Notes under the pieces: generated by a model
The model's input: the letters and a program-made list of their open reading frames with translations, nothing else
The model's database searches: none
What the model was told of the DNA's origin: nothing
Assembly: GCF_024223415.1 (NCBI RefSeq)
Contig: NZ_CP100500.1
DNA length: 64,000 bases
Origin: Escherichia coli
Lineage (GTDB): Bacteria; Pseudomonadota; Gammaproteobacteria; Enterobacterales; Enterobacteriaceae
Reading direction: 5' to 3' (one strand)
In this document: piece by piece, positions 1-64,000 of the stretch
Layout of the letters: each line of letters begins with the position of its first letter
Numbering within the stretch: position 1 is the first letter of the stretch
Made by a program: the position numbers and the translations under genes

Positions 1-20
1 CCCCTCAAAGGAGAAAGAGT

Positions 21-647
21 ATGAAGATCGTGGAAGTCAAACACCCACTCGTCAAACACAAGCTGGGACTGATGCGTGAGCAAGATATCAGCACCAAGCG
101 CTTTCGCGAACTCGCTTCCGAAGTGGGTAGCCTGCTGACTTACGAAGCGACCGCCGACCTCGAAACGGAAAAAGTAACTATCGAAGGCTGGAACGGCCCG
201 GTAGAAATCGACCAGATCAAAGGTAAGAAAATTACCGTTGTGCCAATTCTGCGTGCGGGTCTGGGGATGATGGACGGTGTGCTGGAAAACGTTCCGAGCG
301 CGCGCATCAGCGTTGTCGGTATGTACCGTAATGAAGAAACGCTGGAGCCGGTACCGTACTTCCAGAAACTGGTTTCTAACATCGATGAGCGTATGGCGCT
401 GATCGTTGACCCAATGCTGGCAACCGGTGGTTCCGTTATTGCGACCATCGACCTGCTGAAAAAAGCGGGCTGCAGCAGCATCAAAGTTCTGGTGCTGGTA
501 GCTGCGCCAGAAGGTATCGCTGCGCTGGAAAAAGCGCACCCGGACGTCGAACTGTATACCGCATCGATTGATCAGGGACTGAACGAGCACGGATACATTA
601 TTCCGGGCCTCGGCGATGCCGGTGACAAAATCTTTGGTACGAAATAA
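21..647 (+). CDS. upp: uracil phosphoribosyltransferase
   Basis: 208-aa [23 protein letters not shown]... recognised as Upp; GGAG-type RBS upstream; followed by hairpin plus T-run terminator. Confidence 0.95.
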
Positions 648-663
648 AGAATAAAAATAATTA

Positions 664-692
664 AAGCCGACTTTAAGAGTCGGCTTTTTTTT
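664..692 (+). terminator. rho-independent terminator after upp
   Basis: stem agccgac/gtcggct with short loop followed by T8 run. Confidence 0.7.
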
Positions 693-732
693 GAGTAAAG
701 CGCCTATAACACATAATACAGAGGATAATACT

Positions 733-2022
733 ATGACGCGCCGTGCTATCGGGGTGAGTGAAAGACCGCCACTTTTACAGACAATCCCGCTTAGTTTGCA
801 ACATTTGTTCGCCATGTTTGGTGCAACCGTCCTGGTGCCCGTCTTATTTCATATTAACCCGGCGACTGTACTGTTATTTAACGGTATTGGAACGCTGCTG
901 TATCTCTTCATCTGTAAAGGGAAAATTCCGGCTTATCTTGGTTCCAGCTTTGCCTTTATTTCACCGGTATTGTTACTGTTGCCGTTAGGGTATGAAGTCG
1001 CGCTGGGCGGCTTTATTATGTGCGGCGTGCTGTTCTGCCTGGTTTCTTTTATCGTGAAGAAAGCGGGGACCGGCTGGCTGGACGTGCTGTTTCCACCTGC
1101 GGCAATGGGCGCAATCATTGCCGTCATCGGTCTGGAGCTGGCGGGCGTAGCTGCCGGTATGGCGGGTTTACTCCCGGCTGAAGGGCAAACGCCAGACTCC
1201 AAAACCATCATCATCTCTATTACCACCCTGGCGGTCACGGTTTTAGGTTCCGTGCTGTTTCGTGGTTTCCTGGCAATTATCCCGATTTTAATTGGCGTGC
1301 TGGTGGGGTACGCGCTCTCTTTCGCAATGGGAATTGTCGATACCACGCCGATTATTAATGCTCACTGGTTTGCGCTGCCAACCCTCTATACGCCGCGCTT
1401 CGAGTGGTTTGCCATTCTGACTATTCTGCCAGCGGCGTTAGTGGTTATTGCCGAACACGTAGGGCACCTGGTAGTAACGGCTAATATCGTCAAAAAAGAT
1501 CTGCTGCGCGATCCAGGTCTGCACCGTTCGATGTTTGCTAACGGCCTGTCGACCGTGATCTCCGGCTTCTTTGGCTCCACGCCAAACACCACCTACGGGG
1601 AAAACATTGGCGTGATGGCGATCACCCGTGTTTACAGTACCTGGGTTATCGGCGGGGCGGCGATTTTCGCTATCCTGCTTTCCTGCGTCGGTAAACTGGC
1701 TGCTGCTATCCAGATGATCCCATTGCCGGTGATGGGTGGTGTTTCGCTGCTGCTTTACGGTGTCATCGGTGCTTCTGGTATTCGTGTGTTGATCGAATCG
1801 AAAGTGGATTACAACAAAGCACAGAACCTGATCCTGACTTCCGTGATTTTGATCATCGGCGTCAGTGGCGCGAAGGTAAACATCGGCGCGGCGGAGTTGA
1901 AAGGTATGGCGCTGGCGACCATCGTCGGTATCGGCTTAAGTTTGATTTTCAAACTGATCAGTGTGCTGCGCCCTGAAGAAGTGGTGCTGGACGCAGAAGA
2001 CGCGGATATAACAGACAAATAA
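733..2022 (+). CDS. uraA: uracil:H+ symporter (NCS2 family)
   Basis: ORF track 691..2022; likely true start at the ATG encoding [10 protein letters not shown] (429 aa), polytopic membrane protein. Confidence 0.9.
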
Positions 2023-2116
2023 TGTACCGACCGGGCAGTGTTGCTGCCCGGTTCAAACATCATGGCATTCTGTGGTAAACTTCTCGCGATTTTGTGAAAT
2101 CCTGGTTGAGGTATCT

Positions 2117-2818
2117 CTGAACACACCGGCACAGCTCTCTTTGCCACTTTATCTTCCTGACGACGAAACCTTTGCAAGTTTCTGGCCGGGGGATAACTCC
2201 TCTTTACTGGCCGCGCTGCAAAACGTGCTGCGTCAGGAACATAGCGGTTACATCTATCTCTGGGCACGCGAAGGCGCGGGGCGCAGCCATCTGCTGCACG
2301 CGGCTTGCGCGGAATTGTCGCAGCGTGGCGATGCGGTGGGCTATGTCCCACTGGATAAACGCACCTGGTTTGTTCCGGAAGTGCTCGACGGTATGGAGCA
2401 TTTGTCGCTGGTCTGTATCGACAACATTGAGTGTATTGCAGGTGATGAGTTGTGGGAGATGGCGATTTTCGATCTCTACAATCGAATTCTGGAATCGGGC
2501 AAAACACGGTTGTTGATCACCGGTGATCGTCCACCGCGGCAGTTGAATCTGGGATTACCGGATCTCGCGTCGCGACTCGACTGGGGGCAGATCTACAAAT
2601 TGCAGCCACTTTCTGATGAAGATAAGTTGCAGGCGCTACAGTTACGCGCGCGTTTGCGTGGTTTTGAACTGCCGGAAGATGTGGGGCGTTTCTTGCTGAA
2701 GCGGCTCGACAGAGAAATGCGCACGCTATTTATGACGTTGGATCAGTTGGATCGTGCGTCGATTACCGCGCAACGTAAGCTGACCATTCCGTTTGTGAAA
2801 GAAATTCTGAAGTTGTAG
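2117..2818 (+). CDS. hda: DnaA regulatory inactivator Hda (AAA+)
   Basis: ORF 2072..2818 contains the Hda sequence; the N-terminus as I recall it (..[18 protein letters not shown]) begins at a CTG codon at 2117, so a non-AUG start is likely; start position uncertain. Confidence 0.8.
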
Positions 2819-2832
2819 ATAAGGTGTTTATT

Positions 2833-2908
2833 GTCGGATGCGGCGCGAACGCCTTATCCGAACTACGCGAAGTTAATCCATAGAATTCGTAGGCCGGATA
2901 AGACGTGG
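2833..2908. repeat. BIME: one complete REP/PU plus the left half of a second PU that is interrupted by the IS
   Basis: gtcggatgcggcgcgaacgccttatccgaactacg (complete PU) then cgtaggccggataagacg (half PU) directly abutting the IS. Confidence 0.75.
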
Positions 2909-3435
2909 CAATGAACTGCACCCCAAATGTTGGACATAATCTGACATCTGAAGGTGCAGTTTATGAAACATTCATTTGAAGTAAAACTTGCCGCTGTAAA
3001 TCATTACCTGGCCGGTCATGCAGGCATCATTTCTACGGCAAAACTCTTTCAACTTTCTCACACCAGCCTCTCACACTGGATTAATCTTTTTCTTCTTCAC
3101 GGTCCTCAGGCACTGGATTGCAGACACAAGCGTAGCTATTCTCCTGAAGATAAACTTTGCGTGGTTCTTTATGCTCTCGGGCATTCTGAGTCTCTACCCC
3201 GGGTAGCTGCCCGGTTTAACATTCCCAGCCACAACATGGTTAAAAACTGGATAAAAGGCTACCGCAAATCTGGTAATGAGGCCTTTATCAGGCGCAGGAA
3301 GGAGAAAAGCATGACCCGTTCTGATGATACCCATGAAAACGAGGCAAACATGACGCCGGAAGAGATGAAGAATGAGCTGCGTTATCTTCGCGCAGAAAAT
3401 GCATATCTGAAAGCCATGCAGGAGCATCTCCTGGA

Positions 3436-3442
3436 AAAAAAG
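3436..3442 (+). other. programmed -1 ribosomal frameshift heptamer A AAA AAG
   Basis: A7G run in the orfA zero frame where the orfB reading frame opens; canonical IS3-family frameshift motif. Confidence 0.7.
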
Positions 3443-4343
<901 letters not shown>

Positions 4344-4391
4344 GCAAGCGTCGCATCCGGCAATGTGCTTCAACTAGCGATGGCGCACATC

Positions 4392-4751
4392 TTAACCCAC
4401 GATTTCCAGTACCTGCTCCGGTGGACGACCAATTCGCGCTTTGCCATTCGCGACCACAATCGGGCGCTCCATCAGCTTCGGATTATCCACCATTGCCTGA
4501 ATCAGCGCCTCTTCGCTAAGCGAACTGTCAGCCAGGTTCAGTTCTTTATAAAGATCCTCTTTCTGGCGCATCAATTCACGGGCGCTATTCATCCCCAGCA
4601 TTTTCAGCAAATCGCGCAGCGTTGCCGCATCGGCGGGTGTCTCAAGGTAGAGCACCACTTCTGGCTCCACGCCGTTTTCTTTCAGCAGGTTCAGCGTTTC
4701 CCGGCTCTTTGAACAGCGTGGGTTATGGTAGATTTTTACCTGTTTGGTCAT
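4392..4751 (-). CDS. yfgD: ArsC/Spx-family protein (putative arsenate reductase homologue)
   Basis: 119-aa ORF MTKQVKIYHNPRCSKSRETL... with N-terminal CxxS-type redox motif. Confidence 0.8.
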   Translation of the reverse strand: MTKQVKIYHNPRCSKSRETLNLLKENGVEPEVVLYLETPADAATLRDLLKMLGMNSARELMRQKEDLYKELNLADSSLSEEALIQAMVDNPKLMERPIVVANGKARIGRPPEQVLEIVG

Positions 4752-4771
4752 TGTTCTTCCTTTAATGCGAA

Positions 4772-6235
4772 TTACATCTTGGTATAAGGCTTAAAGCGTT
4801 CCTGCAGCTGGCGCAACTGGTCGATGCGCGCATCGTAACGCGCTTGTTGCAGGCTGCCTAATTTCACCTGCGAACTGGCGCTACTCAACAGCGAAATGGC
4901 CTGATCGAGTCGCCCGGCGAGCGCATAACCTTCTGCTCGCGCAGCCAGTTCCTGATCGCGGTTATTTAGCGCGGCTTCCGCCTGTGCCAGCAAATCCCAG
5001 CCGTTGCTGTCATCTTTATTATTAAAGGTGTAGCGATTCAGAATATTGGCCGCTTCTTGTGGTTGACCGCCTTGCAGATAAGCGTTCGCCAGGTTGAGCT
5101 GCAACACCGGATTGGTGCGTAAATCGCGGGCATTTTTCAGACGATTGATCGCCTCATTGGCTTTGTTTTGCCCAAGATCAATATCGGTAGCCAGATCGAG
5201 ATACCATGCGTTGCCAGGTTCTGCCGCCAGTAACGGTTGCAGCGTTTTTCGCGCCTCGTCGTATTTATTGGCTTCCATCGCCTGTAAAGCACGACCATAT
5301 TGCGCCGCTCGTTGCTGACGAACGTTTCCTTTCGCCCATTCATCCAGCAAATCACTGGTGAGCTGGTTACGTCCGGAATTATACATCCCCAGTGTGCGCG
5401 CTTTCGCCAGATAGAAATCTTCCGACGACTGCACCACCATCGGGCGCATCTGATTAGCACGGTTGCGGGCATCTGCCAGACGACTTTCCGGCAACGGGTG
5501 AGTCAGTAAAATTTCCGGCGGGCGCGAGGAGTAACGCGCCTGATCGAGTAATTTTTCGAGGAAGGTTGGCATCGCCTGCGGATCGAATCCCGAGCGTTGC
5601 AGCACCTGAATACCAATGCGGTCCGCTTCCTGTTCATTTTGCTGGGTGAAACTGATCATCCCCTGACGCGTTCCCGCCAGTGTACCGGTCAGCGCCGCCA
5701 TCCCCGCCTGCGGACTGGCCATCGCCAGTAAAATAGAACCTAACGCGCCGACCCAGGTCAGCGGCGCGCTGCGCTGCTGATCTTCCATCGCTCGCGCCAG
5801 GTGACGTTGGGTGACGTGGGAGATTTCGTGCGCCATAACTGAAGCCAGTTGACTTTCGTTATCGGAATAACGGAACAGGGCAGAGTGCAGCACCACGTTG
5901 CCGCCAAAGAAAGCAAAGGCGTTAATTTCGTCGTTGTTGATCAGAAAAAAATGAAACGGTGTCTTAACCGAATTGGCATGCGAAACCAGACGCATCCCCA
6001 GCGAATTAATATATTGCGTTAACAGCGGGTCATTAATTAACGGCGCGCTGCCGCGTAGCTGGCGGACATAATAGTCGCCCATCTGCATTTCCTGACCAAT
6101 GGAAAGCGTGCTTCCTGCGGAGGTTCCCATATCCGGCAAGGTGTCTGCGCTGTCGGCAAATGCCGGGGCTACCTGACCAATGGTCATAGCAGCAATGAGG
6201 GTTGCAACCAGGTTTTTTTTCAACTGCCTGAACAT
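4772..6235 (-). CDS. bepA: periplasmic M48 metalloprotease with TPR repeats (beta-barrel assembly-enhancing protease)
   Basis: 487-aa ORF with signal peptide, HEISH zinc-binding motif and C-terminal TPR-like region. Confidence 0.9.
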
Positions 6236-6447
6236 AACCTCTATCCTGTATTTCTGAAGATAGTCATTTGACCGATACTGTGAAATATCGTTCCCACCGC
6301 GCCGCCTTTGAGTGTAACGGCGAAGATTAGCCCACTCAAATGACTTTTCAGTTTCCTGAATCCGTCATAAAAAGCGAAGTCTTTTTTGTGACATTTCGAT
6401 ACAATTGCGGATCGCAATCCCGCTCTTGAGGTTCAGGGAAGGTCTTT

Positions 6448-7509
6448 ATGCTCGAAATGTTGATGCAATGGTATCGCCGCCGTTTTAGCGACCCGGAAGC
6501 GATTGCCTTGCTGGTTATTTTAGTTGCCGGATTTGGCATTATCTTTTTCTTTAGTGGCCTGCTTGCTCCGTTGCTGGTGGCTATTGTGCTGGCCTATTTG
6601 CTGGAATGGCCAACCGTGCGCCTGCAATCTATTGGCTGCTCCCGCCGCTGGGCGACGTCGATTGTATTGGTGGTTTTTGTCGGTATATTGCTACTGATGG
6701 CGTTCGTGGTACTGCCTATCGCCTGGCAACAGGGCATCTACTTAATCCGCGATATGCCGGGGATGCTCAATAAGCTTTCTGACTTTGCCGCCACGTTGCC
6801 GCGCCGCTATCCGGCGTTAATGGATGCGGGCATTATTGATGCAATGGCCGAAAATATGCGCAGTCGGATGCTGACCATGGGCGATTCGGTGGTGAAAATT
6901 TCCCTCGCCTCGCTGGTCGGTTTGCTGACCATAGCCGTCTATCTGGTGCTGGTACCATTGATGGTCTTCTTCCTGCTGAAAGACAAAGAGCAGATGCTGA
7001 ACGCCGTTCGTCGGGTGCTGCCGCGTAACCGTGGGCTGGCAGGACAGGTGTGGAAGGAGATGAATCAACAAATCACCAACTATATCCGCGGCAAAGTGCT
7101 GGAGATGATCGTGGTGGGGATCGCCACCTGGCTGGGGTTCTTGCTCTTTGGGCTGAACTATTCGCTGCTGCTGGCGGTGCTGGTCGGCTTCTCGGTACTT
7201 ATTCCGTACATTGGCGCATTTGTGGTGACCATTCCTGTGGTTGGCGTGGCGCTATTCCAGTTTGGTGCAGGCACGGAATTCTGGAGCTGCTTCGCAGTGT
7301 ATCTGATTATTCAGGCGCTGGACGGTAATCTGTTAGTACCGGTGTTGTTCTCCGAAGCGGTTAACCTGCATCCGCTGGTGATTATTTTATCGGTGGTGAT
7401 CTTCGGTGGTTTGTGGGGATTCTGGGGCGTATTCTTCGCCATTCCATTGGCGACGCTGATCAAAGCCGTGATCCACGCCTGGCCCGATGGTCAAATAGCG
7501 CAAGAATAA
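6448..7509 (+). CDS. perM: AI-2E family membrane transporter
   Basis: 353-aa hydrophobic ORF; position between bepA and focB matches yfgO/perM. Confidence 0.8.
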   Translation: MLEMLMQWYRRRFSDPEAIALLVILVAGFGIIFFFSGLLAPLLVAIVLAYLLEWPTVRLQSIGCSRRWATSIVLVVFVGILLLMAFVVLPIAWQQGIYLIRDMPGMLNKLSDFAATLPRRYPALMDAGIIDAMAENMRSRMLTMGDSVVKISLASLVGLLTIAVYLVLVPLMVFFLLKDKEQMLNAVRRVLPRNRGLAGQVWKEMNQQITNYIRGKVLEMIVVGIATWLGFLLFGLNYSLLLAVLVGFSVLIPYIGAFVVTIPVVGVALFQFGAGTEFWSCFAVYLIIQALDGNLLVPVLFSEAVNLHPLVIILSVVIFGGLWGFWGVFFAIPLATLIKAVIHAWPDGQIAQE

Positions 7510-7513
7510 TCTT

Positions 7514-7547
7514 CAGCCCGACGAACTGTTTCGCCGGGCTGATTTTT
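7514..7547. terminator. hairpin terminator between convergent perM and focB
   Basis: cagcccg...cgggctg stem followed by T5 on the + strand. Confidence 0.55.
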
Positions 7548-8395
7548 CAGGATTCCTGACGTAAATAAATAGCCCGATAACATATACTCACCAGCACTGC
7601 ACCGCCGATAATATTACCCAGCATCACCGGGAGCAGATTGGCGGTAATAAAATGGCTTACCGTCAGTGCCGGAAAATTGTCTGCGCTACTGTGCGCCAGT
7701 TGCCAGAAGGAGGTAGGGGCGAAATGGCGAATGGCAATGGCGAACGGAATCACAAACAAATTGGCGATACAGTGCTCAAAGCCACTGGCGACAAACAGGG
7801 TGATGGGCAAAATCATGGCGACGATTTTGTCGCATAACGAACGCCCGCAATAACTCATCCACAGCGCCAGGCAAACCATCAGATTGCACATAATGCCGAG
7901 GCTGACAGATTCAGTAAATGTATGATGCATTTTGCCCTCGGCGCAGTGTAAAACCGCGACTCCCCACATCGCGTTTTCACTCATCACCAGCCCGGAAAAC
8001 CAGATTAACAAACTGAAACAGGCAATACCTGCCAGATTACCGCAGGCCACCAGAAGTGCGTTAATCAGCCAAGTTCGCCAACTAATAAGGCCCCGACTTT
8101 TTGCCATCACCGTCATTACCGACGAGGTGAACAGGCTGGTGCCGCAAACCGCCAGCAAAATAAAGCCGAGTGTAAAGCAAAGGCCGCCCACCAGATGGGT
8201 TAATGCCTGTGAAGACGGGGCATCGGCGATAACGGAAAGGTAAAAAGTAAATCCGATCGCCATAAACACGCCAGCGGACATCGCCATTAAAAAGACCGAC
8301 ACTTTACTGCGGGCAATTTTATGGGCGGCAATCCGTTCAGCGATTGCCGCTTTTCTGGCGCTCAACTGCAAGTCGAAAGAGAGTTTGTTTCTCAT
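7547..8395 (-). CDS. focB: formate channel (FNT family)
   Basis: 282-aa membrane ORF immediately downstream of hyfR in the same orientation. Confidence 0.85.
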   Translation of the reverse strand: MRNKLSFDLQLSARKAAIAERIAAHKIARSKVSVFLMAMSAGVFMAIGFTFYLSVIADAPSSQALTHLVGGLCFTLGFILLAVCGTSLFTSSVMTVMAKSRGLISWRTWLINALLVACGNLAGIACFSLLIWFSGLVMSENAMWGVAVLHCAEGKMHHTFTESVSLGIMCNLMVCLALWMSYCGRSLCDKIVAMILPITLFVASGFEHCIANLFVIPFAIAIRHFAPTSFWQLAHSSADNFPALTVSHFITANLLPVMLGNIIGGAVLVSICYRAIYLRQES

Positions 8396-8416
8396 GCATA
8401 CTCCTGCAAAAACAGA

Positions 8417-10429
8417 TTACAACACCTCGCGAACCGAGATCCCCAGCCGCTGCATTCGTGACAGCAGCGTGGTGCGCTTCATCCCTAATCGCGTCGCTGC
8501 GCCACGGGGCCCGGCAACAATGCCATTGGTTTCTCGCAATACCTGAACAATGCGCTGACGTTCTTCTTCGTCATTCTCTGGCGTCGTCGGGTGCAGTAAC
8601 TGCGCCATTGAACTGCGAAGCGCTGAATCTTCATTTAGCGTCGGCAGTAAACGGCTTTGTCGGACATTAAGATGTAAATTCAGACTGTTACCGCGAGTCA
8701 GTAGTACCGCTCGCTCAATCACGTTTTCCAGCTCGCGCACGTTGCCCGGCCAGTCCCACGACATCAACTGGCGTAGCGCCTCGGTCGGGATGGCGTCAAT
8801 TGCGCGATTCATATGGCGCGCCATTTTTTGCGTGAAATGCTTTGCTAAAAGAGGGATATCTTCCGGACGGTCGCGCAGTGGCGGCAGTTCCAGTGGGAAG
8901 ACATTCAGGCGATAAAAGAGATCGCTGCGAAACTGGCGATCTTCAACCATTTGCCACAAATCACGGTTGGTGGCGGCAATGACTCTGACATTTACCGGGA
9001 TCGTTCTACTCCCGCCGAGACGCTCAATTTCCCGTTCCTGCAATACGCGCAGCAGTTTAGGCTGAAGTTCTAACGGCAGATCGCCAATTTCATCGAGAAA
9101 CAACGTGCCGCCATCGGCAATTTCAAAACGACCACGATGGGTATTAATCGCACCAGTAAATGCCCCTTTGTCATGACCGAATAACTCACTTTCCAGAAGA
9201 CTGGCGGGGATGGCAGCGCAGTTGATTTTGACCAGCGGCTTGTCGCGTCGTGGGCTAAGTTGATGGATCGCTCTGGCGATCACCTCTTTGCCGGTTCCGG
9301 TTTCACCACAAATCAACACCGTACTGTCGCTCTTCGCCACAATATCTACCTGCTGGAGCAAATCTTCCATTGCCTGGCTTTGATAGATAATGTCACCGAC
9401 GCCCAGATTCGAAAGGAGCTGCTCGCTAAGCTGGTGGTTTTCTTGCTGCAAGCTTTCCTGCAAATCGGTCATGCTGCGCCAGGCATCGGCATTGCCAACG
9501 GCAATAGCGATGCGATCGGCAATATGTTGTAGTAGCTGGCAGTTTTCCTCACTAAAGAGAGTGGAAGATGTATGCGCCAGCAACAATGCACCCGGTGTAT
9601 GGTTGCCAAAGGTGAGCGGTATAAGGAGCGCAGATTCGCAGCCGTTAGATGCAAGTAAGTGTAATAACGGGTCGCGTTGCCAGAGAAACAGATCGTCTGC
9701 ACGGTGCGTCAAGGTCGGTTGTCGGGTTTGTAGCGTTTGTGTCAGCAATACACTTTCGCCAGGCATACTGCGTGGCAGACATGCACAATCTGAGGCGGAA
9801 AAAACGCTGCACCACAGGCTGAACTTCTCGTTCTTTCGATGATCGCCCAGTACCATACAGACTGAAGCCAGACCGAAAAAATGATGGATCTCACGAGCGA
9901 CGTCAGCGATCAGATCGTCGAGATCAAGATGTGACAACACTGCATTAGTGATATCCACCAGTACCCGATGATGATCGCGATCTTTCTCCAGCAAACGCAG
10001 CGCCACCTGCTGTTCTTCATCATTGAGCCATGATTGCAGAACCGGGGTGATTATCCGCGCCAGCCAGTTAAACAGTGTGCAATCCTGGGGAGTAAAACGG
10101 CTGCCGTGAGTGCGAATAAAGCGTAGCTCCGCCATTCCACTACTGCCGAGAAGGACGGCGTGACGCGAATAATCGACCATCTCGCCCTGATACTCTGTTG
10201 TTGCCGTCACATCGCTGCCATCATCATGGTAGCGGTAATAGAAGTTGCTTTTGAGAACATGCAGTTCAATAAGTTGTACCGGGCTGAACGGCGGCGGCAG
10301 CGGGATGAAGGCGCGTAATAAAGACGCCTTGCCGTGTTTCTGCGCTAACCGCTCCGCGAGCATTCCGTTTACCGCTTCAATTGTTATTCCTTGTGGCGGG
10401 GCAAACATCGCCTCGTCTGACATAGCCAT
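8417..10429 (-). CDS. hyfR: sigma54-dependent transcriptional activator of the hyf operon
   Basis: 670-aa product with GAF-like N-terminal region, AAA+ sigma54 activator core ([14 protein letters not shown]) and C-terminal HTH. Confidence 0.9.
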
Positions 10430-10458
10430 CAACAGTCCTTATTAATGAGAAATCCTTC

Positions 10459-10872
10459 TCACGCAATTTTTCTGGCCATCAGATAGATGGCCGGTTCCTG
10501 CACAATTTCATCCAACAGATGAATGAATTGAATGCTACGCGCCTGCCACGCCGACGTCGCGTCATCTGCCAGTGGCGCGAATGCCCGGGTCAACAGGGCG
10601 GTGTGGCTGGCGTCAATAACAATCTCACCAAAGGTCATCACCCCCAGCATCTTACGTCGGGCTTGCTTCTCTTCGACCTGTGCAAGCCAATCTTCGTATT
10701 CCGTCTGTGGGCAGCGGAAGGCGACATTCAGACAATCAATCACGCCAACGTGATGACCGATAGCCAACGAGTAATACATTACCTGGGAGCTGTGTTCCGG
10801 CATCTCGTCGCTACTGGCGATAAATTTTTTTCGCAGCGTCCAGAAAACAATTTCCCCGCACTCTTCAGTCAT
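10459..10872 (-). CDS. hyfJ: hydrogenase-4 component J (HycH-like maturation factor)
   Basis: ORF track 10459..10935; likely start at [10 protein letters not shown] giving 137 aa; overlaps hyfI stop by 8 nt. Confidence 0.8.
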
Positions 10873-11623
10873 GTAACCCCCGGAGTACGCGAAAGAGTTG
10901 CTGAACGATACTATTGAGACGTGGATCATCGGCATCGCGCAACCAGGTGTTAACCCGATTTCCTGTAGGATCGTCGCTTAAATGGCGCAGGAGCCGATCG
11001 CAAATTTCTCGCCCCTGACGATAGCCCGCCAGCCGCCGCGCTTCTCGCTCAATGGCGATACGCTGTGATGGCGGGATCTGCGGCCACAACGGTTGCATAG
11101 TCACCCCGGTGGGATCGCGATAATCCACCGCGTGAATCTTCTGTTGCAGCAAACCGAGCGCCACGGCGAAACCGTGAATGGTGGCGGCCGGTGTTGGCGG
11201 GCAGCCGGGGATCCAAACATCAATGGGGACAATGGTGTCGCTGCCGCCCCAGACGCTGTAGAGATCGTGGAAAATACCGCCGCCGACACCGCACGCGCCG
11301 TAGGAAACACAGATTTTATGATCGGGGGCAGACTCATACGCCCGAAGTGCAGGCATACGCATCGCCCGGGTGACTGCGCCAGTAAATAACAAAATATCGG
11401 CGTGACGCGGTGATGAAACAACCTTAATGCCAAAACGTTCTGCGTCGAATACGGGTGTGATGGCGGCAAAAATTTCGATTTCACAGGCGTTGCAGCCGCC
11501 GCAATCGACGCGATAAACGTAGGCTGAGCGACGGATATCCTGTAGCAAATGCCGCTTCATCTTTTGCGTTTGCTCGTCCAGCGTGATGGGCTGGCTGACA
11601 TGTTGTGTAAGCACTGGACTCAT
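10865..11623 (-). CDS. hyfI: hydrogenase-4 small subunit (NuoB-like)
   Basis: 252-aa ORF with CGGC and GCPP cysteine motifs of the Fe-S small subunit. Confidence 0.9.
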
Positions 11624-12165
11624 AGCTGCTCCTTAGCCACCAGCGGTACATCTGTATCGTCGTTGATCAGCGTCGCGCGTTGTTTGCACTCCGGGCAGAC
11701 GCTCGCTTGCGCCCGCAACATTTCGCGGTTTTGTGGCGCATTTTGTTGCTGTGCCAACAATTCAGCAGCCAGTGCGACGGTTTTTTGCGGGGCAAACGGG
11801 CGTTCGCAACGGCTGCAACGTTGTAGATGGAACGTCGCGCGGGTATAGAGATCGGCTTTATTGGTGACGGTCAGTTCAAAGTTATTGGTAAGCTGAATGG
11901 CTCTGGTCGGGCACACTTCTTCACAACGTCCGCAGTAAATACAACGCCCCAGATAGAGCTGCCAGGTGCGCGAATTTTGCTGGTCGTCGGTCTGGATAGT
12001 CAGCGCATTTGCCGGACAAGCACAGGCGCAGGCACCACAGGCAATACATTGGCTGGGCATCAGGTCCGGTTTCCCGCGAAAGCCTGGGCTGACCTCCAGT
12101 GGCGCGAAGGGATATTTCACCGTCGCGGTTCCGGCGCGCATAATAGTTTTCAGTAACTTCAGCAT
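11620..12165 (-). CDS. hyfH: hydrogenase-4 ferredoxin-type subunit (2x[4Fe-4S])
   Basis: 181-aa ORF with two CxxCxxCxxxCP motifs. Confidence 0.9.
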
Positions 12166-12174
12166 CTTCTGTCC

Positions 12175-13890
12175 TTACTTCAGCGGCGAACGGTTACGAT
12201 CAATGCCGTAGCGTTCGATCTCTTTATACGGCACGGTTTTTGACTGGCGCTTGCGCACATCAACCAGCGTCACACGGTCGGTACAGGAGTAGCAGGGATC
12301 AAGGCTACCGATAATCAGCGGTGCGTCAGAAACGGTATTGCCGCGTAGCATGTAACGCAGCACCGGCCAGTTGGCGTAGGTGGCGGCACGACAGCGCCAG
12401 CGGAACAATTTTTGATTATCACCGAGCATGCTCCAGTGCACGTCTTCACCGCGTGGCGCTTCAACAAAGCCGAGTGCGAATGCGTGAGGTTTATAGCTAA
12501 AGCCTTCGGTCAGCAGCGGGGTATCCGGCATGTTGTCGAGGGCAAATTCCAGCATTGCCAGCGAATCAAACGTCTCTTTGACACGGACCATCACGCGGGA
12601 GAAGACATCGCCGCCGGTAAAGGTAAACAGTGTTTTTGGAATATTGCCGTAGTCGGCGTAGGGGTGATCAAAGCGCAAATCACGGGCAAAACCACTGCCG
12701 CGGATCAGCGGTCCTACGGGGCTATAATCACGGGCGATTTGTCGGTCGAGAATGCCAATGCCCTGAGTGCGTTGTTCCATATTCGGCGTGGCAAGCAGCA
12801 TTTCTACCAGCTCCGACACGTCGGCGCGCATCTCGCGCACCAGTTTCAGCGTTTGCAGACGTTGCTCTTTGAGAATATCGCGGCGAACACCACCAATCAG
12901 ATTCAGACCGTAGGTTTTACGCGACCCGGTCAGCAATTCCGCCATTGTCATCGACTTTTCCCGCACGCGGAAAAATTGCATAAAGCCGGTATCAAATCCA
13001 ACAAAATGGCAGGAGAGGCCAAGGTTGAGCAAATGACTGTGTAGCCGTTCGACTTCCAGCAGAATCGAGCGAATGGTATGCGCTCGTTGCGGCACCTCAA
13101 TCCCCAGTGCATTTTCAACCGAGTTGGTATAGGCCACACTGTGGGCAAAACCGCAAATCCCACACACGCGGTCCGATAAGAAGGTCACTTCGTTGTAGCC
13201 CATCCGCGTTTCTGCCAGTTTCTCCATGCCGCGATGGACATAAAACAGGCGGTAATCAGCATCGACAATTTGCTCGCCATCCACAAACAAGCGGAAGTGA
13301 CCCGGTTCATCGGAGGTGATATGCAGCGGGCCGACAGGGATCACCCGCGCATCGCTGTTGCCCTCATTGATAAACGGATACGTTTCGGAATCAGTCGTCG
13401 GTTCAGGGCGCAGTCGATAATCCATCGCATCTTTGCGCAGCGGATGCATATCTTCCGGCCAGTCATCGGGCAACACCAGGCGACGCTGATCCGGCAGGCC
13501 AACCGGAATCAGCCCGTACATATCGCGAATTTCTCGCTCGCCCCAGACCGCGGCAGGGACGCGCGGTGTGACTGACGGAAACTCCCGACTGTCGGCATCG
13601 ACCAGTGCCTTCACCACGATCCAGCATTTTTCGGCCCCTTCCATAGAAAGGGCATAATAAACCGCGTAATGACCGTTAAGTGTCCGCTCGTCGTTGCCAA
13701 ACAGGACCGGAAGCCAGCCATCATGTTGATAATAAAGATACTGTACAACGTCAGGCAGCAGATTGATTTTCACCGTAATGGTGACCTGTTCAGGCGTTTG
13801 TCGCTCTTCATCCAGCACCGCGCCGGGGAACTGCGTTTTCAGGGCGGCGAGAATCGCTTCGCCACGATTTGACGATGAATTAACGTTCAC
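12175..13890 (-). CDS. hyfG: hydrogenase-4 large catalytic subunit ([NiFe], NuoD/HycE-like)
   Basis: ORF track 12175..13935; probable GTG start ([10 protein letters not shown]) preceded by GGAG; start uncertain by a few codons; C-terminal DPCYSCTDR nickel-binding motif. Confidence 0.85.
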
Positions 13891-15460
13891 TGTGTTTCTC
13901 CGAAACAGATGCGGTGCCTGAAGGCAAAAAATCATGCCAGGTGCTACGTTGTGCAGGCAGGTCGTGCGTCCCTGAGAGGACTATAGTGGAAGCGCCCGCC
14001 AGGATCCTGATGACAGGTTGTGGAATATGCGTTCCCATCGCCAGCATCATGACCAGCAGAATCACCATTGGCGAGGTGGTCAACCAGCCGAGATCACCCC
14101 GGTTAACGGCCTGCGGCGGTTTCGCCATTAACACCCGCGCAGCCATCCGTACCAGGCCCGCCAGCACCAGCGTTAACAGCAATAACAGCATGACGATAAT
14201 CAGCAGGTGATTACGCGCCAGTCCGGCGGTAACGGTCATAAATTCGCTAAGAAAAATGTTGAAGGGCGGCATCCCGGCCAGCGCCAGCGCACCGCCGCCA
14301 AACAGCACGGCGGTAAATGGCATGATTTTGAGCATCCCGCAGACGACGTTGAGATCGCGCGTGCCGTACTTGAGCAGTACATTGCCGGAACCGCAGAACA
14401 GCAGCGTTTTTGCCAGACTGTGGTTTAAGGTGTGCAGCAGCGCGGCAAAAATTCCCAGCGGCCCGCCAATGCCTAGCGCCACCGCGACCAGTCCCATGTT
14501 CTCCACGCTGGAGTACGCCAGCAGACGCTTAATGTCCCGCTGTACCAGAATGAAAAATGCCGCCACGGCAACCGACAACATGCCGAAGATGAGCAACAAC
14601 CGGTTGGGGAAATCGCTGCCGATGGCCTGGCAAATAATGATGTAATAGCGAATCAGCACCAACAGCGCGCAGTTCAGCAATACGGCGGAGAGTAGGGCGC
14701 TGACCGGACTCGGCGCTTCACTGTGAGCATCCGGCAGCCAGGCGTGCATGGGAAATAGCCCGGTTTTGGTACCAAAGCCAATTAGCACAAACACAAAGGC
14801 CAACAGCATTAATGTTGGGTCAAGCAAGGACGATTGCTTAAGAACCTCGCTCCAGAATATCGCCATTTCTGCCTGCGGCATAACGCTGGCGGCGTTGGCG
14901 TATACCAGCACGGTACCGAACAGACCAAAAGCGACACCAACAGTACAAATAATGATGTACTTCCATGCTGCTTCCAGCGATGAACGCTGACCGTAAATGC
15001 CTACCAGAAACGCCGAGCTTAAGGTGGTGGCTTCGATCGCCGCCCACATCACAATCAGGTTATTGCTGGTAACAACCAGCAGCATGGTGAACAAAAACAG
15101 ATGGAAGAAACCGTAGTAATCGCACAGCGTAACGGGTGAAAGCTCGCCGTGAGCCACTTCATGACGCATGTAGCCAATCGAGTAAACACCGGTGAGAAAG
15201 CCAATCACACCAAGAATGGCGAGGAACAAACCGCCCAGACCATCAATATGAAGCCACAGTCCCGCAGCGAATATTTCTCCTGCATCAGCGGCAGTTTGGA
15301 CCACCCAGAGTGCCAGAATCAGCAGCAGTGTGATCCCTAAGCAATGTAATACGGTCACCGTGCGAGTCGCAGAGTGCCCCCGTTTCCGGCAGGCAAAACA
15401 GAGCAGCGAAAAAAGCAGCGGCGTGAGCAGGAGTAAAGCGAACATCACAGAATAACTCAT
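13880..15460 (-). CDS. hyfF: hydrogenase-4 membrane subunit (NuoL/M/N-like antiporter subunit)
   Basis: 526-aa polytopic membrane ORF. Confidence 0.9.
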
Positions 15461-15464
15461 CTCA

Positions 15465-16115
15465 TTATCCCTTCAGCGCGGTCAAGTTGTTCACGTCCAG
15501 CGTGCCGTGGGTACGCCATATTTTTCTTGCCAGTAACACCATCACAATGACGGCGAAGATGGCGTCGGTAGCGATACCTATTTCCACCAGTTCCGGTGCT
15601 CGCCAGGCAAGAAGCGCCAGCACCAGATGGGAGCCGTTTTCCATCAGGCAGTAACCAAAAATTTGCCGCAGGATATTGCGCTGGCTGACAATGCACAGCA
15701 GGCCAAGCAGAAAATGACCTAACGCCACCGCCAGCGCCGGTTTCAGCCCGGTAGCCATCGGTAGCTTCACGGGCTGAACGACAAATGCGCAAAGCAGGAC
15801 AATTAACGCCGCGAGCAGTGCCATCATTGCCGGACCGAATAACGCTTTTTCCGGGATGTTCTGGGGAATATTTCGTGCAGCGTAAGTCATGATTAACGGT
15901 ACCAGCAGCACTTTGGTGATAAAGGCGCTGGCGGACCAGATCAGCAGTTGCTCTGCGGCGAACAGGCACGAGAGAGTGGCGAAAATAGACACCAGCACCA
16001 GCGACTGGCAGACGTAAAATCCGCATGACAGGCGATAGCTTTTGACGCTAATCACAAACAGCGATGTCAGCATCATCAGTCCCGCCAGATTATTTACGAT
16101 CGTAGAACCGGTCAT
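15465..16115 (-). CDS. hyfE: hydrogenase-4 membrane subunit E
   Basis: 216-aa hydrophobic ORF in operon context. Confidence 0.85.
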
Positions 16116-16126
16116 TCATCATCTCC

Positions 16127-17566
16127 TTACTGCAACCAGGTCGCGGCGATTACGCTGGAAATCAGCGACATCACAATCAGTACAATCAGCACCAGGCGCA
16201 TTGACCCTGGCAGCGGTGCGGCATCGGCGACGGCCTCGCTCGGTTTGCCCGGCACGACGCGACCAAACCAGCGAATAAACCAGGCGAAACTGGCGACCGA
16301 TTCAATCATCAGCAGAATCATGGCGGGCAGCAGGATCCAGTACTCCACTGACAACGCAAAACCGGCGGCAAACAGCGGGAATTTACTGAAGAAGCCGTTG
16401 AACGGCGGCACACCGGTAATCGCCAGCGCTGCCACGCAGAAACCCACGCCTGGCAACGGCAGGGTGTGCAATACGCCACGCAGACGCGGCAACAAGCGCG
16501 TGCCGCAGCTGTAACTCAGCGCACCTGCTACAAGGAAAAACAGGCTTTTAGCGAACGCGTGGTTGACGATGTAGGCGATGCTACCCTCCAGCGCCAGCCG
16601 CGAGCCGAAGATGGAGAGCGACAAGCCGAAGAACATCCAGCCAAGTTGAGTGATGGTCGACCAGGCCAGCAACCGCTTCATATCCTGCTGTGGCAAATAC
16701 ATCAGAAATCCATAAAGAATGGTGACCAGGGCCATGACCATGCCAACGCCGCCAATCACATGCGGGATATTGCCACCGTCGATAATGGCGCGGGCAAAAA
16801 TGTAAACGCCCACTTTCACCATCGATGCGGCGTGGAGATAGGCGCTGATCGGTGTTGGCGCTTCCATTGCGTCCGGTAGCCACGCTTGCATCGGTAGTTG
16901 GGCCGATTTCCCCCACGCGGCAAACAGGATGCCGCCATAAACCAGATAACGTGCGTCGCCGTGTAACTCGCTCATCGCGCTAAGCGCAAACGTTCCGGTC
17001 TGCAAAAACAGCGTGGCGGCGGCAAGATACAATCCCAGCGAACCGATATGGGTGATAAGTAACGCTTTTAGTGCTGAACGCTGCGCTTTATCGCTCTGGT
17101 AATAACTGATCAACGCCCAGGAGCAGCCGCCCGTAATTTCAAAAAACAACAACTGACCGAGCAGCGTCGAGGAGAGTACCAGTCCCGCCATCGCGCCGAT
17201 AAAAACCAGCAAAAATGCGTAATAACGATTCGTACCGTTATGCGGGTGTTCGCGATTTTTATCCGTCAGATAACCCGTGGAGTAGATCGTGACCAGCAAA
17301 CCGAGAAACACCACCACAAACAGAATCAGCGTACTCACGCGATCAATGAGCAGGCCAAACAACGCCACATCCCCCACGTTGACCAACGTCAACGTGACGG
17401 CAACTTTATCGGCCTGATAAAACGCGGAGATCAGTGACAACATGCACAGCGTGGTCAGCGCGGCGAACAAAACCCCCCATTCGGCGGCCCGACGTTGTGG
17501 CGAAAACGAAACGACCAGTGCGCCGATAAAAGGCATCATTAACGTCGTCAGAGCAAGATTTTCCAT
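16127..17566 (-). CDS. hyfD: hydrogenase-4 membrane subunit (NuoL/M/N-like)
   Basis: 479-aa polytopic membrane ORF. Confidence 0.9.
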   Translation of the reverse strand: MENLALTTLMMPFIGALVVSFSPQRRAAEWGVLFAALTTLCMLSLISAFYQADKVAVTLTLVNVGDVALFGLLIDRVSTLILFVVVFLGLLVTIYSTGYLTDKNREHPHNGTNRYYAFLLVFIGAMAGLVLSSTLLGQLLFFEITGGCSWALISYYQSDKAQRSALKALLITHIGSLGLYLAAATLFLQTGTFALSAMSELHGDARYLVYGGILFAAWGKSAQLPMQAWLPDAMEAPTPISAYLHAASMVKVGVYIFARAIIDGGNIPHVIGGVGMVMALVTILYGFLMYLPQQDMKRLLAWSTITQLGWMFFGLSLSIFGSRLALEGSIAYIVNHAFAKSLFFLVAGALSYSCGTRLLPRLRGVLHTLPLPGVGFCVAALAITGVPPFNGFFSKFPLFAAGFALSVEYWILLPAMILLMIESVASFAWFIRWFGRVVPGKPSEAVADAAPLPGSMRLVLIVLIVMSLISSVIAATWLQ

Positions 17567-17582
17567 ATTCCGTCAGTGCTCC

Positions 17583-18530
17583 TTACAGACCGGTTAACCA
17601 GAAGACCCATGCAAGCGCAGCAAGGCTGAAGCCAAGCCAGGTCACATGGTGAATGAGTAAAAAACGCCCGCGTGCCAGCGTGTTTTCTGCGATAGAGGCC
17701 AGAACAAAAATCAGCAAAACCTTGAGCAGCGTAACGACAAGTGAAGTCAGCAGGCAGGCGAGAGAAAGTTCTTGCGCGCGCCCAAAGGGCAGAAACAGGG
17801 CCACAAACAGTGCTGCCATCACGACCTGTTTCAGCCCCAGCCCCCATTTCGCTAGCGCCAGCCCGGCACCGGAATATTCTGTCAGCGGGCCTTCCTGTAA
17901 TTCCTGTTCTGCTTCAGCAACATCAAAGGGAATTTTTCCCATCTCAATGAAGCAGGCAAAACCACAGGCCAGTAACGCCAGTACGGTGGTTAGCGGCGAG
18001 TTCCAGCCCGTTGCCAGCGTATTGCTGATCATCTCGATATGCGTGGAACCTGCTATCAGCGCCAATACCAGCAGTGAGAGAATGAGCATGGGTTCGACCA
18101 GAATGCCGAGCGTCAACTCGCGACTGGCACCGACTCCCGCAAACGGGCTTCCGGTATCCAGCCCTGAAAGAGCAAAGAAAAAACGAAACAGGGCAAGAAG
18201 ATAGATAAGGGTGATCAGATCGCCGCCGCCCGCAAAAGGGGAAACGGTAATAAATAGTGGTAGGGCCATCGCCAGCACCAGCATGCTGCTGATTAATACC
18301 CACGGCATCAGGCGGAACATCAGACCTGAAGATGTCGGCGCAACTTCCTGCCGTTTAAACAGTTTGTGGATATCGCGATAATCCTGCCAGATCCCCGGTC
18401 CGCGGCGGGAGTGCATTCGCGCGCGTATCTGCCGGGAAATACCCGTAAAAAGTGGGGTTAGCATCAGCAGAATCACGGCCTGTGCTAACTCAAAAATGAC
18501 CAGATATCCGTCGCAAAGAGTTTGTCTCAT
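17583..18530 (-). CDS. hyfC: hydrogenase-4 membrane subunit (NuoH-like)
   Basis: ORF track 17583..18551; likely start at MRQTLCDGYL giving 315 aa. Confidence 0.85.
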   Translation of the reverse strand: MRQTLCDGYLVIFELAQAVILLMLTPLFTGISRQIRARMHSRRGPGIWQDYRDIHKLFKRQEVAPTSSGLMFRLMPWVLISSMLVLAMALPLFITVSPFAGGGDLITLIYLLALFRFFFALSGLDTGSPFAGVGASRELTLGILVEPMLILSLLVLALIAGSTHIEMISNTLATGWNSPLTTVLALLACGFACFIEMGKIPFDVAEAEQELQEGPLTEYSGAGLALAKWGLGLKQVVMAALFVALFLPFGRAQELSLACLLTSLVVTLLKVLLIFVLASIAENTLARGRFLLIHHVTWLGFSLAALAWVFWLTGL

Positions 18531-18540
18531 GGTGATTTCC

Positions 18541-20559
18541 TTAGACGGCAATAGCGATTAGCAGCACAACCAGTGCGGCGACCACATACAGGCAATAGAG
18601 ACGAAAGTCGCCGCTTTGCAGATGCTGTATTTCTTTGGCCAGCCGTTGGGTGGCGCTCACGATGGGGCGGATCACCCGCTCATCCCAGAAGGGTTCTGTG
18701 CTCTGAGCCCTGGCGGTGACGTGCGCAAGACCTTTATTTAGCCTCAGCGTAGGGTCGAGCTGTTGTCGTAGACGAAATAGCGCAGAGAAGACCACACGCA
18801 GCGGCTGCATCACGCCATTGCCTGACGGGGCCATCGCATTTTCCCAGCCGTAGCCGCATGCCCAGGCATCTCCTGTGCGACGAAACGCTGCGCGGCGCGA
18901 ACGACACCACAGCCAGTAAAGGCCAGGCAGCAAAGGCATCGCCAGTAGTAACAGCAACAGTAATGAGGGGGTGACCTGTGTATGAAACGTGCCGGGTACA
19001 AGTGCTATTCCGCTGGCGACAGTGACGGGAGGGGTATTGGTAAACGCATGGGCAATATGCATTATCTTCGGTGCCAGCCAACTGGCACTAAGCGCAATTA
19101 ATACGCAGAGTGCCGCGAGCAGTAGCATGGCGACGATCATCGTATTTGGCACTTCCTGTGCCTCTTCAGCGTGTGTACTGCGCGGCGCACCACAGAAAGT
19201 AATACCGTACATTTTGACGAAGCACATTACTGCCAGCCCACCAGTGACTGCCAGCATCACCATAGCAATAGGACCCGCAAGTTGTAGCGCTACGGCTTCC
19301 ACACGACTTAGTGAGAACAGCGACTGCCAGGTGTACCATTCGCTGATAAAACCATTCAGCGGAGGAAGGGCTGATATCGCGAGGCAACCAATCAGGCATG
19401 CTGCGGCTGTCCACGGCATCCGTTTTGCCAGTGCCCCCATTTTTTCCATGTCGTGGGTATGCAAACGCGAAATAATCGCACCCGCGCCGAGAAATAGCAG
19501 CCCTTTGAACAGCGCATGGTTGAGCAGATGAAACAGTGCGCCGAGCAGTCCAACCACGGTGAGCAGCGGGTCGTGCAGTGACAGACCGACCATCGCCACA
19601 CCGACTGCCAGCAAAATAATGCCGACGTTTTCGACGGTACTCCAGGCCAGCAGCCGTTTGATATCCTGTTCCGCCAGCGCATATAGCACGCCCAGGAGCG
19701 CGGAGATTGCGCCGATCGCCATCACCAGAATGCCCCACCACAGAGGCAAACCCGTTTGCGCCAGCAGATCCATCGCTACTTTCAGGATGCCGAAAATACC
19801 GATTTTGACCATTACGCCAGACATCAACGCCGAAGCGTGCGATGGTGCGGCAGGGTGAGCGCGCGGCAACCAGCTGTGCAACGGCATCATCCCGGCTTTC
19901 GCGCCAAAACCGAAAAAGGCCAGCAGGAACACCGCCGACGCCAGCCCCGGAGAAAGTGAAAGCGTGCGGAAACTGGCAAAATCTAGGCTGCCGCTTTCGC
20001 GCCCCATCAGCAAGAAGGCGATCATAATCAGCACCGATCCGGCGTGGGCGATAAAAAAGTAGAGCATGCCAGCGTTGATCGACGTTTTATCCTGCCTGGC
20101 AATGACCAGAAACCAGGAAGACAGCGACATCATTTCAAACAGCACGATGAACCAAAAAGCGTTGTCCATCACCAGCAGGGCAACCATCGATGCGATGAAA
20201 ATATTCATAAAGAAGCCCATCGCCGCCGCGCCTTTGCCCTCGTATTCGCGCATATAAGTCAATGAATAGAGCGAACAAACCACCACCAGCAAGGAGATAA
20301 CCAGCACCATAAATGCCGAGAGGCTATCCATTCGCAGGGTTAAATCGGCAAAGTCAAAAGGGGTGGCAAAACGGGCGACTAAAGTTACGCCTGCATGTAA
20401 TTGCGTAATTCCGCTGATGATGCCAATCACGCCGCCCACCAGCGATGTGATGCCGGAAAGCTTAATAGCCAGTCTGTCCAGACCGAGTAAAAACAGCGAA
20501 GCCAGACTGGCAAACAGATAGAGGATCAGCGACCAGGTTAATAATTGCAGGGCATCCAT
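18541..20559 (-). CDS. hyfB: hydrogenase-4 membrane subunit (NuoL-like)
   Basis: 672-aa polytopic membrane ORF. Confidence 0.9.
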   Translation of the reverse strand: MDALQLLTWSLILYLFASLASLFLLGLDRLAIKLSGITSLVGGVIGIISGITQLHAGVTLVARFATPFDFADLTLRMDSLSAFMVLVISLLVVVCSLYSLTYMREYEGKGAAAMGFFMNIFIASMVALLVMDNAFWFIVLFEMMSLSSWFLVIARQDKTSINAGMLYFFIAHAGSVLIMIAFLLMGRESGSLDFASFRTLSLSPGLASAVFLLAFFGFGAKAGMMPLHSWLPRAHPAAPSHASALMSGVMVKIGIFGILKVAMDLLAQTGLPLWWGILVMAIGAISALLGVLYALAEQDIKRLLAWSTVENVGIILLAVGVAMVGLSLHDPLLTVVGLLGALFHLLNHALFKGLLFLGAGAIISRLHTHDMEKMGALAKRMPWTAAACLIGCLAISALPPLNGFISEWYTWQSLFSLSRVEAVALQLAGPIAMVMLAVTGGLAVMCFVKMYGITFCGAPRSTHAEEAQEVPNTMIVAMLLLAALCVLIALSASWLAPKIMHIAHAFTNTPPVTVASGIALVPGTFHTQVTPSLLLLLLLAMPLLPGLYWLWCRSRRAAFRRTGDAWACGYGWENAMAPSGNGVMQPLRVVFSALFRLRQQLDPTLRLNKGLAHVTARAQSTEPFWDERVIRPIVSATQRLAKEIQHLQSGDFRLYCLYVVAALVVLLIAIAV

Positions 20560-21176
20560 TAGCGTTGCTCCTGAGTGAGGGAAAGGGGATCCTCCCCGCC
20601 ATTGGCAAACCAGCTTGCGGCAAGGCGCTGTTTTTCTTTCATCTGACGTTGCAGGCTATCGTCGGTGATCAGCCGTAACGCCTGATTCGGGCAAGCGCGA
20701 ACGCAGGCCGGACCTTCTGGCAAGAAATCACACAGGTCGCATTTCACCGCGACGGTCTGGACACCCGGTTCCCAGCGCAGCAAAGCATGTTGTGTTGGCG
20801 CGTTTTCTTCGCCGTCTTTGAGTGAGCCTTCAGCCTGAAAAACATATTGCGCAGGGGCATTCACCGGACGGCTTCCTGAAGCGCTGATTGCGCCAAATGG
20901 GCAGACCACGGCGCAAAGCTTGCAGCCAATACAGAGGCTTTCGTTGAGTTGGATCGCATCATCCCTCTGGGAGATGGCATTGACCGGGCAGACCTGCAGG
21001 CAAGGGGCTTCCTCACAGTGATGACACACGACAGGGGCAGTGAGTGTTGACGTCTTCGCCAGGGCCAGGCGCGGGTGTTGCTGTAAACCTTGCGTTTTAT
21101 GCACGTCCGAACAGGCAGCGAGACAGGTATTACATCCTGTACACCACAGTGGTTCGGCCACCACAAAGCGGTTCAT
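20559..21176 (-). CDS. hyfA: hydrogenase-4 ferredoxin-type subunit (4x Fe-S cluster motifs)
   Basis: ORF track 20559..21215; likely start at MNRFVVAEPL giving 205 aa; multiple CxxCxxCxxxC motifs. Confidence 0.85.
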   Translation of the reverse strand: MNRFVVAEPLWCTGCNTCLAACSDVHKTQGLQQHPRLALAKTSTLTAPVVCHHCEEAPCLQVCPVNAISQRDDAIQLNESLCIGCKLCAVVCPFGAISASGSRPVNAPAQYVFQAEGSLKDGEENAPTQHALLRWEPGVQTVAVKCDLCDFLPEGPACVRACPNQALRLITDDSLQRQMKEKQRLAASWFANGGEDPLSLTQEQR

Positions 21177-21300
21177 GTCGGCTCCTTGAAAATGATATGA
21201 AACATTGCATTTCATATTGCATAAAGGATGCTAGTCTGATTAATTTAATATATTCAATAAGTTATGAGTTAACTGGATTCTGAGCGGTACAAAAATGATG
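21177..21300 (-). promoter_or_regulatory. hyf operon upstream control region (promoter not pinpointed)
   Basis: AT-rich leader with tandem ATGCAAT repeats 30-50 bp upstream of hyfA; the operon is reported to be sigma54/HyfR dependent but I could not find a convincing GG-N10-GC element. Confidence 0.3.
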
Positions 21301-21428
21301 GTCATTAACGTTCAGCAAAAAATGGATTCGACACCCGTGTCGCAGGGGAAAGTGAGAATGTGATCTTGGTCACGAGAAGTGAGGTGTGCTGACCACAAGC
21401 GCAGCCAGCACGGAATGGAGCAAAGTAA

Positions 21429-21899
21429 TCAGGCGTGTTCTTTCAGCCAGTTCAGCACAACGTCGTGGTGATTGCTGGTTTTGAAATCGTCAAAGACATG
21501 TTCGATTTTGCCATCAGCGTCAATCAGGAAGCTGATGCGATGAATACCATCGTAGGTTTTGCCCATGAAGGACTTTTCCCCCCAGACGCCGAATTGTTCG
21601 CACACCTGGTGGTCCTCATCAGACAGGAGCGTAAAGTTAAGCAGCTCTTTTTCCGCAAAACGGGAGAGTTTTTCGGGTTTATCGGTGCTGATACCCAGCA
21701 CATCAACGCCCGCTTTTTTCAACTCATCCATGTTATCGCGTAAGCCGCAGGCCTGTACGGTACAGCCGGGGGTCATGGCTTTCGGGTAGAAATAAACCAG
21801 AACACGCTGTCCCTGGAAGTCGGTCAAATTAACTTGTTCTCCGTCTTGATCCGGCAAGCTAAATTTCGGTGCGGTATCACCGGCTTTCAGTGGATTCAT
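21429..21899 (-). CDS. bcp: thiol peroxidase (peroxiredoxin)
   Basis: 156-aa ORF with peroxidatic PGCT motif; start overlaps gcvR stop by 1 nt (TAATG). Confidence 0.9.
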   Translation of the reverse strand: MNPLKAGDTAPKFSLPDQDGEQVNLTDFQGQRVLVYFYPKAMTPGCTVQACGLRDNMDELKKAGVDVLGISTDKPEKLSRFAEKELLNFTLLSDEDHQVCEQFGVWGEKSFMGKTYDGIHRISFLIDADGKIEHVFDDFKTSNHHDVVLNWLKEHA

Positions 21900-22471
21900 T
21901 ACTTAACTCCATCCTGTTCATCATGTTGGGAATAATTGACGACGTTAATACTGCCTTGTGCATTGAGTTCTGTACATAGGGCTTTGAACGCTTGCTCAAT
22001 ATTTGCTGCGTCCGCAGATGCGGGGCTGTGGGCGGTGATCTGAATATGCAACTGCGCAGCCCGTTCATTTTCAGCAGGTTGCGTGCGCGACACCAGCTCC
22101 GCAATGTTCATATGATGCGCGTCGAAAAGTGCTGTGAAGCGTTCAATTAAATGCGGGGAGTCTGCCACATCGACCTGAACCCAGACAGATGCTGGCATTG
22201 GCGGACGCGGACGCGCCGTCGTGCGCTTCATCACGATTAAAAGATCCAGTTCTGCACCTTTCAACGGTAACGTTGATTCAATCAGAGTGATGGCATTCCA
22301 TGAACCGGAAAGCAGCATGATAAACGTGAACTCTTCTCCCAGCATCGCCAGGCGACTGTCTTCAATATTACAGCCGCAACTACTGACATGACGGGTGATG
22401 GTGTTCACAATTCCAGGGCGATCGGCACCCAACGCAGTGATCACCAGATAATGTTGCGATGACAGTGTCAA
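21899..22471 (-). CDS. gcvR: glycine cleavage system transcriptional repressor (ACT domains)
   Basis: ORF track 21899..22537; the GcvR N-terminus (..TLSSQHYLVITALG) begins at a TTG codon preceded by AAGGAA, giving 190 aa. Confidence 0.8.
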   Translation of the reverse strand: MTLSSQHYLVITALGADRPGIVNTITRHVSSCGCNIEDSRLAMLGEEFTFIMLLSGSWNAITLIESTLPLKGAELDLLIVMKRTTARPRPPMPASVWVQVDVADSPHLIERFTALFDAHHMNIAELVSRTQPAENERAAQLHIQITAHSPASADAANIEQAFKALCTELNAQGSINVVNYSQHDEQDGVK

Positions 22472-22616
22472 ACTGGTTATTCCTTTAAGGGGTGAGTTGT
22501 TCTTAAGGAAAGCATAAAAAAAACATGCATACAACAATCAGAACGGTTCTGTCTGCTTGCTTTTAATGCCATACCAAACGTACCATTGAGACACTTGTTT
22601 GCACAGAGGATGGCCC

Positions 22617-23495
22617 ATGTTCACGGGAAGTATTGTCGCGATTGTTACTCCGATGGATGAAAAAGGTAATGTCTGTCGGGCTAGCTTGAAAAAACTGATT
22701 GATTATCATGTCGCCAGCGGTACTTCGGCGATCGTTTCTGTTGGCACCACTGGCGAGTCCGCTACCTTAAATCATGACGAACATGCTGATGTGGTGATGA
22801 TGACGCTGGAGCTGGCTGACGGGCGCATTCCGGTGATTGCCGGGACCGGTGCTAACGCTACTGCGGAAGCCATTAGCCTGACGCAGCGCTTCAATGACAG
22901 TGGTATCGTCGGCTGCCTGACGGTAACCCCTTACTACAATCGTCCGTCGCAAGAAGGTTTGTATCAGCATTTCAAAGCCATCGCTGAGCATACTGACCTG
23001 CCGCAAATTCTGTATAATGTGCCGTCCCGTACTGGCTGCGATCTGCTCCCGGAAACGGTGGGCCGTCTGGCGAAAGTAAAAAATATTATCGGAATCAAAG
23101 AGGCAACAGGGAACTTAACGCGTGTAAACCAGATCAAAGAGCTGGTTTCAGATGATTTTGTTCTGCTGAGCGGCGATGATGCGAGCGCGCTGGACTTCAT
23201 GCAATTAGGCGGTCATGGGGTTATTTCCGTTACGGCTAACGTCGCAGCGCGTGATATGGCCCAGATGTGCAAACTGGCAGCAGAAGGGCATTTTGCCGAG
23301 GCACGCGTTATTAATCAGCGTCTGATGCCATTACACAACAAACTATTTGTCGAACCCAATCCAATCCCGGTGAAATGGGCATGTAAGGAACTGGGTCTTG
23401 TGGCGACCGATACGCTGCGCCTGCCAATGACACCAATCACCGACAGTGGTCGTGAGACGGTCAGAGCGGCGCTTAAGCATGCCGGTTTGCTGTAA
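22617..23495 (+). CDS. dapA: 4-hydroxy-tetrahydrodipicolinate synthase
   Basis: ORF track 22599..23495; likely start at [10 protein letters not shown] giving 292 aa. Confidence 0.9.
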
Positions 23496-23511
23496 AGTTT
23501 AGGGAGATTTG

Positions 23512-24546
23512 ATGGCTTACTCTGTTCAAAAGTCGCGCCTGGCAAAGGTTGCGGGTGTTTCGCTTGTTTTATTACTCGCTGCCTGTAGTTCTGACTCACG
23601 CTATAAGCGTCAGGTCAGTGGTGATGAAGCCTACCTGGAAGCGGCACCGCTTGCGGAGCTTCATGCCCCGGCTGGAATGATTTTGCCGGTGACCTCCGGT
23701 GATTATGCAATCCCGGTGACCAACGGTAGTGGTGCTGTCGGTAAGGCGCTGGACATTCGTCCACCAGCCCAGCCGCTGGCACTAGTTTCTGGCGCGCGTA
23801 CCCAGTTCACGGGCGATACCGCTTCATTGCTGGTGGAAAATGGTCGTGGCAATACTCTGTGGCCGCAGGTGGTTAGCGTGCTGCAGGCGAAAAACTACAC
23901 CATCACCCAACGTGATGATGCTGGTCAGACACTGACCACCGATTGGGTACAATGGAACCGTCTGGACGAAGACGAGCAGTATCGTGGTCGTTATCAAATC
24001 TCTGTTAAGCCGCAGGGTTATCAGCAGGCGGTTACGGTTAAACTGCTGAACCTGGAACAGGCGGGCAAACCGGTTGCAGACGCGGCTTCCATGCAGCGTT
24101 ACAGCACGGAGATGATGAACGTTATTTCCGCTGGTCTGGATAAATCTGCCACTGACGCCGCGAACGCTGCGCAAAATCGTGCCTCCACCACTATGGACGT
24201 ACAAAGTGCAGCTGATGACACCGGTTTACCAATGCTGGTCGTACGCGGGCCGTTCAATGTGGTTTGGCAACGTCTGCCAGCGGCGCTGGAAAAAGTGGGC
24301 ATGAAAGTGACCGACAGCACCCGTTCGCAGGGCAACATGGCCGTAACTTATAAGCCGCTGTCTGACAGCGACTGGCAGGAACTGGGCGCGAGCGATCCAG
24401 GCCTGGCATCCGGTGACTATAAACTGCAGGTTGGCGATTTAGATAACCGCAGCAGCCTACAGTTCATCGATCCGAAAGGTCATACTCTGACTCAGAGTCA
24501 GAACGACGCGCTGGTAGCTGTCTTCCAGGCTGCGTTTAGCAAGTAA
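23512..24546 (+). CDS. bamC: outer-membrane lipoprotein of the BAM complex
   Basis: 344-aa ORF with lipoprotein signal peptide and LAAC lipobox. Confidence 0.9.
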
Positions 24547-24552
24547 AAATAC

Positions 24553-24580
24553 AGGGCTGGAATCATCCGGCCCTTTTTTC
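24553..24580 (+). terminator. rho-independent terminator after bamC
   Basis: agggctgg...ccggccct stem followed by T6. Confidence 0.6.
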
Positions 24581-24650
24581 TGATATGATACGCAAACGTG
24601 TGCGTCGGCAGGAAAACGCGATTTTAGCGGTAATTCGCACGAAATTTGTT

Positions 24651-24706
<56 letters not shown>

Positions 24707-24758
24707 ACCAGACAGCAAAAGATTTTAAAACGTTAATTCACACCCAGGAGTGATAAAG

Positions 24759-25472
24759 ATGCAAAAGCAAGCTGAGTTGTATCGTGGTAAAGCGAAAACC
24801 GTATACAGCACGGAAAACCCGGACCTGTTGGTGCTCGAATTCCGCAATGATACGTCAGCAGGGGATGGCGCGCGCATTGAGCAGTTTGATCGCAAAGGTA
24901 TGGTGAACAACAAGTTCAACTACTTCATTATGAGCAAACTGGCTGAAGCGGGTATCCCGACTCAAATGGAGCGTCTGCTCTCCGATACCGAATGTCTGGT
25001 GAAAAAGCTGGATATGGTACCGGTTGAGTGTGTCGTGCGTAACCGTGCTGCTGGCTCTCTGGTGAAACGTCTTGGAATCGAAGAAGGTATTGAGCTGAAC
25101 CCGCCGCTGTTCGATCTGTTCCTGAAAAACGACGCCATGCACGATCCGATGGTCAACGAATCTTACTGCGAAACCTTTGGCTGGGTAAGCAAAGAGAACC
25201 TGGCACGCATGAAAGAGCTGACCTACAAAGCGAACGACGTGCTGAAAAAACTGTTCGATGATGCTGGTCTGATTCTGGTCGACTTCAAGCTGGAGTTTGG
25301 TCTGTACAAAGGCGAAGTGGTACTGGGTGATGAGTTCTCCCCGGACGGTAGCCGCCTGTGGGACAAAGAAACGCTGGAGAAAATGGACAAAGACCGTTTC
25401 CGCCAGAGCCTCGGTGGCCTGATCGAGGCCTATGAAGCCGTCGCCCGCCGCCTGGGTGTACAGCTGGACTGA
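24759..25472 (+). CDS. purC: SAICAR synthetase
   Basis: ORF track 24750..25472; likely start [10 protein letters not shown] giving 237 aa. Confidence 0.9.
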
Positions 25473-25493
25473 TTTTTCTGGTTGCTTGTTTAT

Positions 25494-25519
25494 TTAGCCG
25501 GAGGGTACTCCGGCTAAAT
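25494..25519 (+). terminator. perfect 11-bp-stem hairpin after purC (terminator-like, no T-run)
   Basis: tttagccggag-ggta-ctccggctaaa. Confidence 0.45.
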
Positions 25520-25560
25520 GTCTTCGATACCCCCGCTACAATACTTCGCATTATCTCCCT

Positions 25561-25608
25561 TTGACAGGAAAGTAATAACAGGCCAATATGTATATACATG
25601 ACGTATAT
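25561..25608 (+). promoter_or_regulatory. putative vapBC promoter and operator
   Basis: TTGACA at 25561..25566, 17-bp spacer, CAATAT at 25584..25589; perfect 12-bp palindrome ATGTATATACAT at 25588..25599 overlapping the -10 and putative start site; GTATAT repeated again at 25602..25608. Confidence 0.45.
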
Positions 25609-25626
25609 CCCAAAAAAGGGGGGGCT

Positions 25627-25854
25627 ATGGAAACTACTGTATTTTTAAGTAATCGCAGTCAGGCCGTCAGATTACCGAAAGCGGTCGCTCTGCCAGAGGA
25701 TGTTAAGAAAGTAGAAATTATTGCGATTGGTCGTACAAGAATCATCACTCCCGCCGGTGAGTCCTGGGACAGTTGGTTTGATGGCGAAAATGTGAGTGCG
25801 GATTTTATGGATATCCGTGATCAACCCGCAATGCAGGAAAGGGAATCATTCTGA
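25627..25854 (+). CDS. vapB: VapB-type antitoxin (AbrB/SpoVT fold)
   Basis: 75-aa product METTVFLSNRSQAVRLPKAVALPEDVKK... closely resembles VapB/MvpA antitoxins as I recall them; preceded by a G-rich RBS; stop overlaps the toxin start (TGATG). Confidence 0.8.
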   Translation: METTVFLSNRSQAVRLPKAVALPEDVKKVEIIAIGRTRIITPAGESWDSWFDGENVSADFMDIRDQPAMQERESF

Positions 25855-26252
25855 TGCTGAAATTCATGCTGGATACCAATATCTGTATTTTCACTATTAA
25901 GAATAAACCAGTACATGTCAGAGAGCGGTTTAACCTGAATTCTGGCCGGATGTGTATAAGTTCTGTAACATTGATGGAGCTTATCTATGGGGCAGAAAAA
26001 AGTCAGATGCCAGAACGCAATTTGGCGGTGATTGAAGGTTTCGTATCTCGTTTGGAAGTGCTTGATTATGATAGTGCTGCTGCGACGCATACTGGGCAAA
26101 TCAGGGCCGAGCTTGCCCGGCAGGGAAGGCCTGTTGGACCTTTTGACCAGATGATAGCGGGACATGCTCGCAGTCGCGGTTTGATTGTGGTTACCAACAA
26201 TACCCGAGAGTTTGAGCGAGTGGCGGGAATCAGACTAGAAGATTGGAGCTAA
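25854..26252 (+). CDS. vapC: VapC-type PIN-domain toxin (tRNA endonuclease family)
   Basis: 132-aa product MLKFMLDTNICIFTIK... with PIN-domain acidic residues; 1-nt overlap with vapB. Confidence 0.8.
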   Translation: MLKFMLDTNICIFTIKNKPVHVRERFNLNSGRMCISSVTLMELIYGAEKSQMPERNLAVIEGFVSRLEVLDYDSAAATHTGQIRAELARQGRPVGPFDQMIAGHARSRGLIVVTNNTREFERVAGIRLEDWS

Positions 26253-26398
26253 CATTCTCTTTTACTTCTAACATTCGTAAATTATATAACGTGGCATGAA
26301 GCCTTAATTCCTCCGCCATTTCATCCCGTTTTCCTGTGGTAATCTTCCTCTGAACCACCTACGATCATTTCTATAATGAATATATTGTTGAGGTATCT

Positions 26399-27262
26399 AT
26401 GCGTTGGCAAGGGCGACGTGAAAGTGACAATGTTGAAGACAGGCGCAATAGCTCCGGCGGTCCGTCAATGGGCGGTCCCGGTTTCCGTCTGCCGAGCGGT
26501 AAAGGCGGGCTGATTTTACTGATAGTCGTGCTGGTTGCAGGCTACTATGGCGTTGATTTAACCGGGTTGATGACCGGGCAGCCGGTTTCTCAACAGCAAT
26601 CAACGCGGTCAATTAGCCCAAATGAAGACGAAGCCGCAAAATTCACCTCGGTGATTCTGGCAACCACGGAAGACACCTGGGGACAACAGTTCGAGAAGAT
26701 GGGTAAGACCTATCAGCAACCGAAGCTGGTCATGTACCGTGGAATGACGCGTACCGGATGCGGGGCGGGCCAGTCCATAATGGGGCCGTTCTATTGCCCG
26801 GCGGATGGCACGGTTTATATCGATCTCTCCTTCTATGATGACATGAAAGACAAACTTGGCGCGGATGGCGATTTTGCCCAAGGGTACGTTATCGCCCATG
26901 AAGTCGGTCATCATGTGCAGAAACTGTTAGGCATCGAGCCGAAAGTTCGTCAACTGCAACAAAACGCGACGCAGGCGGAAGTGAACCGCTTATCTGTGCG
27001 TATGGAACTCCAGGCCGACTGTTTTGCCGGTGTCTGGGGGCATAGTATGCAGCAGCAAGGCGTTCTGGAAACCGGCGATCTGGAAGAGGCGCTGAACGCT
27101 GCGCAGGCCATCGGCGATGACCGTTTACAACAGCAAAGTCAGGGGCGAGTAGTACCAGACAGTTTCACTCATGGCACTTCTCAGCAACGCTACAGCTGGT
27201 TTAAACGTGGTTTCGACAGCGGCGATCCGGCACAATGCAATACTTTTGGTAAAAGCATTTAA
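26399..27262 (+). CDS. ypfJ: putative zinc metalloprotease
   Basis: 287-aa ORF with N-terminal TM segment and HEVGHH motif. Confidence 0.8.
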
Positions 27263-27276
27263 CTTCCGGGGCAGGG

Positions 27277-29292
27277 ATGGCTGAACTGACTGCGCTTCAC
27301 ACATTAACAGCGCAAATGAAACGTGAAGGGATCCGCCGCTTGCTGGTGTTGAGCGGGGAAGAGGGTTGGTGTTTTGATCATGCGCTTAAGTTACGTGATG
27401 CCTTATCTGGCGACTGGCTGTGGATTTCGCCGCAGCCAGATGCTGAAAACCACTGTTCTCCCTCGGCACTACAAACTTTACTTGGGCGCGAGTTCCGGCA
27501 TGCGGTATTCGACGCCCGCCACGGCTTTGATGCCGCTGCCTTTGCCGCACTTAGCGGAACGTTGAAAGCGGGAAGCTGGCTGGTTTTGTTACTCCCTGTA
27601 TGGGAAGAGTGGGAAAACCAACCTGATGCCGACTCGCTGCGCTGGAGTGATTGCCCTGACCCTATTGCGACGCCGCATTTTGTCCAGCATTTCAAACGCG
27701 TACTTACGGCGGATAACGACGCTATCCTCTGGCGGCAAAACCAGCCGTTCTCGTTGGCGCATTTTACTCCCCGTACTGACTGGCACCCCGCGACCGGCGC
27801 ACCACAACCAGAACAACAGCAACTCTTACAGCAGCTACTGACCATGCCGTCGGGCGTGGCAGCGGTAACTGCTGCGCGTGGGCGCGGTAAATCGGCGCTG
27901 GCAGGGCAACTCATTTCTCGTATTGCGGGTAGTGCGATTGTCACTGCGCCCGCAAAAGCGGCAACGGATGTACTGGCACAATTTGCGGGCGAGAAGTTTC
28001 GCTTTATTGCGCCGGATGCCTTGTTAGCCAGCGATGAGCAAGCCGACTGGCTGGTGGTCGATGAAGCCGCAGCCATACCTGCGCCGTTGTTGCATCAACT
28101 GGTATCGCGTTTTCCTCGAACGTTGTTAACCACTACGGTGCAGGGCTACGAAGGCACCGGACGTGGTTTTTTGCTGAAATTTTGCGCTCGCTTTCCGCAT
28201 TTACACCGTTTTGAACTGCAACAGCCGATCCGCTGGGCACAGGGATGCCCGCTGGAAAAAATGGTTAGTAATGCACTGGTTTTTGACGATGAAAACTTCA
28301 CCCATACACCACAAGGCAATATTGTCATTTCCGCATTTGAACAGACGTTATGGCGAATCGAGCCAGAAACGCCGTTAAAGGTTTATCAGTTATTGTCTGG
28401 TGCGCACTACCGGACTTCGCCGCTGGATTTACGCCGCATGATGGATGCACCAGGGCAACATTTTTTACAGGCGGCTGGCGAAAACGAGATTGCCGGAGCG
28501 CTGTGGCTGGTGGATGAGGGTGGATTATCTCAAGAACTCAGTCAGGCGGTATGGGCAGGTTTTCGTCGCCCGCGGGGTAATCTGGTGGCCCAGTCGCTGG
28601 CGGCGCACGGCAGCAATCCACTGGCGGCGACATTGCGTGGACGGCGGGTCAGCCGGATAGCAGTTCATCCGGCTCGTCAGCGGGAAGGCACAGGGCGGCA
28701 ACTTATTGCTGGTGCTTTGCAATATACGCAAGACCTCGACTATCTTTCGGTAAGTTTTGGTTACACCGGGGAGTTATGGCGTTTCTGGCAACGCTGCGGT
28801 TTTGTGCTGGTGCGAATGGGTAATCATCGTGAAGCCAGCAGCGGTTGCTATACGGCGATGGCGCTGTTACCGATGAGTGATGCGGGTAAACAGCTGGCTG
28901 AACGTGAGCATTACCGTTTACGTCGCGATGCGCAAGCTCTCGCGCAGTGGAATGGCGAAACACTCCCTGTTGATCCACTAAACAATGCCGTCCTTTCTGA
29001 CGACGACTGGCTTGAACTGGCCGGTTTTGCTTTCGCTCATCGTCCGCTATTAACGTCGTTAGGTTGCTTATTGCGTCTGCTACAAACCAGTGAACTGGCA
29101 TTACCGGCGCTGCGTGGGCGTTTACAGAAAAACGTCAGCGACGCGCAGTTATGTACCACACTTAAACTTTCAGGCCGCAAGATGTTACTGGTCCGTCAGC
29201 GGGAAGAGGCCGCGCATGCGCTGTTCGCACTTAATGATGTTCGCACTGAGCGTCTGCGCGATCGCATAACGCAATGGCAATTTTTTCACTGA
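27277..29292 (+). CDS. tmcA: tRNA(Met) cytidine acetyltransferase
   Basis: 671-aa ORF with helicase-like ATP-binding motif (GRGKSAL) and GNAT-type C-terminal region. Confidence 0.85.
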   Translation: MAELTALHTLTAQMKREGIRRLLVLSGEEGWCFDHALKLRDALSGDWLWISPQPDAENHCSPSALQTLLGREFRHAVFDARHGFDAAAFAALSGTLKAGSWLVLLLPVWEEWENQPDADSLRWSDCPDPIATPHFVQHFKRVLTADNDAILWRQNQPFSLAHFTPRTDWHPATGAPQPEQQQLLQQLLTMPSGVAAVTAARGRGKSALAGQLISRIAGSAIVTAPAKAATDVLAQFAGEKFRFIAPDALLASDEQADWLVVDEAAAIPAPLLHQLVSRFPRTLLTTTVQGYEGTGRGFLLKFCARFPHLHRFELQQPIRWAQGCPLEKMVSNALVFDDENFTHTPQGNIVISAFEQTLWRIEPETPLKVYQLLSGAHYRTSPLDLRRMMDAPGQHFLQAAGENEIAGALWLVDEGGLSQELSQAVWAGFRRPRGNLVAQSLAAHGSNPLAATLRGRRVSRIAVHPARQREGTGRQLIAGALQYTQDLDYLSVSFGYTGELWRFWQRCGFVLVRMGNHREASSGCYTAMALLPMSDAGKQLAEREHYRLRRDAQALAQWNGETLPVDPLNNAVLSDDDWLELAGFAFAHRPLLTSLGCLLRLLQTSELALPALRGRLQKNVSDAQLCTTLKLSGRKMLLVRQREEAAHALFALNDVRTERLRDRITQWQFFH

Positions 29293-29365
29293 CTCCTTCA
29301 ATTTTCTCCCATGGTCATTGTGAGTCAGCGGCGTAAAATTAATGACATCAGTTAAGGAGTTCGCC

Positions 29366-30064
29366 ATGAAACATGACCATTTTGTTGTTCAAAGCCCGGA
29401 TAAACCTGCGCAACAGTTGTTACTGCTTTTCCACGGTGTCGGGGATAACCCGGTGGCAATGGGGGAAATAGGCAGCTGGTTTGCACCGCTGTTTCCTGAT
29501 GCGCTGGTGGTGAGTGTCGGTGGCGCGGAGCCGAGCGGTAATCCGGCGGGGCGTCAGTGGTTTTCAGTGCAGGGTATTACGGAAGATAATCGCCAGGCGC
29601 GTGTGGATGCGATCATGCCGACGTTTATTGAAACGGTGCGCTACTGGCAGAAACAGAGCGGAGTAGGGGCTAACGCCACGGCGCTAATCGGTTTCTCTCA
29701 AGGCGCGATTATGGCGCTGGAGAGCATTAAAGCCGAACCGGGCCTTGCTTCGCGCGTCATTGCCTTTAACGGACGCTATGCGAGCCTGCCGGAAACCGCG
29801 TCTACAGCAACGACAATTCACCTGATTCATGGCGGTGAAGATCCGGTTATCGATCTGGCGCATGCGGTTGCGGCGCAGGAAGCGTTAATTAGTGCCGGTG
29901 GTGACGTGACGCTGGATATCGTGGAGGATTTAGGCCATGCGATCGACAATCGCAGTATGCAATTTGCCCTGGATCACTTGCGTTATACCATTCCGAAACA
30001 TTATTTCGACGAAGCGCTAAGCGGCGGTAAGCCTGGCGATGATGATGTGATTGAAATGATGTAA
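29366..30064 (+). CDS. ypfH: alpha/beta-hydrolase esterase
   Basis: ORF track 29342..30064; likely start MKHDHFVVQS giving 232 aa; GFSQG nucleophile elbow. Confidence 0.8.
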   Translation: MKHDHFVVQSPDKPAQQLLLLFHGVGDNPVAMGEIGSWFAPLFPDALVVSVGGAEPSGNPAGRQWFSVQGITEDNRQARVDAIMPTFIETVRYWQKQSGVGANATALIGFSQGAIMALESIKAEPGLASRVIAFNGRYASLPETASTATTIHLIHGGEDPVIDLAHAVAAQEALISAGGDVTLDIVEDLGHAIDNRSMQFALDHLRYTIPKHYFDEALSGGKPGDDDVIEMM

Positions 30065-30068
30065 TAAT

Positions 30069-30138
30069 AGCCGGGTAGGCCTGATAAGACCGTATCAGGC
30101 ATCATGGCCGGATGCGGCGTGAACGCCTTATCCGGCCA
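30069..30138. repeat. BIME with two REP/PU elements
   Basis: taggcctgataagac... and gccggatgcggcgtgaacgccttatccggcc. Confidence 0.75.
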
Positions 30139-30144
30139 CTCAGC

Positions 30145-30345
30145 TTACTTCTTCGGTTGATCCTTTTTCGGCCAGTCGTCGTCATCGTCCCACTTATCGT
30201 TGAAATCACGATGCGGGGGAAGCTCCGGCTTGTTGGCGAGAAATTTCTTATGGTAGACGCGCTTGAGATCTTTAATCACGTTCAGCAGGACGCCTACCAA
30301 AAAGACAATCACCAGAATCCACCAATATTTAGCCAGCCAGTCCAT
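30145..30345 (-). CDS. ypfN: small membrane protein (UPF0370)
   Basis: ORF track 30145..30369; likely start [11 protein letters not shown] giving 66 aa with one TM helix and an acidic tail. Confidence 0.7.
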
Positions 30346-30372
30346 GCTTATTTCCTCTTGCAGAACCACTCA

Positions 30373-31500
30373 TCACGCGACGAGCTGTTCCATGATACGT
30401 TGATACATACGGGCAAGTAGCTGCAGGTCGGCAGCGTTCACACATTCATTAATTTTATGAATAGTGGCATTGACCGGCCCGAGTTCCACCACCTGCGCCC
30501 CCATGCGGGCAATAAAGCGCCCGTCGGACGTTCCGCCTGTGGTCAGTAGCTGCGGTTTAATTTCATTATAGTGCTCAACCGCGTTAACGACTGCATCCAC
30601 CAGTTTACCGCGCGCGGTCAAAAATGGCTGCCCGGAAAGCCACCAGTCCACCGTATAACGCAGTTGATGTTTTTCAAGCAGGGCAAGCACCTGTGCTTTG
30701 ATCATCTCATCAGTCAGTTCGGTACTGAAGCGGAAGTTAAACTGCACAAACAGTTCACCCGGAATAACGTTGTTACTGCCCGTTCCCGCCTGAATATTGG
30801 CAATCTGCATACTGGTCGCCGGGAAGAATTCATTGCCCTGATCCCACTCAATAGCCACTAATTCATTAAGGAAAGGTGCTGCGCGATGTACCGGATTGTC
30901 AGCCAGATGTGGGTAGGCCACATGCCCCTGAACGCCATGAATGGTTAGGTTGCAGGTTAACGATCCGCGACGACCATTTTTCACCACATCACCAACCACT
31001 TCGATACTCGACGGTTCGCCGACCAGGCAGTAATCGAGACGCTCATTACGCGCCATTAACGCTTCGACGACTTTTACCGTACCGTTGTGGGCACTAGCTT
31101 CTTCATCAGAGGTGATCAGAAATGCCAGTCGCCCCGTATGGTTGGGATGTTGTGCGACAAAACGTTCTGCTGCTACCACCATTGCCGCCAGCGAGCCTTT
31201 CATATCTGCCGCACCGCGCCCGAATAACATGCCGTCACGAATGGTCGGTTCAAACGGCGGATTGATCCAACGGTCGGCGTCGCCAGGCGGCACCACGTCG
31301 GTATGCCCGGCAAAGGCCAACGTTTCACCTTGCCCACGCCATGCCCAAAAATTCTGCGTATCGGCAAAATCCATGCGTTCAACGGTAAAACCGATCGCCT
31401 GCAAACGTTCAATCAACAAAGCCTGGCATCCTGCGTCATCAGGACTCAGGGAAGGGCGGCGAATAAGCTGTTGTGTCAGCTCAATAACCGGGCACGACAT
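30373..31500 (-). CDS. dapE: succinyl-diaminopimelate desuccinylase
   Basis: 375-aa M20 peptidase-family ORF. Confidence 0.9.
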
Positions 31501-31503
31501 AGA

Positions 31504-31878
<375 letters not shown>

Positions 31879-32240
31879 TTATGAGAATAAATACTCATTT
31901 AAGAGTGAAAACATTTTGCCTGCAAATGATTATCAGGAAATATAACATTATCGAAGTATTCAAATTAACAACTATTAAATAATATTAAACATTTTTAACG
32001 TAAACATTAAGAATATTCATCTTGTTATCTGTCTGTATTTTAACCAGAATTAAATCAGTATTAGATGCCGTATGAATATCTCGAAATGTTGCTGTGTATC
32101 ACATACAAATCATCACCGCAGGACCATAGTATTTACATAAGGTTTGTCCCCCGGAGGTAGTCATCGCAGCAATCGAGTAAATTAGCTTCACCACGGTATA
32201 TTGTTTCCGTAGAATACCCATAATTATAAGAGAGGTTGTT

Positions 32241-32300
32241 ATGATTGAACGTGAACTGGGGAACTGGAAAGACTTTATCGAAGTTATGCTTCGTAAGTAA
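32241..32300 (+). CDS. ypfM: 19-aa small protein
   Basis: ATG preceded by AGAGAGG RBS; encodes MIERELGNWKDFIEVMLRK, which matches the small protein YpfM as I recall it. Confidence 0.6.
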   Translation: MIERELGNWKDFIEVMLRK

Positions 32301-32360
32301 TTCCTGAGACAAAGTACAAACAGCAAGAACCCGCTGAGCAGGTTCTTAATCGGAAAGTTG

Positions 32361-32395
32361 AAAAAGGCGACACATTAGCATGTCGCCTTTTTTAT
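32361..32395. terminator. bidirectional hairpin terminator between ypfM and acrD
   Basis: A5-ggcgaca-loop-tgtcgcc-T7. Confidence 0.65.
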
Positions 32396-32398
32396 TGC

Positions 32399-35300
32399 TT
32401 ATTCCGGGCGCGGCTTCAGCGGGAAGCGGCGGCGCACCAGCACAAAGAACAGCGGCACGAAGTAAATAGCCAGAATAGTAGCTGAAATCATCCCGCCCAT
32501 TACGCCAGTACCCACCGCATGCTGACCACCGGAACCGGCACCCGTGCTGGTTGCCATTGGCAATACGCCGAAGATAAATGCCAGCGAGGTCATCAGAATC
32601 GGGCGTAAACGCTGACGGCAGGCGTGGAGCGTTGCTTCAAACAGGTCGTGGCCTTTTTGGTTCATCTCGTTAGCAAACTCGACGATCAGGATGGCGTTTT
32701 TCGCCGATAAACCAATGACCGTTAACAGGCCCACCTGGAAGTAAACGTCGTTTTCCAGCCCGCGCATCCAGGTTGCCAGCAGCGCGCCGATTACCCCCAG
32801 CGGCACGACCAGCATTACCGAGAACGGTACCGACCAGCTTTCATACAATGCAGCCAGACACAGGAATACCACCAGCAAGGAAATGGCGTACAGCGCCGGA
32901 GCCTGCGCGCCGGAAAGCCGCTCCTGATACGACATCGCCGTCCACTCCAGACCAAAGCCGTTTGGCAGCTGCTTCACTAACGATTCCATAATATCCATCG
33001 CCGTACCGGTACTGACCCCCGGTGCGGCTTCCCCAACAATTTCAACCGCAGAATAACCGTTATAGCGTTCCAGACGCGGCGAGCCTGTCTCCCAGCGTGA
33101 GGTCGCGAAAGCAGAGAAGGGCACCATGCCGCCATCTTTATTTCGGACATACCAGAGATTGATGTCATCTGGCAGCATGCGATACGGCGCAGCTGCCTGC
33201 ACATAGACTTTCTTCACGCGACCGCGATCCATAAAGTCATTCACATAGCTCGAACCCCAGGCGGTTTGCAGTGTGTCGTTAATATCGTCGATAGCAACGC
33301 CCAGCGCCTGAGCTTTACGCTGGTCGATATCAATCTGCAACTGCGGACTGTCGTCGAGGCCGTTATGGCGCACACGGGTTAGCTCCGGGTTTTCCGCCGC
33401 CAGCGCCAGCAACTGGTTACGTGCTGCCATCAGCGCATCGTGACCTGCTCCAGCGTGGTCCTGCAACTCCATATCAAAACCCGCAGAACTACCAAGACCG
33501 CTAATTGCTGGCGGGCTGCTGGCGATAACGCGAGCTTCTTTAATCTTGTTAAACGCCTTCGTTGCACGCTCGATAATGGCAAATGAGGTGCCGGTCTTAC
33601 TGTCGCGTTCGCTCCAGTCTTTCAGGCGGATAAACATTCGCGCCACGTTTTGCCCGTTACCCCCAGGGCCAGAACCAACAGTGGCAAACACCGACATGAT
33701 GTTGTCTTTTTCATGGGTGAAGTAATATTTCTCGATTTGCTCAACGACTTTCAGGGTCTGTTGTTGGGTTGAACCGCTGGGCAATTGTACCGAGGTAGTA
33801 AACATGCCACGGTCTTCCAGCGGTAAGAACGACGTCGGTAAACGCAGGAACAGGAACACCATGCCGCCAAGCAGCAGGACATAAATCACAATCCAGCGCA
33901 GGCTGCGGTGGAGAATTTTCGCCACCCCTTTTTCGTAGCGTTCGGCGTTGCGGTTAAACATCTGGTTAAACCAGGCAAAAAAGCCTTTTTGCCCGTGATG
34001 CTCACCTTTTTTCAGTGGCTTAAGTAGTGTGGCACACAGAGCCGGAGTGAGGATCATCGCTACCAGTACTGACAGCACCATCGCCGCAACAATGGTAATA
34101 GAGAACTGGCGATAGATGGCACCGGTGGTGCCGCCGAAGAAGGCCATTGGTACAAATACCGCCGAAAGCACCATCGCAATCCCGACCAGTGCCCCCTGGA
34201 TCTGCCCCATCGATTTACGTGTGGCTTCGCGAGGACTGAGTCCTTCCTCACTCATAATACGTTCGACGTTTTCCACCACCACGATGGCGTCATCCACCAG
34301 CAGACCGATCGCCAGCACCATCGCGAACATGGTTAAGGTGTTGACGCTGTAACCGAAGGCGTAAAGTACGGAGAAGGTTCCCATCAACACCACCGGCACG
34401 GCGATAGTGGGTATCAGCGTGGCGCGGAAGTTTTGCAGGAACAGATACATAACGAGGAAAACCAGAGCGATAGCTTCCAGCAGCGTTTTCACCACGTCTT
34501 CAATGGAGGCTTTAACAAACGAGGTGGTTTCATACGCCACCTTGTATTCCAGTCCATGCGGGAAATACTGCGCCAGCTCGTCGAGACGATTGAGCACCAG
34601 CTCCGCTGTCGCCATTTCGTTAGCGCCGGAGGCCAGTTTTACCCCCAGCCCGGAGGCTGGCTTACCATTGAAGCGGCTAAGATAATCGTATTTCTCCGCC
34701 CCCATTTCGACGGTGGCGACATCGCCCAGCCTTACCTCTGAGCCGTCCTGATTCACCCGCAAGGTGATATCGCGGAACTGTTCTGGTGTTTGCAGCAGTG
34801 ACTGGGCGTTAATGGTGGCGTTGAGCGCCTGCTTATCGACGGAAGGTGTACCACCAAGTTGCCCAACCGCAATCTGCGCGTTCTGTGACTCAATGGCATC
34901 AGTGACATCTTTAGCCGTCATCTGGAAACTGTTGAGTTTCGCCGGGTCCAGCCAGATACGCATGGAATATTGCGAACCATAGGCATCGATATCCCCGACG
35001 CCATTCACGCGGCTTAACGGGTCCTGAATATTACTGGCAACATAATCGGCAATATCCTGTTTATCCATCGAACCATCGGTAGAGACGAAAGCAATGGTCA
35101 GAATATTGGTATCGCCGGTTTTACGCACCGTCACGCCCTGATTTTGCACCGCCTGCGGTAACTTTCGCATGGCTGATTGCAGCTGGTTTTGTACTTGCTG
35201 CACGGCTTCGTCCGGATCGGTGCCTGCTTTAAAACTTAAAGTGACAGATGCCTGACCGGTGCCACTGCTCTGAGATGACATATACATGAGATTATCGAGG

Positions 35301-35512
35301 CCGGTCATATTTTGCTCGATAACCTGGGTCACGGTGTTTTCCAGCGTCTGGGCCGATGCGCCGGGATAGTTAGCGGTCACTCGCACATTCGGTGGCGCGA
35401 GATCGGGGTATTGTTCAACGGGCAATGAAAAAATCGCCAGGGTACCTGTCAGACACAACAGGATTGCCAGCACCCAGGCAAAAATGGGGCGATCAATAAA
35501 GAAATTCGCCAT
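32399..35512 (-). CDS. acrD: RND multidrug efflux pump (aminoglycoside efflux)
   Basis: 1037-aa RND transporter [22 protein letters not shown]... Confidence 0.9.
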
Positions 35513-35572
35513 TAAAAGAGGACCTCGTGTTTCTGCGTATCGTTGTAGGCTTGACTTGCTTCACTGTAGCGG

Positions 35573-35590
35573 CAAGGTACGAGCCAATCG
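35573..35590 (-). promoter_or_regulatory. putative BaeR-binding box upstream of acrD
   Basis: minus-strand sequence TTTTTCTCCACGATTGGC, one mismatch from the BaeR consensus TTTTTCTCCATDATTGGC as I recall it; about 60-80 bp upstream of the acrD start. Confidence 0.45.
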
Positions 35591-35675
35591 TGGAGAAAAA
35601 AAGGAGTTAATGTAAATTATCATGCCCTTTTATACTGAACCTTAAGTGCAAGTATTCTTTGGTCAGTAGGAGGCA

Positions 35676-37376
35676 TTACATTAACTGACTTTCCTCACCC
35701 TCCGCAGAGCGAAAGCTAATACTCACTAACGTGCCGCCGCCGGAAGGTTGTGAAAAAGTCAGCGTCCCACCCAGCCGTTCCGCGCGTTCGCGCATGATAT
35801 TCAGACCATAATGACCTTCGGGTTCTTTCGGTTCACCGATACCAATCCCGTTATCACGGATATAAACCGTGTGATTGCCGTCCGGCGCGGTGACGCAACT
35901 GACGGCGATTTCGCTGGCGTTGGCGTGCTTCATCGCATTCAGCACCGCTTCGCGAATAATTTGCAACAAATGCACCTGCATTTGCGCATCCAGTGCCAGG
36001 GTTGGCAGACGGCAGTCGAGGGTCAGTTTGGCGCTGGTTTGATTTTGTAACGTATCCAGCATTTCCCTCAACGCGGAGGGGAGATCCGCCTGCTGCAGCG
36101 TCAGGCGGAAAGTAGTCAACAGCTCGCGTAACTGCCGATAAGCATCATTCAACGCCTGGGAAAAATCGGCCATGATACTTTGTGCGGTGGCGTTATCTTC
36201 CGGTATCGAACGCTTAAGTAACGTCAACTGGATACGTAAGTAAGAAAGTACCTGAGCCAGCGAGTCGTGCAATTCGCGGGCGATGGTTGCACGTTCTTCC
36301 ATCAACAATAACTGCTGAAAATGCTTCTGCGCCTGATTAAAGTACAAACCGCGTCCCAGCATCGACGAAACGCTGTTAAGCAGCGGTTCTGATGATGAAA
36401 CGTGACTATTTTGCCAGTGCAGTTCGCCGTAAACCGTCTCTTGCATTGTCACCGGTAAAATCTGCATCGGCAATTCCGGGTTTGGTTGCCCTTCGCTAAT
36501 CCGCCAGTTTTCACCGACATTTAACTCCAGATATTCAGCCGCTTCATTGTCGCGAACAATCTGCAAAATATGGCGGAAACAATGCACATCAATCTGGCTA
36601 GTGTTCAGCGCCTGCGAACACTGATACAACACCTCCAGACGACGCTTGGCCTCGTGGAGATCGCGGGTCTTTTCTTCTACTGACGCTTCCAGCGAACGGT
36701 ACAATTTATGCAGCTCGCTCGACATCTGGTTAAAGGTTTTTGCAAGTAGACCAAGCTCATTCGGCAGACTGGTATCCAGCGGCGGCGAGTCGAACTGCCC
36801 GTGTTCAATACGCTGACTGGCGGTAACCAGCTGATTCAGCGGGGCAACCACCTGATGGCGTATGCGGCGCAAAGTAAAAAAGACCAGCGTGAAAATACCG
36901 ATGCCGCCAGCCAGGGAAATCGCCACCACCAGCAGCATTTTGCGTTCAGCGTAGTGCTGTAAAGCCAGCACGAACAGGTCTATCTGATTAACATAATTAT
37001 TAATATTGGCCTGATACCACGGCAAATCGCCCTTGCTGAGCCGATTATTCATCTCCAGCCAGTTGGCATTCAGATGCGCATAGCGAGTTTTTACTGCTTC
37101 TGGCACATACCAGACGTTGAGGTTGGTTAATACCGGTGAATGCAGTGCCTGCTGAAATAACTGGCGATGTGCATTGAGTTGTGGACTGCCACTTTGCAAG
37201 TCGTAGCCCAGGCGGTAACTCTGCATACGCAGCGATCCGGCAATATTGATAGCCTCAGCGTCGCGCAAACTGCTCGCCAGAGTTAGCAGAGCGATACCCG
37301 TGGAAAGAATCGACAGCAGCACAATGTAAAAAAAGGCCCGGGCCAGACTGGCCGAGACGGGTCGTTTAACAATCAC
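35676..37376 (-). CDS. narQ: nitrate/nitrite sensor histidine kinase
   Basis: ORF track 35676..37391; likely GTG start giving 566 aa; HAMP region, H-box ELHDSLAQ, ATPase domain. Confidence 0.85.
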   Translation of the reverse strand: MIVKRPVSASLARAFFYIVLLSILSTGIALLTLASSLRDAEAINIAGSLRMQSYRLGYDLQSGSPQLNAHRQLFQQALHSPVLTNLNVWYVPEAVKTRYAHLNANWLEMNNRLSKGDLPWYQANINNYVNQIDLFVLALQHYAERKMLLVVAISLAGGIGIFTLVFFTLRRIRHQVVAPLNQLVTASQRIEHGQFDSPPLDTSLPNELGLLAKTFNQMSSELHKLYRSLEASVEEKTRDLHEAKRRLEVLYQCSQALNTSQIDVHCFRHILQIVRDNEAAEYLELNVGENWRISEGQPNPELPMQILPVTMQETVYGELHWQNSHVSSSEPLLNSVSSMLGRGLYFNQAQKHFQQLLLMEERATIARELHDSLAQVLSYLRIQLTLLKRSIPEDNATAQSIMADFSQALNDAYRQLRELLTTFRLTLQQADLPSALREMLDTLQNQTSAKLTLDCRLPTLALDAQMQVHLLQIIREAVLNAMKHANASEIAVSCVTAPDGNHTVYIRDNGIGIGEPKEPEGHYGLNIMRERAERLGGTLTFSQPSGGGTLVSISFRSAEGEESQLM

Positions 37377-37581
37377 ACGCGTCTTCTCCACAAAAAATCA
37401 TGAATGTTCCAGTTCGCTGAAACGCAATTTAGTCAGTGATGGGATTATTTGATCTGCCACAGTTTATAGCGAAATAGTTACTTATTCTGGGCACATGAAC
37501 ATTGCCGATTCCCCTGTAAGTCGGGTAATAACAACACTCATATAAAGAATAAGGTTTTTACAACCAAAAAAGAAGGTCGTT

Positions 37582-39561
37582 ATGAATCGTTTTATTATGG
37601 CCAACAGTCAGCAATGTCTGGGTTGTCATGCTTGTGAAATCGCCTGTGTCATGGCTCACAATGATGAGCAACATGTCCTGAGCCAACACCATTTTCATCC
37701 CCGAATTACGGTTATCAAACATCAGCAGCAACGTAGTGCAGTGACCTGTCACCATTGTGAAGATGCGCCCTGCGCCCGTAGCTGCCCTAATGGCGCAATC
37801 AGCCACGTTGATGACAGCATTCAGGTCAATCAGCAAAAGTGTATTGGCTGTAAATCCTGCGTGGTGGCCTGTCCGTTTGGTACGATGCAAATCGTCCTGA
37901 CACCCGTCGCAGCGGGCAAGGTTAAAGCCACGGCGCATAAATGCGACCTTTGTGCAGGGCGCGAAAACGGTCCTGCCTGTGTCGAGAATTGCCCGGCGGA
38001 CGCGCTGCAGCTGGTCACTGACGCCGCACTCTCAGGCATGGCGAAATCCCGCCGCTTGCGTACCGCACGTCAGGAACATCAACCGTGGCATGCCAGTACC
38101 GCTGCACAAGAAATGCCGGTAATGAGTAAAGTCGAACAAATGCAGGCAACGCCCGCGCGTGGCGAGCCGGATAAACTGGCGATTGAAGCGCGCAAAACCG
38201 GTTTTGATGAAATTTATCTGCCATTCCGTGCCGATCAGGCACAACGGGAAGCCTCGCGCTGCCTTAAATGCGGCGAGCACAGCGTTTGTGAATGGACCTG
38301 CCCGCTGCATAACCATATACCGCAGTGGATTGAACTGGTGAAAGCCGGAAACATCGACGCCGCCGTCGAGCTTTCTCACCTGACCAACACCCTGCCGGAA
38401 ATTACCGGACGCGTTTGTCCGCAAGACCGTTTGTGTGAAGGTGCCTGTACTATTCGCGATGAGCACGGTGCGGTAACTATCGGCAACATTGAACGCTACA
38501 TTTCAGATCAGGCGTTGGCGAAAGGTTGGCGTCCTGACTTAAGCCATGTCACCAAAGTGGACAAGCGGGTGGCGATTATCGGTGCAGGTCCGGCAGGGCT
38601 GGCCTGTGCGGATGTTCTGATCCGCAATGGCGTGGCGGTGACGGTGTACGATCGCCATCCAGAAATCGGTGGCTTGCTCACTTTCGGCATTCCTTCTTTC
38701 AAACTGGATAAATCCCTGCTGGCACGTCGTCGGGAAATCTTCAGCGCGATGGGGATTCACTTCGAACTCAATTGTGAAGTGGGTAAAGATGTCTCTTTGG
38801 ATTCGCTTTTGGAACAATACGACGCGGTCTTCGTTGGCGTAGGCACTTACCGTTCCATGAAAGCGGGTTTACCCAATGAAGATGCGCCGGGCGTTTATGA
38901 CGCGCTGCCGTTCCTCATCGCCAACACTAAACAGGTGATGGGGCTCGAAGAGCTACCGGAAGAGCCGTTTATCAATACCGCCGGACTCAACGTCGTGGTA
39001 CTGGGCGGCGGCGACACCGCGATGGACTGTGTGTGTACTGCGCTGCGCCACGGCGCGAGTAACGTCACCTGCGCTTATCGTCGTGATGAAGCTAACATGC
39101 CAGGCTCGAAGAAAGAGGTGAAGAACGCCCGCGAAGAGGGGGCCAACTTCGAATTTAACGTCCAGCCGGTGGCGCTTGAGCTGAATGAACAAGGTCACGT
39201 TTGCGGGATTCGTTTCCTGCGTACGCGTCTTGGCGAGCCGGATGCCCAGGGGCGTCGGCGTCCAGTACCGGTGGAAGGCAGTGAATTTGTCATGCCAGCC
39301 GACGCGGTGATTATGGCGTTTGGCTTCAATCCGCACGGGATGCCGTGGCTGGAGTCGCACGGTGTAACGGTAGACAAATGGGGCCGCATCATCGCGGATG
39401 TGGAAAGCCAGTACCGTTACCAGACCACCAATCCGAAAATCTTCGCCGGTGGCGACGCCGTGCGTGGTGCGGATCTGGTGGTTACCGCAATGGCAGAAGG
39501 ACGTCATGCGGCACAGGGGATTATTGACTGGCTGGGGGTAAAATCAGTCAAATCTCACTGA
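37582..39561 (+). CDS. aegA: Fe-S cluster-containing oxidoreductase (GltD-like, anaerobically expressed)
   Basis: 659-aa ORF with N-terminal ferredoxin-like Cys motifs and C-terminal FAD/NAD(P)-binding GltD-like region. Confidence 0.85.
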   Translation: MNRFIMANSQQCLGCHACEIACVMAHNDEQHVLSQHHFHPRITVIKHQQQRSAVTCHHCEDAPCARSCPNGAISHVDDSIQVNQQKCIGCKSCVVACPFGTMQIVLTPVAAGKVKATAHKCDLCAGRENGPACVENCPADALQLVTDAALSGMAKSRRLRTARQEHQPWHASTAAQEMPVMSKVEQMQATPARGEPDKLAIEARKTGFDEIYLPFRADQAQREASRCLKCGEHSVCEWTCPLHNHIPQWIELVKAGNIDAAVELSHLTNTLPEITGRVCPQDRLCEGACTIRDEHGAVTIGNIERYISDQALAKGWRPDLSHVTKVDKRVAIIGAGPAGLACADVLIRNGVAVTVYDRHPEIGGLLTFGIPSFKLDKSLLARRREIFSAMGIHFELNCEVGKDVSLDSLLEQYDAVFVGVGTYRSMKAGLPNEDAPGVYDALPFLIANTKQVMGLEELPEEPFINTAGLNVVVLGGGDTAMDCVCTALRHGASNVTCAYRRDEANMPGSKKEVKNAREEGANFEFNVQPVALELNEQGHVCGIRFLRTRLGEPDAQGRRRPVPVEGSEFVMPADAVIMAFGFNPHGMPWLESHGVTVDKWGRIIADVESQYRYQTTNPKIFAGGDAVRGADLVVTAMAEGRHAAQGIIDWLGVKSVKSH

Positions 39562-39628
39562 TAGCCTGCGCAGACAAACCCGACTTCACAGCGTAATATA
39601 ATTGTTCATTTCGCGCTGTGGAGTCGGT

Positions 39629-40204
39629 ATGACGCAACAAATCACCCTCATTAAAGACAAAATTCTCTCCGATAACTATTTCACCCTGCACAACATTACT
39701 TACGATCTCACGCGCAAAGATGGCGAAGTTATCCGCCATAAACGTGAAGTTTACGATCGCGGTAATGGTGCGACGATCCTCCTGTACAACGCGAAGAAAA
39801 AGACCGTGGTTCTGATTCGTCAGTTCCGTGTCGCTACCTGGGTTAATGGCAATGAAAGCGGGCAGCTGATTGAAACCTGCGCCGGGCTGCTGGATAACGA
39901 CGAACCGGAAGTGTGCATTCGCAAAGAAGCGATTGAAGAGACGGGCTATGAAGTGGGCGAAGTGCGCAAATTATTTGAACTGTATATGTCGCCAGGCGGT
40001 GTGACTGAGCTAATCCACTTTTTTATCGCCGAATACAGTGACAATCAGCGCGCTAACGCCGGTGGCGGTGTCGAAGATGAAGATATTGAAGTGCTCGAGC
40101 TGCCGTTCAGCCAGGCGCTGGAGATGATCAAAACCGGCGAGATACGTGACGGTAAGACGGTGTTATTGCTTAACTATTTGCAAATGTCACATTTAATGGA
40201 CTGA
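39629..40204 (+). CDS. nudK: Nudix hydrolase (GDP-mannose pyrophosphatase)
   Basis: ORF track 39602..40204; likely start [10 protein letters not shown] giving 191 aa; Nudix box. Confidence 0.85.
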
Positions 40205-40329
40205 AAAATAACAATAATATTTCGTTGTTTATTCTTGGCTCAATCCGACAAATCCGATTGAGCCACGCTACCTGCGCAACGAAGATACGACTTGTGCTGT
40301 TTGTTTGAACTTCTGGGGTCGTACCGTCC

Positions 40330-41373
40330 ATGCGCTATCGCATTTTCCTTCTCTTTTTTTTCGCTTTGTTGCCGACGTCTTTGGTGTGGGCGGCACCAGC
40401 GCAACGGGCGTTTTCCGACTGGCAGGTCACCTGTAATAACCAAAACTTCTGCGTGGCGCGTAATACGGGCGATCATAATGGACTGGTGATGACCCTGAGC
40501 CGCAGCGCCGGGGCGCATACCGATGCCGTTTTACGTATTGAGCGCGGCGGGTTGAAGTCGCCGGATGCGTCTGAAGGGGAAATTGCGCCACGGCTGCTGT
40601 TAGATGGCGAGCCGTTGGCGTTAAGTGGTGACAAGTGGCGGATTTCACCATGGTTATTAGTAACCGATGATACGGCAACCATCACCGCGTTTTTGCAGAT
40701 GATTCAGGAAGGGAAGGCGATCACCTTACGCGACGGCAATCAGACCATTTCTCTGAGTGGCTTAAAAGCGGCGTTGTTGTTTATTGATGCTCAGCAAAAG
40801 CGCGTTGGCAGTGAAACCGCGTGGATCAAGAAAGGGGACGAACCGCCGCTCAGCGTACCGCCCGCGCCTGCGCTGAAAGAGGTCGTGGTGGTTAACCCAA
40901 CGCCGACGCCACTCTCACTCGAAGAACGCAACGATTTGCTGGATTATGGAAACTGGCGGATGAATGGTCTGCGCTGCTCGCTTGATCCATTGCGTCGTGA
41001 GGTGAATGTCACTGCGCTGACTGATGATAAAGCGCTGATGATGATTAGCTGTGAGGCAGGGGCCTATAACACCATTGATTTGGCATGGATTGTGTCGCGT
41101 AAAAAGCCACTAGCCTCGCGTCCGGTTCGGTTGCGTTTGCCGTTCAACAACGGGCAGGAGACAAATGAACTGGAACTGATGAACGCAACATTTGATGAGA
41201 AATCGCGTGAACTGGTGACCTTAGCGAAAGGGCGCGGATTAAGCGATTGTGGCATTCAGGCGCGCTGGCGCTTTGACGGTCAGCGTTTTCGCCTGGTGCG
41301 TTACGCCGCAGAACCCACCTGCGATAACTGGCATGGGCCAGACGCCTGGCCCACGTTGTGGATCACCCGTTAA
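40330..41373 (+). CDS. ypfG: DUF1176 periplasmic protein
   Basis: 347-aa ORF with signal peptide. Confidence 0.75.
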   Translation: MRYRIFLLFFFALLPTSLVWAAPAQRAFSDWQVTCNNQNFCVARNTGDHNGLVMTLSRSAGAHTDAVLRIERGGLKSPDASEGEIAPRLLLDGEPLALSGDKWRISPWLLVTDDTATITAFLQMIQEGKAITLRDGNQTISLSGLKAALLFIDAQQKRVGSETAWIKKGDEPPLSVPPAPALKEVVVVNPTPTPLSLEERNDLLDYGNWRMNGLRCSLDPLRREVNVTALTDDKALMMISCEAGAYNTIDLAWIVSRKKPLASRPVRLRLPFNNGQETNELELMNATFDEKSRELVTLAKGRGLSDCGIQARWRFDGQRFRLVRYAAEPTCDNWHGPDAWPTLWITR

Positions 41374-41390
41374 ACAAAATGGCGGGACAT

Positions 41391-41460
41391 GTAGGCCGGG
41401 TAAGACGCTGTAGGCCGGATAAGACGCGTCAGCGTCGCATCCGGCAATCAGCATCCGGCG
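41391..41460. repeat. BIME including an intact PU of the same architecture as the two IS targets
   Basis: gtaggccggataagacgcg-tcag-cgtcgcatccggca at 41411..41447. Confidence 0.75.
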
Positions 41461-41467
41461 ATCACCA

Positions 41468-43471
41468 TCAGGCACCTTTTACTCCCAGCACCTTATGCGC
41501 TTTTGCCACAATATTCTCGGCGGTAAAGCCAAAGAACGGGAACAGCTTATCCGCCGGAGCAGATTCCCCATAACCCGTCATCCCGACAATTGCCCCTTTC
41601 AGACCAACATACTTGTACCAGTAATCGGCAATACCTGCTTCCACCGCCACGCGAGCCGCAACGTTAGAAGGCAACACCGACTCCCGATATTCCTCATCCT
41701 GGGCGTCGAAAATATCGGTCGAGGGCAGGGAAACTACGCGTACATTGCGACCTTCTCCCGCTAATTTCTCTGCCGCTTGCAGGGTGATTTCCATCTCTGA
41801 ACCGGTGGCAATCAGAATAATATCCGGCTTGCCGCCGCTGTCTTTCAACACATAACCACCACGAGCAATCTCTTTAACCTGATCCGGCGTACGTTCTACC
41901 TGGGCCAGATTCTGCCTGGAGAGAATCAGTGCCGTCGGTCCGTTGTGGCGCTCAACCGCCAGCTTCCAGCCCACCGCCGCTTCCACCTGATCGCACGGTC
42001 GCCAGGTGCTGAAATTTGGCGTTAAGCGCAGGCTGGCCAGTTGCTCAACAGCCTGGTGCGTCGGACCATCTTCGCCCAGACCAATTGAGTCGTGGGTATA
42101 AACCATAATCTGCCGCGCTTTCATCAGTGCCGCCATCCGCGCGGCGTTACGGGCGTATTCAACAAACATCAGGAACGTTGCGGTATACGGCACAAAGCCG
42201 CCGTGGTGCGCAATGCCGTTGGCGATAGCGGTCATGCCAAATTCACGCACCCCGTAGTGAATGTAGTTGCCCGCCGGATCTTCCTTCAGCGAAACAGAAC
42301 CTTTCCAGATGGTCAGGTTGCTGGGAGCCAGATCCGCCGAACCGCCGAGCAGCTCCGGTAGTATCGGCCCGTAAGCGTTAAGCGTATTTTGCGAAGCCTT
42401 ACGGGTAGCGATTTTCGCCGGATTTGCCTGTAACTCATTGATATATTTCTGAGTCGTTTTCTCCCAGTCCTTCGGTAAACCACCGCTCATCCGACGGGTA
42501 AACTCTTCTGCCAGTTGCGGATGAGCCTTTTTATAGGCAGCAAACTTCTCATTCCAGCTCTGCTGCGCTTTTTCGCCTTTTTCGCGGGCATCCCAGGCGT
42601 GATAAATCTCTTTAGGGATTTCAAATGGCGGATGGTGCCAGCCCAGTTTTTGCCGTGCCAGCGCCACTTCTTCTTCCCCCAGTGGTGCGCCGTGCGCCTC
42701 TTCCTTACCTGCTTTATTCGGCGAACCAAAGCCTATTACCGTACGGCAGATAATCAGCGACGGCTTATCTTTCACGCTTTGCGCTTCAAGGATCGCTTCC
42801 TTCACCGCTTGCGGATCGTGACCGTCGATTTCATGGATCACATGCCAGTGATAGGCTTCAAAACGTTTTGCCGTATCGTCGGTAAACCAGCCTTCGGTTT
42901 CTCCATCAATCGAAATACCGTTGTGATCGTAAAAACCAATCAGCTTGCCCAGTCCCAGCGTGCCCGCCAGCGAACAGACTTCGTGGGAAATACCTTCCAT
43001 CAGGCAGCCGTCGCCCATAAACACATAGGTGAAGTGATCGACGATCTCATGGTCTGGCTGGTTAAACTGTGCAGCCAGCGTACGTTCCGCTATCGCCAGC
43101 CCGACGGCGTTCGCCAAACCTTGTCCAAGAGGACCGGTGGTGGTTTCAACTCCGGGCGTATAGCCGATTTCCGGGTGGCCAGGGGTTTTCGAATGCAGTT
43201 GACGAAAGTTCTTCAGCTCTTCCAGCGGCAGGTCGTAACCGGTCAGATGCAGCAAACTGTAGAGCAGCATCGACGCGTGACCGTTGGAAAGAATAAAGCG
43301 GTCGCGATCATACCAGGTTGGGTCGGTAGGGTTATGTTTAAGAAAATCGTTCCACAGCACTTCGGCAATATCAGCCATGCCCATCGGCGCGCCGGGATGA
43401 CCAGAATTGGCTTTTTGTACCGCATCCATACTGAGTGCGCGAATCGCATTGGCAAGGTCTTTTCGGGACAT
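41468..43471 (-). CDS. tktB: transketolase 2
   Basis: ORF track 41468..43534; likely start [10 protein letters not shown] giving 667 aa; TPP-binding motifs. Confidence 0.9.
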
Positions 43472-43490
43472 ATAACACTCCGTGGCTGGT

Positions 43491-44441
43491 TTATAGTTTG
43501 GCGGCAAGAAGATCTTCCAGTTTGCGTTGATCAACGGCGAACAGACGAATGCCTTCAGACAGTTTTTCTACCGCCATCGCATCCTGATTGTGCTCCCAAC
43601 GGAACTCCGCTTCGCTCATGGGAGCTGGGCGTGGGAACGTCTGAGAAGGTGGGATTAATTTACGTACCACTGGCGAAACTTTTTCCTGCAGCTCCTTCAG
43701 CAAATTCGGTGCGATAGTCAGTCGATCGCAGCCGGTTAAGGCGAGGATTTGTTCGGTGCGACGGAAGCTCGCGCCCATCACAATGGTTTCATAGTGGTGT
43801 TGCTTATAGTAGTCGTAGATATTGCGCACCGATTTAACGCCCGGATCTTCTTCCACCACATACGGGTCCATCGGCTTGCGTGCCTGATACCAGTCATAAA
43901 TACGCCCGACAAACGGCGAAATCAGAAAAACGCCTGCTTCTGCACAGGCCCGTGCCTGCGCAAAAGAAAACAGCAGCGTCAGGTTGCAGTTAATACCTTC
44001 TTTTTCCAGCTCTTCTGCCGCGCGAATTCCTTCCCAGGTCGAAGCCAGCTTGATCAGAATGCGTGATTTCTCAACGCCTTGTTGCTGATACAAGTCCACC
44101 AGATGGCGCGCCTTCTCAATACTCTTTTCTTTATCAAAAGAGAGGCGTGCATCAACTTCTGTTGACACGCGACCGGGTACGATTTTGAGAATTTCAGCAC
44201 CGAAATTGACCGCCAGTTTGTCACACGCTGCGACCACCTGTTGTTCCTGGGTCTTGCCATTTTTTTTACCCCAGGCGACAGCATCGTCTATTAAATGCTC
44301 ATATTGTGATAATCCGGCAGCCTTGAGTAACAGCGAAGGATTGGTGGTGGCATCCTGGGGATGATAATGGCGAATGGACTCAATATCGCCGCTGTCTGCC
44401 ACGACAGTGGTGAACTGTTTGATGCCGTCTAACTCGTTCAT
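43491..44441 (-). CDS. talA: transaldolase A
   Basis: 316-aa [23 protein letters not shown]... Confidence 0.9.
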
Positions 44442-44729
44442 AGGAAATACTCCTTGAAAAGTAAAGTGTTAGATGAGTGCGTTAATTCACACTTCTGAGA
44501 AATTTCGCTAAACGCATCAAAAAAGCATAGCAGACAGGCATGGTATTGCTGGATTAAGCAGGTAACATCAGTGTTATAGGATTATTACCAAAACATTATA
44601 TTAATGGTGAGAGTTTGGACTTGCTCAAAGTCTGTAGACTCCGGCAAGGTAATAATGTGCGCCACGTTGTGGGCAGGGGCTGTTGCCCACACACTTTATT
44701 TGTGAACGTTACGTGAAAGGAACAACCAA

Positions 44730-47009
44730 ATGGATGACCAGTTAAAACAAAGTGCACTTGATTTCCATGAATTTCCAGTTCCAGGGAAAATCCAGGTTTC
44801 TCCAACCAAGCCTCTGGCAACGCAGCGCGATCTGGCGCTGGCCTACTCACCAGGCGTTGCCGCACCTTGTCTTGAAATCGAAAAAGACCCGTTAAAAGCC
44901 TACAAATATACCGCGCGCGGTAACCTGGTGGCGGTGATCTCTAACGGTACGGCGGTGCTGGGGTTAGGCAACATTGGCGCGCTGGCAGGCAAACCGGTGA
45001 TGGAAGGCAAGGGCGTTCTGTTTAAGAAATTCGCCGGGATTGATGTATTTGACATTGAAGTTGATGAACTCGACCCGGACAAATTTATTGAAGTCGTCGC
45101 TGCGCTCGAACCGACCTTCGGCGGCATCAACCTCGAAGACATTAAAGCGCCAGAATGTTTCTATATTGAACAGAAACTGCGCGAGCGGATGAATATTCCG
45201 GTATTCCACGACGATCAGCACGGCACGGCAATTATCAGCACTGCCGCCATCCTCAACGGCTTGCGCGTGGTGGAGAAAAACATCTCTGACGTGCGTATGG
45301 TGGTTTCCGGCGCGGGTGCTGCAGCAATCGCCTGTATGAACCTGCTGGTAGCGCTGGGGCTGCAAAAACATAACATCGTGGTTTGTGATTCAAAAGGCGT
45401 TATCTATCAGGGCCGTGAGCCAAACATGGCGGAAACCAAAGCCGCATATGCGGTGGTGGATGACGGCAAACGTACCCTCGATGATGTGATTGAAGGCGCG
45501 GATATTTTCCTCGGCTGTTCCGGCCCGAAAGTGCTGACCCAGGAAATGGTGAAGAAAATGGCTCGTGCGCCAATGATCCTGGCGCTGGCGAACCCGGAAC
45601 CGGAAATTCTGCCGCCGCTGGCGAAAGAAGTGCGTCCGGATGCCATCATCTGTACCGGCCGTTCTGACTATCCAAACCAGGTCAACAACGTCCTTTGCTT
45701 CCCGTTTATCTTCCGTGGCGCGCTGGACGTTGGCGCAACCGCCATCAACGAAGAGATGAAACTGGCGGCGGTACGTGCGATTGCAGAACTGGCCCATGCG
45801 GAACAGAGTGAAGTGGTGGCTTCAGCGTATGGCGATCAGGATCTGAGCTTTGGTCCGGAATACATCATTCCAAAACCGTTTGATCCGCGCTTGATCGTTA
45901 AGATCGCTCCTGCGGTCGCGAAAGCGGCGATGGAGTCGGGCGTGGCGACGCGTCCGATTGCTGATTTCGACGTCTACATCGACAAGCTGACTGAGTTCGT
46001 TTACAAAACCAACCTGTTTATGAAGCCGATTTTCTCCCAGGCTCGCAAAGCGCCGAAGCGCGTAGTTCTGCCGGAAGGGGAAGAGGCGCGCGTTCTGCAT
46101 GCCACTCAGGAACTGGTAACGCTGGGACTGGCGAAACCGATCCTTATCGGTCGTCCGAACGTGATCGAAATGCGCATTCAGAAACTGGGCTTGCAGATCA
46201 AAGCGGGCGTTGATTTTGAGATCGTCAATAACGAATCCGATCCGCGCTTTAAAGAGTACTGGACCGAATACTTCCAGATCATGAAGCGTCGCGGCGTCAC
46301 TCAGGAACAGGCGCAGCGGGCGCTGATCAGTAACCCGACAGTGATCGGCGCGATCATGGTTCAGCGTGGCGAAGCCGATGCAATGATTTGCGGTACGGTG
46401 GGTGATTATCATGAACATTTTAGCGTGGTGAAAAATGTCTTTGGTTATCGCGATGGCGTTCACACCGCAGGTGCAATGAACGCGCTGCTGCTGCCGAGTG
46501 GTAACACCTTTATTGCCGATACCTACGTCAATGACGAACCAGACGCAGAAGAGCTGGCGGAGATCACCTTGATGGCGGCAGAAACTGTCCGTCGTTTTGG
46601 TATTGAGCCGCGCGTTGCTCTGTTGTCGCACTCCAACTTTGGTTCTTCTGACTGCCCGTCGTCGAGCAAAATGCGTCAGGCGCTGGAACTGGTCAGGGAA
46701 CGTGCGCCAGAACTGATGATTGATGGTGAAATGCACGGCGATGCAGCGCTGGTGGAAGCGATTCGCAACGACCGTATGCCGGACAGCCCTTTGAAAGGTT
46801 CCGCCAATATTCTGGTAATGCCAAACATGGAAGCTGCCCGCATTAGTTACAACTTACTGCGCGTTTCCAGCTCGGAAGGTGTGACTGTCGGTCCGGTGCT
46901 GATGGGCGTGGCGAAACCGGTTCACGTGTTAACGCCGATCGCATCGGTACGTCGTATCGTCAACATGGTGGCGCTGGCCGTGGTTGAAGCGCAAACCCAA
47001 CCGCTGTAA
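44730..47009 (+). CDS. maeB: NADP-dependent malic enzyme (malic enzyme plus PTA-like domain)
   Basis: 759-aa ORF. Confidence 0.9.
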
Positions 47010-47026
47010 TTCTTTTTTAACTCTCA

Positions 47027-47054
47027 CGCTTACCCTGAATATTCAGGGTAAGCG
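47027..47054. other. perfect 28-bp palindrome immediately after maeB
   Basis: cgcttaccctgaat|attcagggtaagcg, no loop and no T-run. Confidence 0.5.
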
Positions 47055-47299
47055 GTCCAGCTGCAATATATTAGTAAAGATTATTACTGAGTTTACGAAT
47101 AATAAAAAAAGCAATATAAAATATCTCGATATTATTTTATTTATATTCATGCGTCGCATATGAAAGTTTATTCATAACAGTAAATATCTCTCCATTCTTA
47201 GTGATCTACCTCACCTTTTAAACGCGCTTGCCGAATTTTGTTATTTACTCTGACGAAAAATTGTCACGATACACGAAAGTTTTTCACAGGCGGCGACTC
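47055..47299 (+). promoter_or_regulatory. eut operon upstream region (main promoter expected here)
   Basis: 245-bp very AT-rich leader upstream of eutS; exact -35/-10 and EutR site not assigned. Confidence 0.4.
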
Positions 47300-47635
47300 A
47301 TGGATAAAGAACGCATCATTCAGGAATTTGTGCCCGGCAAACAGGTCACGCTGGCGCATCTCATCGCGCATCCCGGCGAGGAACTGGCGAAGAAAATTGG
47401 CGTTCCGGATGCGGGCGCAATTGGCATTATGACGCTAACTCCTGGCGAAACGGCGATGATCGCCGGTGATTTAGCATTGAAAGCCGCTGATGTGCATATC
47501 GGTTTTCTCGACCGCTTCAGTGGTGCATTGGTGATTTATGGCTCGGTGGGCGCAGTAGAAGAAGCGTTATCACAAACCGTCAGTGGCTTAGGTCGCTTAT
47601 TAAATTATACGCTTTGTGAAATGACCAAAAGTTAA
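47300..47635 (+). CDS. eutS: BMC shell protein (bent hexamer)
   Basis: ORF track 47228..47635; likely start [10 protein letters not shown] giving 111 aa. Confidence 0.85.
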
Positions 47636-47647
47636 TACGAGGCATTC

Positions 47648-48127
47648 ATGAAACGAATTGCGTTTGTGGGTACCGTCGGGGCAGGGAAAACAACGTTATT
47701 TAATGCGTTGCAGGGGAATTATACCCTCGCCAGAAAAACACAGGCCGTGGAATTTAATGATAAGGGCGATATTGATACGCCGGGTGAATATTTTAGCCAT
47801 CCCCGCTGGTATCACGCCTTAATTACCACGCTACAGGATGTGGACATGCTGATCTATGTCCACGGCGCGAATGACCCGGAAAGTCGGTTGCCTGCCGGGT
47901 TGCTGGATATTGGCGTCAGCAAACGGCAAATCGCCGTCATCAGTAAAACGGACATGCCAGATGCTGACGTCGCCGCAACGCGAAAGTTATTGCTTGAGAC
48001 GGGCTTCGAAGAGCCGATTTTCGAGCTAAACAGCCACGACCCGCAAAGCGTGCAGCAACTGGTGGATTATCTGGCATCTCTCACCAAACAGGAGGAAGCA
48101 GGTGAAAAAACTCATCACAGCGAATGA
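47648..48127 (+). CDS. eutP: P-loop GTPase/kinase-like Eut protein
   Basis: 159-aa ORF with GTVGAGKTT Walker A. Confidence 0.85.
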   Translation: MKRIAFVGTVGAGKTTLFNALQGNYTLARKTQAVEFNDKGDIDTPGEYFSHPRWYHALITTLQDVDMLIYVHGANDPESRLPAGLLDIGVSKRQIAVISKTDMPDADVAATRKLLLETGFEEPIFELNSHDPQSVQQLVDYLASLTKQEEAGEKTHHSE

Positions 48128-48803
48128 TATTCGTGAAGCACACGCGCGCGGCGAACAGGCAATGTCCGTGGTTCTGCGCGCCAGCATTATTACCCCGGAA
48201 GCCCGAGAAGTGGCGGATTTACTGGGTTTTACCATCACCGAATGTGATGAATCGATCCCGGTAACGGCGTCCGTGCCCGCCAGCGTGCCAGCCGATAAAA
48301 CCGAAAGCCAGCGCATCCGCGAAACCATCATTGCCCAGCTGCCGGAAGGCCAGTTTACCGAAAGCCTGGTCGCGCAGCTGATGGAAAAAGTGATGAAGGA
48401 AAAACAGTCGCTGGAGCAGGGTGCAATGCAGCCGAGCTTCAAATCGGTGACCGGCAAAGGCGGCATCAAAGTGATTGATGGCAGCAGCGTCAAGTTTGGT
48501 CGTTTCGACGGCGCAGAGCCGCATTGCGTGGGCTTGACTGATCTTGTGACCGGAGACGACGGCAGCAGCATGGCCGCCGGTTTTATGCAGTGGGAGAACG
48601 CATTCTTCCCGTGGACCCTGAACTACGACGAAATCGACATGGTGCTGGAAGGGGAGCTGCATGTTCGCCACGCAGGAGAAACCATGATCGCCAAAGCAGG
48701 CGACGTAATGTTTATCCCGAAAGGCTCCAGCATCGAATTTGGTACGACATCCAGCGTGAAATTCCTGTATGTCGCCTGGCCGGCTAACTGGCAATCCCTA
48801 TGA
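48102..48803 (+). CDS. eutQ: cupin-type Eut protein (acetate kinase activity reported)
   Basis: 233-aa ORF. Confidence 0.85.
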   Translation: MKKLITANDIREAHARGEQAMSVVLRASIITPEAREVADLLGFTITECDESIPVTASVPASVPADKTESQRIRETIIAQLPEGQFTESLVAQLMEKVMKEKQSLEQGAMQPSFKSVTGKGGIKVIDGSSVKFGRFDGAEPHCVGLTDLVTGDDGSSMAAGFMQWENAFFPWTLNYDEIDMVLEGELHVRHAGETMIAKAGDVMFIPKGSSIEFGTTSSVKFLYVAWPANWQSL

Positions 48804-49603
48804 AAGATTTCATCACCGAAGCATGGCTAAGAGCGAACCATACGCTCAGCGAAGGCGCAGAGATCCATCTCCCTGCGGACAGTCGCCTGACGCCCTCTGC
48901 CCGGGAGTTGCTGGAAAGCCGCCATCTGCGCATCAAGTTTATTGACGAGCAGGGCCGCCTGTTTGTTGACGATGAACAGCAGCAGCCGCAGCCCGTTCAT
49001 GGGCTAACCAGTAGCGATGAACATCCGCAGGCGTGCTGCGAACTGTGCCGCCAGCCGGTGGCAAAAAAGCCGGATACGCTGACTCACCTGTCGGCGGAAA
49101 AAATGGTCGCCAAAAGCGATCCGCGTCTGGGTTTTCGCGCGGTTCTCGACAGCACCATTGCGCTGGCAGTGTGGCTGCAAATTGAACTGGCGGAACCGTG
49201 GCAGCCGTGGCTGGCGGATATCCGTTCGCGTCTTGGCAACATTATGCGCGCCGATGCGCTGGGGGAACCGCTGGGCGATCAAGCGATTGTCGGGCTTTCT
49301 GACGAAGATCTGCACCGGCTTTCTCATCAGCCGTTGCGTTATCTTGGTCACGATCATCTGGTGCCGGAAGCCAGCCACGGGCGCGATGCGGCGTTGCTGA
49401 ATCTGCTACGCACCAAAGTGCGGGAAACCGAAACCGTAGCGGCGCAGGTATTTATAACCCGCAGCTTTGAAGTATTACGCCCGGACATCTTGCAGGCGCT
49501 GAACCGCCTTTCGAGCACGGTCTACGTGATGATGATCCTGAGCGTAACGAAGCCGCCGCTAACGGTGAAGCAGATCCAACAACGACTGGGGGAAACGCAA
49601 TGA
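48800..49603 (+). CDS. eutT: ethanolamine-utilisation cobalamin adenosyltransferase
   Basis: 267-aa ORF; start overlaps eutQ stop. Confidence 0.85.
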
Positions 49604-50616
49604 TTATTGAACGTTGTCGTGAACTGGCGTTGCGAGCGCCCGCCAGAGTGGTTTTTCCGGATGCGTTAGATCAACGTGTGCTGAAAGCTGCGCAATATTT
49701 ACATCAACAAGGTCTGGCAACGCCCATTCTGGTCGCCAATCCGTTTGAACTTCGTCAGTTTGCGCTCAGTCACGGCGTGGCGATGGACGGGCTACAGGTG
49801 ATAGATCCGCATGGCAACCTCGCAATGCGGGAAGAATTTGCTCATCGCTGGCTGGCCCGCGCGGGCGAAAAAACGCCGCCGGATGCGCTGGAAAAACTCA
49901 CCGAACCGCTGATGTTCGCCGCCGCAATGGTCAGCGCCGGTAAAGCGGATGTCTGTATCGCGGGCAACCTCTCTTCCACGGCGAATGTGCTGCGTGCCGG
50001 ATTACGCATTATTGGCTTGCAACCTGGCTGTAAAACGCTCTCTTCCATTTTCCTGATGCTGCCACAGTACAGTGGCCCCGCGTTGGGCTTTGCCGATTGC
50101 AGCGTGGTACCACAGCCGACGGCGGCGCAGCTGGCGGATATCGCGCTTGCCAGCGCCGAAACCTGGCGCGCCATCACCGGAGAAGAGCCGCGCGTGGCGA
50201 TGCTGTCGTTTTCCAGTAACGGTAGCGCCCGTCACCCCTGCGTTGCCAATGTCCAGCAGGCGACAGAAATCGTCCGTGAGCGCGCACCAAAGCTGGTAGT
50301 CGATGGCGAGTTGCAGTTTGACGCCGCCTTCGTGCCGGAAGTGGCGGCGCAAAAAGCGCCTGCCAGCCCGCTACAGGGCAAGGCCAATGTGATGGTTTTT
50401 CCGTCGCTGGAAGCCGGAAATATTGGCTACAAAATCGCACAACGACTCGGCGGATATCGTGCCGTCGGGCCATTGATACAAGGACTTGCCGCGCCGATGC
50501 ACGATCTCTCTCGTGGTTGTAGTGTGCAGGAAATTATCGAGCTGGCGCTGGTGGCAGCTGTGCCGCGTCAGACAGAAGTGAACCGCGAAAGCAGTTTACA
50601 AACACTGGTTGAATGA
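49600..50616 (+). CDS. eutD: phosphotransacetylase
   Basis: 338-aa PTA-family ORF. Confidence 0.9.
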
Positions 50617-50654
50617 ACGGTCCCGTTCTGGACCCTGATAAAGAGGAAAGCACA

Positions 50655-50948
50655 ATGGAAGCATTAGGAATGATCGAAACCCGGGGCCTGGTTGCACTGA
50701 TTGAGGCTTCTGACGCGATGGTGAAAGCTGCGCGCGTCAAGCTGGTTGGTGTTAAGCAGATTGGCGGCGGCCTGTGTACTGCCATGGTTCGTGGTGATGT
50801 TGCAGCCTGTAAAGCCGCGACCGATGCAGGTGCCGCAGCGGCACAGCGTATCGGCGAGCTGGTATCTGTACACGTTATCCCGCGTCCGCACGGCGACCTG
50901 GAAGAAGTCTTCCCGATCGGCCTGAAAGGCGATAGCAGCAACCTGTAA
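50655..50948 (+). CDS. eutM: BMC shell hexamer protein
   Basis: ORF track 50613..50948; likely start [10 protein letters not shown] giving 97 aa BMC-H domain. Confidence 0.9.
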
Positions 50949-51054
50949 TCACCCTGTGTGACGTCGATTCGGGCGTCACGCTCTCTCCTTTTTCATTTTA
51001 CCTTCTGCGGAGGGTAGGGGGAGCTTTTACCTGAAATACGCCACGGAGGCGGGT

Positions 51055-51342
51055 ATGAAACTGGCAGTCGTCACTGGACAAATTGTTTGTACCGTACGCC
51101 ATCACGGACTGGCGCATGACAAATTGCTGATGGTGGAAATGATTGATCCACAAGGTAATCCTGACGGGCAATGCGCCGTCGCCATCGACAATATTGGCGC
51201 GGGAACCGGGGAGTGGGTGTTACTGGTGAGTGGCAGTTCCGCCCGCCAGGCGCATAAAAGCGAAACGTCACCGGTCGATCTGTGCGTGATTGGCATTGTC
51301 GATGAGGTGGTGTCTGGCGGTCAGGTAATTTTCCACAAATAA
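51055..51342 (+). CDS. eutN: BMC vertex protein
   Basis: 95-aa ORF MKLAVVTGQIVCTVRHHG... Confidence 0.9.
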   Translation: MKLAVVTGQIVCTVRHHGLAHDKLLMVEMIDPQGNPDGQCAVAIDNIGAGTGEWVLLVSGSSARQAHKSETSPVDLCVIGIVDEVVSGGQVIFHK

Positions 51343-51353
51343 GGCAGAACATC

Positions 51354-52757
51354 ATGAATCAACAGGATATTGAACAGGTGGTGAAAGCGGTACTGCTGAA
51401 AATGCAAAGCAGTGACACGCCGCCCGCCGCCGTTCATGAGATGGGCGTTTTCGCGTCCCTGGATGACGCCGTTGCGGCAGCCAAAGTCGCCCAGCAAGGG
51501 TTAAAAAGCGTGGCAATGCGCCAGTTAGCCATTGCTGCCATTCGTGAAGCAGGCGAAAAACACGCCAGAGATTTAGCGGAACTTGCCGTCAGTGAAACCG
51601 GCATGGGTCGCGTTGAAGATAAATTTGCCAAAAACGTCGCTCAGGCACGCGGCACGCCAGGCGTTGAGTGTCTCTCTCCGCAAGTGCTGACGGGCGACAA
51701 CGGCCTGACTTTAATTGAAAACGCGCCCTGGGGCGTGGTGGCTTCGGTGACGCCGTCCACTAACCCGGCGGCAACCGTAATTAATAACGCCATCAGCCTG
51801 ATTGCCGCGGGCAACAGCGTCATTTTTGCCCCGCATCCGGCGGCGAAAAAAGTCTCCCAGCGGGCGATCACGCTGCTCAACCAGGCGATTGTTGCCGCAG
51901 GCGGGCCGGAAAACTTACTGGTTACTGTGGCAAATCCGGATATCGAAACCGCGCAACGCTTGTTCAAGTTTCCGGGTATCGGCCTGCTGGTGGTGACCGG
52001 CGGCGAAGCGGTAGTAGAAGCGGCGCGTAAACACACCAATAAACGTCTGATTGCCGCAGGCGCTGGCAACCCGCCGGTAGTGGTGGATGAAACCGCTGAC
52101 CTCGCCCGTGCTGCTCAGTCCATCGTCAAAGGCGCGTCTTTCGATAACAACATCATTTGTGCCGACGAAAAGGTACTGATTGTTGTGGATAGCGTAGCCG
52201 ATGAACTGATGCGTCTGATGGAAGGCCAGCACGCGGTGAAACTGACCGCAGAACAGGCGCAGCAGCTGCAACCGGTGTTGCTGAAAAATATCGACGAGCG
52301 CGGAAAAGGCACCGTCAGCCGTGACTGGGTTGGTCGCGATGCGGCGAAAATCGCGGCGGCAATCGGCCTGAACGTGCCGCAAGAAACGCGCCTGCTGTTT
52401 GTGGAAACCACCGCAGAACATCCGTTTGCCGTGACTGAACTGATGATGCCGGTGTTGCCCGTCGTGCGCGTCGCCAACGTGGCGGATGCCATTGCGCTAG
52501 CGGTGAAACTGGAGGGCGGTTGCCACCACACGGCGGCAATGCACTCGCGCAACATCGAAAACATGAACCAGATGGCGAATGCTATTGATACCAGCATTTT
52601 CGTTAAGAACGGACCGTGCATTGCCGGGCTGGGGCTGGGCGGGGAAGGCTGGACCACCATGACCATCACCACGCCAACCGGTGAAGGGGTAACCAGCGCG
52701 CGTACGTTTGTCCGTCTGCGTCGCTGTGTATTAGTCGATGCGTTTCGCATTGTTTAA
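51354..52757 (+). CDS. eutE: CoA-acylating acetaldehyde dehydrogenase
   Basis: 467-aa aldehyde dehydrogenase-family ORF. Confidence 0.9.
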   Translation: MNQQDIEQVVKAVLLKMQSSDTPPAAVHEMGVFASLDDAVAAAKVAQQGLKSVAMRQLAIAAIREAGEKHARDLAELAVSETGMGRVEDKFAKNVAQARGTPGVECLSPQVLTGDNGLTLIENAPWGVVASVTPSTNPAATVINNAISLIAAGNSVIFAPHPAAKKVSQRAITLLNQAIVAAGGPENLLVTVANPDIETAQRLFKFPGIGLLVVTGGEAVVEAARKHTNKRLIAAGAGNPPVVVDETADLARAAQSIVKGASFDNNIICADEKVLIVVDSVADELMRLMEGQHAVKLTAEQAQQLQPVLLKNIDERGKGTVSRDWVGRDAAKIAAAIGLNVPQETRLLFVETTAEHPFAVTELMMPVLPVVRVANVADAIALAVKLEGGCHHTAAMHSRNIENMNQMANAIDTSIFVKNGPCIAGLGLGGEGWTTMTITTPTGEGVTSARTFVRLRRCVLVDAFRIV

Positions 52758-52767
52758 GGAGTAACCG

Positions 52768-53604
52768 ATGGCGCACGACGAACAATGGCTCACCCCACGT
52801 CTGCAAACAGCGGCAACGCTGTGTAACCAGACGCCCGCCGCGACGGAATCTCCGCTGTGGCTGGGGGTGGATCTGGGCACCTGCGATGTGGTGTCGATGG
52901 TTGTCGACCGCGACGGTCAGCCAGTGGCGGTATGCCTCGACTGGGCCGATGTGGTTCGCGACGGCATCGTCTGGGATTTCTTCGGCGCGGTCACCATTGT
53001 TCGTCGCCATCTCGACACGCTCGAGCAGCAATTCGGTCGCCGTTTTAGCCATGCGGCGACTTCATTTCCTCCAGGTACGGACCCGCGTATTTCCATCAAC
53101 GTGCTGGAGTCTGCTGGACTGGAAGTGAGCCATGTGCTGGATGAGCCAGCCGCAGTCGCGGATCTGCTGCAACTGGACAACGCCGGTGTAGTGGATATCG
53201 GCGGCGGCACTACCGGCATTGCCATCGTGAAAAAGGGCAAGGTGACGTACTCGGCGGATGAAGCAACCGGCGGACATCACATCTCTCTGACTCTCGCCGG
53301 AAATCGCCGTATTTCGCTGGAAGAGGCAGAGCAGTACAAGCGCGGTCACGGTGACGAGATTTGGCCCGCGGTGAAACCGGTGTACGAAAAAATGGCGGAC
53401 ATTGTCGCCCGGCATATTGAAGGGCAGGGCATTACTGATTTATGGCTGGCGGGCGGCTCCTGTATGCAACCGGGCGTGGCAGAACTGTTTCGCAAACAAT
53501 TCCCGGCGTTACAGGTGCATTTACCGCAGCACAGTTTGTTTATGACCCCGCTGGCGATCGCCAGTAGTGGGCGAGAGAAAGCGGAGGGGCTATATGCAAA
53601 ATGA
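52768..53604 (+). CDS. eutJ: Hsp70/actin-fold Eut chaperone-like protein
   Basis: 278-aa ORF. Confidence 0.85.
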   Translation: MAHDEQWLTPRLQTAATLCNQTPAATESPLWLGVDLGTCDVVSMVVDRDGQPVAVCLDWADVVRDGIVWDFFGAVTIVRRHLDTLEQQFGRRFSHAATSFPPGTDPRISINVLESAGLEVSHVLDEPAAVADLLQLDNAGVVDIGGGTTGIAIVKKGKVTYSADEATGGHHISLTLAGNRRISLEEAEQYKRGHGDEIWPAVKPVYEKMADIVARHIEGQGITDLWLAGGSCMQPGVAELFRKQFPALQVHLPQHSLFMTPLAIASSGREKAEGLYAK

Positions 53605-54781
53605 ATTGCAGACCGCGCTCTTTCAGGCGTTCGATACCCTGAATCTGCAACGGGTAAAAACATTTAGCGTTCCACCGGTGACGCTTTGCGGTCCGGGCTC
53701 GGTGAGCAGTTGCGGACAGCAAGCGCAAACGCGTGGGCTGAAACATCTGTTCGTGATGGCAGACAGCTTTTTGCATCAGGCAGGGATGACCGCCGGGCTG
53801 ACGCGTAGCCTGGCCGTTAAAGGTATCGCCATGACGCTCTGGCCATGTCCGGTGGGCGAACCGTGCATTACCGACGTGTGTGCAGCCGTGGCGCAGTTGC
53901 GTGAGTCAGGTTGTGACGGGGTGATCGCATTTGGCGGCGGCTCGGTGCTGGATGCGGCGAAAGCCGTGGCGTTGCTGGTGACGAACCCGGATAGCACGCT
54001 GGCAGAGATGTCAGAAACCAGCGTTCTGCAACCGCGCTTGCCGCTGATTGCCATTCCAACTACCGCCGGAACCGGCTCTGAAACCACCAATGTAACGGTG
54101 ATTATCGACGCGGTGAGCGGGCGCAAGCAGGTGTTAGCCCATGCCTCGCTGATGCCGGATGTGGCGATCCTCGACGCCGCATTGACCGAAGGTGTGCCGT
54201 CGCATGTCACGGCGATGACCGGCATTGATGCGTTAACCCATGCCATTGAAGCATACAGCGCCCTGAACGCTACACCGTTTACCGACAGTCTGGCGATTGG
54301 TGCCATTGCGATGATTGGCAAATCGCTGCCGAAAGCGGTGGGCTACGGTCACGACCTTGCCGCGCGCGAGAGCATGTTGCTGGCTTCATGTATGGCGGGA
54401 ATGGCGTTTTCCAGTGCGGGTCTTGGGTTGTGCCACGCGATGGCGCATCAGCCGGGCGCGGCGCTGCATATTCCACACGGTCTCGCGAACGCTATGTTGC
54501 TGCCAACGGTGATGGAGTTTAACCGGATGGTTTGTCGTGAACGCTTTAGTCAGATTGGTCGGGCACTGCGAACTAAAAAATCCGACGATCGTGACGCTAT
54601 TAACGCGGTAAGTGAGCTGATTGCGGAAGTTGGGATTGGTAAACGACTGGGCGATGTTGGCGCGACATCTGCGCATTACGGTGCATGGGCGCAGGCCGCG
54701 CAGGAAGATATTTGTCTGCGCAGCAACCCGCGTACCGCCAGCCTGGAACAGATTGTCGGCCTGTACGCAGCGGCGCAATAA
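53594..54781 (+). CDS. eutG: iron-containing alcohol dehydrogenase
   Basis: ORF track 53567..54781; likely start MQNELQTALF giving 395 aa. Confidence 0.85.
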   Translation: MQNELQTALFQAFDTLNLQRVKTFSVPPVTLCGPGSVSSCGQQAQTRGLKHLFVMADSFLHQAGMTAGLTRSLAVKGIAMTLWPCPVGEPCITDVCAAVAQLRESGCDGVIAFGGGSVLDAAKAVALLVTNPDSTLAEMSETSVLQPRLPLIAIPTTAGTGSETTNVTVIIDAVSGRKQVLAHASLMPDVAILDAALTEGVPSHVTAMTGIDALTHAIEAYSALNATPFTDSLAIGAIAMIGKSLPKAVGYGHDLAARESMLLASCMAGMAFSSAGLGLCHAMAHQPGAALHIPHGLANAMLLPTVMEFNRMVCRERFSQIGRALRTKKSDDRDAINAVSELIAEVGIGKRLGDVGATSAHYGAWAQAAQEDICLRSNPRTASLEQIVGLYAAAQ

Positions 54782-54800
54782 ATGCCGGATGCGACGCATG

Positions 54801-56233
<1,433 letters not shown>

Positions 56234-56236
56234 ATG

Positions 56237-56300
56237 TCGCGTCTTATCCGGCCTACGGGATTGCACATGTAGAGCGGATAAAGCGTTCACGCCGCATCCG
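56237..56300. repeat. BIME: right half of the interrupted PU plus a second complete REP/PU
   Basis: tcgcgtcttatccggcctacg then gcggataaagcgttcacgccgcatccgc. Confidence 0.7.
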
Positions 56301-56333
56301 CTAATAAATAACAACTAACAGGGAGTAAAGGCG

Positions 56334-57559
56334 ATGGGAATTAACGAAATCATCATGTACATCATGATGTTCTTTATGCTGATAGCTGCCGTAGACAGGA
56401 TCCTGTCGCAGTTCGGCGGTTCTGCTCGTTTCCTCGGTAAGTTCGGTAAAAGTATCGAAGGATCAGGCGGTCAGTTCGAAGAAGGCTTTATGGCAATGGG
56501 CGCTCTGGGTCTGGCGATGGTCGGTATGACCGCGCTGGCACCGGTACTGGCTCACGTACTCGGGCCGGTAATTATCCCGGTTTACGAAATGCTCGGCGCA
56601 AACCCGTCAATGTTCGCCGGAACGCTGCTGGCGTGCGATATGGGCGGCTTCTTCCTCGCCAAAGAGCTGGCGGGCGGCGACGTAGCCGCGTGGCTATACT
56701 CTGGGTTAATTCTCGGGTCGATGATGGGGCCAACGATTGTGTTTTCCATTCCGGTGGCGCTCGGCATTATCGAACCTTCTGACCGTCGTTATCTGGCGCT
56801 CGGCGTGCTGGCGGGCATTGTGACCATTCCGATTGGTTGTATCGCTGGTGGTCTGGTAGCTATGTACTCCGGTGTGCAGATCAACGGCCAGCCGGTGGAA
56901 TTCACTTTCGCCCTGATCCTGATGAACATGATCCCGGTGATCATTGTTGCGATTCTGGTGGCGCTGGGGCTGAAATTCATCCCGGAAAAAATGATCAACG
57001 GCTTCCAGATCTTCGCCAAATTCCTCGTTGCATTGATCACCCTCGGTCTTGCCGCTGCGGTAGTGAAATTCCTGCTTGGCTGGGAACTGATCCCCGGTCT
57101 GGATCCTATCTTTATGGCCCTGGCGATAAACCCGGTGAGGTGATGCGCGCCATTGAAGTTATCGGTTCTATCTCCTGCGTTCTGTTAGGGGCGTATCCGA
57201 TGGTGCTGCTGCTGACCCGCTGGTTTGAAAAACCGCTGATGAGCGTCGGTAAAGTGCTGAATATGAACAACATCGCGGCAGCCGGCATGGTGGCAACGCT
57301 TGCCAACAACATCCCGATGTTCGGCATGATGAAGCAGATGGATACCCGCGGCAAAGTCATCAACTGCGCCTTCGCCGTTTCTGCTGCTTTCGCCCTGGGC
57401 GACCACTTAGGCTTCGCCGCTGCCAACATGAATGCCATGATCTTCCCGATGATTGTCGGCAAGTTGATCGGCGGCGTAACGGCGATTGGCGTGGCGATGA
57501 TGCTGGTGCCAAAAGACGACGCGGCCGCAGCTAAAACCGAAGCGGAGGCACAATCGTGA
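56334..57559 (+). pseudogene. eutH: ethanolamine permease gene with an apparent 1-nt deletion frameshift
   Basis: EutH-like membrane protein is split into a 269-aa ORF (56334..57143) and an overlapping +1-frame ORF ending at 57559; total span is 1226 nt, one short of the 1227 nt needed for the 408 aa plus stop that I recall for EutH; frames switch between about 57090 and 57143. Confidence 0.6.
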
Positions 57560-58959
57560 ACACTCGCCAGCTACTGAGCGTCGGTATCGATATCGGCACC
57601 ACCACCACTCAGGTGATTTTCTCCCACCTGGAACTGGTTAACCGTGCGGCGGTGTCGCAGGTGCCGCGCTACGAATTCATCAAACGCGAAATTAGCTGGC
57701 AAAGCCCGGTGTTCTTTACCCCTGTCGATAAACAGGGTGGTTTAAAAGAAGCGGAACTGAAATCGCTGATTTTAGAGCAATATCAGGCTGCGGGCATTGC
57801 GCCGGAAAGCGTTGATTCTGGTGCCATCATCATCACCGGTGAAAGCGCGAAAACCCGCAATGCTCGCCCGGCGGTGATGGCGCTCTCTCAGTCGCTGGGC
57901 GATTTTGTCGTCGCCAGCGCCGGGCCGCACCTCGAATCCGTGATCGCCGGTCACGGAGCCGGGGCACAAACCCTTTCTGAACAACGGCTGTGTCGGGTAC
58001 TGAATATCGACATTGGCGGTGGCACCGCGAACTACGCCCTGTTCGATGCCGGAAAAATCAGCGGCACTGCCTGCCTCAACGTCGGTGGTCGCCTGCTGGA
58101 AACCGACAGCCAGGGGCGCGTGGTTTACGCTCATAAACCGGGGCAGATGATTGTGGATGAGTGCTTCGGCGCAGGCACCGACGCCCGTTCGCTGACCGGC
58201 GCGCAGCTGGTGCAGGTTACCCGGCGGATGGCAGAGCTGATTGTCGAAGTGATTGACGGAACGCTCTCGCCGCTCGCGCAGGCATTAATGCAAACCGGTT
58301 TGCTCCCCGCAGGTGTTACGCCCGAAATCATTACGCTTTCTGGCGGCGTGGGCGAATGTTATCGCCACCAGCCCGCCGACCCGTTCTGTTTTGCCGATAT
58401 TGGCCCACTTCTGGCAACGGCGCTGCATGACCATCCGCGCCTGCGTGAGATGAATGTGCAGTTTCCGGCGCAAACCGTACGCGCCACGGTGATTGGCGCG
58501 GGGGCACATACCCTTTCGCTCTCTGGCAGCACAATCTGGCTGGAGGGCGTACAACTGCCGCTGCGCAATTTGCCGGTGGCGATCCCGATTGATGAAACGG
58601 ATCTGGTGGGTGCCTGGCAACAGGCGCTGATTCAGCTGGATCTTGATCCCAAAACTGACGCGTACGTGCTGGCGCTTCCCGCCTCGCTGCCTGTGCGTTA
58701 CGCCGCGGTACTGACGGTCATCAACGCGTTGGTCGATTTCGTCGCGCGTTTTCCGAATCCGCATCCCCTGCTGGTGGTGGCCGGGCAGGACTTTGGTAAA
58801 GCTCTGGGCATGTTGTTGCGCCCACAGCTACAACAACTCCCGTTGGCAGTCATTGACGAAGTGATTGTCCGCGCGGGGGACTATATCGACATTGGTACGC
58901 CTCTTTTTGGCGGATCGGTTGTGCCGGTGACGGTGAAATCACTCGCATTTCCTTCCTGA
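57556..58959 (+). CDS. eutA: ethanolamine ammonia-lyase reactivase
   Basis: 467-aa ORF MNTRQLLSVGIDIGTTTTQV... Confidence 0.9.
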   Translation: MNTRQLLSVGIDIGTTTTQVIFSHLELVNRAAVSQVPRYEFIKREISWQSPVFFTPVDKQGGLKEAELKSLILEQYQAAGIAPESVDSGAIIITGESAKTRNARPAVMALSQSLGDFVVASAGPHLESVIAGHGAGAQTLSEQRLCRVLNIDIGGGTANYALFDAGKISGTACLNVGGRLLETDSQGRVVYAHKPGQMIVDECFGAGTDARSLTGAQLVQVTRRMAELIVEVIDGTLSPLAQALMQTGLLPAGVTPEIITLSGGVGECYRHQPADPFCFADIGPLLATALHDHPRLREMNVQFPAQTVRATVIGAGAHTLSLSGSTIWLEGVQLPLRNLPVAIPIDETDLVGAWQQALIQLDLDPKTDAYVLALPASLPVRYAAVLTVINALVDFVARFPNPHPLLVVAGQDFGKALGMLLRPQLQQLPLAVIDEVIVRAGDYIDIGTPLFGGSVVPVTVKSLAFPS

Positions 58960-58970
58960 GGGAACGACTT

Positions 58971-60332
58971 ATGAAACTAAAGACCACATTGTTCGGCAAT
59001 GTATATCAGTTTAAGGATGTAAAAGAGGTGCTGGCTAAAGCCAACGAACTGCGTTCGGGGGATGTGCTGGCAGGCGTTGCAGCGGCAAGTTCACAGGAGC
59101 GCGTGGCGGCAAAGCAGGTGTTGTCGGAAATGACCGTAGCGGACATCCGCAATAATCCGGTGATTGCCTATGAAGATGACTGCGTGACGCGGCTGATTCA
59201 GGACGATGTTAACGAAACGGCCTACAACCAGATTAAAAACTGGAGCATCAGCGAACTGCGTGAGTATGTGCTGAGCGATGAAACCAGCGTGGACGACATT
59301 GCCTTTACCCGCAAAGGGCTGACCTCGGAAGTGGTCGCGGCGGTAGCGAAGATTTGCTCCAACGCGGACCTGATCTACGGCGCGAAGAAAATGCCGGTAA
59401 TCAAAAAGGCCAATACCACCATCGGTATTCCGGGCACCTTCAGCGCCCGTTTGCAGCCAAATGACACTCGTGACGACGTGCAAAGTATCGCCGCGCAAAT
59501 CTACGAAGGGCTTTCCTTCGGGGTGGGCGATGCGGTGATCGGCGTTAACCCGGTGACTGACGACGTGGAAAACTTAAGCCGCGTGCTGGATACCATTTAT
59601 GGCGTGATCGACAAATTCAACATCCCAACTCAGGGCTGCGTACTGGCGCACGTCACCACCCAGATCGAAGCGATTCGTCGCGGCGCGCCTGGCGGACTGA
59701 TTTTCCAGAGTATCTGTGGCAGCGAAAAAGGGCTGAAAGAGTTTGGCGTGGAACTGGCGATGCTCGACGAAGCGCGCGCAGTGGGCGCAGAGTTCAACCG
59801 TATCGCCGGGGAAAACTGCCTCTACTTCGAAACCGGACAAGGCTCTGCGCTATCCGCTGGCGCTAACTTCGGCGCTGACCAGGTGACGATGGAAGCACGT
59901 AACTATGGGCTGGCGCGTCATTACGATCCGTTTATCGTCAACACCGTGGTCGGTTTTATTGGGCCGGAGTATCTCTACAACGACCGCCAGATTATCCGTG
60001 CTGGCTTAGAAGATCACTTTATGGGCAAGCTGAGCGGCATCTCTATGGGCTGTGACTGCTGTTACACCAACCACGCTGACGCTGACCAGAACCTCAACGA
60101 AAACCTGATGATCCTGCTCGCCACCGCAGGCTGCAACTACATCATGGGGATGCCGTTGGGTGATGACATCATGCTCAACTACCAGACCACCGCATTCCAC
60201 GATACCGCCACTGTGCGTCAGTTACTCAACCTGCGCCCGTCACCGGAGTTTGAACGCTGGCTGGAAAGCATGGGCATTATGGCAAACGGTCGCCTGACCA
60301 AACGGGCGGGCGATCCGTCACTGTTCTTCTGA
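58971..60332 (+). CDS. eutB: ethanolamine ammonia-lyase large subunit
   Basis: 453-aa ORF. Confidence 0.9.
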   Translation: MKLKTTLFGNVYQFKDVKEVLAKANELRSGDVLAGVAAASSQERVAAKQVLSEMTVADIRNNPVIAYEDDCVTRLIQDDVNETAYNQIKNWSISELREYVLSDETSVDDIAFTRKGLTSEVVAAVAKICSNADLIYGAKKMPVIKKANTTIGIPGTFSARLQPNDTRDDVQSIAAQIYEGLSFGVGDAVIGVNPVTDDVENLSRVLDTIYGVIDKFNIPTQGCVLAHVTTQIEAIRRGAPGGLIFQSICGSEKGLKEFGVELAMLDEARAVGAEFNRIAGENCLYFETGQGSALSAGANFGADQVTMEARNYGLARHYDPFIVNTVVGFIGPEYLYNDRQIIRAGLEDHFMGKLSGISMGCDCCYTNHADADQNLNENLMILLATAGCNYIMGMPLGDDIMLNYQTTAFHDTATVRQLLNLRPSPEFERWLESMGIMANGRLTKRAGDPSLFF

Positions 60333-60352
60333 TGACGCGGAGATAACACATC

Positions 60353-61240
60353 ATGGATCAAAAACAGATTGAAGAAATTGTACGCAGCGTGATGGCGTCA
60401 ATGGGACAAACGGCCCCCGCGCCGTCAGAAGCAAAGTGCGCCACTACCACCTGTGCGGCACCGGTGACCTCGGAAAGCTGCGCGCTGGATTTAGGTTCTG
60501 CGGAAGCAAAAGCGTGGATTGGTGTTGAAAACCCACATCGTGCGGATGTGTTAACAGAACTGCGTCGCAGCACCGTGGCCCGCGTTTGTACCGGTCGTGC
60601 CGGTCCGCGTCCGCGTACCCAGGCGCTGCTGCGTTTCCTGGCCGATCACTCTCGTTCGAAAGATACCGTACTTAAAGAAGTGCCGGAAGAGTGGGTGAAA
60701 GCGCAGGGCTTGCTGGAAGTACGCTCTGAAATTAGCGACAAAAATCTCTACCTGACTCGCCCGGATATGGGCCGCCGCCTGTGTGCAGAAGCTGTTGAAG
60801 CGCTGAAAGCGCAGTGTGTTGCCAATCCGGACGTGCAGGTCGTTATTTCTGATGGCCTGTCAACTGATGCGATCACCGTGAACTACGAAGAGATCCTGCC
60901 ACCGCTGATGGCGGGCCTGAAACAGGCCGGGCTGAAAGTCGGTACACCATTCTTTGTTCGTTATGGTCGCGTGAAGATTGAAGATCAGATCGGTGAGATC
61001 CTCGGCGCGAAAGTGGTGATCCTGCTGGTGGGCGAACGTCCGGGGTTGGGTCAGTCAGAAAGCCTCTCCTGCTACGCCGTTTACTCGCCACGTATGGCGA
61101 CCACCGTTGAGGCCGATCGCACCTGTATCTCTAACATTCACCAGGGCGGCACGCCGCCGGTTGAAGCCGCAGCCGTCATTGTGGATTTGGCGAAACGTAT
61201 GCTGGAGCAGAAAGCATCCGGCATCAACATGACCCGATAA
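60353..61240 (+). CDS. eutC: ethanolamine ammonia-lyase small subunit
   Basis: 295-aa ORF. Confidence 0.9.
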
Positions 61241-61249
61241 GGAGGCATC

Positions 61250-61909
61250 ATGCCAGCTTTAGATTTGATTCGACCGTCTGTCACCGCTATGCGGGTGATT
61301 GCCTCCGTTAACGCCGATTTTGCGCGTGAACTAAAATTGCCGCCGCATATTCGTAGCCTCGGTCTGATTTCTGCCGACTCCGATGACGTCACCTACATTG
61401 CCGCTGATGAAGCGACCAAGCAGGCGATGGTGGAAGTGGTGTATGGCCGCTCGCTGTATGCGGGAGCGGCACACGGCCCGTCACCGACTGCCGGTGAAGT
61501 GCTGATTATGCTTGGTGGGCCAAACCCGGCGGAAGTGCGTGCAGGTCTGGATGCGATGGTTGCGCATATTGAAAATGGCGCTGCTTTCCAGTGGGCTAAT
61601 GATGCGCAAGATACGGCATTCCTGGCACATGTAGTTTCGCGTACCGGTTCTTATCTCTCATCAACCGCCGGGATCACGCTTGGCGATCCGATGGCGTATC
61701 TGGTGGCACCGCCGCTGGAAGCGACCTACGGCATTGATGCAGCGTTGAAATCTGCCGACGTACAGCTGGTGACCTATGTCCCGCCACCGTCTGAAACCAA
61801 CTACTCGGCAGCATTTTTAACCGGTAGCCAGGCCGCGTGTAAAGCAGCCTGTAACGCCTTTACCGATGCAGTGCTGGAAATCGCGCGTAATCCAATCCAG
61901 CGTGCGTAA
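61250..61909 (+). CDS. eutL: BMC shell protein (tandem-domain pseudohexamer)
   Basis: 219-aa ORF. Confidence 0.9.
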
Positions 61910-61921
61910 TGGAGGTTGCCG

Positions 61922-62422
61922 ATGATCAATGCACTGGGATTGCTGGAAGTGGACGGCATGGTCGCTGCGATAGATGCAGCGGATGCCATGCTCAAAGCAG
62001 CTAACGTTCGTCTGCTCAGTCACGAAGTGCTTGACCCTGGTCGCTTAACGCTGGTGGTGGAAGGCGATCTGGCGGCGTGTCGTGCTGCGCTGGACGCAGG
62101 TTGTGCTGCCGCGATGCGTACCGGGCGTGTCATCAGCCGTAAGGAGATCGGTCGGCCAGACGATGACACCCAGTGGCTGGTTACTGGCTTTAACCGCCAG
62201 CCGAAGCAACCCGTAAAGGAACCCGACGCGCCAGTTATCGTCGCGGAATCTGCTGACGAGTTGTTGGCGCTGTTAACATCAGTACGTCAGGGAATGACGG
62301 CAGGAGAAGTGGCTGCCCACTTTGGCTGGCCGCTGGAAAAAGCCAGAAATGCGCTCGAACAGCTCTTTTCTGCCGGGACGTTACGTAAACGCAGTAGTCG
62401 TTATCGTCTCAAGCCCCATTAA
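61922..62422 (+). CDS. eutK: BMC shell protein with C-terminal HTH-like extension
   Basis: ORF track 61916..62422; likely start MINALGLLEV giving 166 aa. Confidence 0.85.
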   Translation: MINALGLLEVDGMVAAIDAADAMLKAANVRLLSHEVLDPGRLTLVVEGDLAACRAALDAGCAAAMRTGRVISRKEIGRPDDDTQWLVTGFNRQPKQPVKEPDAPVIVAESADELLALLTSVRQGMTAGEVAAHFGWPLEKARNALEQLFSAGTLRKRSSRYRLKPH

Positions 62423-62467
62423 CCTGTCGGAGGTGCCGGGTGTCCTACAACACCCGGCATTAACATC

Positions 62468-63520
62468 ATGAAAAAGACCCGTACAGCCAATTTGCACCAT
62501 CTTTATCATGAACCCTTACCCGAAAACCTGAAGCTCACGCCGAAGGTCGAAGTGGATAATGTTCATCAACGACAGACAACGGATGTCTATGAACATGCTT
62601 TAACGATTACCGCCTGGCAGCAGATTTACGATCAGCTGCATCCGGGCAAGTTTCATGGTGAATTTACGGAAATTCTACTCGATGATATTCAGGTTTTTCG
62701 TGAATACACCGGTCTGGCGCTGCGTCAGTCGTGTCTGGTCTGGCCGAACTCGTTCTGGTTTGGCATTCCGGCGACGCGCGGTGAGCAGGGATTTATCGGT
62801 TCGCAATGTCTGGGAAGCGCAGAAATAGCGACGCGCCCTGGTGGAACCGAGTTTGAATTAAGTACGCCGGACGATTACACGATCCTGGGCGTAGTGCTTT
62901 CTGAAGATGTCATCACCCGTCAGGCTAACTTTTTGCATAATCCGGATCGGGTATTACATATGCTGCGTAGCCAGTCGGCGCTGGAAGTGAAAGAGCAGCA
63001 TAAAGCCGCGCTGTGGGGCTTTGTCCAACAGGCGCTGGCGACGTTTTGCGAGAACCCGGAAAATCTCCATCAGCCTGCAGTGCGAAAAGTGCTGGGGGAT
63101 AATTTGCTAATGGCGATGGGGGCGATGCTCGAAGACGCGCAACCAATGGTGACGGCGGAAAGCATCAGTCATCAGAGTTACCGTAGATTACTTTCCCGCG
63201 CCCGTGAATATGTGCTGGAAAACATGTCCGAACCGGTGACGGTGCTGGATTTGTGTAATCAACTGCATGTCAGCCGCCGCACGCTACAAAACGCGTTTCA
63301 CGCTATTTTAGGCATTGGCCCAAACGCGTGGCTGAAACGCATTCGCCTGAACGCCGTGCGCCGCGAACTAATAAGCCCGTGGTCGCAAAGCACAACGGTA
63401 AAAGACGCCGCCATGCAGTGGGGATTCTGGCATCTGGGGCAATTTGCCACGGATTACCAGCAGCTGTTTGCCGAGAAGCCGTCGTTGACGTTGCATCAGC
63501 GGATGCGGGAATGGGGGTGA
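62468..63520 (+). CDS. eutR: AraC-family transcriptional activator of the eut operon
   Basis: 350-aa ORF with C-terminal AraC-type HTH. Confidence 0.9.
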
Positions 63521-63525
63521 GGGAG

Positions 63526-64000
<475 letters not shown>

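Follow-up and report, generated by a model that had tools for sequence, protein, structure and literature searches.

The upp-uraA-hda locus

The window analyzed here is a 64,000-nucleotide stretch of an Escherichia coli contig (NZ_CP100500.1, assembly GCF_024223415.1), read 5' to 3' on one strand. Near its beginning it carries upp, uraA, and hda, and these neighbors are the same in strain SCU-316 and in MG1655. Of 5,426 complete E. coli genomes, 5,424 carry the segment from 1950 to 2900 at a single chromosomal site with 95 to 100% identity, and between 2016 and 2135 the window and MG1655 differ at a single base (2066), without indels. The long open reading frame (ORF) containing hda occupies 2072-2818 of the plus strand and has 248 codons, with its TAG stop at 2816-2818. 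An earlier note, made from the letters of this DNA alone, claimed that hda most likely initiates at a CTG codon 45 nt inside this ORF and that the ORF itself begins with ATG. The limits and strand of the ORF are as claimed, its first codon is GTG rather than ATG, and an in-frame CTG does lie exactly 45 nt 3' of 2072, at 2117-2119. The features of the locus are as follows.

2020..2022, plus strand: uraA stop codon TAA, ending the ORF 691..2022; uraA is annotated in SCU-316 and MG1655
2031..2051, plus strand: GC-rich hairpin CCGGGCAG-tgttg-CTGCCCGG, the upp-uraA terminator (RNA fold, conservation, published 3' end)
2052..2057, plus strand: -35-like hexamer TTCAAA, putative part of the hda promoter (conservation of TTC, 18-nt spacing to the -10)
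2072..2074, plus strand: GTG, the originally annotated, unused hda start (sequence; overlaps the TG of the extended -10)
2073..2081, plus strand: extended -10 TGgTAAACT, with TG at 2073-2074 and the hexamer at 2076-2081 (conservation)
2088, plus strand: transcription start site (TSS) of the hda-only mRNA, giving a 29-nt leader (SMRT-Cappable-seq)
2108..2112, plus strand: Shine-Dalgarno (SD) sequence GAGGT (conservation, anti-SD duplex energy)
2117..2119, plus strand: CTG start codon of hda, decoded as fMet (annotation, literature, Met in 5X06, invariance)
2117..2818, plus strand: hda coding sequence, 233 amino acids plus the TAG stop, DnaA inactivator Hda (profiles, identity to 5X06, periodicity)
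2132..2149, plus strand: beta-clamp-binding motif QLSLPL, residues 6-11 (translation; same numbering in PMC5397184)

The earlier note also set a hairpin and the uraA stop 70 to 90 nt upstream. That distance is about right for the hairpin, which is present with a predicted RNA fold, spans 2031..2051 instead of 2031..2050, and lies 66 to 86 nt 5' of the CTG. It is wrong for the uraA stop, which lies 95 to 97 nt 5' of the CTG and 50 to 52 nt 5' of the GTG at 2072.

On the other side of hda, between this gene and arsC, there is a 1,432-bp element of the IS3 family at 2912-4343 (flanks 2819-2911 and 4344-4391), which is annotated elsewhere as IS1397. The element interrupts a REP palindromic unit in its central loop, between GCCGGATAAGACGTGGCAA and GCGTCGCATCCGGC, with a 4-bp duplication, GCAA; IS1397 is known to prefer REP loops as its target. 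MG1655 and SCU-316, the latter being otherwise identical to the window here, have no insertion at this site.

Identity and annotated start of Hda

Against the Hda equivalog profiles of NCBIfam, the long ORF scores 476.6 bits with NF005982 (curated cutoff, 268) and 281.4 bits with TIGR03420 (curated cutoff, 194.8), and the two matches begin at residues 14 and 21 of the long ORF, respectively, not at residue 1. From the CTG at 2117 onward, the protein is 100% identical to residues 21-253 of chain E of PDB 5X06, a construct in which a leader of 20 residues precedes a Met at the position of the CTG. Alignment with the known Hda N-terminus, the check that the earlier note had called for, thus places the beginning of Hda (M-NTPAQ) in 5X06 at the CTG codon and bears out its statement that the conserved N-terminus lines up with 2117. 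The clamp motif (searched for as QL[SD]LPL near the N-terminus) is present as QLSLPL at residues 6-11 when numbering starts at the CTG, and the paper on the Hda-clamp crystal structure gives it as 6-QLSLPL-11 and describes its contacts with the clamp (PMC5397184). All 14 residue numbers from that paper that were checked fit a numbering in which the CTG is residue 1. In this numbering the residues of the AAA+ core are in place, including the Box VII arginine finger Arg153 and the nucleotide-binding residues Gly55, Arg56, and Ser57. Judging from its identity to the characterized K-12 protein, the product would be expected to have RIDA activity, the stimulation of clamp-dependent hydrolysis of DnaA-ATP.

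Current annotation puts the start at the same codon. In SCU-316, identical to the window here, PGAP places hda at 2668-3369 of the locus, which corresponds to 2117-2818 of the window, and in the MG1655 record hda (b2496) has a length of 702 nt and encodes the same 233-residue protein. The K-12 gene (b2496, NP_416991.2) is the same gene with the same coding limits and a documented CTG start, and no difference between it and the window bears on the start codon. Su'etsugu and coworkers reportedly determined the N-terminus of native Hda in 2008. EcoGene 3.0 lists the CTG as experimentally shown and cites Su'etsugu et al. 2008 (J Biol Chem 283:36118). EcoGene 3.0 was the sole relevant paper on a CUG or CTG start of hda that we found in the open literature; no hda-specific ribosome-profiling or N-terminomics data were found in the literature searched, and hda is absent from the main texts of the Ribo-RET preprint and of the TRAINSPOTTER paper.

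The gene was originally annotated from the GTG at 2072, and a start there would make a protein of 248 amino acids, in which the CTG at 2117 is an internal leucine codon. This is the choice that the mechanical longest-ORF rule makes. A His-tagged protein built on the GUG complements a delta-hda strain, and the window, MG1655, and Escherichia albertii all have the GTG in frame. Current annotation and literature reject this start, and the comparative, ribosome-binding, and transcript data below bear on the same choice.

Conservation of the CTG codon in Enterobacteriaceae

We compared the hda loci of 80 species, the best 80 of 413 matches, all of them Enterobacteriaceae, from genera including Escherichia, Salmonella, Citrobacter, Klebsiella, Enterobacter, Kluyvera, Kosakonia, Buttiauxella, and Shimwellia. 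Throughout this section and the following ones, the 81 sequences are those of these best 80 of 413 matches. The codon aligned to 2117 is CTG in 80/80 species and in 81/81 sequences (best 80 of 413). How strict is this conservation compared with that of ordinary leucine codons? There are 31 columns in the 81 sequences (best 80 of 413) in which every residue is leucine; codon 1 alone is codon-invariant, and each of the other 30 columns uses 3 to 6 synonymous codons. Over all amino-acid-invariant degenerate columns of the same 81 sequences, 3 of 163 are codon-invariant. The CTG, unlike every other all-leucine position among these best 80 of 413, is therefore under a constraint at the nucleotide level beyond the need to encode leucine, which argues against its being an internal codon of the 248-residue protein.

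The two sides of the CTG also evolve differently. The third-position periodicity of substitutions starts at 2117 (81 sequences, best 80 of 413 matches), and codons 2-8 of hda show conservation of the coding type in the same alignment. In the stretch from 2072 to 2117 of this alignment (best 80 of 413), there are indels of 1 to 3 nt and no codon periodicity, and in most relatives indels shift the frame or stops interrupt it, all of which speaks against translation from the GTG. In about half of the species (best 80 of 413), the frame upstream of the CTG reaches a stop before any ATG, GTG, or TTG; this stop lies 15 to 45 nt from the CTG and often 15 to 21 nt. With an in-frame stop and no upstream canonical start, the CTG is the sole route to a protein bearing the clamp motif in those genomes.

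The relatives with a broken frame include a near one, a genome labeled E. coli (strain SCPM-O-B-8794, a GTDB species representative). Its locus (L004) carries a 1-nt insertion at 1480-1500, aligned to 2096-2116 of the window (GAAATCCCTGG versus GAAATCCTGG), which throws the GTG aligned to 2072 out of frame. A 41-nt probe with this insertion has 0 matches among the complete E. coli RefSeq genomes, a point in favor of the GTG as far as E. coli is concerned; we therefore claim no polymorphism within E. coli, and the strain probably represents a divergent Escherichia lineage.

Ribosome-binding context

The GAGGT at 2108-2112 is 100% conserved in the 81 sequences (best 80 of 413 matches), and a spacer of 4 nt, or of 5 nt in one species of these best 80 of 413, separates it from the CTG. 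The predicted energies of the duplex with the anti-SD sequence separate the candidate starts as follows.

CTG 2117: -6.9 kcal/mol, among the best 3.3% of window positions
GTG 2072: -1.5 kcal/mol, with 67% of positions at least as good
TTG 2141 (codon 9): -1.7 kcal/mol
GTG 2225 (codon 37): -1.5 kcal/mol

The GTG at 2072 thus has no SD sequence, which also counts against its use.

Promoter and transcription start of hda

If the 45 nt upstream of the CTG are not coding, what are they? Seven positions in this stretch, T2073, G2074, T2076, A2077, A2079, C2080, and T2081, are 100% conserved in the 81 sequences (best 80 of 413) and A2078 is 88% conserved, in surroundings that are otherwise variable. 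Together they form the extended -10 TGgTAAACT, which accounts for the conserved bases of the GTG at 2072. The TTC at 2052-2054 is conserved at 99 to 100% in the same 81 sequences (best 80 of 413), and the hexamer to which it belongs, TTCAAA (2052..2057), is the putative -35 of hda. A consensus promoter scan did not call the hda promoter, which has 8/12 hexamer matches plus the extended TG.

From the conserved boxes, the TSS was predicted to lie near 2088, at about 2618804 in MG1655. We found no relevant paper on the hda promoter or TSS in our literature search; Supplementary Data 2 of the SMRT-Cappable-seq study lists an hda-only operon (b2496) with its TSS at 2618805 on the reverse strand of NC_000913.3 (PMC6131387). 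Mapped base by base, this position is G2088 of the window, 7 nt 3' of the -10 hexamer. The measurement comes from K-12, and the window strain has no indels relative to MG1655 in this region. The GTG at 2072 is 16 nt upstream of this TSS, so the hda-specific mRNA does not contain it. The GTG is part of the promoter, and the 45 nt upstream of the CTG are promoter DNA.

The only ATG near the old start, at 2062-2064, opens an out-of-frame ORF of 11 codons (2062-2097, ATG GCA TTC TGT GGT AAA CTT CTC GCG ATT TTG TGA) that spans the promoter and the TSS. The columns of this ATG show 40 to 70% identity in the alignment (best 80 of 413) and are not conserved, and the ORF is most likely meaningless.

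A leaky terminator between uraA and hda

The hairpin after uraA is conserved in 30 species, and 3 of its 8 pairs show compensatory changes on both sides. The 3' end of the upp-uraA transcript is at 2618838 of NC_000913.3 in the SMRT-Cappable-seq data (PMC6131387), which is position 2055 of the window, 4 nt past the hairpin stem. The position of this 3' end just past the hairpin indicates that the hairpin acts as the uraA terminator. A simple terminator scan did not call it, its T-tract being weak. The hairpin is followed by almost no T-tract, the next sequence being TTCAAACA, and the -35 hexamer directly abuts it, so that both elements, terminator and promoter, fit within about 60 nt.

The same list contains a read-through transcript of upp, uraA, and hda (b2498-b2497-b2496). 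Reads pass the uraA termination site in 95 of 260 cases in one condition and in 8 of 214 in the other, and in the condition with 260 reads, the 95 that pass compare with 37 that stop at the site (PMC6131387). The uraA hairpin is thus a leaky terminator, which feeds read-through into hda.

Other starts weighed against the CTG

The read-through RNA is the basis of the alternative that survives best, in which the CUG is the main start for the 233-residue protein and a little of the 248-residue form is made from the GTG at 2072 in those E. coli strains that have an open frame and produce read-through. In E. coli the GTG is in frame and is present on this minority of RNAs, and as a start codon GTG is intrinsically superior to CTG. 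The lack of an SD sequence weighs against dual initiation as it does against the GTG by itself; on the read-through RNA, the region of the GTG lies after the stable hairpin, and outside Escherichia the 248-residue extension is not conserved as coding sequence (best 80 of 413). We found no evidence of a long, 248-residue Hda isoform in the literature searched. Such dual initiation seems very improbable.

Initiation at the GTG as the sole start fares a little worse still and deserves hardly any credence: it is largely refuted by the missing SD sequence, the position of the TSS, the indels, the absence of third-position periodicity upstream of 2117, the invariance of the CTG, and the annotation. 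A start further downstream, at TTG 2141 or GTG 2225, both of them canonical bacterial start codons and in frame, has practically no chance of being right, as neither has an SD sequence (see the energies above), either would truncate or delete the clamp-binding QLSLPL, codon 9 is TTG in only 43/81 sequences (best 80 of 413), codons 2-8 are conserved in coding fashion, and the N-terminus used and numbered in the structural work (5X06, PMC5397184) excludes them.

Translation of hda therefore almost certainly begins at the CUG at 2117, from its own promoter and SD sequence, and yields a product of 233 amino acids. RefSeq/PGAP and MG1655 annotation, EcoGene 3.0, and our comparative and transcript-end analyses concur on the start that the earlier note had favored. 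This start is not novel, having been published in 2008 and being part of RefSeq and standard annotation already. The scan rederived a textbook detail of annotation from raw sequence, which carries little weight as a discovery and makes a useful positive control, since the conserved N-terminus and the context gave the correct answer. Gene calling by the longest ORF is wrong at hda: it makes the protein 15 codons too long, and the extension is promoter DNA.

A possible role for a weak start codon

Taken together, these features suggest the following order of events. RNA polymerase starts at 2088 from the extended -10 promoter, directly beside the uraA terminator, and the hairpin at 2031-2051 stops most upp-uraA transcripts at 2055. 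The strong GAGGU, four nt upstream, would position the 30S subunit at the CUG at 2117, and the initiator tRNA would read this near-cognate codon as fMet. The predicted product is the 233-residue Hda with the clamp-binding QLSLPL at residues 6-11, which, on the DNA-loaded beta clamp, would stimulate hydrolysis of DnaA-ATP, that is, the regulatory inactivation of DnaA.

Why would such a gene keep a poor start codon? CUG is a very inefficient start, and the initiation factor IF3 discriminates against it. In the 81 sequences (best 80 of 413) the CTG is never replaced by ATG or GTG, nor by TTG, which is synonymous and a stronger start. Such strict conservation beside a strong SD sequence suggests selection for low output of Hda. 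We regard it as an even call whether selection maintains the CUG as a deliberately weak start that keeps Hda at a low dose. The codon may serve such a dosage or regulatory purpose, an idea that the discoverers of the CUG start may have put forward already. If this is true, the synthesis of Hda, and hence the balance of DnaA-ATP and DnaA-ADP, might respond to IF3 activity or to growth state. The invariance of the CTG, the SD sequence, and the extended -10 across 80 species (best 80 of 413) may be of interest to specialists in replication control.

Comparison with other genes that use rare start codons

According to EcoGene 3.0, yfjD, which is unrelated to hda, is the second E. coli K-12 gene reported with a CTG start. 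Its start was predicted from conservation and the ribosome-binding site and then confirmed by mutagenesis of the start codon, and our analysis of hda follows the same logic of conservation and ribosome-binding site.

Another parallel may be infC, the gene for IF3. Its AUU start is used for autoregulation, and the regulatory role of this odd codon is established, whereas that of the hda CUG is read from its invariance. Like hda, infC is a gene of an essential process with a poor, noncanonical start beside a good SD sequence. Given that IF3 discriminates against such codons, both infC and hda should be sensitive to the level of IF3.

Follow-up and report, generated by a model that had tools for sequence, protein, structure and literature searches.

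A rare G>A substitution in the -24 element of the orthologous sigma-54 promoter of a complete Escherichia coli hydrogenase-4 (hyf) operon

We analysed a 64,000-nucleotide stretch of DNA (the window) from a non-K-12 strain of Escherichia coli. It carries an ordinary hyf operon whose sigma-54 promoter, orthologous to that of K-12, has acquired a rare derived G>A change, and this change probably weakens sigma-54 binding and further reduces transcription. The operon and its sigma-54 promoter are themselves textbook E. coli features and already known.

A single sigma-54 promoter, lying about 30 nt before hyfA, drives hyf transcription in E. coli; it responds to HyfR, the enhancer-binding protein encoded by the operon itself, and to FhlA, which act at upstream sites. 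Promoter mapping by Skibinski et al. in 2002 reportedly placed the hyf start site 30 nt upstream of hyfA. The counterpart of this promoter in the window is the following site.

21218..21234, minus strand: sigma-54 core of the hyfA promoter (PhyfA), CTAGCATCCTTTATGCA, orthologous to the K-12 ChIP-seq site OS23, ATGGCATCCTTTATGCA

The alignment placed the site at equal distance from hyfA in the compared strains; it shares 16 of its 17 bases with the nearest relative and 15 with the K-12 hyfA promoter. The nearest relatives of the window strain have CTGGCAT at the -24 element and the window has CTAGCAT. The substitution lies at 21232 (position -25), the first G of the -24 GG, and leaves AG at 21232-21231. 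All the other positions of the site match the sigma-54 motif, including the -12 element ATGCA (21222..21218) at the N5 spacing of the TGGCAC-N5-TTGCW frame. Compared with strain NCTC10444, this G>A was the sole difference in the 290-nt bcp-hyfA stretch. In K-12, OS23 is a ChIP-seq site listed as 'experimentally confirmed in EcoCyc', and transcription is predicted to begin 19 bp past the motif centre, 31 nt before hyfA (Bonocora 2015, PMC4591121). Genomic SELEX gave a 92% peak in the bcp-hyfA spacer with RpoN holoenzyme alone, and the top peak (100%) there when NtrC was added (Shimada 2021, PMC8743547).

The strength of the site was then scored. A search with the plain consensus TGGCACN5TTGCW, allowing up to three mismatches, returned 343 matches against 362 expected and was uninformative alone, so a sigma-54 matrix was employed, made from 49 ChIP sites with hyfA left out of the training set. 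The matrix gave 15.4 bits for NCTC10444, 14.0 bits for K-12 and 9.0 bits for the window, a loss of 6.4 bits relative to NCTC10444 and a score at chance level. The 9.0-bit site was the best same-strand match in the spacer and ranked 44th of the 127,968 positions in the window; apart from a reverse-strand reading of the same palindromic stretch, the matrix scan detected no other sigma-54 site above 3.7 bits in the spacer. The preliminary description of this DNA reported no convincing sigma-54 element upstream of hyfA, suggested a matrix scan of the spacer, and named a clear site that had been missed as the result that would overturn its reading. It was right that no canonical site is present by score, but the known PhyfA lies at 21234..21218 by alignment, so that its reading is overturned only in part: a missed site was found, through homology and not through strength. 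The promoter was overlooked because the G>A damages the -24 GG. Consensus scanning alone can miss a real orthologous promoter once a natural allele breaks this dinucleotide.

From sequence comparison, the A allele at 21232 is rare and recently derived. The bcp-hyfA stretch was matched in 5,424 of 5,426 complete E. coli genomes. The AG allele was present in 14 of the 5,426, on at least three other haplotype backgrounds, and was absent from the six complete genomes closest to the window strain. The neighbouring GA allele (GG>GA) was observed in 88 genomes, and altogether some 102 of the roughly 4,300 genomes with hyf have a broken -24 GG. Outgroup loci were collected by a contig scan with HyfA, which yielded no loci from other Escherichia species and left Citrobacter as the nearest; the GG upstream of hyfA was kept in 20 of 25 outgroup loci, the Citrobacter sequence being ATGGCATCCTTTGTGCA. 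A Dcm (CCWGG) hotspot was considered as the origin of the G>A, and by direct reading the sequence context does not fit it.

Replacement of the near-invariant GG by AG would be expected to weaken closed-complex formation by the sigma-54 holoenzyme, and HyfR/FhlA-dependent transcription, poor in this operon to begin with, would then fall further in the window strain. Judged from the site itself, sigma-54 binding is likely weaker and the operon likely even more silent than in K-12. The substitution may be one more step in a continuing erosion by mutation that affects hyf throughout E. coli. Some 1,130 genomes of the species cover less than 80% of the bcp-hyfA or hyf query, hyf has been lost in the F/G/B2 lineage (PMC6896753), and all four of the other AG carriers inspected also have hyf pseudogenes or deletions. 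However, the 12 intact genes of the window sit awkwardly with a simple picture of a decaying operon in this strain.

It is unlikely, in our view, that the G>A is functionally tolerated, with sigma-54 still binding enough for the promoter to work about as in K-12 because the enhancer sites and the other 16 bases are undamaged. Weak binding would still be possible, as three of the ChIP-bound sites lack GG; these three, however, have the lowest occupancies (2-5 versus a median of 11), and none of the 49 ChIP sites has A at the first-G position. In vitro the K-12 site ranks with the strongest binders of the holoenzyme (PMC8743547), and therefore affinity to spare may exist, and all hyf ORFs including hyfR are intact; yet the matrix loss takes the site to background, and conservation of the GG extends across genera. 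A sequencing or assembly error in a strain that really has CTGGCAT appears quite improbable. The A is one of only nine differences from NCTC10444 in 29 kb and is missing from the six closest complete genomes, but the occurrence of AG in 14 independent assemblies indicates that it arises naturally. Besides, 21232 is not in a homopolymer, and a chance error on the most critical base of the promoter is unlikely.

The change from TGGCAT to TAGCAT also creates a hexamer resembling a sigma-70 -10 element, its second base being A and its sixth T. By direct reading it stands 18 nt downstream of TTGAAT (21257..21252), and the recurrence of the allele in several lineages could hint at selection. That hyf has thereby switched promoter class and become independent of sigma-54 and HyfR is nevertheless very improbable. 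The pair TTGAAT-18-TAGCAT agrees with the consensus at just 8 of 12 positions, its spacer is 18 nt long and no TG extension stands before the hexamer, and the scanner called no sigma-70 promoter (at least 9 of 12 matches, 16-18 nt spacer) in 21100..21460, nor in NCTC10444. Pseudogenes in the other AG carriers, and the still commoner GA allele, which makes no such hexamer, fit loss of function and not gain. Two copies of ATGCAAT (21222..21216 and 21210..21204) lie 46-28 nt upstream of the hyfA ATG; the preliminary description put them 30-50 bp upstream and by implication offered them in place of a sigma-54 promoter. The TGCA of the -12 element lies inside the first copy, which forms the -12 box (aTGCAa) of the ChIP-mapped site, and the second covers the start region.

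21204..21210, minus strand: second ATGCAAT copy, spanning the predicted transcription start (21207 or 21206)

It is true that the two copies are exact, 12 nt apart and suitably placed, and that they do not vary in K-12 or any other E. coli examined. But the second copy is not conserved in Citrobacter, and direct repeats this long (7 nt or more, within 20 nt) arose in 19% of dinucleotide shuffles of the spacer and were also seen in 22% of real 252-nt tiles taken from the window, which is the level of chance. We therefore find it hardly credible that the tandem heptamers are a regulatory element of their own, such as a repeated protein-binding site replacing the sigma-54 promoter. They are the -12 element and the start-site region, and no separate promoter device.

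Upstream of the promoter, four candidate elements were recognised.

21252..21264, minus strand: TAACTTATTGAAT, IHF-like A/T-rich element at -58..-46, between the upstream sites and the promoter, partly conserved with Citrobacter
21289..21313, minus strand: GAACGTTAATGACCATCATTTTTGT at -107..-83, the upstream block with the highest conservation, almost unchanged from E. coli to four Citrobacter loci
21329..21342, minus strand: inverted repeat CGACAC-GG-GTGTCG at -136..-123, with the Citrobacter counterpart CGACACTAATGCCG
21359..21374, minus strand: CGTGACCAAGATCACA at -168..-153, CRP-like TGTGA-N6-TCACA palindrome, present as the perfect TGTGACTAATATCACA in three Citrobacter loci

The blocks at -136..-83 are conserved, and HyfR is encoded with an intact Sigma54_activat domain. 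The inverted repeat is a candidate upstream activating sequence for HyfR/FhlA, and its word GTGTCGA is shared with the FhlA region of K-12 hyc-hyp. The block GAACGTTAATGACCATCATTTTTGT may be an activator-binding site. In our own reading TAACTTATTGAAT resembles the IHF consensus and is a candidate element, and CGTGACCAAGATCACA is a putative CRP site by consensus. With this architecture and the rest of the sigma-54 site intact, over-production of an activator might still drive the promoter. The scanner also flagged the CGACAC-GG-GTGTCG repeat as a weak terminator-like hairpin after bcp.

The operon itself, which encodes hydrogenase-4 (a group 4a [NiFe]-hydrogenase, also named formate hydrogenlyase-2 or FHL-2), is complete. 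All 12 ORFs of hyfABCDEFGHIJR-focB (minus strand, 7547..21176) are intact at K-12-equivalent starts, between bcp and yfgO.

7547..8395, minus strand: focB, formate channel, 282 aa, intact; 5 substitutions versus K-12; Pfam Form_Nir_trans, E 7e-64
8417..10429, minus strand: hyfR, sigma-54 enhancer-binding activator, 670 aa, ATG start; 8 substitutions versus K-12
10459..10872, minus strand: hyfJ, HycH-like maturation protein, 137 aa; NCBIfam HycH subfamily 207 bits (cutoff 145)
10865..11623, minus strand: hyfI, small subunit, 252 aa, identical to K-12 HyfI; NuoB-family match
11620..12165, minus strand: hyfH, ferredoxin-like subunit, 181 aa; NCBIfam 'hydrogenase 4 subunit H' equivalog 364 bits (cutoff 270)
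12175..13890, minus strand: hyfG, [NiFe] large subunit, full-length 571 aa, GTG start
13880..15460, minus strand: hyfF, antiporter-like membrane subunit, 526 aa; NCBIfam 'hydrogenase 4 subunit F' 1178 bits (cutoff 951)
15465..16115, minus strand: hyfE, hydrogenase-4-specific membrane subunit, 216 aa; NCBIfam equivalog 367 bits (cutoff 136)
16127..17566, minus strand: hyfD, antiporter-like membrane subunit, 479 aa; NCBIfam 'hydrogenase 4 subunit D' 808 bits (cutoff 430)
17583..18530, minus strand: hyfC, NuoH-like membrane subunit, 315 aa, ATG start; length and start as in RefSeq hyfC of K-12 and NCTC10444
18541..20559, minus strand: hyfB, antiporter-like membrane subunit, 672 aa; NCBIfam 'hydrogenase 4 subunit B' 979 bits (cutoff 667)
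20559..21176, minus strand: hyfA, 4Fe-4S ferredoxin subunit, 205 aa; Shine-Dalgarno AAGGAG at 21187..21182

The subunit identities are backed by NCBIfam, and those of HyfR and FocB by Pfam; HyfR contains GAF, Sigma54_activat (E 5e-75) and AAA lid domains. The extra membrane subunits specific to hydrogenase-4, HyfD, HyfE and HyfF, all matched NCBIfam equivalogs above the curated cutoffs. The complete, known locus with hyfR and focB was thus described correctly before, with all 12 genes uninterrupted, and the four overlaps claimed are real (hyfA/hyfB 1 nt, hyfF/hyfG 11 nt, hyfH/hyfI 4 nt, hyfI/hyfJ 8 nt). The start-codon calls agreed as well: hyfG begins with GTG, and the annotated ATGs of hyfA, hyfC and hyfJ lie downstream of the longest-ORF starts, as does that of hyfR. 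The longer hyfA ORF (from 21215) would start upstream of the predicted transcription start, and the shorter hyfJ is favoured because the HycH subfamily match spans residues 5-136. Only the extent of the locus needed correction, since a range beginning at 8417 leaves out focB, which the description named in its title. An Rfam scan of the whole window gave zero matches.

The K-12 operon has the same genes, order, overlaps, start codons and flanks, with 98.2-98.7% DNA identity and 0-9 amino-acid substitutions in each protein, and the same promoter position, -12 box and candidate upstream elements. Its -24 element reads TGGCAT instead of TAGCAT, and its HyfG has 555 aa instead of 571 because of a 48-bp in-frame deletion.

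12688..12735, minus strand: 48 bp encoding HyfG residues 386-401, present in the window and deleted in K-12
12735..12726 and 12687..12678, minus strand: direct repeat GCCCGTGATT flanking the 48 bp

In all, 2,113 genomes contained the deletion junction, and at least 1,980 carried the undeleted allele. The 16-residue segment was present without gaps in all 39 outgroup loci; the window HyfG aligned gaplessly with 36 of the 39 outgroup homologues and, also gaplessly and end to end, with HycE of 7z0s (E 6e-293). In the tagged numbering of 7Z0S chain E the segment corresponds to residues 396-411. Ten of the 16 deleted residues are invariant in the other 23 of 25 aligned sequences. By alignment, HyfG R397 is the counterpart of HycE R395 and is lost with the K-12 deletion. 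The window protein has the CxxC motifs RVCGICG and DPCYSC, a 32-residue C-terminal peptide and the GPxxRxSG segment, the last of which K-12 lacks. An AlphaFold2 model of HyfG based on a 25-sequence alignment was discarded (mean pLDDT 56.8, below 50 in the segment of interest).

We tentatively propose that the window HyfG is the ancestral, potentially competent form and that an unrecognised 48-bp deletion explains why hydrogenase-4 of K-12 has never been activated; this possibility is rather less than an even chance in our estimate. The deletion, common to K-12 and about half of hyf-bearing E. coli, removes an arginine equivalent to HycE Arg395, which belongs to a conserved proton pathway (His284/Glu437/Arg395). 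It may be this loss, rather than weak transcription or a missing protease, that accounts for K-12 hydrogenase-4 being inactive even with strong promoters. In work by Sargent's group, 15 K-12 strains with a replaced promoter and C-terminal peptide still gave no H2 (PMC7654741). The hyfG deletion is unmentioned in the searched text of PMC7654741, PMC7384014, bioRxiv 10.1101/563510 and PMC7050243, and none of the 37 hyfG paper titles listed points to it. Thirty years of work on a 'silent' hydrogenase-4 used a hyfG allele without the conserved 16-residue segment. If the proposal is true, lineages like the window strain are the place to look for, or to rebuild, a working E. coli FHL-2, and in the window strain the promoter was hit instead. 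The K-12 hyfG comparison matters more than the promoter finding, which changes little.

The nearest complete genomes, NCTC10444, NCTC9112, KV7 and O78 strain 3, have a hyf locus essentially identical to that of the window, but with the intact CTGGCAT -24 box. NCTC10444 is annotated from hyfA to focB in the same order and differs from the window by 9 SNPs in 29 kb, three of them in the 14.6 kb of hyf; it has full-length hyfG and the same spacer. In this strain the hyfF stop codon (window 13881) is lost, and PGAP calls its hyfF a pseudogene for this reason.

The FHL-2 clusters of Pectobacterium atrosepticum and Trabulsiella guamensis share with the window the hyfA-J core, five membrane subunits and a HyfR-type activator. 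Known here from papers, these clusters add hyfK and make H2, and the Pectobacterium cluster also adds fdhF (PMC7384014, PMC7654741, bioRxiv 10.1101/563510). Full-length HyfG, gapless against the window protein, was found in two Pectobacterium loci other than P. atrosepticum (L025 and L046). According to published work, E. coli lacks the protease gene hyfK. Consistently, in the window hyfJ is followed by hyfR and then focB, and nothing lies between the end of hyfJ (10459) and the start of hyfR (10429). Within E. coli, hyf and hyc (hydrogenase-3/FHL-1, structure 7Z0S) both have sigma-54 promoters with an FhlA-type activator. Compared with hyc, hyf encodes three additional membrane subunits (HyfD, HyfE and HyfF), an activator of its own and a formate channel, and the hyc promoters, unlike PhyfA of the window, have canonical TGGCAC boxes.

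The DNA of the window belongs to E. coli: a 1-kb bcp-hyfA probe matched in 5,424 of 5,426 complete genomes, with a top identity of 99.9%. The strain is not K-12, as the identity of its hyf region to MG1655 was 98.2-98.7%. NCTC10444 differs from the window at just 9 positions across 29 kb, and NCTC9112, KV7 and an O78 strain are further near-identical genomes. In the RefSeq annotation of NCTC10444 and MG1655, the gene order is gcvR-bcp-hyfABCDEFGHIJR-focB-yfgO. Gene starts in the window were assigned by mapping the K-12 starts. All 12 hyf-focB genes are uninterrupted and have the K-12 lengths, with the exception of hyfG. The preliminary description thus correctly recognized a complete known hyf locus with hyfR and focB, and the four gene overlaps that it named are real. 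Its lower coordinate of 8417 was wrong, leaving focB (7547..8395) outside. Its remarks on start codons held: hyfG starts with GTG, and hyfA, hyfC and hyfJ start 3' of the longest ORFs. The hyfR start is also downstream of the longest ORF. HyfB, D, E, F and H exceed the curated cutoffs of the NCBIfam 'hydrogenase 4 subunit' equivalogs, and HyfJ was assigned to the HycH family (NCBIfam). Pfam domains of HyfR are GAF, sigma-54-interaction and AAA-lid, and FocB is a formate/nitrite transporter (Pfam). The hyfF stop at 13881 is TAA in the window and TCA in NCTC10444. Because of this difference PGAP calls the NCTC10444 hyfF a pseudogene, and the window retains the stop.

Sigma-54 makes its principal promoter contacts at the -24 GG and the -12 GC, and its transcription requires an ATP-dependent activator bound upstream. 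The hyfA transcription start was reportedly mapped 30 nt upstream of hyfA by Skibinski et al. in 2002. In K-12, ChIP-seq detected a sigma-54 site, OS23 (ATGGCATCCTTTATGCA), with an occupancy score of 16 and a predicted start 31 nt 5' of hyfA, which is flagged as experimentally confirmed in EcoCyc (Bonocora et al. 2015, PMC4591121). In genomic SELEX, the bcp-hyfA spacer gave a peak of 92% with RpoN holoenzyme alone and became the top peak (100%) when NtrC was added (Shimada et al. 2021, PMC8743547).

Alignment of the spacers placed the sigma-54 core at 21234..21218 on the minus strand, with CTGGCATCCTTTATGCA in NCTC10444 versus CTAGCATCCTTTATGCA in the window. A G-to-A change at 21232 (position -25), hitting the first of the two Gs in the -24 GG, is the sole difference between the two within a 290-nt spacer stretch. 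A position matrix was built from 49 intergenic ChIP sites, hyfA excluded. The NCTC10444 allele scored 15.4 bits and the K-12 allele 14.0 bits, whereas the window allele scored 9.0 bits. It ranked 44 among 127,968 positions, while either intact allele would rank 1 in the 64-kb window. None of the 49 ChIP sites has A at the first-G position, and the three non-GG sites had occupancies of 2, 3 and 5, whereas the median of the GG sites was 11. The matrix scan found no other sigma-54 candidate on either strand of the bcp-hyfA spacer. The earlier statement that no convincing sigma-54 element precedes hyfA was therefore true of the window sequence, but the known promoter is there. It was overlooked because a rare natural point mutation sits in its -24 GG. 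The hyfA promoter in the window is mutated, not missing.

The tandem ATGCAAT repeats (21222..21216 and 21210..21204), which had been pointed out in place of a promoter, need no special explanation. Copy 1 includes the -12 TGCA, and copy 2 covers the predicted start at 21207 or 21206. K-12 has both copies. In Citrobacter the sigma-54 core is conserved, but copy 2 is not. Repeats of this kind are at chance level: 19% of dinucleotide-shuffled spacers contained a direct repeat (7 nt or longer, within 20 nt), as did 22% of the actual 252-nt tiles cut from the window.

Footprinting of the E. coli spacer against four Citrobacter loci (about 70% identical in the spacer) showed that the sigma-54 core and the Shine-Dalgarno sequence are also conserved, together with the following elements.

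Conserved elements upstream of the hyfA promoter
21374..21359, minus strand: CRP-like TGTGA-N6-TCACA palindrome CGTGACCAAGATCACA, 153-168 nt 5' of the hyfA start site
21342..21329 (-136..-123), minus strand: inverted repeat CGACAC-GG-GTGTCG
21313..21289, minus strand: nearly invariant block GAACGTTAATGACCATCATTTTTGT
21264..21252, minus strand: A/T-rich IHF-like element

Three Citrobacter loci match TGTGA-N6-TCACA perfectly at the CRP-like palindrome, which suggests conserved catabolite control of hyf. The inverted repeat at 21342..21329 has the word GTGTCGA in common with the K-12 hyc-hyp spacer, which is under FhlA control, and is a plausible candidate activator site. The scanner also called a weak terminator-like hairpin there, 3' of bcp.

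To count the window allele, we used a 55-nt query centred on the variant, so that each 28-nt megablast seed must include the variant base. The window allele (TAGCAT) was found in 14 of 5,426 genomes. A sequencing error at 21232 is an unlikely alternative source of the A in the window. The window's close relatives carry G at this position, and four fetched carriers of the AG allele are 1-2% diverged from the window over hyf and differ in flanking haplotypes. The A in the window is thus a derived state, and the AG allele has arisen several times. In other genera, 20 of the 25 examined loci with a hyfA orthologue keep the -24 GG upstream of it. A change of the second G to A (TGACAT, window position 21231) occurs in 88 complete genomes on at least two flanking backgrounds. 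In the same complete E. coli set, no genome had -13 G to A or -12 C to T. There is thus an asymmetry between the -24 GG, with its GG-breaking alleles, and the -12 GC, where no transitions were found.

All four inspected AG carriers have further hyf damage.

Additional hyf damage in other carriers of the AG allele
WP2-W18-CRE-03: hyfB, C, D, F, I and focB are pseudogenes
O111:H8 7-55 62A: hyfI frameshift
O145:H28 RM12761: hyfH shortened, focB truncated by an IS
FDAARGOS_943: three frameshifts, which may be assembly errors; narQ is frameshifted too

The damage across these four loci comprises frameshifts, internal stops, deletions of about 100 bp in hyfH and about 205 bp in hyfD, and ISEc20 cutting focB. 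About 1,130 genomes gave less than 80% coverage with the bcp-hyfA or hyf query, and hyf was reported lost in the F/G/B2 lineage (PMC6896753). The pattern fits weak selection on hyf in E. coli, the promoter being one target among several, and it speaks against the alternative that selection favoured TGGCAT>TAGCAT for making a sigma-70 -10 box. The sequence also gives this alternative little support: TTGAAT-18 nt-TAGCAT has 8 of 12 matches, and the scanner made no call. We consider it probable that the window carries the known hyf operon with a sigma-54 promoter weakened by the -24 G>A change, the size of the effect being the main uncertainty. The AG allele would lower the occupancy by sigma-54 holoenzyme and reduce HyfR- and FhlA-dependent expression. 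According to papers cited in PMC7384014 and PMC7654741, hyf expression in K-12 is already very low.

The operon itself is known and of modest interest; the part worth passing on is the full-length hyfG versus the deleted K-12 allele. The gene has 1,716 nt (571 aa) in the window versus 1,668 nt (555 aa) in K-12. The K-12 gene is missing, in frame, the 48 bp at 12735..12688 of the window, which lie between two copies of GCCCGTGATT (junction at 9243..9252 of L002, the MG1655 hyf locus). Such a repeat-flanked loss is the signature of deletion between direct repeats. K-12 HyfG thereby lacks 16 residues (386-401 of the 571-aa form).

The 571-aa HyfG gives a gap-free alignment with HycE, its hydrogenase-3 counterpart, in the solved FHL structure 7Z0S, and likewise with 36 of the 39 homologues found in other genera; the 16-residue segment is present in all 39 outgroup loci. 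A 25-sequence alignment that included the window and K-12 proteins showed no variation among the remaining 23 sequences at 10 of the 16 positions. The GPxxRGSG core can be made out in both Pyrococcus MbhL and the 49-kDa subunits of complex I. After correction for the 12-residue His-tag offset of 7z0s chain E, checked via Asp529 and Cys531, HyfG Arg397, one of the residues that K-12 has lost, is the equivalent of HycE Arg395. Arg395 has been assigned, along with His284 and Glu437, to a putative proton pathway that is common to FHL, MBH, soluble hydrogenases and complex I (Steinhilper et al. 2022, PMC9474812). By these comparisons, the window hyfG is the ancestral form, predicted to encode a structurally complete large subunit.

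The deletion junction of the K-12 MG1655 type was found in 2,113 of 5,426 complete E. coli genomes, and undeleted hyfG in at least 1,980, including O157:H7 and O104:H4. Lindenstrauss and Pinske call the inactivity of hydrogenase-4 a long-standing mystery. Replacing the hyf promoter and the C-terminal peptide of HyfG in 15 K-12 strains yielded no H2, and the authors concluded that the supply of protease is not the only limitation (Finney et al. 2020, PMC7654741). The deletion was not found mentioned in the accessible hyfG literature; key subscription papers were outside this scope, so we make no claim of priority.

Some other features of the window were also recorded. An Rfam scan of 1..64000 gave no family at the gathering score. 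The top sigma-54 matrix match of the whole window is CTGGCATGACAAATTCA (39298..39282, minus strand, 13.9 bits). Sigma-54-like motifs also lie inside hyfR (ATGGCGCAGTTACTGCA, 8608..8592, minus strand, 13.9 bits, 197 nt upstream of focB) and inside hyfF (CTGGCAAAAACGCTGCT, 14416..14400, minus strand, 13.4 bits). K-12 has the two motifs unchanged, but a text search of Bonocora 2015 found no hyfR or hyfF entry. A vapBC toxin-antitoxin pair lies at about 25627..26252, between purC and ypfJ, as identified by position-for-position identity to NCTC10444. It is present in WP2-W18-CRE-03 and O111:H8 and absent in FDAARGOS_943 and O145:H28, and is thus a variable insertion.

Follow-up and report, generated by a model that had tools for sequence, protein, structure and literature searches.

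VapBC (MvpAT) toxin–antitoxin systems of enteric bacteria are known from both plasmids and chromosomes. The systems compared here are encoded by the Shigella virulence plasmid (pINV/pMYSH6000; PDB 3TND, 6SD6, 9H6A-D), by F-like conjugative plasmids (pMAR7, pSLT-like, F'), where vapBC sits between traD and traI, inside the tra region, and by the chromosome of Salmonella enterica LT2 (STM3033/STM3034; PDB 6IFC/6IFM). The LT2 operon is autoregulated through two functional operators, vapO1 overlapping the -10 element and vapO2 overlapping the -35 element, with conditional cooperativity: VapC strengthens the binding of VapB to the operator, and excess VapC releases VapB, which is degraded by Lon (PMC3378870). 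The same study established that one operator suffices for regulation, that D7A VapC is non-toxic, and that VapC dimerizes through an interface that includes L43, I44, Y72, and A76 and is required for both the octamer and conditional cooperativity (PMC3378870). For S. sonnei VapBC, two operators, OS1 and OS2, have been described together with an OS1 oligonucleotide (PMC11796401).

The vapBC pair between purC and ypfJ

We analyzed a 64-kb window of E. coli DNA, the term being used for the whole stretch at its full length. Within it, purC ends at 25472 and ypfJ starts at 26399, and the 926-bp interval between these core genes contains an antitoxin and a toxin gene. The gene-level features are as follows.

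24759..25472, + strand: purC, left flanking core gene, outside the islet (TIGR00081 purC, 290 bits; annotated as purC in matching genomes)
25612..25624, + strand: A6G7 run with the vapB ribosome-binding site (read from the sequence; length of the A-run differs among alleles)
25627..25854, + strand: vapB, antitoxin of 75 aa, with a DNA-binding domain of the AbrB/MazE type at the N-terminus and a toxin-binding tail at the C-terminus (NF040493, PF04014, alignment to 6SD6 chain A; WP_000450524.1)
25854..26252, + strand: vapC, PIN-domain toxin of 132 aa, predicted to be a tRNA(fMet)-specific endonuclease (NF010285, PF01850, alignment to 3TND/6SD6; WP_000911329.1)
26399..27262, + strand: ypfJ, right flanking core gene, given for context (NF050010, 380 bits)

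The antitoxin gene lies directly upstream of the toxin gene in the same orientation and overlaps it by one base, the vapB stop TGA and the vapC start ATG sharing an A (TGATG); this is the layout of a type II toxin–antitoxin operon. Both genes, their lengths, and their overlap are found exactly where the original prediction, made from the sequence alone, had put them. It had also doubted the first in-frame ATG of the antitoxin frame, and rightly so: a start at 25588 would give an 88-aa ORF, while the second in-frame ATG (25627) gives the 75-aa vapB annotated by PGAP and seen in the homologues, and is preceded by a G-rich ribosome-binding site. The start can thus be settled at the 75-aa ATG, a point of some use since certain gene callers choose the 88-aa one. 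Three antisense ORFs, of 114 aa (25821-26165), 104 aa (25285-25599), and 42 aa (26230-26358), match no family and were rejected as spurious.

The family assignment of both products is firm, with match scores well beyond chance. VapC reaches 291.3 bits against the curated NCBIfam model NF010285 (PRK13725; cut-off 143), covering residues 1-132 of 132, and contains the Pfam PIN domain (PF01850, E = 1.9e-21). VapB scores 113.8 bits against NF040493 (cut-off 60), with a MazE/AbrB domain at residues 6-48 (PF04014, E = 5.5e-5). The predicted pairing of an AbrB-type antitoxin with a PIN toxin is therefore borne out by both collections, and so is the predicted closeness to plasmid VapBC/MvpAT: compared with the proteins of pINV, pMAR7, and pSLT-like plasmids, amino acid identity is 92% for VapC and 84–85% for VapB.

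The Shigella proteins are equally long (75 and 132 aa), their genes overlap by one base as they do here, and the solved VapC structures are matched at 92% identity (6SD6, E = 7e-80; 3TND, E = 1.1e-79). In this alignment the PIN acidic residues D7, E42, D98, and E119 (Shigella numbering) are identical; loss of these catalytic residues, named beforehand as one observation that would speak against the prediction, is thus not seen. The dimer-interface residues L43, I44, Y72, and A76 are all kept. VapB aligns over its full length with 6SD6 chain A (E = 3e-40; 84% identity to pINV VapB), with residues 1-23 as well as Q12, L22, F52, F61, and F75 identical; the three C-terminal phenylalanines (F52, F61, and F75) mark the Lon-cleaved region of S. 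sonnei VapB. The differences from the pINV proteins amount to 11 substitutions in VapC and 11–12 in VapB, the latter mostly in the C-terminal toxin-binding half (S46T, S49E, E54H/N, I63N, D65E, A68G), and might affect how active or specific the proteins are, or how stable the antitoxin is. Among the VapC substitutions is R32, the S. sonnei state, which a review links to a difference in plasmid stability.

For the F-like plasmids the identities are 92–93% (VapC) and 85% (VapB). The LT2 system, which is chromosomal as well and also has an AbrB-type antitoxin (sequence match at E = 1e-72), is somewhat more distant from the islet than is the Shigella plasmid protein (245 vs. 268 bits), and presumably occupies a chromosomal site different from purC-ypfJ. 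At the nucleotide level the relationships are far looser. The islet is only 73–75% identical to pINV, with saturated synonymous sites (pS 0.88) and a lower GC3, and the F-like plasmid genes form a separate lineage, with no records at 80%–95% identity. Unlike the plasmid-borne pINV pair, the purC-ypfJ pair is chromosomal and has no plasmid-maintenance role, and it is not part of a tra region.

Promoter and operators

The only promoter layout that the locus has in common with its plasmid homologues lies upstream of vapB. It comprises the following elements.

25551..25571, + strand: relic of operator OS2/vapO2, embedding the -35 hexamer (aligned with plasmid vapBC promoters; 84 promoters of the family scanned)
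25561..25566, + strand: -35 hexamer TTGACA (read from the sequence; invariant against four plasmid promoters, kept in most family promoters)
25584..25589, + strand: -10 hexamer CAATAT (read from the sequence; three of six consensus matches, 17-nt spacer; positional homologue of the plasmid -10)
25588..25599, no strand assigned: 12-bp perfect palindrome ATGTATATACAT, containing the left half-site of OS1 (kept in six chromosomal alleles)
25590..25610, no strand assigned: predicted operator OS1/vapO1, consisting of GTATATAC (25590-25597), an ATGAC spacer, and GTATATCC (25603-25610); predicted VapB/VapBC site

Both hexamers had been anticipated in these positions. In the promoter alignment CAATAT takes the place of the plasmid vapBC -10 elements CACAAT and CATAAT; as it matches TATAAT at only three of six positions, the promoter was not reported by a scan for consensus promoters. 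The leader RNA (25575-25630) folds no better than shuffled sequence (z = -0.6).

The palindrome overlapping the -10 element had been proposed as the operator. Its place is right and ATGTATATACAT is indeed present, but it covers only the left half-site of a longer element. The predicted OS1 spans 21 bp, GTATATAC-N5-GTATATCC, directly downstream of the -10 hexamer and abutting it, and corresponds in every alignment column to OS1 in the 33-bp oligonucleotide SH176, which S. sonnei VapBC bound in EMSA (PMC11796401 supplement), a correspondence at the level of sequence homology. Of the 84 family promoters scanned, 42 show this 21-bp arrangement. Perfect self-complementarity of the 12-bp palindrome is incidental, since in most of the family its place is taken by GGATATAC, which is not palindromic; nor is it significant in itself, as 18 perfect 12-bp palindromes were observed in the 64-kb window vs. 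15.6 expected by chance. It is the paired half-sites, not the palindrome, that exceed chance: GTATATMC occurs in the window only at these two half-sites, which are spaced 13 bp, and their position is homologous to that of a characterized operator. Across chromosomal alleles the half-sites are invariant and the spacer varies (ATGAC or ATAAC). The -35 hexamer and the OS1 geometry, with half-sites 13 bp apart, are the same in pINV, where the left half-site reads AGATATAC instead of GTATATAC.

A decayed second operator over the -35 hexamer had gone unnoticed in the original prediction. It reads TTATCTCC-C-TTTGAC-AGGAAA vs. the family consensus GTATATCC-C-NTTGAC-ATATCC, so that six of eight positions are kept in the left half-site and the right half-site is lost (AGGAAA for ATATCC). 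In this respect the islet differs from pINV, from the F-like plasmids, which share its promoter layout but have both operators intact, and from LT2, with two functional operators described as against one predicted here. The loss does not disqualify the locus from the autoregulation typical of enteric VapBC, because OS1-only promoters are common in the family (20 of 84, beside 22 with both operators and 30 with OS2 only) and one operator is sufficient (PMC3378870). With OS2 degenerate, repression may nevertheless differ from that of the characterized systems.

Borders, distribution, and selection

Alignments with the empty sites of B-strain, O157-like, ST131, and other genomes delimit the allele-specific DNA and the sequence elements around it.

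25481..26306, + strand: 826 bp of DNA specific to the purC-ypfJ allele that carries vapBC (alignments with empty sites)
25492..25519, + strand: perfect hairpin with a 12-bp stem, ATTTAGCCGGAG-GGTA-CTCCGGCTAAAT, 20 nt after the purC stop (repeat search)
26249-26257 and 26268-26276, + strand: direct repeat CTAACATTC, spanning the vapC stop and the right end of the islet (repeat search)
26307..26398, + strand: ypfJ upstream region common to both alleles, with TATAAT just upstream of the ypfJ start (alignments)

The 826-bp segment stands in place of a 67-bp stretch in K-12, B, O157:H7, and ST131 strains. On the left it starts sharply, immediately behind TTTTTCTG; on the right the border is blurred, as 26271-26306 retains weak, gapped similarity to a hypervariable part of the empty allele. 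Both copies of CTAACATTC match the empty allele in part, and this direct repeat could be a scar left at the junction or have arisen by chance. A mobile-element origin was considered and rejected: the islet lacks integrase and transposase genes, and the 9-bp direct repeat at the right end is the only terminal repeat.

The hairpin downstream of purC folds at -24.9 kcal/mol (z = -4.7) and is not followed by a U-tract; its stem is conserved, its loop varies in L007, and the empty allele has a different hairpin in the same place. It probably ends or stabilizes the purC transcript, the terminator role being putative given the missing U-tract. No terminator was reported downstream of vapC by the scan for consensus promoters and terminators, and Rfam returned no hits at gathering scores in the whole window, nor at E <= 1 in 25300-26600.

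The islet is present in about 1614 of 5426 complete E. coli genomes (~30%), always at purC-ypfJ, and the dapA-bamC-purC-vapBC-ypfJ-tmcA context is the same in 10 of the 10 places shown for the exact protein. In K-12 MG1655 there is no gene at the site, the purC-ypfJ spacer being 167 bp. The suspicion that K-12 has nothing here and that the islet is strain-variable is thus upheld by the comparison of purC-ypfJ intervals, which shows that the pair is not universal in E. coli and places the borders at 25481 and 26306. One scan of genome contigs with a VapC query, to which empty sites are invisible, returned no locus in E. albertii or E. fergusonii. The pair is already known to RefSeq: every matching genome among those listed carries the vapB and vapC annotation. 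No literature on the chromosomal purC-ypfJ vapBC was found, the papers, as far as their text was accessible, covering only plasmid vapBC or the Salmonella locus.

Chromosomal alleles are under purifying selection. In none of the alleles examined is either reading frame disrupted, the VapB protein is identical across alleles that differ at 2–9% of synonymous sites, and dN/dS ranges from 0 to 0.1, two other Escherichia lineages included. GC3 is low (0.41 for vapB and 0.455 for vapC vs. 0.52–0.63 for host genes). The islet is less diverse than its flanks and uncoupled from them, and its patchy distribution combined with this lower diversity suggests spread by recombination.

Role of the module

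Several findings support one reading: the genes are identified, their catalytic and dimer-interface residues are intact, the operator has characterized homologues, selection is purifying, and the pair is present in some genomes and absent from others at one fixed site. The region is very probably a complete chromosomal type II toxin–antitoxin operon of the enteric VapBC (MvpAT) family, carried by an accessory segment between purC and ypfJ, with a mechanism assigned by close homology. Both genes would be transcribed from the single promoter (TTGACA, 17 nt, CAATAT), and the TGATG overlap would couple their translation. VapC is predicted to be a Mg2+-dependent PIN endonuclease specific for initiator tRNA(fMet), which it would cut in the anticodon loop, halting translation initiation and arresting growth; the prediction rests on the 92% identity to the Shigella enzyme. 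VapB would neutralize it by wrapping around the toxin with its C-terminal tail, and the AbrB-type N-terminal domain, within a VapB-VapC hetero-octamer, would bind both half-sites of OS1 (25590-25610). As OS1 abuts the -10 hexamer, such binding is expected to repress the operon, and excess VapC or degradation of VapB by Lon would relieve the repression (conditional cooperativity). With only OS1 kept and OS2 over the -35 hexamer decayed, regulation should run through a single operator.

We also weighed other roles. The module could serve in anti-addiction or cross-talk, with chromosomal VapB neutralizing the VapC of plasmids (F-like, pINV) and blunting post-segregational killing, and with the complexes possibly binding each other's operators. 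The high identity of antitoxins (84–85%) and toxins (92%), the identical DNA-binding end of VapB (residues 1-23), and the operator half-site cores ATATAC and ATATCC shared by chromosomal and plasmid modules all fit such a role. Both modules are common, too: F-type plasmid vapBC occurs in 760–767 of the 5426 complete genomes vs. about 1614 for the islet, and the two occur together in at least 324 genomes, where both sets of proteins do meet in the same cell. A parallel is offered by ccdO157, a strain-variable chromosomal homologue of the F-plasmid addiction module ccdAB that resembles the islet in lying between two E. coli core genes, although its toxin is a gyrase poison from a family unrelated to VapC; chromosomal ccd reportedly provides a precedent for cross-neutralization and anti-addiction (Saavedra De Bast 2008). 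On the other hand, the two modules are found together no less often than expected (at least 324 genomes vs. ~226 under independence, a raw count without correction for phylogeny), so that plasmid vapBC is not visibly excluded or disfavored in hosts with the islet, and most VapB substitutions fall in the half that binds the toxin. We regard this role as doubtful; it concerns what the module is for and is compatible with a working toxin–antitoxin system. Equally doubtful is its more specific form, in which an OS1-only regulatory variant cross-talks with F-like and pINV VapBC, neutralizing plasmid VapC or co-repressing the plasmid operon, and in which the islet may spread by homologous recombination of its flanks.

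A role in phage defense through abortive infection, where a phage that shuts off host transcription or degrades VapB would set VapC free to stop translation ahead of the end of the phage cycle, agrees with the accessory, patchy distribution and the signs of recombinational spread. It seems improbable, however, given that neither protein matches a PADLOC-DB model (E <= 0.01), that the islet consists of two genes between housekeeping genes with no defense genes adjoining, and that no support was found in the literature. Least credible of all is a decaying or domesticated remnant that no longer works as a toxin–antitoxin system (e.g., with an inactive toxin) and persists by drift: decayed OS2, weak -10, and low GC3 speak for such a remnant, but frames intact throughout the alleles examined, the full set of PIN acidic residues with the dimer-interface tyrosine, the VapB protein held constant against synonymous change, and the frequency of OS1-only promoters in the family make it highly improbable.

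The purC-ypfJ vapBC is an ordinary, already annotated, routine accessory locus, and the analysis is of modest practical value in defining its predicted operator and the islet boundaries. Roughly a third of E. coli have a second, chromosomal VapBC, 84–92% identical to the plasmid VapBC that has been studied for plasmid maintenance and antibiotic tolerance, and this resident copy is relevant to work on vapBC stability and tolerance in non-K-12 hosts. If the cross-talk were real, the islet would change the retention of vapBC-stabilized virulence and resistance plasmids in ~30% of E. coli.

The vapBC gene pair

The interval between purC and ypfJ is organized as follows (window coordinates):

25472, end of purC, the left neighbour of the islet
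25561-25566, -35 element TTGACA upstream of vapB
25584-25589, -10 element CAATAT, separated from the -35 element by 17 nt
25588-25599, perfect 12-bp palindrome ATGTATATACAT
25588-25854, vapB ORF; translation from the second in-frame ATG (25627) yields a protein of 75 aa with the N-terminus METTVFLSNRSQAVRLPK
25854-26252, vapC ORF, 132 aa, sharing one base with the vapB ORF (TGATG)
26399, start of ypfJ, closing a purC-ypfJ interval of 926 bp

Thus, the gene order purC-vapB-vapC-ypfJ, the TGATG overlap, both promoter elements and the palindrome of the original prediction are all present in the sequence. PGAP calls the 75-aa VapB starting at 25627; the start differs among public gene calls (loci L097, L100, L102), some records having the 88-aa ORF from 25588.

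The proposed similarity to VapBC/MvpAT proteins is well founded. VapC is a full-length match to the NCBIfam family NF010285 "tRNA(fMet)-specific endonuclease VapC" (291 bits; cut-off 143), and VapB matches NF040493 (113.8 bits; cut-off 60), while Pfam assigns a PIN domain to VapC and an AbrB-clan MazE_antitoxin domain to VapB. Among solved structures, VapC is closest to the toxin of the Shigella plasmid pINV (6SD6, E = 7e-80; 3TND, E = 1.1e-79) and also matches the Salmonella toxin (6IFC, E = 1e-72); VapB matches 6SD6 with E = 3e-40. The proteins of pINV, pMAR7 and pSLT-like plasmids are 92% identical to VapC and 84–85% identical to VapB. Alignment showed that the PIN active-site residues D7, E42, D98, and E119 are all kept in VapC, as are the dimer-interface residues L43, I44, Y72, and A76, required for repression (Winther and Gerdes, PMC3378870). 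VapB shares residues 1–23 with Shigella VapB and retains Q12, L22, and the three phenylalanines of the Lon-cleaved C-terminal region. The interval encodes nothing further: antisense ORFs had no family match, and searches with Rfam and PADLOC gave no match.

Promoter and operator

The vapBC promoter was not called in a consensus promoter scan, because CAATAT fits the -10 consensus at only three of six positions. The palindrome had been proposed as the operator; its place is right, but it contains only the left half-site of an operator predicted at 25590-25610. Perfect 12-bp palindromes occur in the window at chance level (18 vs. 15.6 expected), and this one owes its perfect self-complementarity to a T at a position that is G in most relatives. 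In an alignment with four plasmid vapBC promoters, TTGACA is invariant and is followed by two conserved blocks. The predicted operator, OS1, has the form GTATATAC-ATGAC-GTATATCC in the window and GGATATAC-N5-ACATATCC in the plasmids. The aligned pINV stretch is the reverse complement of SH176, the 33-bp oligonucleotide that served as "OS1" when S. sonnei VapBC was assayed by gel shift and SPR (PMC11796401 supplement).

Two recurring 21-bp elements were found among 84 family promoters from Enterobacterales, Pseudomonas, Vreelandella, Sphingobium, Rhizobium, Dadabacteria and others: OS1 (GGATATAC-N5-NNATATCC), immediately 3' of the -10 element, and OS2 (GTATATCC-C-NTTGAC-ATATCC), with the -35 element embedded. 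By pattern, 22 promoters have both elements, 30 OS2 only, 20 OS1 only, and 12 neither. The window promoter is of the OS1-only class, as are those of the related Escherichia loci L006 and L007. Its OS2 is decayed: the left half-site TTATCTCC keeps six of eight positions, and the right one is lost (AGGAAA). Both OS1 half-sites are invariant among chromosomal alleles, with the spacer ATGAC or ATAAC.

An A6G7 run (25612-25624), which includes the ribosome-binding site, separates OS1 from the start codon of vapB; its length varies among E. coli alleles (A5, A6, or A8), and L006 and L007 have AAAGAAG. The 8-bp palindrome GGATATCC within vapB (25809-25816; codons M-D-I-R) unites both half-site forms with no partner 13 bp away, and is kept in L006 and L007; this operator-like sequence is probably a chance match.

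Islet boundaries, distribution and evolution

Comparison of the purC-ypfJ interval, proposed in order to define the islet, placed it at 25481-26306. Alignment of the occupied allele (with vapBC) and the empty one shows a replacement rather than a clean insertion. The 826 bp specific to the occupied allele start right behind TTTTTCTG (25473-25480), and 67 bp of allele-specific DNA are found at the corresponding place of the empty allele. A strong hairpin lies just 3' of purC in both alleles, different in each. Collinearity of the two alleles resumes at 26307, but the right edge is not sharp: 26271-26306 can be weakly aligned to a stretch that is hypervariable in the empty allele, and a direct repeat of 9 bp, CTAACATTC, flanks the vapC end. 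The hypervariable stretch of empty alleles (L001, L089, L090, L091), about 25 bp immediately left of ATTCCTCC, occurs as CTCTCGGAATATATGCATT, CATTCTCGTAAGATGTGCATT, and CTCTCATAAGATGAGTATT, the remaining spacer being nearly invariant.

The expectation of a strain-variable islet was confirmed: with flanks matched in 5425 of 5426 complete E. coli genomes, the full arrangement is present in 1614, where PGAP names the genes vapB and vapC. K-12 MG1655 has a 167-bp spacer without a gene, in agreement with the original prediction, and the site is also empty in a B strain, an O157:H7-like strain, ST131 and others. Public assemblies very often contain a VapC of exactly this sequence, and all ten contexts listed for it, one of them an O104:H4 genome, read dapA-bamC-purC-vapB-vapC-ypfJ-tmcA. 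The same arrangement occurs in two more species-level Escherichia representatives (L006 and L007, titled E. coli at NCBI), while the next relatives, from other genera, have at most 86% protein identity.

Elsewhere in the window, two IS1397-like (IS3 family) copies lie in opposite orientation (2889-4364, plus strand; 54783-56256, minus strand). Both share 99.7% identity with IS1397 of strain GPEC1446, where the element is annotated between ypfG and tkt. The window lacks a copy there (41431), although it otherwise matches GPEC1446 with 99.97% identity over 40 kb.

Synonymous divergence of vapBC is 0.02–0.09 within E. coli and 0.09–0.13 to L006 and L007, lower than that of the neighbouring ypfJ, bamC, and tmcA (up to 0.17–0.42). 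The window flanks (purC 3' end and ypfJ 5' end) differ from the empty O157-like strain by pS of 0.03 and 0, but from those of other islet-bearing strains by 0.08–0.22 (loci L086-L091; region 25100-26700). Islet and flanks are uncoupled, a pattern that fits movement or loss of the islet through homologous recombination rather than clonal inheritance. One might suppose that the islet is a decaying remnant; this is unlikely, given its intact residues and dN/dS of 0–0.1 for chromosomal vapB and vapC. VapB is identical between chromosomal alleles with 2–9% synonymous-site differences, and purifying selection on the two genes is strong within the chromosomal lineage. A role as a phage-defence module finds no support from either PADLOC or the neighbourhood.

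Synonymous sites are saturated between chromosomal and plasmid vapBC (25627-26249 vs. L002-L005; pS 0.83–0.89), nucleotide identity is 73–75%, and no vapBC record among the E. coli records falls in the 80–95% identity range, all of which points to two old, distinct lineages. This pS exceeds the 0.75 expected at random saturation, with the proteins still 84–93% identical. GC3 is 0.41 for chromosomal vapB and 0.455 for vapC, compared with 0.55–0.71 in plasmid copies and 0.52–0.63 in host genes.

Mechanism and relation to plasmid vapBC

The islet very probably works by the mechanism described for enteric VapBC (PMC3378870, PMC11796401). Going by its close homologues, a VapB-VapC hetero-octamer would bind OS1 and autorepress vapBC transcription until Lon removes VapB or VapC is in excess; free VapC would then cut initiator tRNA(fMet), stopping translation initiation. 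As a single operator is enough for conditional cooperativity and vapO1 (OS1) is the higher-affinity site (Winther and Gerdes, PMC3378870), the OS1-only promoter should still be regulated. Read-through into ypfJ-tmcA is possible, because a scan found no terminator-like site between vapC and ypfJ (26253-26398). The tRNA(Met) C34 acetyltransferase gene tmcA (27277-29292) lies two genes 3' of the tRNA(fMet) nuclease gene, probably by coincidence.

The islet is real, was correctly interpreted and is ordinary, being an already known and annotated member of a thoroughly characterized family; the corrections (the operator, the islet limits with the replacement allele, and the weak -10 element) are all local. 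A literature search found no paper on the chromosomal allele. The most interesting of the open possibilities is interplay with plasmid vapBC, by cross-neutralization or cross-repression. The antitoxins of the two systems are 84–85% identical, with identical DNA-binding ends. F-type vapBC is present in 760–767 complete E. coli genomes, and at most 2050 have any vapBC match; hence, at least 324 (1614 + 760 − 2050) carry both kinds, compared with about 226 under independence, in raw genome counts that ignore kinship. Therefore, the chromosomal and plasmid systems often meet in one cell, where they may interact.

Follow-up and report, generated by a model that had tools for sequence, protein, structure and literature searches.

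Two questions are raised by the spacer between narQ and acrD, genes that follow each other on the same strand: whether it carries an operator through which the response regulator BaeR controls acrD, and whether it also accommodates the end of the narQ transcript. The DNA analysed here, referred to as the window, is one stretch of 64 kb, and the spacer is the 163-bp interval 35513..35675 named in the original prediction, an extent that agrees with the positions of the acrD reading frame and the narQ stop codon (Table 1). The AcrD protein scores 2266 bits against an NCBIfam equivalog cut-off of 1854, and NarQ 931 bits against a cut-off of 553. The window belongs to the E. coli chromosome: of 5426 complete E. 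coli genomes, 5424 are matched at 95% or more by a 401-bp query around the site, and the features annotated there are narQ and acrD. The spacer is 100% identical to positions 2587432..2587594 of K-12 MG1655, and thus the literature on K-12 applies to it base for base. With the covariance models of Rfam 15 at gathering score, the whole window gave no match. As a side observation, ypfJ and purC are separated at 25588..26252 (+) by the genes of a type II toxin-antitoxin pair, vapB/vapC (NCBIfam scores 113 bits for VapB and 291 for VapC); K-12 presumably has no such insert at this place, which would mean that the window is not K-12 despite its K-12-identical narQ-acrD spacer.

AcrD belongs to the RND pumps and expels aminoglycosides as well as some beta-lactams. 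The acrD site is a switch that ties envelope stress (indole, copper, zinc, tungstate, ethanol) to the expression of this drug pump, and is thus relevant to inducible drug tolerance. The BaeR operator of acrD is already known, and as the link between BaeR and acrD has been in the literature since 2005, its confirmation adds nothing new. The additions made here are modest: corrected coordinates, a footprint across genera of the consensus bases that are truly constrained, a probable -10 element, and a spacer in which no narQ terminator can be recognised.

Table 1. Features of the narQ-acrD region in window coordinates; conservation is the mean column conservation in an alignment of 67 distinct orthologous promoters
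Feature	Position	Strand	Conservation	Remark
acrD open reading frame	32399..35512	(-)		
narQ-acrD spacer	35513..35675			163 bp; both flanking genes on (-)
acrD Shine-Dalgarno GAGGT	35522..35526	(-)		9 nt upstream of the ATG at 35512; read from the sequence
Candidate -10, GC-TACAGT	35563..35570 (hexamer 35563..35568)	(-)	0.95	conserved as GCTAnAGT at fixed spacing
12-nt gap-free spacer after the 18-mer	35571..35582		0.62	
18-mer BaeR box TTTTTCTCCACGATTGGC	35583..35600	(-)	0.90	-88..-71 from the acrD ATG; K-12 MG1655 2587507..2587524
Core of the box	35585..35598		0.987	
Proximal half-site TCTCCACGA of the TCTNCANAA type	35588..35596	(-)		6/7 specified bases; offset +4 within the 18-mer
Long imperfect RNA hairpin	35592..35700	(-)		only candidate for a narQ terminator
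Middle CTCC	35603..35606	(-)		11 bp upstream of the proximal-box CTCC; read from the sequence
Upstream block (G)ATAATTTACAyTA	35607..35620		0.946	
Distal BaeR-box-like element TTTACATTA	35608..35616	(-)		5/7 specified bases of TCTNCANAA, degenerate; 20 bp upstream of the proximal box
Published acrD CpxR site GTATAAAAGGGCATG	35621..35635	(-)	0.67	exact match to the site in PMC9600279 Table S1
narQ-proximal half of the spacer	35627..35675		0.49	
narQ stop codon TAA	35678..35676	(-)		

The BaeR box and its probable repeats

The window has a single copy of the 18-mer TTTTTCTCCACGATTGGC, located on the acrD strand. The original prediction was right about this sequence, but had placed it at 35573..35590, which is 10 bases off; that range actually reads CGATTGGCTCGTACCTTG and shares only 8 bases with the box. 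The BaeR motif of Nishino 2005, in the form in which it is quoted in PMC3915751, PMC3799227 and PMC11644481, is TTTTTCTCCATDATTGGC, and the acrD box agrees with it at 17 of 18 positions, the sole difference being a T-to-C exchange at position 11. The predicted single mismatch to the consensus was therefore correct, and the motif score is not a poor one. On both strands of the 64 kb, the box is the only match to TTTTTCTCCATDATTGGC with up to three mismatches, while the analytic expectation from the base composition of the window is 2e-4 matches with at most one mismatch per 64 kb and, for the spacer alone, some 3e-7 to 6e-7; none of 100 shuffled sequences contained an exact copy of the box. To avoid circularity, a consensus TTTTTCTCCMTWATTGGC was also built from the K-12 boxes of mdtA and spy alone, and a search of the window with it again returned the acrD box as the sole match, with two mismatches. 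As the box agrees with the motif as well as with the mdtA and spy boxes, with which it has 15 of 18 positions in common in K-12, it looks like one of the sequences behind the published motif.

A second BaeR box, TCTNCANAA, is ascribed to Yamamoto 2008 where it is quoted in PMC3799227. The half-site of this type inside the acrD 18-mer has the same offset as the corresponding half-sites in the mdtA and spy boxes, and would lie at -40..-32 from the predicted transcription start. Elements of this kind reportedly occur as direct repeats, and each of the three K-12 promoters has a distal TCTNCANAA-like box upstream of the proximal one, at 20 bp in acrD, 21 bp in mdtA and 22 bp in spy. The distal element of acrD is part of an invariant block ATTTACA and, judged by its sequence, may be a BaeR site rather than that of another factor. 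Between the two lies a further CTCC, kept as CT[C/T]CT in the orthologues, for which a role as an additional BaeR contact is possible; in mdtA, too, the proximal CTCC is preceded by another one, at a distance of 10 bp.

Comparison with known BaeR targets

One close relative is the promoter of mdtABCD-baeSR, the box of which (TTTTTCTCCCTTATTGGC) is identical to that of acrD at 15 of 18 positions and differs in the three central bases (CTT instead of ACG). It is located near the start codon, at -71..-54, as is the acrD box, and the arrangement of proximal box, upstream CTCC and distal box is nearly the same, whereas the nearest -10-like hexamer appears to be 2-5 bp closer than in acrD. Both promoters are activated by BaeR, with an additional stimulation by CpxR that depends on BaeR (PMC2731931). 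The spy box TTTTTCTCCATAATTGGC is a perfect copy of the consensus from which the acrD box deviates at two positions, and the direct repeat TCTCCAT(C/A)A is found there with a distance of 22 bp. Like acrD, spy is co-regulated by CpxR, but its box is much farther from the gene (-156..-139 from the ATG), its CpxR site is downstream of the box and not upstream as in acrD, and its response to CpxR is independent of BaeR, unlike that of acrD (PMC2731931). In Erwinia amylovora, the same gene has a box TTCTTCACGATTACTGGC that shares the CACGATT core and to which BaeR binding has been shown by EMSA (PMC3915751), but that box has several mismatches, is positioned at -166..-148 from the start codon, and belongs to an organism outside the genera that keep the -88 geometry.

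Conservation of the acrD promoter

In a NarQ-based scan of a single genome for each species, 80 loci were obtained, and in 68 of them acrD was found after narQ. These 68 loci cover about 16 genera, among them Escherichia, Salmonella, Citrobacter, Enterobacter, Lelliottia, Leclercia, Atlantibacter, Buttiauxella, Cedecea and Franconibacter. When the 300 bp preceding acrD were searched for the box, the best match fell at -86..-92 from the ATG in 67 of these 68 loci, and in all 67 the core TTTCTCCACG[A/T]TTG is invariant, whereas the best matches in control segments of 300 bp within narQ have 5-7 mismatches. The exception is Entomohabitans (locus L050), in which the box is at -294, an offset that possibly results from a mis-assigned start. 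CTCCACG is invariant in all orthologues, and the Shine-Dalgarno sequence of acrD is nearly so. The footprint obtained from the 67 promoters is not uniform over the 18-mer (Table 1). At its 3' end, ATTGGC is found only in Escherichia and other genera have TTTG[G/A/C][C/T], so that a part of the 18-mer consensus may not be contacted by BaeR at all.

About 20 species have a gene for NarP (378 vs 343 bits) inserted between narQ and acrD, and in these the conserved block keeps its distance from acrD. As the block stays with acrD across the insertion, it has to be assigned to acrD rather than to narQ. The pair narQ-narP is seen in Buttiauxella, Atlantibacter, Cedecea, Franconibacter and relatives (for example at 3248..3892 of locus L040; the other loci with narP in between are L030, L033, L042, L047, L051, L053, L058, L059, L066-L069, L072, L073, L075, L077 and L079-L081), whereas acrD directly follows narQ in Escherichia, Salmonella, Citrobacter and Enterobacter. 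In the loci of Pectobacterium, Serratia, Samsonia, Edaphovirga and Symbiopectobacterium there is no acrD within 1.5 kb after narQ, the loci that lack the linkage being L052, L055, L057, L060-L064, L070, L071, L074 and L078. The association of narQ with acrD is thus limited to core Enterobacteriaceae.

Proposed promoter architecture and mechanism

Downstream of the box, the 12-nt interval to the conserved GCTAnAGT is free of gaps in all 67 promoters although its sequence varies, and the TACAGT hexamer in the window retains the critical -10 positions T-12, A-11 and T-7. The proximal repeat is located at the would-be -35 position, 17-19 bp upstream of TACAGT; counted at 17 bp, this position is taken up by the 3' half of the box. 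A simple scan of 35350..35850 for the sigma-70 consensus, with -35 and -10 hexamers 16-18 bp apart, detected no promoter, and acrD has no -35 consensus, which is consistent with an activator-dependent promoter. Transcription of acrD is predicted to start near 35556.

From this we conclude, with a probability of about 0.88, that the box at 35583..35600 is the BaeR operator of the acrD promoter and the same site that has been described for K-12. This conclusion is drawn from the motif match, its uniqueness in the window, the conservation and the fixed geometry, together with the binding and expression data of the literature. The sensor kinase BaeS activates BaeR, a regulator of the OmpR/PhoB family, upon envelope stress caused by indole, metals (copper, zinc), tungstate or ethanol, and in the mechanism that we propose phosphorylated BaeR would then bind head-to-tail to direct repeats that probably extend over about 35616..35583. 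There may be three repeat units, namely the distal TTTACATTA, the middle CTCC, and the proximal TCTCCACGA inside the 18-mer, and BaeR would thereby occupy approximately -60..-30 relative to the start near 35556. As the would-be -35 region is filled by the proximal repeat and no -35 consensus is present, it is most likely that BaeR recruits the polymerase, and the sigma-70 enzyme may be recruited in the same way as by PhoB at pho boxes, which would switch acrD on. CpxR may bind a weak site just upstream (35635..35621) and would only boost the effect of BaeR. PhoB belongs to the same OmpR/PhoB family as BaeR, depends on phosphorylation and activates in a class II-type manner, and pho boxes are tandem direct repeats with a period of about 10-11 bp that replace the -35 element upstream of a recognisable -10 element. 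The acrD operator has a different repeat sequence and a different regulator, and the likeness to pho boxes would be mechanistic only.

The same footprint could be read in such a way that the operator is not the 18-mer but a 34-bp element of three units (ATTTACAyTA / CTCCT / TTCTCCACG-TTTG), which is invariant in about 16 genera. The ATTGGC end would then be an accident specific to Escherichia, the distal ATTTACA might belong to a second regulator, and narQ might have no intrinsic terminator and be read into the operator. Taken as a whole we regard this as unlikely.

The end of narQ

The original prediction also held that the interval must contain the narQ terminator, and this part is not supported: neither a canonical terminator nor, among the listed positions, a Term-seq 3' end was found, and the sole candidate hairpin shows no covariation. 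A terminator pattern scan of 35350..35850 on both strands found none. What can be found is a long imperfect RNA hairpin (35700..35592) with a minimum free energy of -30.8 kcal/mol and a z-score of -3.3. Its 5' arm is the 3' coding end of narQ (GAGGAAAG, TTAATGTAA), which pairs with TTTACATTAA as well as with the run of T in the BaeR box, and its 3' arm consists of the conserved ATTTACATTAA and the same T-run.

It may be argued that this hairpin and the T-run of the box double as an intrinsic terminator of narQ, in which case the interval would serve both genes. The fold is stable and adjoins a run of seven T, and narQ must end somehow. Against such a double function speak an AT-rich outer stem and a U-run that takes part in the pairing, as well as a comparison of six Escherichia sequences, in which none of the 35 base pairs covaries, several pairs are disrupted and the covariation term comes out unfavourable. 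The half of the spacer next to narQ is not conserved across genera (0.49), and the 3' arm is kept also in genera in which narQ ends differently, as expected if it is under promoter constraint. In the spacers of Salmonella and Citrobacter, the terminator scan gave no terminator on the gene strand, only opposite-strand or intragenic matches, and among the Term-seq 3' ends listed by Adams et al. 2021 none is labelled narQ and none falls at K-12 2,587,3xx-2,587,5xx, although the listing may be incomplete and narQ is weakly expressed. The hairpin, which lacks covariation and conservation and does not fit the terminator pattern, was rejected as the narQ terminator; it is probably fortuitous, and we consider a terminator function of the box quite improbable. 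Rho-dependent termination or some read-through into acrD is possible.

Two further observations concern termination in this region. In Salmonella (L018, L025) and Citrobacter (L012-L027), a G+C-rich inverted repeat (for example GCGCCGGAAGGCC...GGCTTTCCGGCGT) that is not present in Escherichia adjoins the end of narQ, some 150-190 bp before acrD. On the gene strand it lacks a T-tract, and it may represent an atypical terminator or a REP-like element. Directly past the acrD stop codon, between the convergent genes acrD and ypfM, the window has a strong terminator at 32359..32394, with an A-run, a hairpin with a 14-bp stem, and a T-run. Adams 2021 lists a matching Term-seq 3' end at K-12 2590726 (-); the terminator of the window differs from that of K-12 by one base in the loop and is probably bidirectional.

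The CpxR site

Table S1 of PMC9600279 credits the 15-mer GTATAAAAGGGCATG to Hirakawa et al. 2005. With a position weight matrix built from the other 40 published CpxR sites, it scores 5.95 bits, which is lower than 38 of these 40 sites, and 151 positions in the window score at least as high; compared with the tandem pentamers GTAAA-N5-GTAAA, spaced by 10 bp, it has four mismatches. Such a weak sequence is in keeping with an action of CpxR on acrD solely via BaeR, as reported in PMC2731931. No tandem CpxR box was found to overlap the conserved ATTTACA block in scans with the consensus and the matrix. The published site and the conserved TTTAC together form an inverted pair GTATA...N14...TTTAC (window 35621..35616 and 35635..35612, (-)), and CATGATAATTTACA is conserved well past the published 15-mer, which suggests that the real contact may be shifted from the annotated site. 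The highest matrix score in the window, 16.3 bits, belongs to a perfect CpxR consensus GTAAAACCCAGTAAA at 48218..48232 (-), which falls inside the coding sequence of eutQ in the ethanolamine-utilisation operon (L083 7569..7583).

Evidence for direct control by BaeR

The control of acrD by BaeSR and envelope stress, which had been part of the original prediction, is borne out by the motif match, the sites in the literature, RNA-seq data and the invariant core alike. In E. coli, four BaeR sites have been reported, that of acrD among them, and the effect of CpxR on acrD was found to be strictly dependent on BaeR (PMC2731931). Direct regulation of acrD by phosphorylated BaeR is stated in the summary of Hirakawa 2005 given in PMC10052836, and a fusion of the acrD promoter to lux responded to indole via BaeS/BaeR (PMC4780735). 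In a baeR knockout, the RNA-seq log2 change of acrD was -0.20 without stimulation and -2.91 (p = 2e-39) in 5% ethanol, and in a cpxR knockout in ethanol it was -1.88 (PMC7657598 supplement). The Erwinia acrD promoter, which has a similar box, is bound by BaeR (PMC3915751).

Dissent comes from a ChIP-exo study of E. coli in 5% ethanol, in which mdtA and spy gave BaeR peaks but none was detected upstream of acrD, and the authors therefore call the regulation indirect (PMC7657598). The conserved block would then be a real element of the acrD promoter that is not bound by BaeR in vivo but by another regulator of the OmpR family or beyond (CpxR, OmpR, EvgA), and the absence of a peak despite BaeR-dependent expression is in line with this. 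The reverse complement of TTTAC is the CpxR half-site GTAAA, which also points in that direction, and so does the invariant TTTACATT, which we take to resemble OmpR-type half-sites. However, the acrD box shares 15 of its 18 bases with both undisputed direct BaeR targets, binding of BaeR to acrD in vitro has been reported for E. coli as well as for Erwinia, the block contains no tandem CpxR box, and the CpxR matrix does not exceed 7 bits anywhere in the interval. As the ChIP-exo report covers a single condition and 21 peaks, its negative result is given less weight here than the in vitro binding and the sequence evidence, and an indirect action of BaeR is held to be highly improbable. That the 18-mer is a functionless chance resemblance in a T-rich region of low complexity is effectively refuted, as it is unique in the window where 2e-4 such matches are expected, is not reproduced in 100 shuffles, and has a core that stays invariant at a fixed place in 67 of 68 loci while its flanks vary.

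Follow-up and report, generated by a model that had tools for sequence, protein, structure and literature searches.

The inverted repeat between nudK and ypfG in Escherichia coli probably marks a promoter of ypfG that is activated by RcsB, with a putative RcsB box, a -35 element, a -10 element and a predicted start at about 40293. This reading is based on the pattern of conservation, on promoter geometry and on the observation that the conserved block follows ypfG, together with published data on the stress and rcsB dependence of ypfG RNA. Positions refer throughout to the window, the whole 64,000-nucleotide stretch of E. coli DNA that was analysed. In the mechanism we propose, damage to the outer membrane or the peptidoglycan would activate the Rcs phosphorelay and produce a phosphorylated RcsB dimer, which would occupy the box between -49 and -36 and, as happens at rprA, either bring in sigma70 RNA polymerase or activate it there, so that ypfG, encoding a periplasmic DUF1176 protein, would be switched on. 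The loop of the repeat, together with the start of the right arm, would form the 14-bp pseudo-palindromic box (TCCGACAAATCCGA), and the remainder of the right arm would supply the -35 hexamer TTGAGC, with the -10 hexamer GAAGAT 17 nt further on and the start near 40293. The sequence upstream of this box would have become complementary to the -35 region in Escherichia alone, giving rise to a strong RNA hairpin. That hairpin, confined to Escherichia, is probably a by-product, and at most a lineage-specific addition.

The gene order in this part of the E. coli chromosome window is aegA-nudK-ypfG-tktB. The coding sequence of nudK (GDP-mannose pyrophosphatase; 39629..40204, plus strand), taken from the open reading frame list and the RefSeq annotation of matching E. 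coli records, ends in the stop codon TGA at 40202-40204, and that of ypfG (DUF1176, PF06674, with a signal peptide) occupies 40330..41373 on the same strand, leaving a spacer of 125 nt. The inverted repeat GGCTCAATC-cgacaaatcc-GATTGAGCC lies at 40237-40264, with nine perfect pairs and a 10-nt loop. The preliminary description had correctly reported a 9-bp stem between the two genes that begins 32 nt past the nudK stop, and had placed it at 40236-40263, which is off by one. The left arm, TGGCTCAATC (40236..40245, strand-neutral), is conserved outside Escherichia only in its inner ATC, and the right arm, GATTGAGCCA (40256..40265, strand-neutral), includes a GATTGAG that is nearly invariant in about 25 genera. 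T40236 and A40265 form a tenth pair in the strain studied; in most E. coli position 40265 is G, making this pair a U-G wobble in RNA. Two further pairs, G40247-C40254 and A40248-T40253, are possible inside the loop. RNA folding, proposed earlier as a check, gave a stable structure with a minimum free energy of -16.4 kcal/mol on the plus strand (z = -6.5; 0 of 200 shuffles were as stable) and -18.4 kcal/mol on the minus strand.

No T-run lies 3' of the stem on either strand, the stem being followed by ACGCTACC on the plus strand and AAGAATAA on the minus strand, and the earlier view that the hairpin is no intrinsic terminator is borne out. A terminator scan did not call the hairpin and found no canonical terminator between nudK and ypfG. 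The element resembles an intrinsic terminator in being a stem-loop downstream of a coding sequence, but it has no U-tract and its 10-nt loop is long for a terminator; this candidate was rejected for want of a T-run. A scan of 39900-40700 against Rfam (E <= 10) returned no family. A dispersed repeat was likewise rejected: the element shares with REP/BIME sequences that it is an intergenic E. coli palindrome, but it is unlike the REP consensus and is single-copy, with one match in the window at up to 3 mismatches and, over 5425 genomes, a median of one location each. It was found in 5425 of 5426 complete E. coli genomes. Perfect hairpins of at least 10 bp with a loop of 3-12 nt are enriched in the window as a class, with 6 distinct examples where first-order Markov simulations predict about 0.85 hits; at that expectation, finding one of them in 64 kb is unremarkable on its own. 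Among individual E. coli strains, G5 (locus L003, 751-1448) carries an IS1A inserted directly after the nudK stop and upstream of the hairpin (window position ~40205), with the ypfG promoter block intact. In strain LCP30S3_I5 (L092) nudK is an annotated pseudogene with an internal stop, and the ypfG promoter block is intact except for C40264A.

The pattern of conservation across the family is that of a promoter footprint and not of a helix. Sequences downstream of nudK were anchored and aligned for 80 nudK loci, one genome per species across the Enterobacteriaceae, and the helix was examined in a gap-free alignment (A2) of 73 distinct Enterobacteriaceae sequences. In the anchored alignment, information content reached 2.0 bits at G40247, A40248, A40251, T40253 and C40254 and at A40257-G40260, with TTGAG at 1.9-2.0 bits, and was just 0.5-1.1 bits in the left arm at 40237-40242. 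The left-arm sequence GGCTCA is specific to Escherichia, with AAATCT in its place in most genera, and the loop and right arm, ATCCGAYAAATCYGATTGAG, are near-invariant across genera. The right arm is followed by a stretch of 17 nt that is constant in length and free in sequence, and then by GAAGATAC at 1.2-1.7 bits. Conservation distributed in this way fits a promoter with its operator and not a helix.

A conserved structured RNA was also sought in the pairing itself, and that candidate was rejected: in the 73 sequences, 65.5% of cells were paired against a shuffle mean of 67.3%, the covariation score was 0.042 against 0.055 in shuffles, and there was no Rfam match. The outer pairs of the helix are unpaired in most genera (columns 12 and 39, for example, pair in 9 of 73 sequences), and by the alignment the pairs that always form are merely invariant bases. 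Two stem variants seen within E. coli, G40237A and C40264A, have no compensating change.

The block also belongs to ypfG by its distribution. Distant YpfG orthologs were reached by a search of proteins clustered at 50% identity, a plain homologue search having given close relatives only, and the block was intact upstream of orthologs at 50%, 47% and 44% protein identity. At the 47% ortholog about 510 nt separate the block from the nudK stop, the ypfG ATG comes 113 nt after the block, and there is no complementary left arm. The 44% ortholog has a divergent small open reading frame and an AcrB-type pump as its upstream neighbours, with no nudK, and carries TCCGATAAATCTTA followed directly by TTGAGT, 103 nt upstream of its ATG. 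The block was absent from orthologs at 40-42% identity. The converse case is found in E. albertii, which has kept nudK (96% identity) and lost ypfG; here the block has decayed to GGCTCACTCCGGTTGAACC by deletion of one ATCCGA repeat unit and point changes. Taken across these genomes, the conserved block is one that travels with ypfG, not with nudK. Where ypfG has been lost, in E. albertii (L008, 3077-3240) and Pluralibacter (L052, L059), the sequence between nudK and tkt is REP-like or holds a terminator.

These observations bear on an alternative in which the Escherichia hairpin acts as RNA on transcripts reading through from nudK, a role that could coexist with that of a promoter and that we consider unlikely. 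Its appeal lies in the stable stem-loop 32 nt past the nudK stop with no U-run (-16.4 kcal/mol, z = -6.5), which fits a class of 3' protective stem-loops at Rho-dependent ends (Dar and Sorek, 2018; PMC6061677) that likewise stand shortly after a stop codon with no U-rich tract, and in the full dyad being kept in essentially all E. coli. The nudK-ypfG helix differs from that class in that it is not conserved and in that sequence conservation follows the downstream gene. The helix is absent from most genera with no compensatory change, the two E. coli stem variants are uncompensated as well, and with 17 C and 17 G in the next 65 nt the downstream sequence is neither C-rich nor G-poor. Term-seq data had been named earlier as a place to look for a 3' end at this position; the accessible tables of Adams et al. 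(2021) list neighbouring loci and no 3' end for nudK, which is weakly expressed. The read-through of nudK does call for some explanation: uninduced ypfG RNA is about 7.5-fold below nudK RNA, and with no canonical terminator in the spacer something must end or destabilise these transcripts. The preliminary description had offered a Rho-dependent pause, an RNA stability element or a protein-binding site. The first two found no positive support, as the helix is neither conserved nor covarying outside Escherichia and the block follows ypfG; the third is the favoured one, although the putative site would act on DNA, and for the downstream gene ypfG. That interpretation was therefore partly supported, the hairpin being no terminator and a putative protein-binding site, but one that would belong to a DNA-level promoter and operator of ypfG and not to an RNA element of nudK.

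Two conserved hexamers, the second with a fixed A and T at its positions 2 and 6, held apart by a stretch that is free in sequence but not in length, are the hallmark of a sigma70 promoter. The promoter reading assigns the conserved positions as follows. The sequence TCCGAYAAATCYGA (40244-40257) matches 7 of the 8 specified positions of the published RcsB box TN(G/A)GAN4TC(T/C)NA, with a perfect right half-site, and as a strand-neutral 14-bp pseudo-palindrome it would lie at a predicted -49 to -36. It is followed on the plus strand by the predicted -35 hexamer TTGAGC (40258..40263), identified by its conservation and its fixed 17-nt distance to the -10 block, by the 17-nt promoter spacer (40264..40280; 0.1-0.7 bits, gap-free in the anchored alignment) and by the predicted -10 hexamer GAAGAT (40281..40286), of which position 2 is a conserved A and position 6 a conserved T. 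Scoring 3/6, GAAGAT makes a poor -10 element, and relatives carry GAACAT, GAATAT, CATGAT or CAGGAT. The predicted transcription start of ypfG (~40293; 40291..40295, plus strand) comes from the geometry of rprA. The -35, -10 and +1 positions are thus inferred from geometry and conservation.

The main box scored 7/8 in all 78 sequences, and the variation seen between genera, as well as within E. coli, falls on positions that the consensus leaves free: any base (N) at 40249, and a pyrimidine (Y) at 40255, where only C or T occurs. The exception to the consensus is box position 3 (40246, column 21 of A2), where all 78 sequences have C or T in place of the consensus purine, so that the two half-sites are systematically asymmetric. 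A second RcsB-like box, TTGGCTCAATCCGA (40235..40248, strand-neutral, 7/8), is created by the left arm and overlaps the main one, and this register reaches 7/8 in only 16 of 78 sequences. The RcsB consensus with up to one mismatch is matched by chance about once per 780 positions; because it is so degenerate, a 7/8 match is weak evidence alone, and the case is made by footprint, register, linkage to ypfG and expression combined. The composite pattern of box, TTGANN, 16-18 nt and NANNNT occurs in the 64-kb window only at the nudK-ypfG locus, where it is present on both strands, with 0.09 occurrences expected. In Enterobacter, Leclercia, Kosakonia and other genera, TCAGATAAATCTAT stands just 5' of the main box, where Escherichia has the left arm (the equivalents of 40229-40243); it has a second RcsB-like GA-N4-TC core and scores 7/8 in 12 of 78 sequences.

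The arrangement is that of known RcsB-activated promoters. Phosphorylated RcsB has been crystallised on a fragment of the rprA promoter from -53 to -33, in which the box TGAGACGAATCTGA lies at -49 to -36 (PMC7913699). In a K-12-type genome, this box of rprA starts at -49 relative to the annotated +1 and precedes the -35 hexamer TCGACG, a spacer of 17 and the -10 hexamer TACTAT, and osmB promoter 1 has the box TAAGATGATTCCTG, GTTGAT, a spacer of 17 and TGTTAT. The ypfG elements (TCCGACAAATCCGA, TTGAGC, 17, GAAGAT; start predicted) show the same register of box, 6, 17 and 6, and at all three promoters a 14-bp pseudo-palindrome with the core GA-N4-TC abuts the -35. The right half-sites AATCTGA and AATCCGA make ypfG like rprA, from which it differs in a better -35 (TTGAGC) and a worse -10 (GAAGAT). 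Unlike both rprA and osmB, the ypfG box in Escherichia is embedded in a perfect dyad of 9-10 bp, and the box has a pyrimidine at position 3 in every ortholog, not G or A. In EMSAs, changes in the (G/A)GA triplets weaken the binding of RcsB (PMC7913699), and the pyrimidine at this position may signify a weak half-site or a partner protein. We infer direct binding of RcsB at the ypfG box. EMSA, footprint or ChIP data for RcsB at ypfG were not found in the searchable literature, and the genes of the locus are not mentioned in the SMRT-Cappable-seq and Romero 2014 supplements. The strongly rcsB-dependent gene ypeC has no box of at least 7/8 within 250 nt, so the simple consensus misses some Rcs promoters.

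Published expression data are consistent with such a promoter. An inhibitor of LolCDE, which mislocalises lipoproteins and thereby activates Rcs, raised ypfG 38- to 44-fold, along with osmB, ycfJ, bdm, the wca genes, ypeC, yaiY, ygaC and ivy (PMC5105897). In the same data ypfG RNA rose from 4.9 in untreated cells to 185-217, nudK RNA from 36.9 to 101-128 (2.7- to 3.5-fold, in counting that is perhaps not strand-specific) and aegA RNA from 7.8 to 12-16 (1.5- to 2-fold). Since induced ypfG RNA exceeds nudK RNA, the induction has to originate at a promoter inside the 125-nt spacer and cannot reflect read-through of nudK. An O157:H7 isolate carrying a disrupted rcsB showed a 4.6-fold decrease of ypfG, along with ycfJ (-25), ypeC (-24) and bdm (-11.5), and nudK was not among the changed genes (PMC5343319). 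Complement-active serum also induces ypfG, along with ycfJ, ygaC and fepE (PMC4145685). An indirect effect of RcsB is possible, because the LolCDE inhibitor triggers the Cpx and sigmaS responses too and because the rcsB data come from a spontaneous O157 variant.

The block might instead be the operator of another regulator, such as Fur, a protein of the NarL/FixJ type or a heterodimer partner of RcsB, with the Rcs dependence indirect or shared, which we regard as quite improbable. Weight matrices predict a Fur box for ypfG (PMC4145685), box position 3 is always a pyrimidine and so departs from the consensus of the RcsB homodimer, and the sequence can also be read as a direct repeat, ATCCGA-N3-ATCCGA. 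Against this, expression of ypfG tracks that of Rcs-specific genes and is rcsB-dependent, and the position and geometry of the block equal those at rprA and osmB. As for Fur in particular, ypfG responds to complement and not to iron limitation as such (PMC4145685), and the best match to the 19-bp Fur consensus GATAATGATAATCATTATC scores 11/19 and lies at 40207-40225, in a non-conserved AT-rich stretch outside the block; a Fur box was rejected on this account. Readings of the motif as a sigma28, sigmaE, sigma54, FNR, CRP, IHF, LysR-type (ATC-N9-GAT) or OxyR-like site seem not to fit, in spacing or in core bases.

With the block read as an RcsB-activated promoter, there is the separate matter of why its flank forms a perfect dyad in Escherichia. 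We see about an even chance that the dyad as such does nothing and is accidental or neutral, function residing only in the promoter elements that it contains, and neutral drift is the simplest account of it. The left arm is unconstrained across genera, chance alone would yield about 0.85 perfect 10-bp hairpins in 64 kb, and partial dyads of 5-7 bp appear and vanish in Kluyvera, Pseudocitrobacter, Citrobacter and Salmonella. What speaks against neutrality is that five extra complementary positions would arise by chance in only about 1 in 1000 cases per lineage, and that E. coli, the cryptic Escherichia clades and E. whittamii have kept the dyad.

A more elaborate account, which we put forward as a very doubtful one, makes the Escherichia dyad a single RcsB box serving as the hub of two mirror promoters, one for ypfG on the plus strand and one for a nudK antisense transcript on the minus strand. 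Because the box is pseudo-palindromic and its left flank is complementary to the -35, a mirror -35-like TTGAGC is formed by the left arm on the minus strand (40238..40243), in Escherichia only. A -10-like TATTAT lies 18 nt from it on the same strand (40214..40219), with a putative antisense start at about 40207, directed into nudK. This putative promoter (box, TTGAGC, 18, TATTAT) has a better -10 than the GAAGAT of the plus strand. If it were real, envelope stress would induce, from the same RcsB dimer, both ypfG and an antisense RNA against the 3' end of nudK, and GDP-mannose could in this way be spared for Rcs-induced synthesis of colanic acid.

The ypfG promoter element appears ordinary in kind and not described before; the texts searched contained no description of the function or the promoter of ypfG (DUF1176). 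The gene is among those most strongly induced by damage to the outer membrane or to lipoprotein trafficking, and it would be a putative direct addition to the Rcs regulon that is deeply conserved, the block being kept to 44% protein identity. The promoter reading would account for a conspicuous hairpin with no new RNA element, and it suggests a caution for genome scans, that a palindrome right after a stop codon may be the promoter of the next gene. With its pyrimidine at position 3, shared by all 78 sequences, the site would represent a natural variant of the RcsB box, and could inform models of half-site recognition or of heterodimer use.

Other sites were found in and around ypfG. Its 5' UTR at 40305-40329 contains TTCYGGGGYTGTRCC just before the ATG, strongly conserved across genera. 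In the minimum-free-energy fold of the E. coli sequence it can pair with 40287-40294, just past the -10, and other genera show different local hairpins; the block may serve in ribosome binding or form a leader structure. Inside ypfG, at 40420-40437 on the plus strand, lies TGGCAGGTCACCTGTAAT, in which the E. coli -12 element has GT in place of GC. Its counterpart in Salmonella, TGGCAGGTCACCTGCAAT, is listed as an intragenic sigma54 site in ypfG/STM2476 found by ChIP-chip (PMC3844500). The Term-seq tables of Adams et al. (2021) list a 3' end "antisense to ypfG" at window positions ~41319-41379 on the minus strand, at the 3' end of ypfG and in the tktB 3' UTR. This UTR crosses a true REP (~41411-41446, between ypfG and tktB) and overlaps about the last 45 nt of ypfG. 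The antisense 3' end falls a few nt past the hairpin GGGCCAG-gcgt-CTGGCCC (~41352-41335, minus strand), which has no U-run, and a U-less 3'-end hairpin of the kind proposed in the preliminary description thus occurs at the opposite end of ypfG.

What the first reader, a model, noticed from the sequence alone, without database searches (positions are those of the whole stretch)
41411..41447. Intact PUs of the same architecture as the IS targets elsewhere in the window
The PU at 41411..41447 (rc gccggatgcgacgc-TGAC-gcgtcttatccggcctac) has the same stem sequence as the two occupied targets, and further PUs occur at about 24651..24706 and 30069..30138. If the element is PU-specific these are ready-made landing sites, and the occupied/empty pattern gives an internal control for target specificity.
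Basis: inference. Interest (0 to 1): 0.25.

Follow-up and report, generated by a model that had tools for sequence, protein, structure and literature searches.

The report
Empty REP hairpins: proven IS1397 landing sites

Summary
The window is an E. coli chromosome segment collinear with K-12 2.555-2.621 Mb. At 41410-41445 (minus strand), between the convergent genes ypfG and tktB, lies a complete 36-nt Z-type palindromic unit (PU/REP). It is conserved in K-12.

The two insertion sequences (2912-4343 and 54802-56233) are identical 1432-bp copies of IS1397, an IS3-family element. Each splits a Z-type PU in its loop.

A predicted junction, made of the flank up to the PU loop plus an IS end, matches 400 of 400 nt in strain GPEC1446. 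The opposite orientation matches 400 of 400 nt in NCTC10444. The duplicated target is GTCA, the 4-nt loop. The Y-type PU at 30107-30136 is occupied in 11 of 5,426 genomes. The degenerate PU at 24659-24692 is occupied in none.

Of 80 distinct IS1397 junction flanks from metagenomes, 67 (84%) are PU halves, covering Y and Z types and both orientations equally.

Two corrections. Only the outer 13 bp of each arm match the occupied targets; the centres differ. The empty/occupied pattern reflects sparse occupancy, not discrimination.

PU-loop specificity of IS1397 was published in 1997-2003, so this is already known. Side lead: distant relatives with the same 25-nt ends also sit in hairpin loops.

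The parts
41410..41445 (-). Intact Z-type palindromic unit (PU/REP), 36 nt: GCCGGATGCGACGC TGAC GCGTCTTATCCGGC CTAC. It lies between the convergent genes ypfG and tktB. This is the finding itself.
   Evidence: It is conserved in K-12. It is occupied by IS1397 in GPEC1446, FDAARGOS_943/944 and NCTC10444, with target duplication GTCA.
41391..41409 (-). Half PU (tail arm only, GTAGGCCGGGTAAGACGCT). Together with 41451-41459 it forms an outer stem around the full PU.
   Evidence: The whole spacer folds as a nested hairpin, -42.6 kcal/mol, z = -5.1.
41451..41459 (-). Repeated head-arm fragment (GCATCCGGC) that pairs with the half PU at 41391-41409.
24659..24692 (-). Y-type PU with degenerate outer stem (GTCGGATGCGGCG TGAA CGCCTTATCCGAAC TAC), between bamC and purC. 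It is empty in every genome examined.
   Evidence: It has no IS1397 in any of 5,426 genomes.
30107..30136 (+). Y-type PU (GCCGGATGCGGCG TGAA CGCCTTATCCGGC), between ypfH and ypfN/dapE. It is empty here and occupied in other strains.
   Evidence: It is occupied in 11 of 5,426 genomes. Both junctions were read in SK1402 (target duplication TAAC) and in ST2747 (opposite orientation, AAC).
30075..30100 (-). Short atypical PU-like palindrome (GTAGGCCTGATAAGACCGTATCAGGC).
2833..2866 (+). Y-type PU with degenerate stem. It is the partner of the occupied Z PU in the hda-yfgD BIME.
2889..2911 (-). Tail half plus loop of the Z-type PU split by IS copy 1. It ends with one copy of the target duplication GCAA.
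   Evidence: K-12 shows the empty site GTAGGCCGGATAAGACGTGGCAAGCGTCGCATCCGGC.
2912..4343 (+). IS1397 copy 1, 1432 bp. Its ends are TGAACTGCACCCC... and ...GGGGTTCAGTTCA. orfA runs 2963-3484, the slippery site AAAAAAAG starts at 3435, and the orfB frame runs to 4311.
4344..4361 (-). Head half of the Z-type PU split by IS copy 1. It starts with the second copy of GCAA.
54784..54801 (+). Head half of the Z-type PU split by IS copy 2 (GCCGGATGCGACGCATGC), just after eutG.
54802..56233 (-). IS1397 copy 2, 1432 bp, identical to copy 1.
56234..56256 (+). Loop plus tail half of the Z-type PU split by IS copy 2 (ATGTCGCGTCTTATCCGGCCTAC). The target duplication is CAT (3 bp), or a 4-bp duplication with one mismatch.
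56269..56302 (-). Y-type PU, partner of the occupied Z PU in the eutG-eutH BIME.

Best explanation
The flagged sequence is a normal E. coli palindromic unit (PU, also called REP). It is a Z-type PU in the spacer between the convergent genes ypfG and tktB, and it is inherited at this position (K-12 has it too).

The mobile element elsewhere in the window is IS1397, a 1432-bp IS3-family insertion sequence. Its transposase is made from orfA and orfB by a -1 frameshift. IS1397 inserts preferentially into the loop of PUs and duplicates 3-4 bp at or next to the centre of the hairpin.

The intact PUs are therefore genuine potential targets. They are unoccupied only because the element is present in few copies relative to the hundreds of PUs in a genome.

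What is shown here:
- the identity of the element;
- the loop position and the 3-4-bp duplications;
- use of both Y and Z PUs in both orientations;
- natural insertions into this exact PU and into the PU at 30107.

What is inferred:
- The transposase complex itself recognises the PU. This was published for IS1397/ISKpn1 and was not tested here.
- The recognition is of a dyad-symmetric or hairpin-like target centred on the loop. I infer this from the absence of orientation bias and from relatives that sit in unrelated hairpins.
For: Identity of the element.
- 98-99.7% DNA identity to elements that RefSeq annotates as 'IS3-like element IS1397 family transposase, programmed frameshift'. 1,706 of 5,426 complete genomes hold a near-full copy.
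- Pfam HTH_28 on orfA; rve, rve_2 and HTH_21 on orfB.
- An AAAAAAAG slippery site sits in the orfA/orfB overlap, and the two copies are 1432 of 1432 identical.

Loop insertion.
- K-12 has the uninterrupted PU at hda-yfgD, and the window has it split with the duplication GCAA.
- 16 complete copies give duplications of mostly 3-4 bp inside a predicted hairpin loop.

This PU is a target.
- The chimeric query 'window 41132-41431 + IS left end' matches 400 of 400 nt in GPEC1446 and about 98% in FDAARGOS_943 and FDAARGOS_944.
- The query with the right end matches 400 of 400 nt in NCTC10444.
- Both junctions read ...GACGC GTCA |IS| GTCA GCGTC....

The PU at 30107 is occupied in 11 genomes, in both orientations.

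Generality.
- 67 of 80 distinct metagenome junction flanks carry a PU half within 2 mismatches: Y 38, Z 29, with heads, tails and both IS ends in equal proportions.
- The Y/Z ratio among occupied PUs equals that among 71 intact PUs in the same contigs (Fisher p = 0.61).
- Flanks ending ...GACGCGTCA| and ...GACGCTGAC| show TGAC-loop PUs used at other loci.

Literature. [quoted passage not shown]
Against: - The preference is not absolute. About 5 of 80 flanks (L125, L140, L147, L169, L209) show no PU, and 6-8 more are only PU-like.
- The PU at 24659 is never occupied in 5,426 genomes, so not every PU is equally good.
- The primary IS1397 papers were not available in the library. What I state about them beyond the citing reviews is from memory.
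- I could not enumerate every IS1397 copy in the complete genomes. I could only test named sites.
Confidence: 0.95

Rival explanations
1. The intact PU at 41410 is empty because IS1397 discriminates against its subtype. It has a 36-nt, TGAC-loop, Z1-like centre, whereas the 37-nt Z2-like centres are the ones occupied. On this reading the occupied/empty pattern in the window reports target specificity.
For: The centres of the three Z PUs do differ. Both occupied PUs in the window are the 37-nt form.
Against: - The same PU is occupied in 4 other genomes.
- TGAC-loop PUs at other loci are occupied (L152, L184, L185, L205).
- Y, Z1-like and Z2-like centres all occur among the flanks.
- The Y/Z usage equals the background.
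Confidence: 0.02
2. The two IS copies and their identical 19-nt PU flanks were produced by duplication or recombination of an 'IS plus flank' block, not by two independent PU-targeted insertions. The apparent PU association in the window would then be a single event.
For: - The inverted repeat extends 19-24 nt beyond the IS on both sides (arms 2888-4362 and 54783-56257).
- Some metagenome copies do have chimeric flanks without a target duplication (L145/L186, L206/L210).
Against: - K-12 has an uninterrupted PU at both loci, so the flanks are resident PU halves.
- The loop residues next to the IS differ between the two sites (GCAA versus CAT/ATG).
- Gene order across and between the copies is collinear with K-12, so there was no inversion.
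Confidence: 0.02
3. Target choice is guided mainly by DNA shape, not by the PU sequence as such. The shape would be an extruded hairpin or cruciform, or any short GC-rich dyad with a 4-7-nt centre. PUs are hit simply because they are the most abundant strong hairpins outside genes in E. coli.
For: - There is no orientation bias, and Y and Z types are used equally.
- The duplication sits at the hairpin centre.
- One non-PU insertion, L209, sits in an unrelated hairpin.
- 13 of 14 complete relatives (OrfB 40-53% identical, same 25-nt ends) from Neisseria, Bacilli MAGs, a Labilibaculum MAG and other distant taxa sit in loops of terminator-like hairpins or inverted uptake-sequence pairs. By the same criterion only 24% of random positions qualify.
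Against: - In E. coli 84% of flanks are PUs, although intrinsic terminators are also abundant hairpins.
- A degenerate PU that still folds (24659, -8.4 kcal/mol) is never used.
- Published work assigns different PU sequence preferences to the IS1397 and ISKpn1 transposases (title of Wilde 2003, cited).
- The Bacteroides relatives have recurrent flanks that do not look like hairpins.
Confidence: 0.25

Closest known systems
IS1397 (IS3 family) and its PU/BIME targets in E. coli (Bachellier 1997; Clement 1999; Wilde 2001, 2003)
   Same: - It is the same element: 1432 bp, TG...CA ends, orfA/orfB with a -1 frameshift, 3-4-bp duplication, insertion in the PU loop.
- RefSeq names the matching copies IS1397.
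- Reviews held in the library state the REP specificity.
   Different: Nothing essential differs. This work adds that the specific ypfG-tktB and ypfH-ypfN PUs are natural targets in sequenced strains, and that Y and Z PUs and both orientations are used about equally in a metagenome sample.
ISKpn1 (IS3 family, Klebsiella pneumoniae PUs) and ISPsy8 (Pseudomonas syringae REPs)
   Same: They are IS3-family elements inserted inside species-specific REP hairpins (PMC1525189).
   Different: They are different elements in different hosts with different REP consensus sequences. They are not present in this window.
IS621 / ISPpu9 / ISPpu10 (IS110 family) targeting REPs
   Same: They also use REP sequences as targets in E. 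coli and Pseudomonas.
   Different: - They use an unrelated DEDD recombinase, guided for IS621/ISPpu10 by a bridge RNA.
- IS621 inserts beside the palindrome at a fixed sequence rather than in the loop.
- They make no 3-4-bp duplication of the loop.
REP-associated tyrosine transposases (RAYT / TnpA-REP)
   Same: They act on the same PU/BIME sequences and recognise the GTAG/CTAC end (PMC3333891).
   Different: They are HUH single-strand enzymes thought to spread REPs themselves. No such gene is involved here.
Bacterial group IIC introns that home beside intrinsic terminator hairpins
   Same: They show the same logic of using an intergenic hairpin as a safe landing site. This resembles what the distant IS1397 relatives appear to do.
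   Different: They are RNA-based retroelements that insert after the stem, not in the loop. This comparison rests on my own knowledge.

Membership tests
Palindromic unit / REP (component of BIMEs) | An imperfect palindrome of about 35-40 nt with an internal mismatch, able to form a stable hairpin. | tested here: met
   41406-41449 folds at -12.8 kcal/mol, z = -3.9, with an internal bulge in the stem.
Palindromic unit / REP (component of BIMEs) | A match to the E. coli PU consensus, including the asymmetric GTAG/CTAC tetranucleotide at one end. | tested here: met
   0 mismatches to both the head and the tail motif at 41410-41445.
Palindromic unit / REP (component of BIMEs) | Extragenic location, typically at the 3' ends of genes. 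| tested here: met
   It lies in the 94-nt spacer between the stop codons of the convergent genes ypfG and tktB.
Palindromic unit / REP (component of BIMEs) | Highly repeated in the genome. | tested here: met
   7 tail motifs in 64 kb against 0.06 expected. 75 distinct intact PUs were found in 827 kb of related contigs.
PU subtype (Y, Z1, Z2) and BIME-1 / BIME-2 context | Diagnostic bases (GCGGCG/AAGGCG for Y, GCGACG/AAGACG for Z), plus centre length and linker type for Z1 versus Z2. | tested here: inconclusive
   The Y versus Z assignment is clear. Calling 41410 'Z1-like' (36 nt) and the occupied ones 'Z2-like' (37 nt, like the K-12 eutG-eutH Z2-Y tandem) rests on my memory of the consensus sequences. 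The defining figures were not available.
IS1397 (IS3 family) | A 1432-bp element with imperfect terminal inverted repeats beginning TG and ending CA. | tested here: met
   2912-4343 and 54802-56233. The ends are TGAACTGCACCCCAAA and TTTGGGGTTCAGTTCA.
IS1397 (IS3 family) | Two overlapping reading frames (HTH OrfA, DDE/rve OrfB) joined by a programmed -1 frameshift. | tested here: met
   Pfam HTH_28 and rve/rve_2. AAAAAAAG lies in the overlap. RefSeq annotates a 'programmed frameshift' on identical copies.
IS1397 (IS3 family) | Near-identity to the reference element. | tested here: met
   98-99.7% identity to copies annotated IS1397 in RefSeq. 1432 of 1432 identical to the annotated copies in GPEC1446 and NCTC10444. 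The ISfinder reference sequence itself was not available.
IS1397 (IS3 family) | A 3-4-bp target duplication and insertion in the PU loop. | tested here: met
IS1397 (IS3 family) | Transposition activity and a copy-out/paste-in mechanism through a circular intermediate. | not testable with these tools
   It is inferred from family membership. Identical copies at different PUs in sister strains imply recent activity.

The most novel reading that the evidence does not exclude
IS1397's PU tropism may be one local instance of a property shared by a phylum-spanning IS3 subgroup. Elements with the same 25-nt termini (TGAACTGMACCCCAAAWSYTGGACA) and 40-53% OrfB identity occur in Neisseria, Bacilli MAGs, Burkholderia/Paraburkholderia, a Labilibaculum MAG and others. 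In these, insertions lie in the loops of whatever strong intergenic hairpin the host offers: intrinsic terminators, or inverted DNA-uptake-sequence pairs. That would point to target capture guided by dyad symmetry or DNA structure, with host-specific sequence tuning layered on top. I could not establish whether this generalisation has already been published.
Probability: 0.4. Interest if true: 0.45.

Novelty: already known. Interest (0 to 1): 0.15.

Why it matters
The finding is a correct reading of well-known biology. REP/PU hairpins are the preferred landing pads of IS1397, so an empty PU is a potential insertion site.

Its practical value is modest.
- It explains why IS1397 rarely disrupts genes.
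- It explains why the same intergenic hairpins are hit repeatedly and independently in different strains. These recurrent hits are a caveat for IS-based typing.
- It explains why inverted IS copies 50 kb apart are a latent substrate for inversion.

The only part with some research value is the side lead that distant relatives of the element also choose hairpin loops. That lead could be used to study how a DDE transposase reads a DNA hairpin.

Tried and rejected
1. Orientation rule. Both copies in the window have the IS left end next to the PU tail half, so I first assumed a fixed orientation of IS relative to PU. The metagenome flanks (both ends next to heads and tails equally) and the two opposite insertions in the 41410 PU rejected this.

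2. Scan of GTDB species representatives with the 25-nt end pattern. It returned only one Escherichia locus (E. albertii, L016) and no E. coli, so it was useless for the E. coli question. It did produce the side lead.

3. Primary IS1397 papers (PMC94167, PMC169884, PMC95333, PMC135288). They are not held. Only citing papers could be read.

I replaced it with half-motif searches and my own regular expressions.

5. Inversion between the two inverted IS copies. Gene order is collinear with K-12 throughout, so this is rejected.

6. Literature searches for IS3-family elements that target terminators found nothing relevant. The novelty of the side lead remains undetermined.

7. The K-12 RefSeq record as served lists no REP features, so no curated REP names could be attached.

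Full report
**1. What the window is**

ORF content and direct comparison show that the window is an E. coli chromosomal segment. It is collinear with K-12 MG1655 positions 2.555-2.621 Mb, in reverse orientation. The gene order is upp-uraA-hda | yfgD-bepA-yfgO-focB-hyf-bcp-gcvR-dapA-bamC-purC ... acrD-narQ-aegA-nudK-ypfG-tktB-talA-maeB-eutS..eutG | eutH-eutA-eutB..eutR. The bars mark two insertions that K-12 lacks.

**2. The observation**

- As single-stranded DNA it folds into a bulged hairpin of -12.8 kcal/mol, z = -3.9.
- It matches both halves of the E. coli palindromic-unit (PU/REP) consensus without mismatch.
- PU tails occur 7 times in the window against 0.06 expected by chance. PU heads occur 9 times against 0.71 expected.
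- K-12 has the same PU in the same 94-nt spacer between the stop codons of ypfG and tktB.
- The spacer also holds a half PU at 41391-41409. This pairs with a repeated head fragment at 41451-41459, so the whole spacer forms a nested hairpin.

- 24659-24692 is a Y-type PU with degenerate outer stems.
- 30107-30136 is a clean Y-type PU.
- 30075-30100 is a short atypical palindrome.

**3. The element**

- A 1475-nt perfect-looking inverted repeat joins 2888-4362 and 54783-56257.
- Reading the junctions gives two 1432-bp elements, 2912-4343 (+) and 54802-56233 (-). Their ends are TGAACTGCACCCC... and ...GGGGTTCAGTTCA.
- The two copies are identical.
- orfA carries helix-turn-helix domains. orfB carries the rve integrase core. 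An AAAAAAAG slippery site lies in the overlap between them.
- A search of 5,426 complete E. coli genomes finds 98-99.7% identical copies annotated 'IS3-like element IS1397 family transposase, programmed frameshift'. 1,706 genomes hold a near-full copy.
- The element is therefore IS1397.

**4. The occupied targets**

- K-12 has the uninterrupted PU GTAGGCCGGATAAGACG-TGGCAAG-CGTCGCATCCGGC in the hda-yfgD spacer. In the window the IS sits in its loop, flanked by GCAA on both sides.
- In the eutG-eutH spacer the IS splits GCCGGATGCGACGC-ATG(T/C)C-GCGTCTTATCCGGCCTAC. The duplication is either the 3-bp CAT or a 4-bp duplication with one mismatch.
- K-12 has two Z2-Y PU pairs there, and the window has one.
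The centres differ: a 36-nt PU with a 4-nt TGAC loop, against 37-nt PUs with 5-7-nt centres.
- Gene order is collinear with K-12 inside and outside the two inverted copies, so no inversion has occurred.

**5. Direct test of the inference**

From the two junctions I derived a rule: the duplicated bases lie immediately 5' of GCGTCGC. From this I predicted that an insertion in the 41410 PU would read ...GATAAGACGCGTCA|IS. I built 400-nt queries from 300 nt of window flank ending at 41431 plus 100 nt of either IS end.

- With the left end, the query matches 400 of 400 nt in strain GPEC1446 and about 98% in FDAARGOS_943 and FDAARGOS_944.
- With the right end, it matches 400 of 400 nt in NCTC10444.
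- Empty genomes cover only 75% of the query.
- The fetched loci show both junctions...GACGC GTCA |1432-bp IS| GTCA GCGTC..., in opposite orientations in the two strains. The duplication is the 4-nt loop itself.

The same test was run on the other sites.

| Site | Genomes occupied (of 5,426) | Source |
|---|---|---|
| PU 41410 (ypfG-tktB) | 4, both orientations | |
| PU 30107 (ypfH-ypfN) | 11, both orientations; SK1402 duplicates TAAC, ST2747 duplicates AAC | |
| PU 24659 (bamC-purC, degenerate) | 0 | |
| hda-yfgD (occupied in the window) | 2 others | |
| eutG-eutH (occupied in the window) | 5 others | |

Occupancy of any one PU is thus rare. Emptiness in one window says little about specificity.

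**6. How general is the PU preference?**

An exact-pattern scan of public metagenome contigs with IS1397-specific termini gave 98 loci.

- Of 80 distinct junction flanks, 67 (84%) carry a PU half within 2 mismatches right at the junction.
- These comprise 22 Y heads, 16 Y tails, 18 Z heads and 11 Z tails, each split about evenly between the left and right IS ends. There is no orientation bias and no Y/Z bias.
- The Y/Z ratio of occupied PUs (38:29) equals that of 71 distinct intact PUs in the same contigs (37:34; Fisher p = 0.61).
- Flanks such as ...GACGCGTCA| and ...GACGCTGAC| show that TGAC-loop PUs are used at other loci too.
- Sixteen complete copies give duplications of mostly 3 or 4 bp located in the predicted loop.
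- Four copies lack a duplication. At least two pairs have flanks from different PUs, which is the signature of recombination between IS copies.
- About five flanks are clearly not PUs, and one of these (L209) is a different hairpin.

**7. Mechanism**

Shown:
- insertion at the hairpin centre with a 3-4-bp stagger;
- no orientation preference;
- indifference to the Y/Z diagnostic bases;
- sensitivity to stem quality is suggested by the never-occupied degenerate PU.

Inferred from family knowledge: IS3-family copy-out/paste-in transposition through a circular intermediate.

Published and cited by papers I could read: the transposases themselves account for the PU specificity of IS1397 and ISKpn1 (PMC1525189; PMC3184786).

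My reading is that the transposition complex recognises a dyad-symmetric target centred on the loop. Whether it reads sequence, an extruded hairpin, or both was not testable here.

**8. Comparison with what is known**

This is IS1397 in its documented habitat. The nearest analogues are:
- ISKpn1 and ISPsy8, which are IS3-family elements in other REP families;
- the IS110-family elements IS621, ISPpu9 and ISPpu10, which also use REPs but by a different chemistry and at a different position;
- RAYT/TnpA-REP enzymes, which act on REPs themselves.

All defining features of a PU and of IS1397 that can be tested in silico are met. Only the Z1/Z2 label is left open, because the defining consensus figures were not available.

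**9. Side lead**

The terminal 25 nt of IS1397 occur exactly in more than 120 places in species representatives from Neisseria, Bacteroides, Streptococcus, Burkholderia, Proteus, Bacilli MAGs and others.

- These elements encode OrfB proteins 40-53% identical to that of IS1397.
- Both ends could be found for 14 of them. In 13, the reconstructed empty site is a strong hairpin with the insertion point in the loop. Examples are A-run/stem/loop/stem/T-run terminators and, in Neisseria, inverted pairs of GGTCGTCTGAA uptake-like sequences.
- By the same criterion only 24% of random positions qualify.
- The Bacteroides copies instead share two recurrent flank classes that do not look like a hairpin.
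- I could not find this generalisation in the held literature, but I cannot exclude that it is documented elsewhere.

**10. Verdict**

- The novelty is nil, because PU-loop targeting by IS1397 has been known since 1997-2003.
- Interest is low. The side lead on relatives is the only part that might repay further work.

Noticed in passing
L003-L122 (GTDB species representatives): The terminal 25 nt of IS1397 are shared exactly by IS3-family elements in very distant bacteria (OrfB 40-53% identical). 13 of 14 complete copies sit in the loop of a strong hairpin, either an intrinsic-terminator-like structure or, in Neisseria, an inverted pair of GGTCGTCTGAA uptake-like sequences. This suggests hairpin-loop targeting across the whole subgroup.
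   Followed up: partly
L044-L062 (Bacteroides sp. OM05-12): The many copies of the related IS in this genome have outward flanks of only two recurrent kinds (…AGTGAAGGCACTTTTTT and …CTCAATTCTCAACTAAA), each found next to either IS end. This implies a repeated, apparently non-hairpin target sequence.
   Followed up: no
window 56334-57559 (eutH), near 57118: eutH has a 1-nt deletion in a C run relative to K-12 (GGCCCCTGG to GGCCCTGG), which shifts the frame after about 262 codons. It is either a pseudogene or a homopolymer sequencing error. It lies just downstream of the IS1397 copy in the eutG-eutH spacer.
   Followed up: partly
window 54782-56305 versus K-12 2568108-2568323: The eutG-eutH spacer holds two tandem Z2-Y PU pairs in K-12 but only one pair (with the IS in the Z unit) in the window. 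This is an ordinary BIME copy-number polymorphism.
   Followed up: partly
window 41374-41467: The ypfG-tktB spacer is a hairpin within a hairpin. A half PU (41391-41409) and a repeated head fragment (41451-41459) pair around the complete PU. The RNA fold is -42.6 kcal/mol, z = -5.1. The arrangement looks like a PU nested in, or duplicated around, another PU, and it is conserved in K-12.
   Followed up: partly
window 2912-4343, 54802-56233; L221, L222: The IS copies in the window, GPEC1446 and NCTC10444 are 1432 of 1432 identical. Within this closely related group of strains, three different PUs inside about 53 kb (hda-yfgD, ypfG-tktB, eutG-eutH) carry the IS in one strain or another. This suggests very recent activity and possibly local hopping.
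   Followed up: partly
L145, L186, L206, L210 (metagenome contigs): Some complete IS1397 copies have left and right flanks from different PUs and no target duplication. This is the footprint of homologous recombination (inversion or deletion) between IS copies. The two inverted copies in the window are a substrate for the same kind of event.
   Followed up: no
window 57556-60332: eutA is followed directly by eutB. The CPZ-55 cryptic prophage that separates them in K-12 is absent from this strain.
   Followed up: no
window 30075-30100: The short atypical PU contains ATCAGGCCTAC. From memory, this is the natural REP target core of the bridge-RNA recombinase IS621. No IS621 copy was seen in the window.
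   Followed up: no
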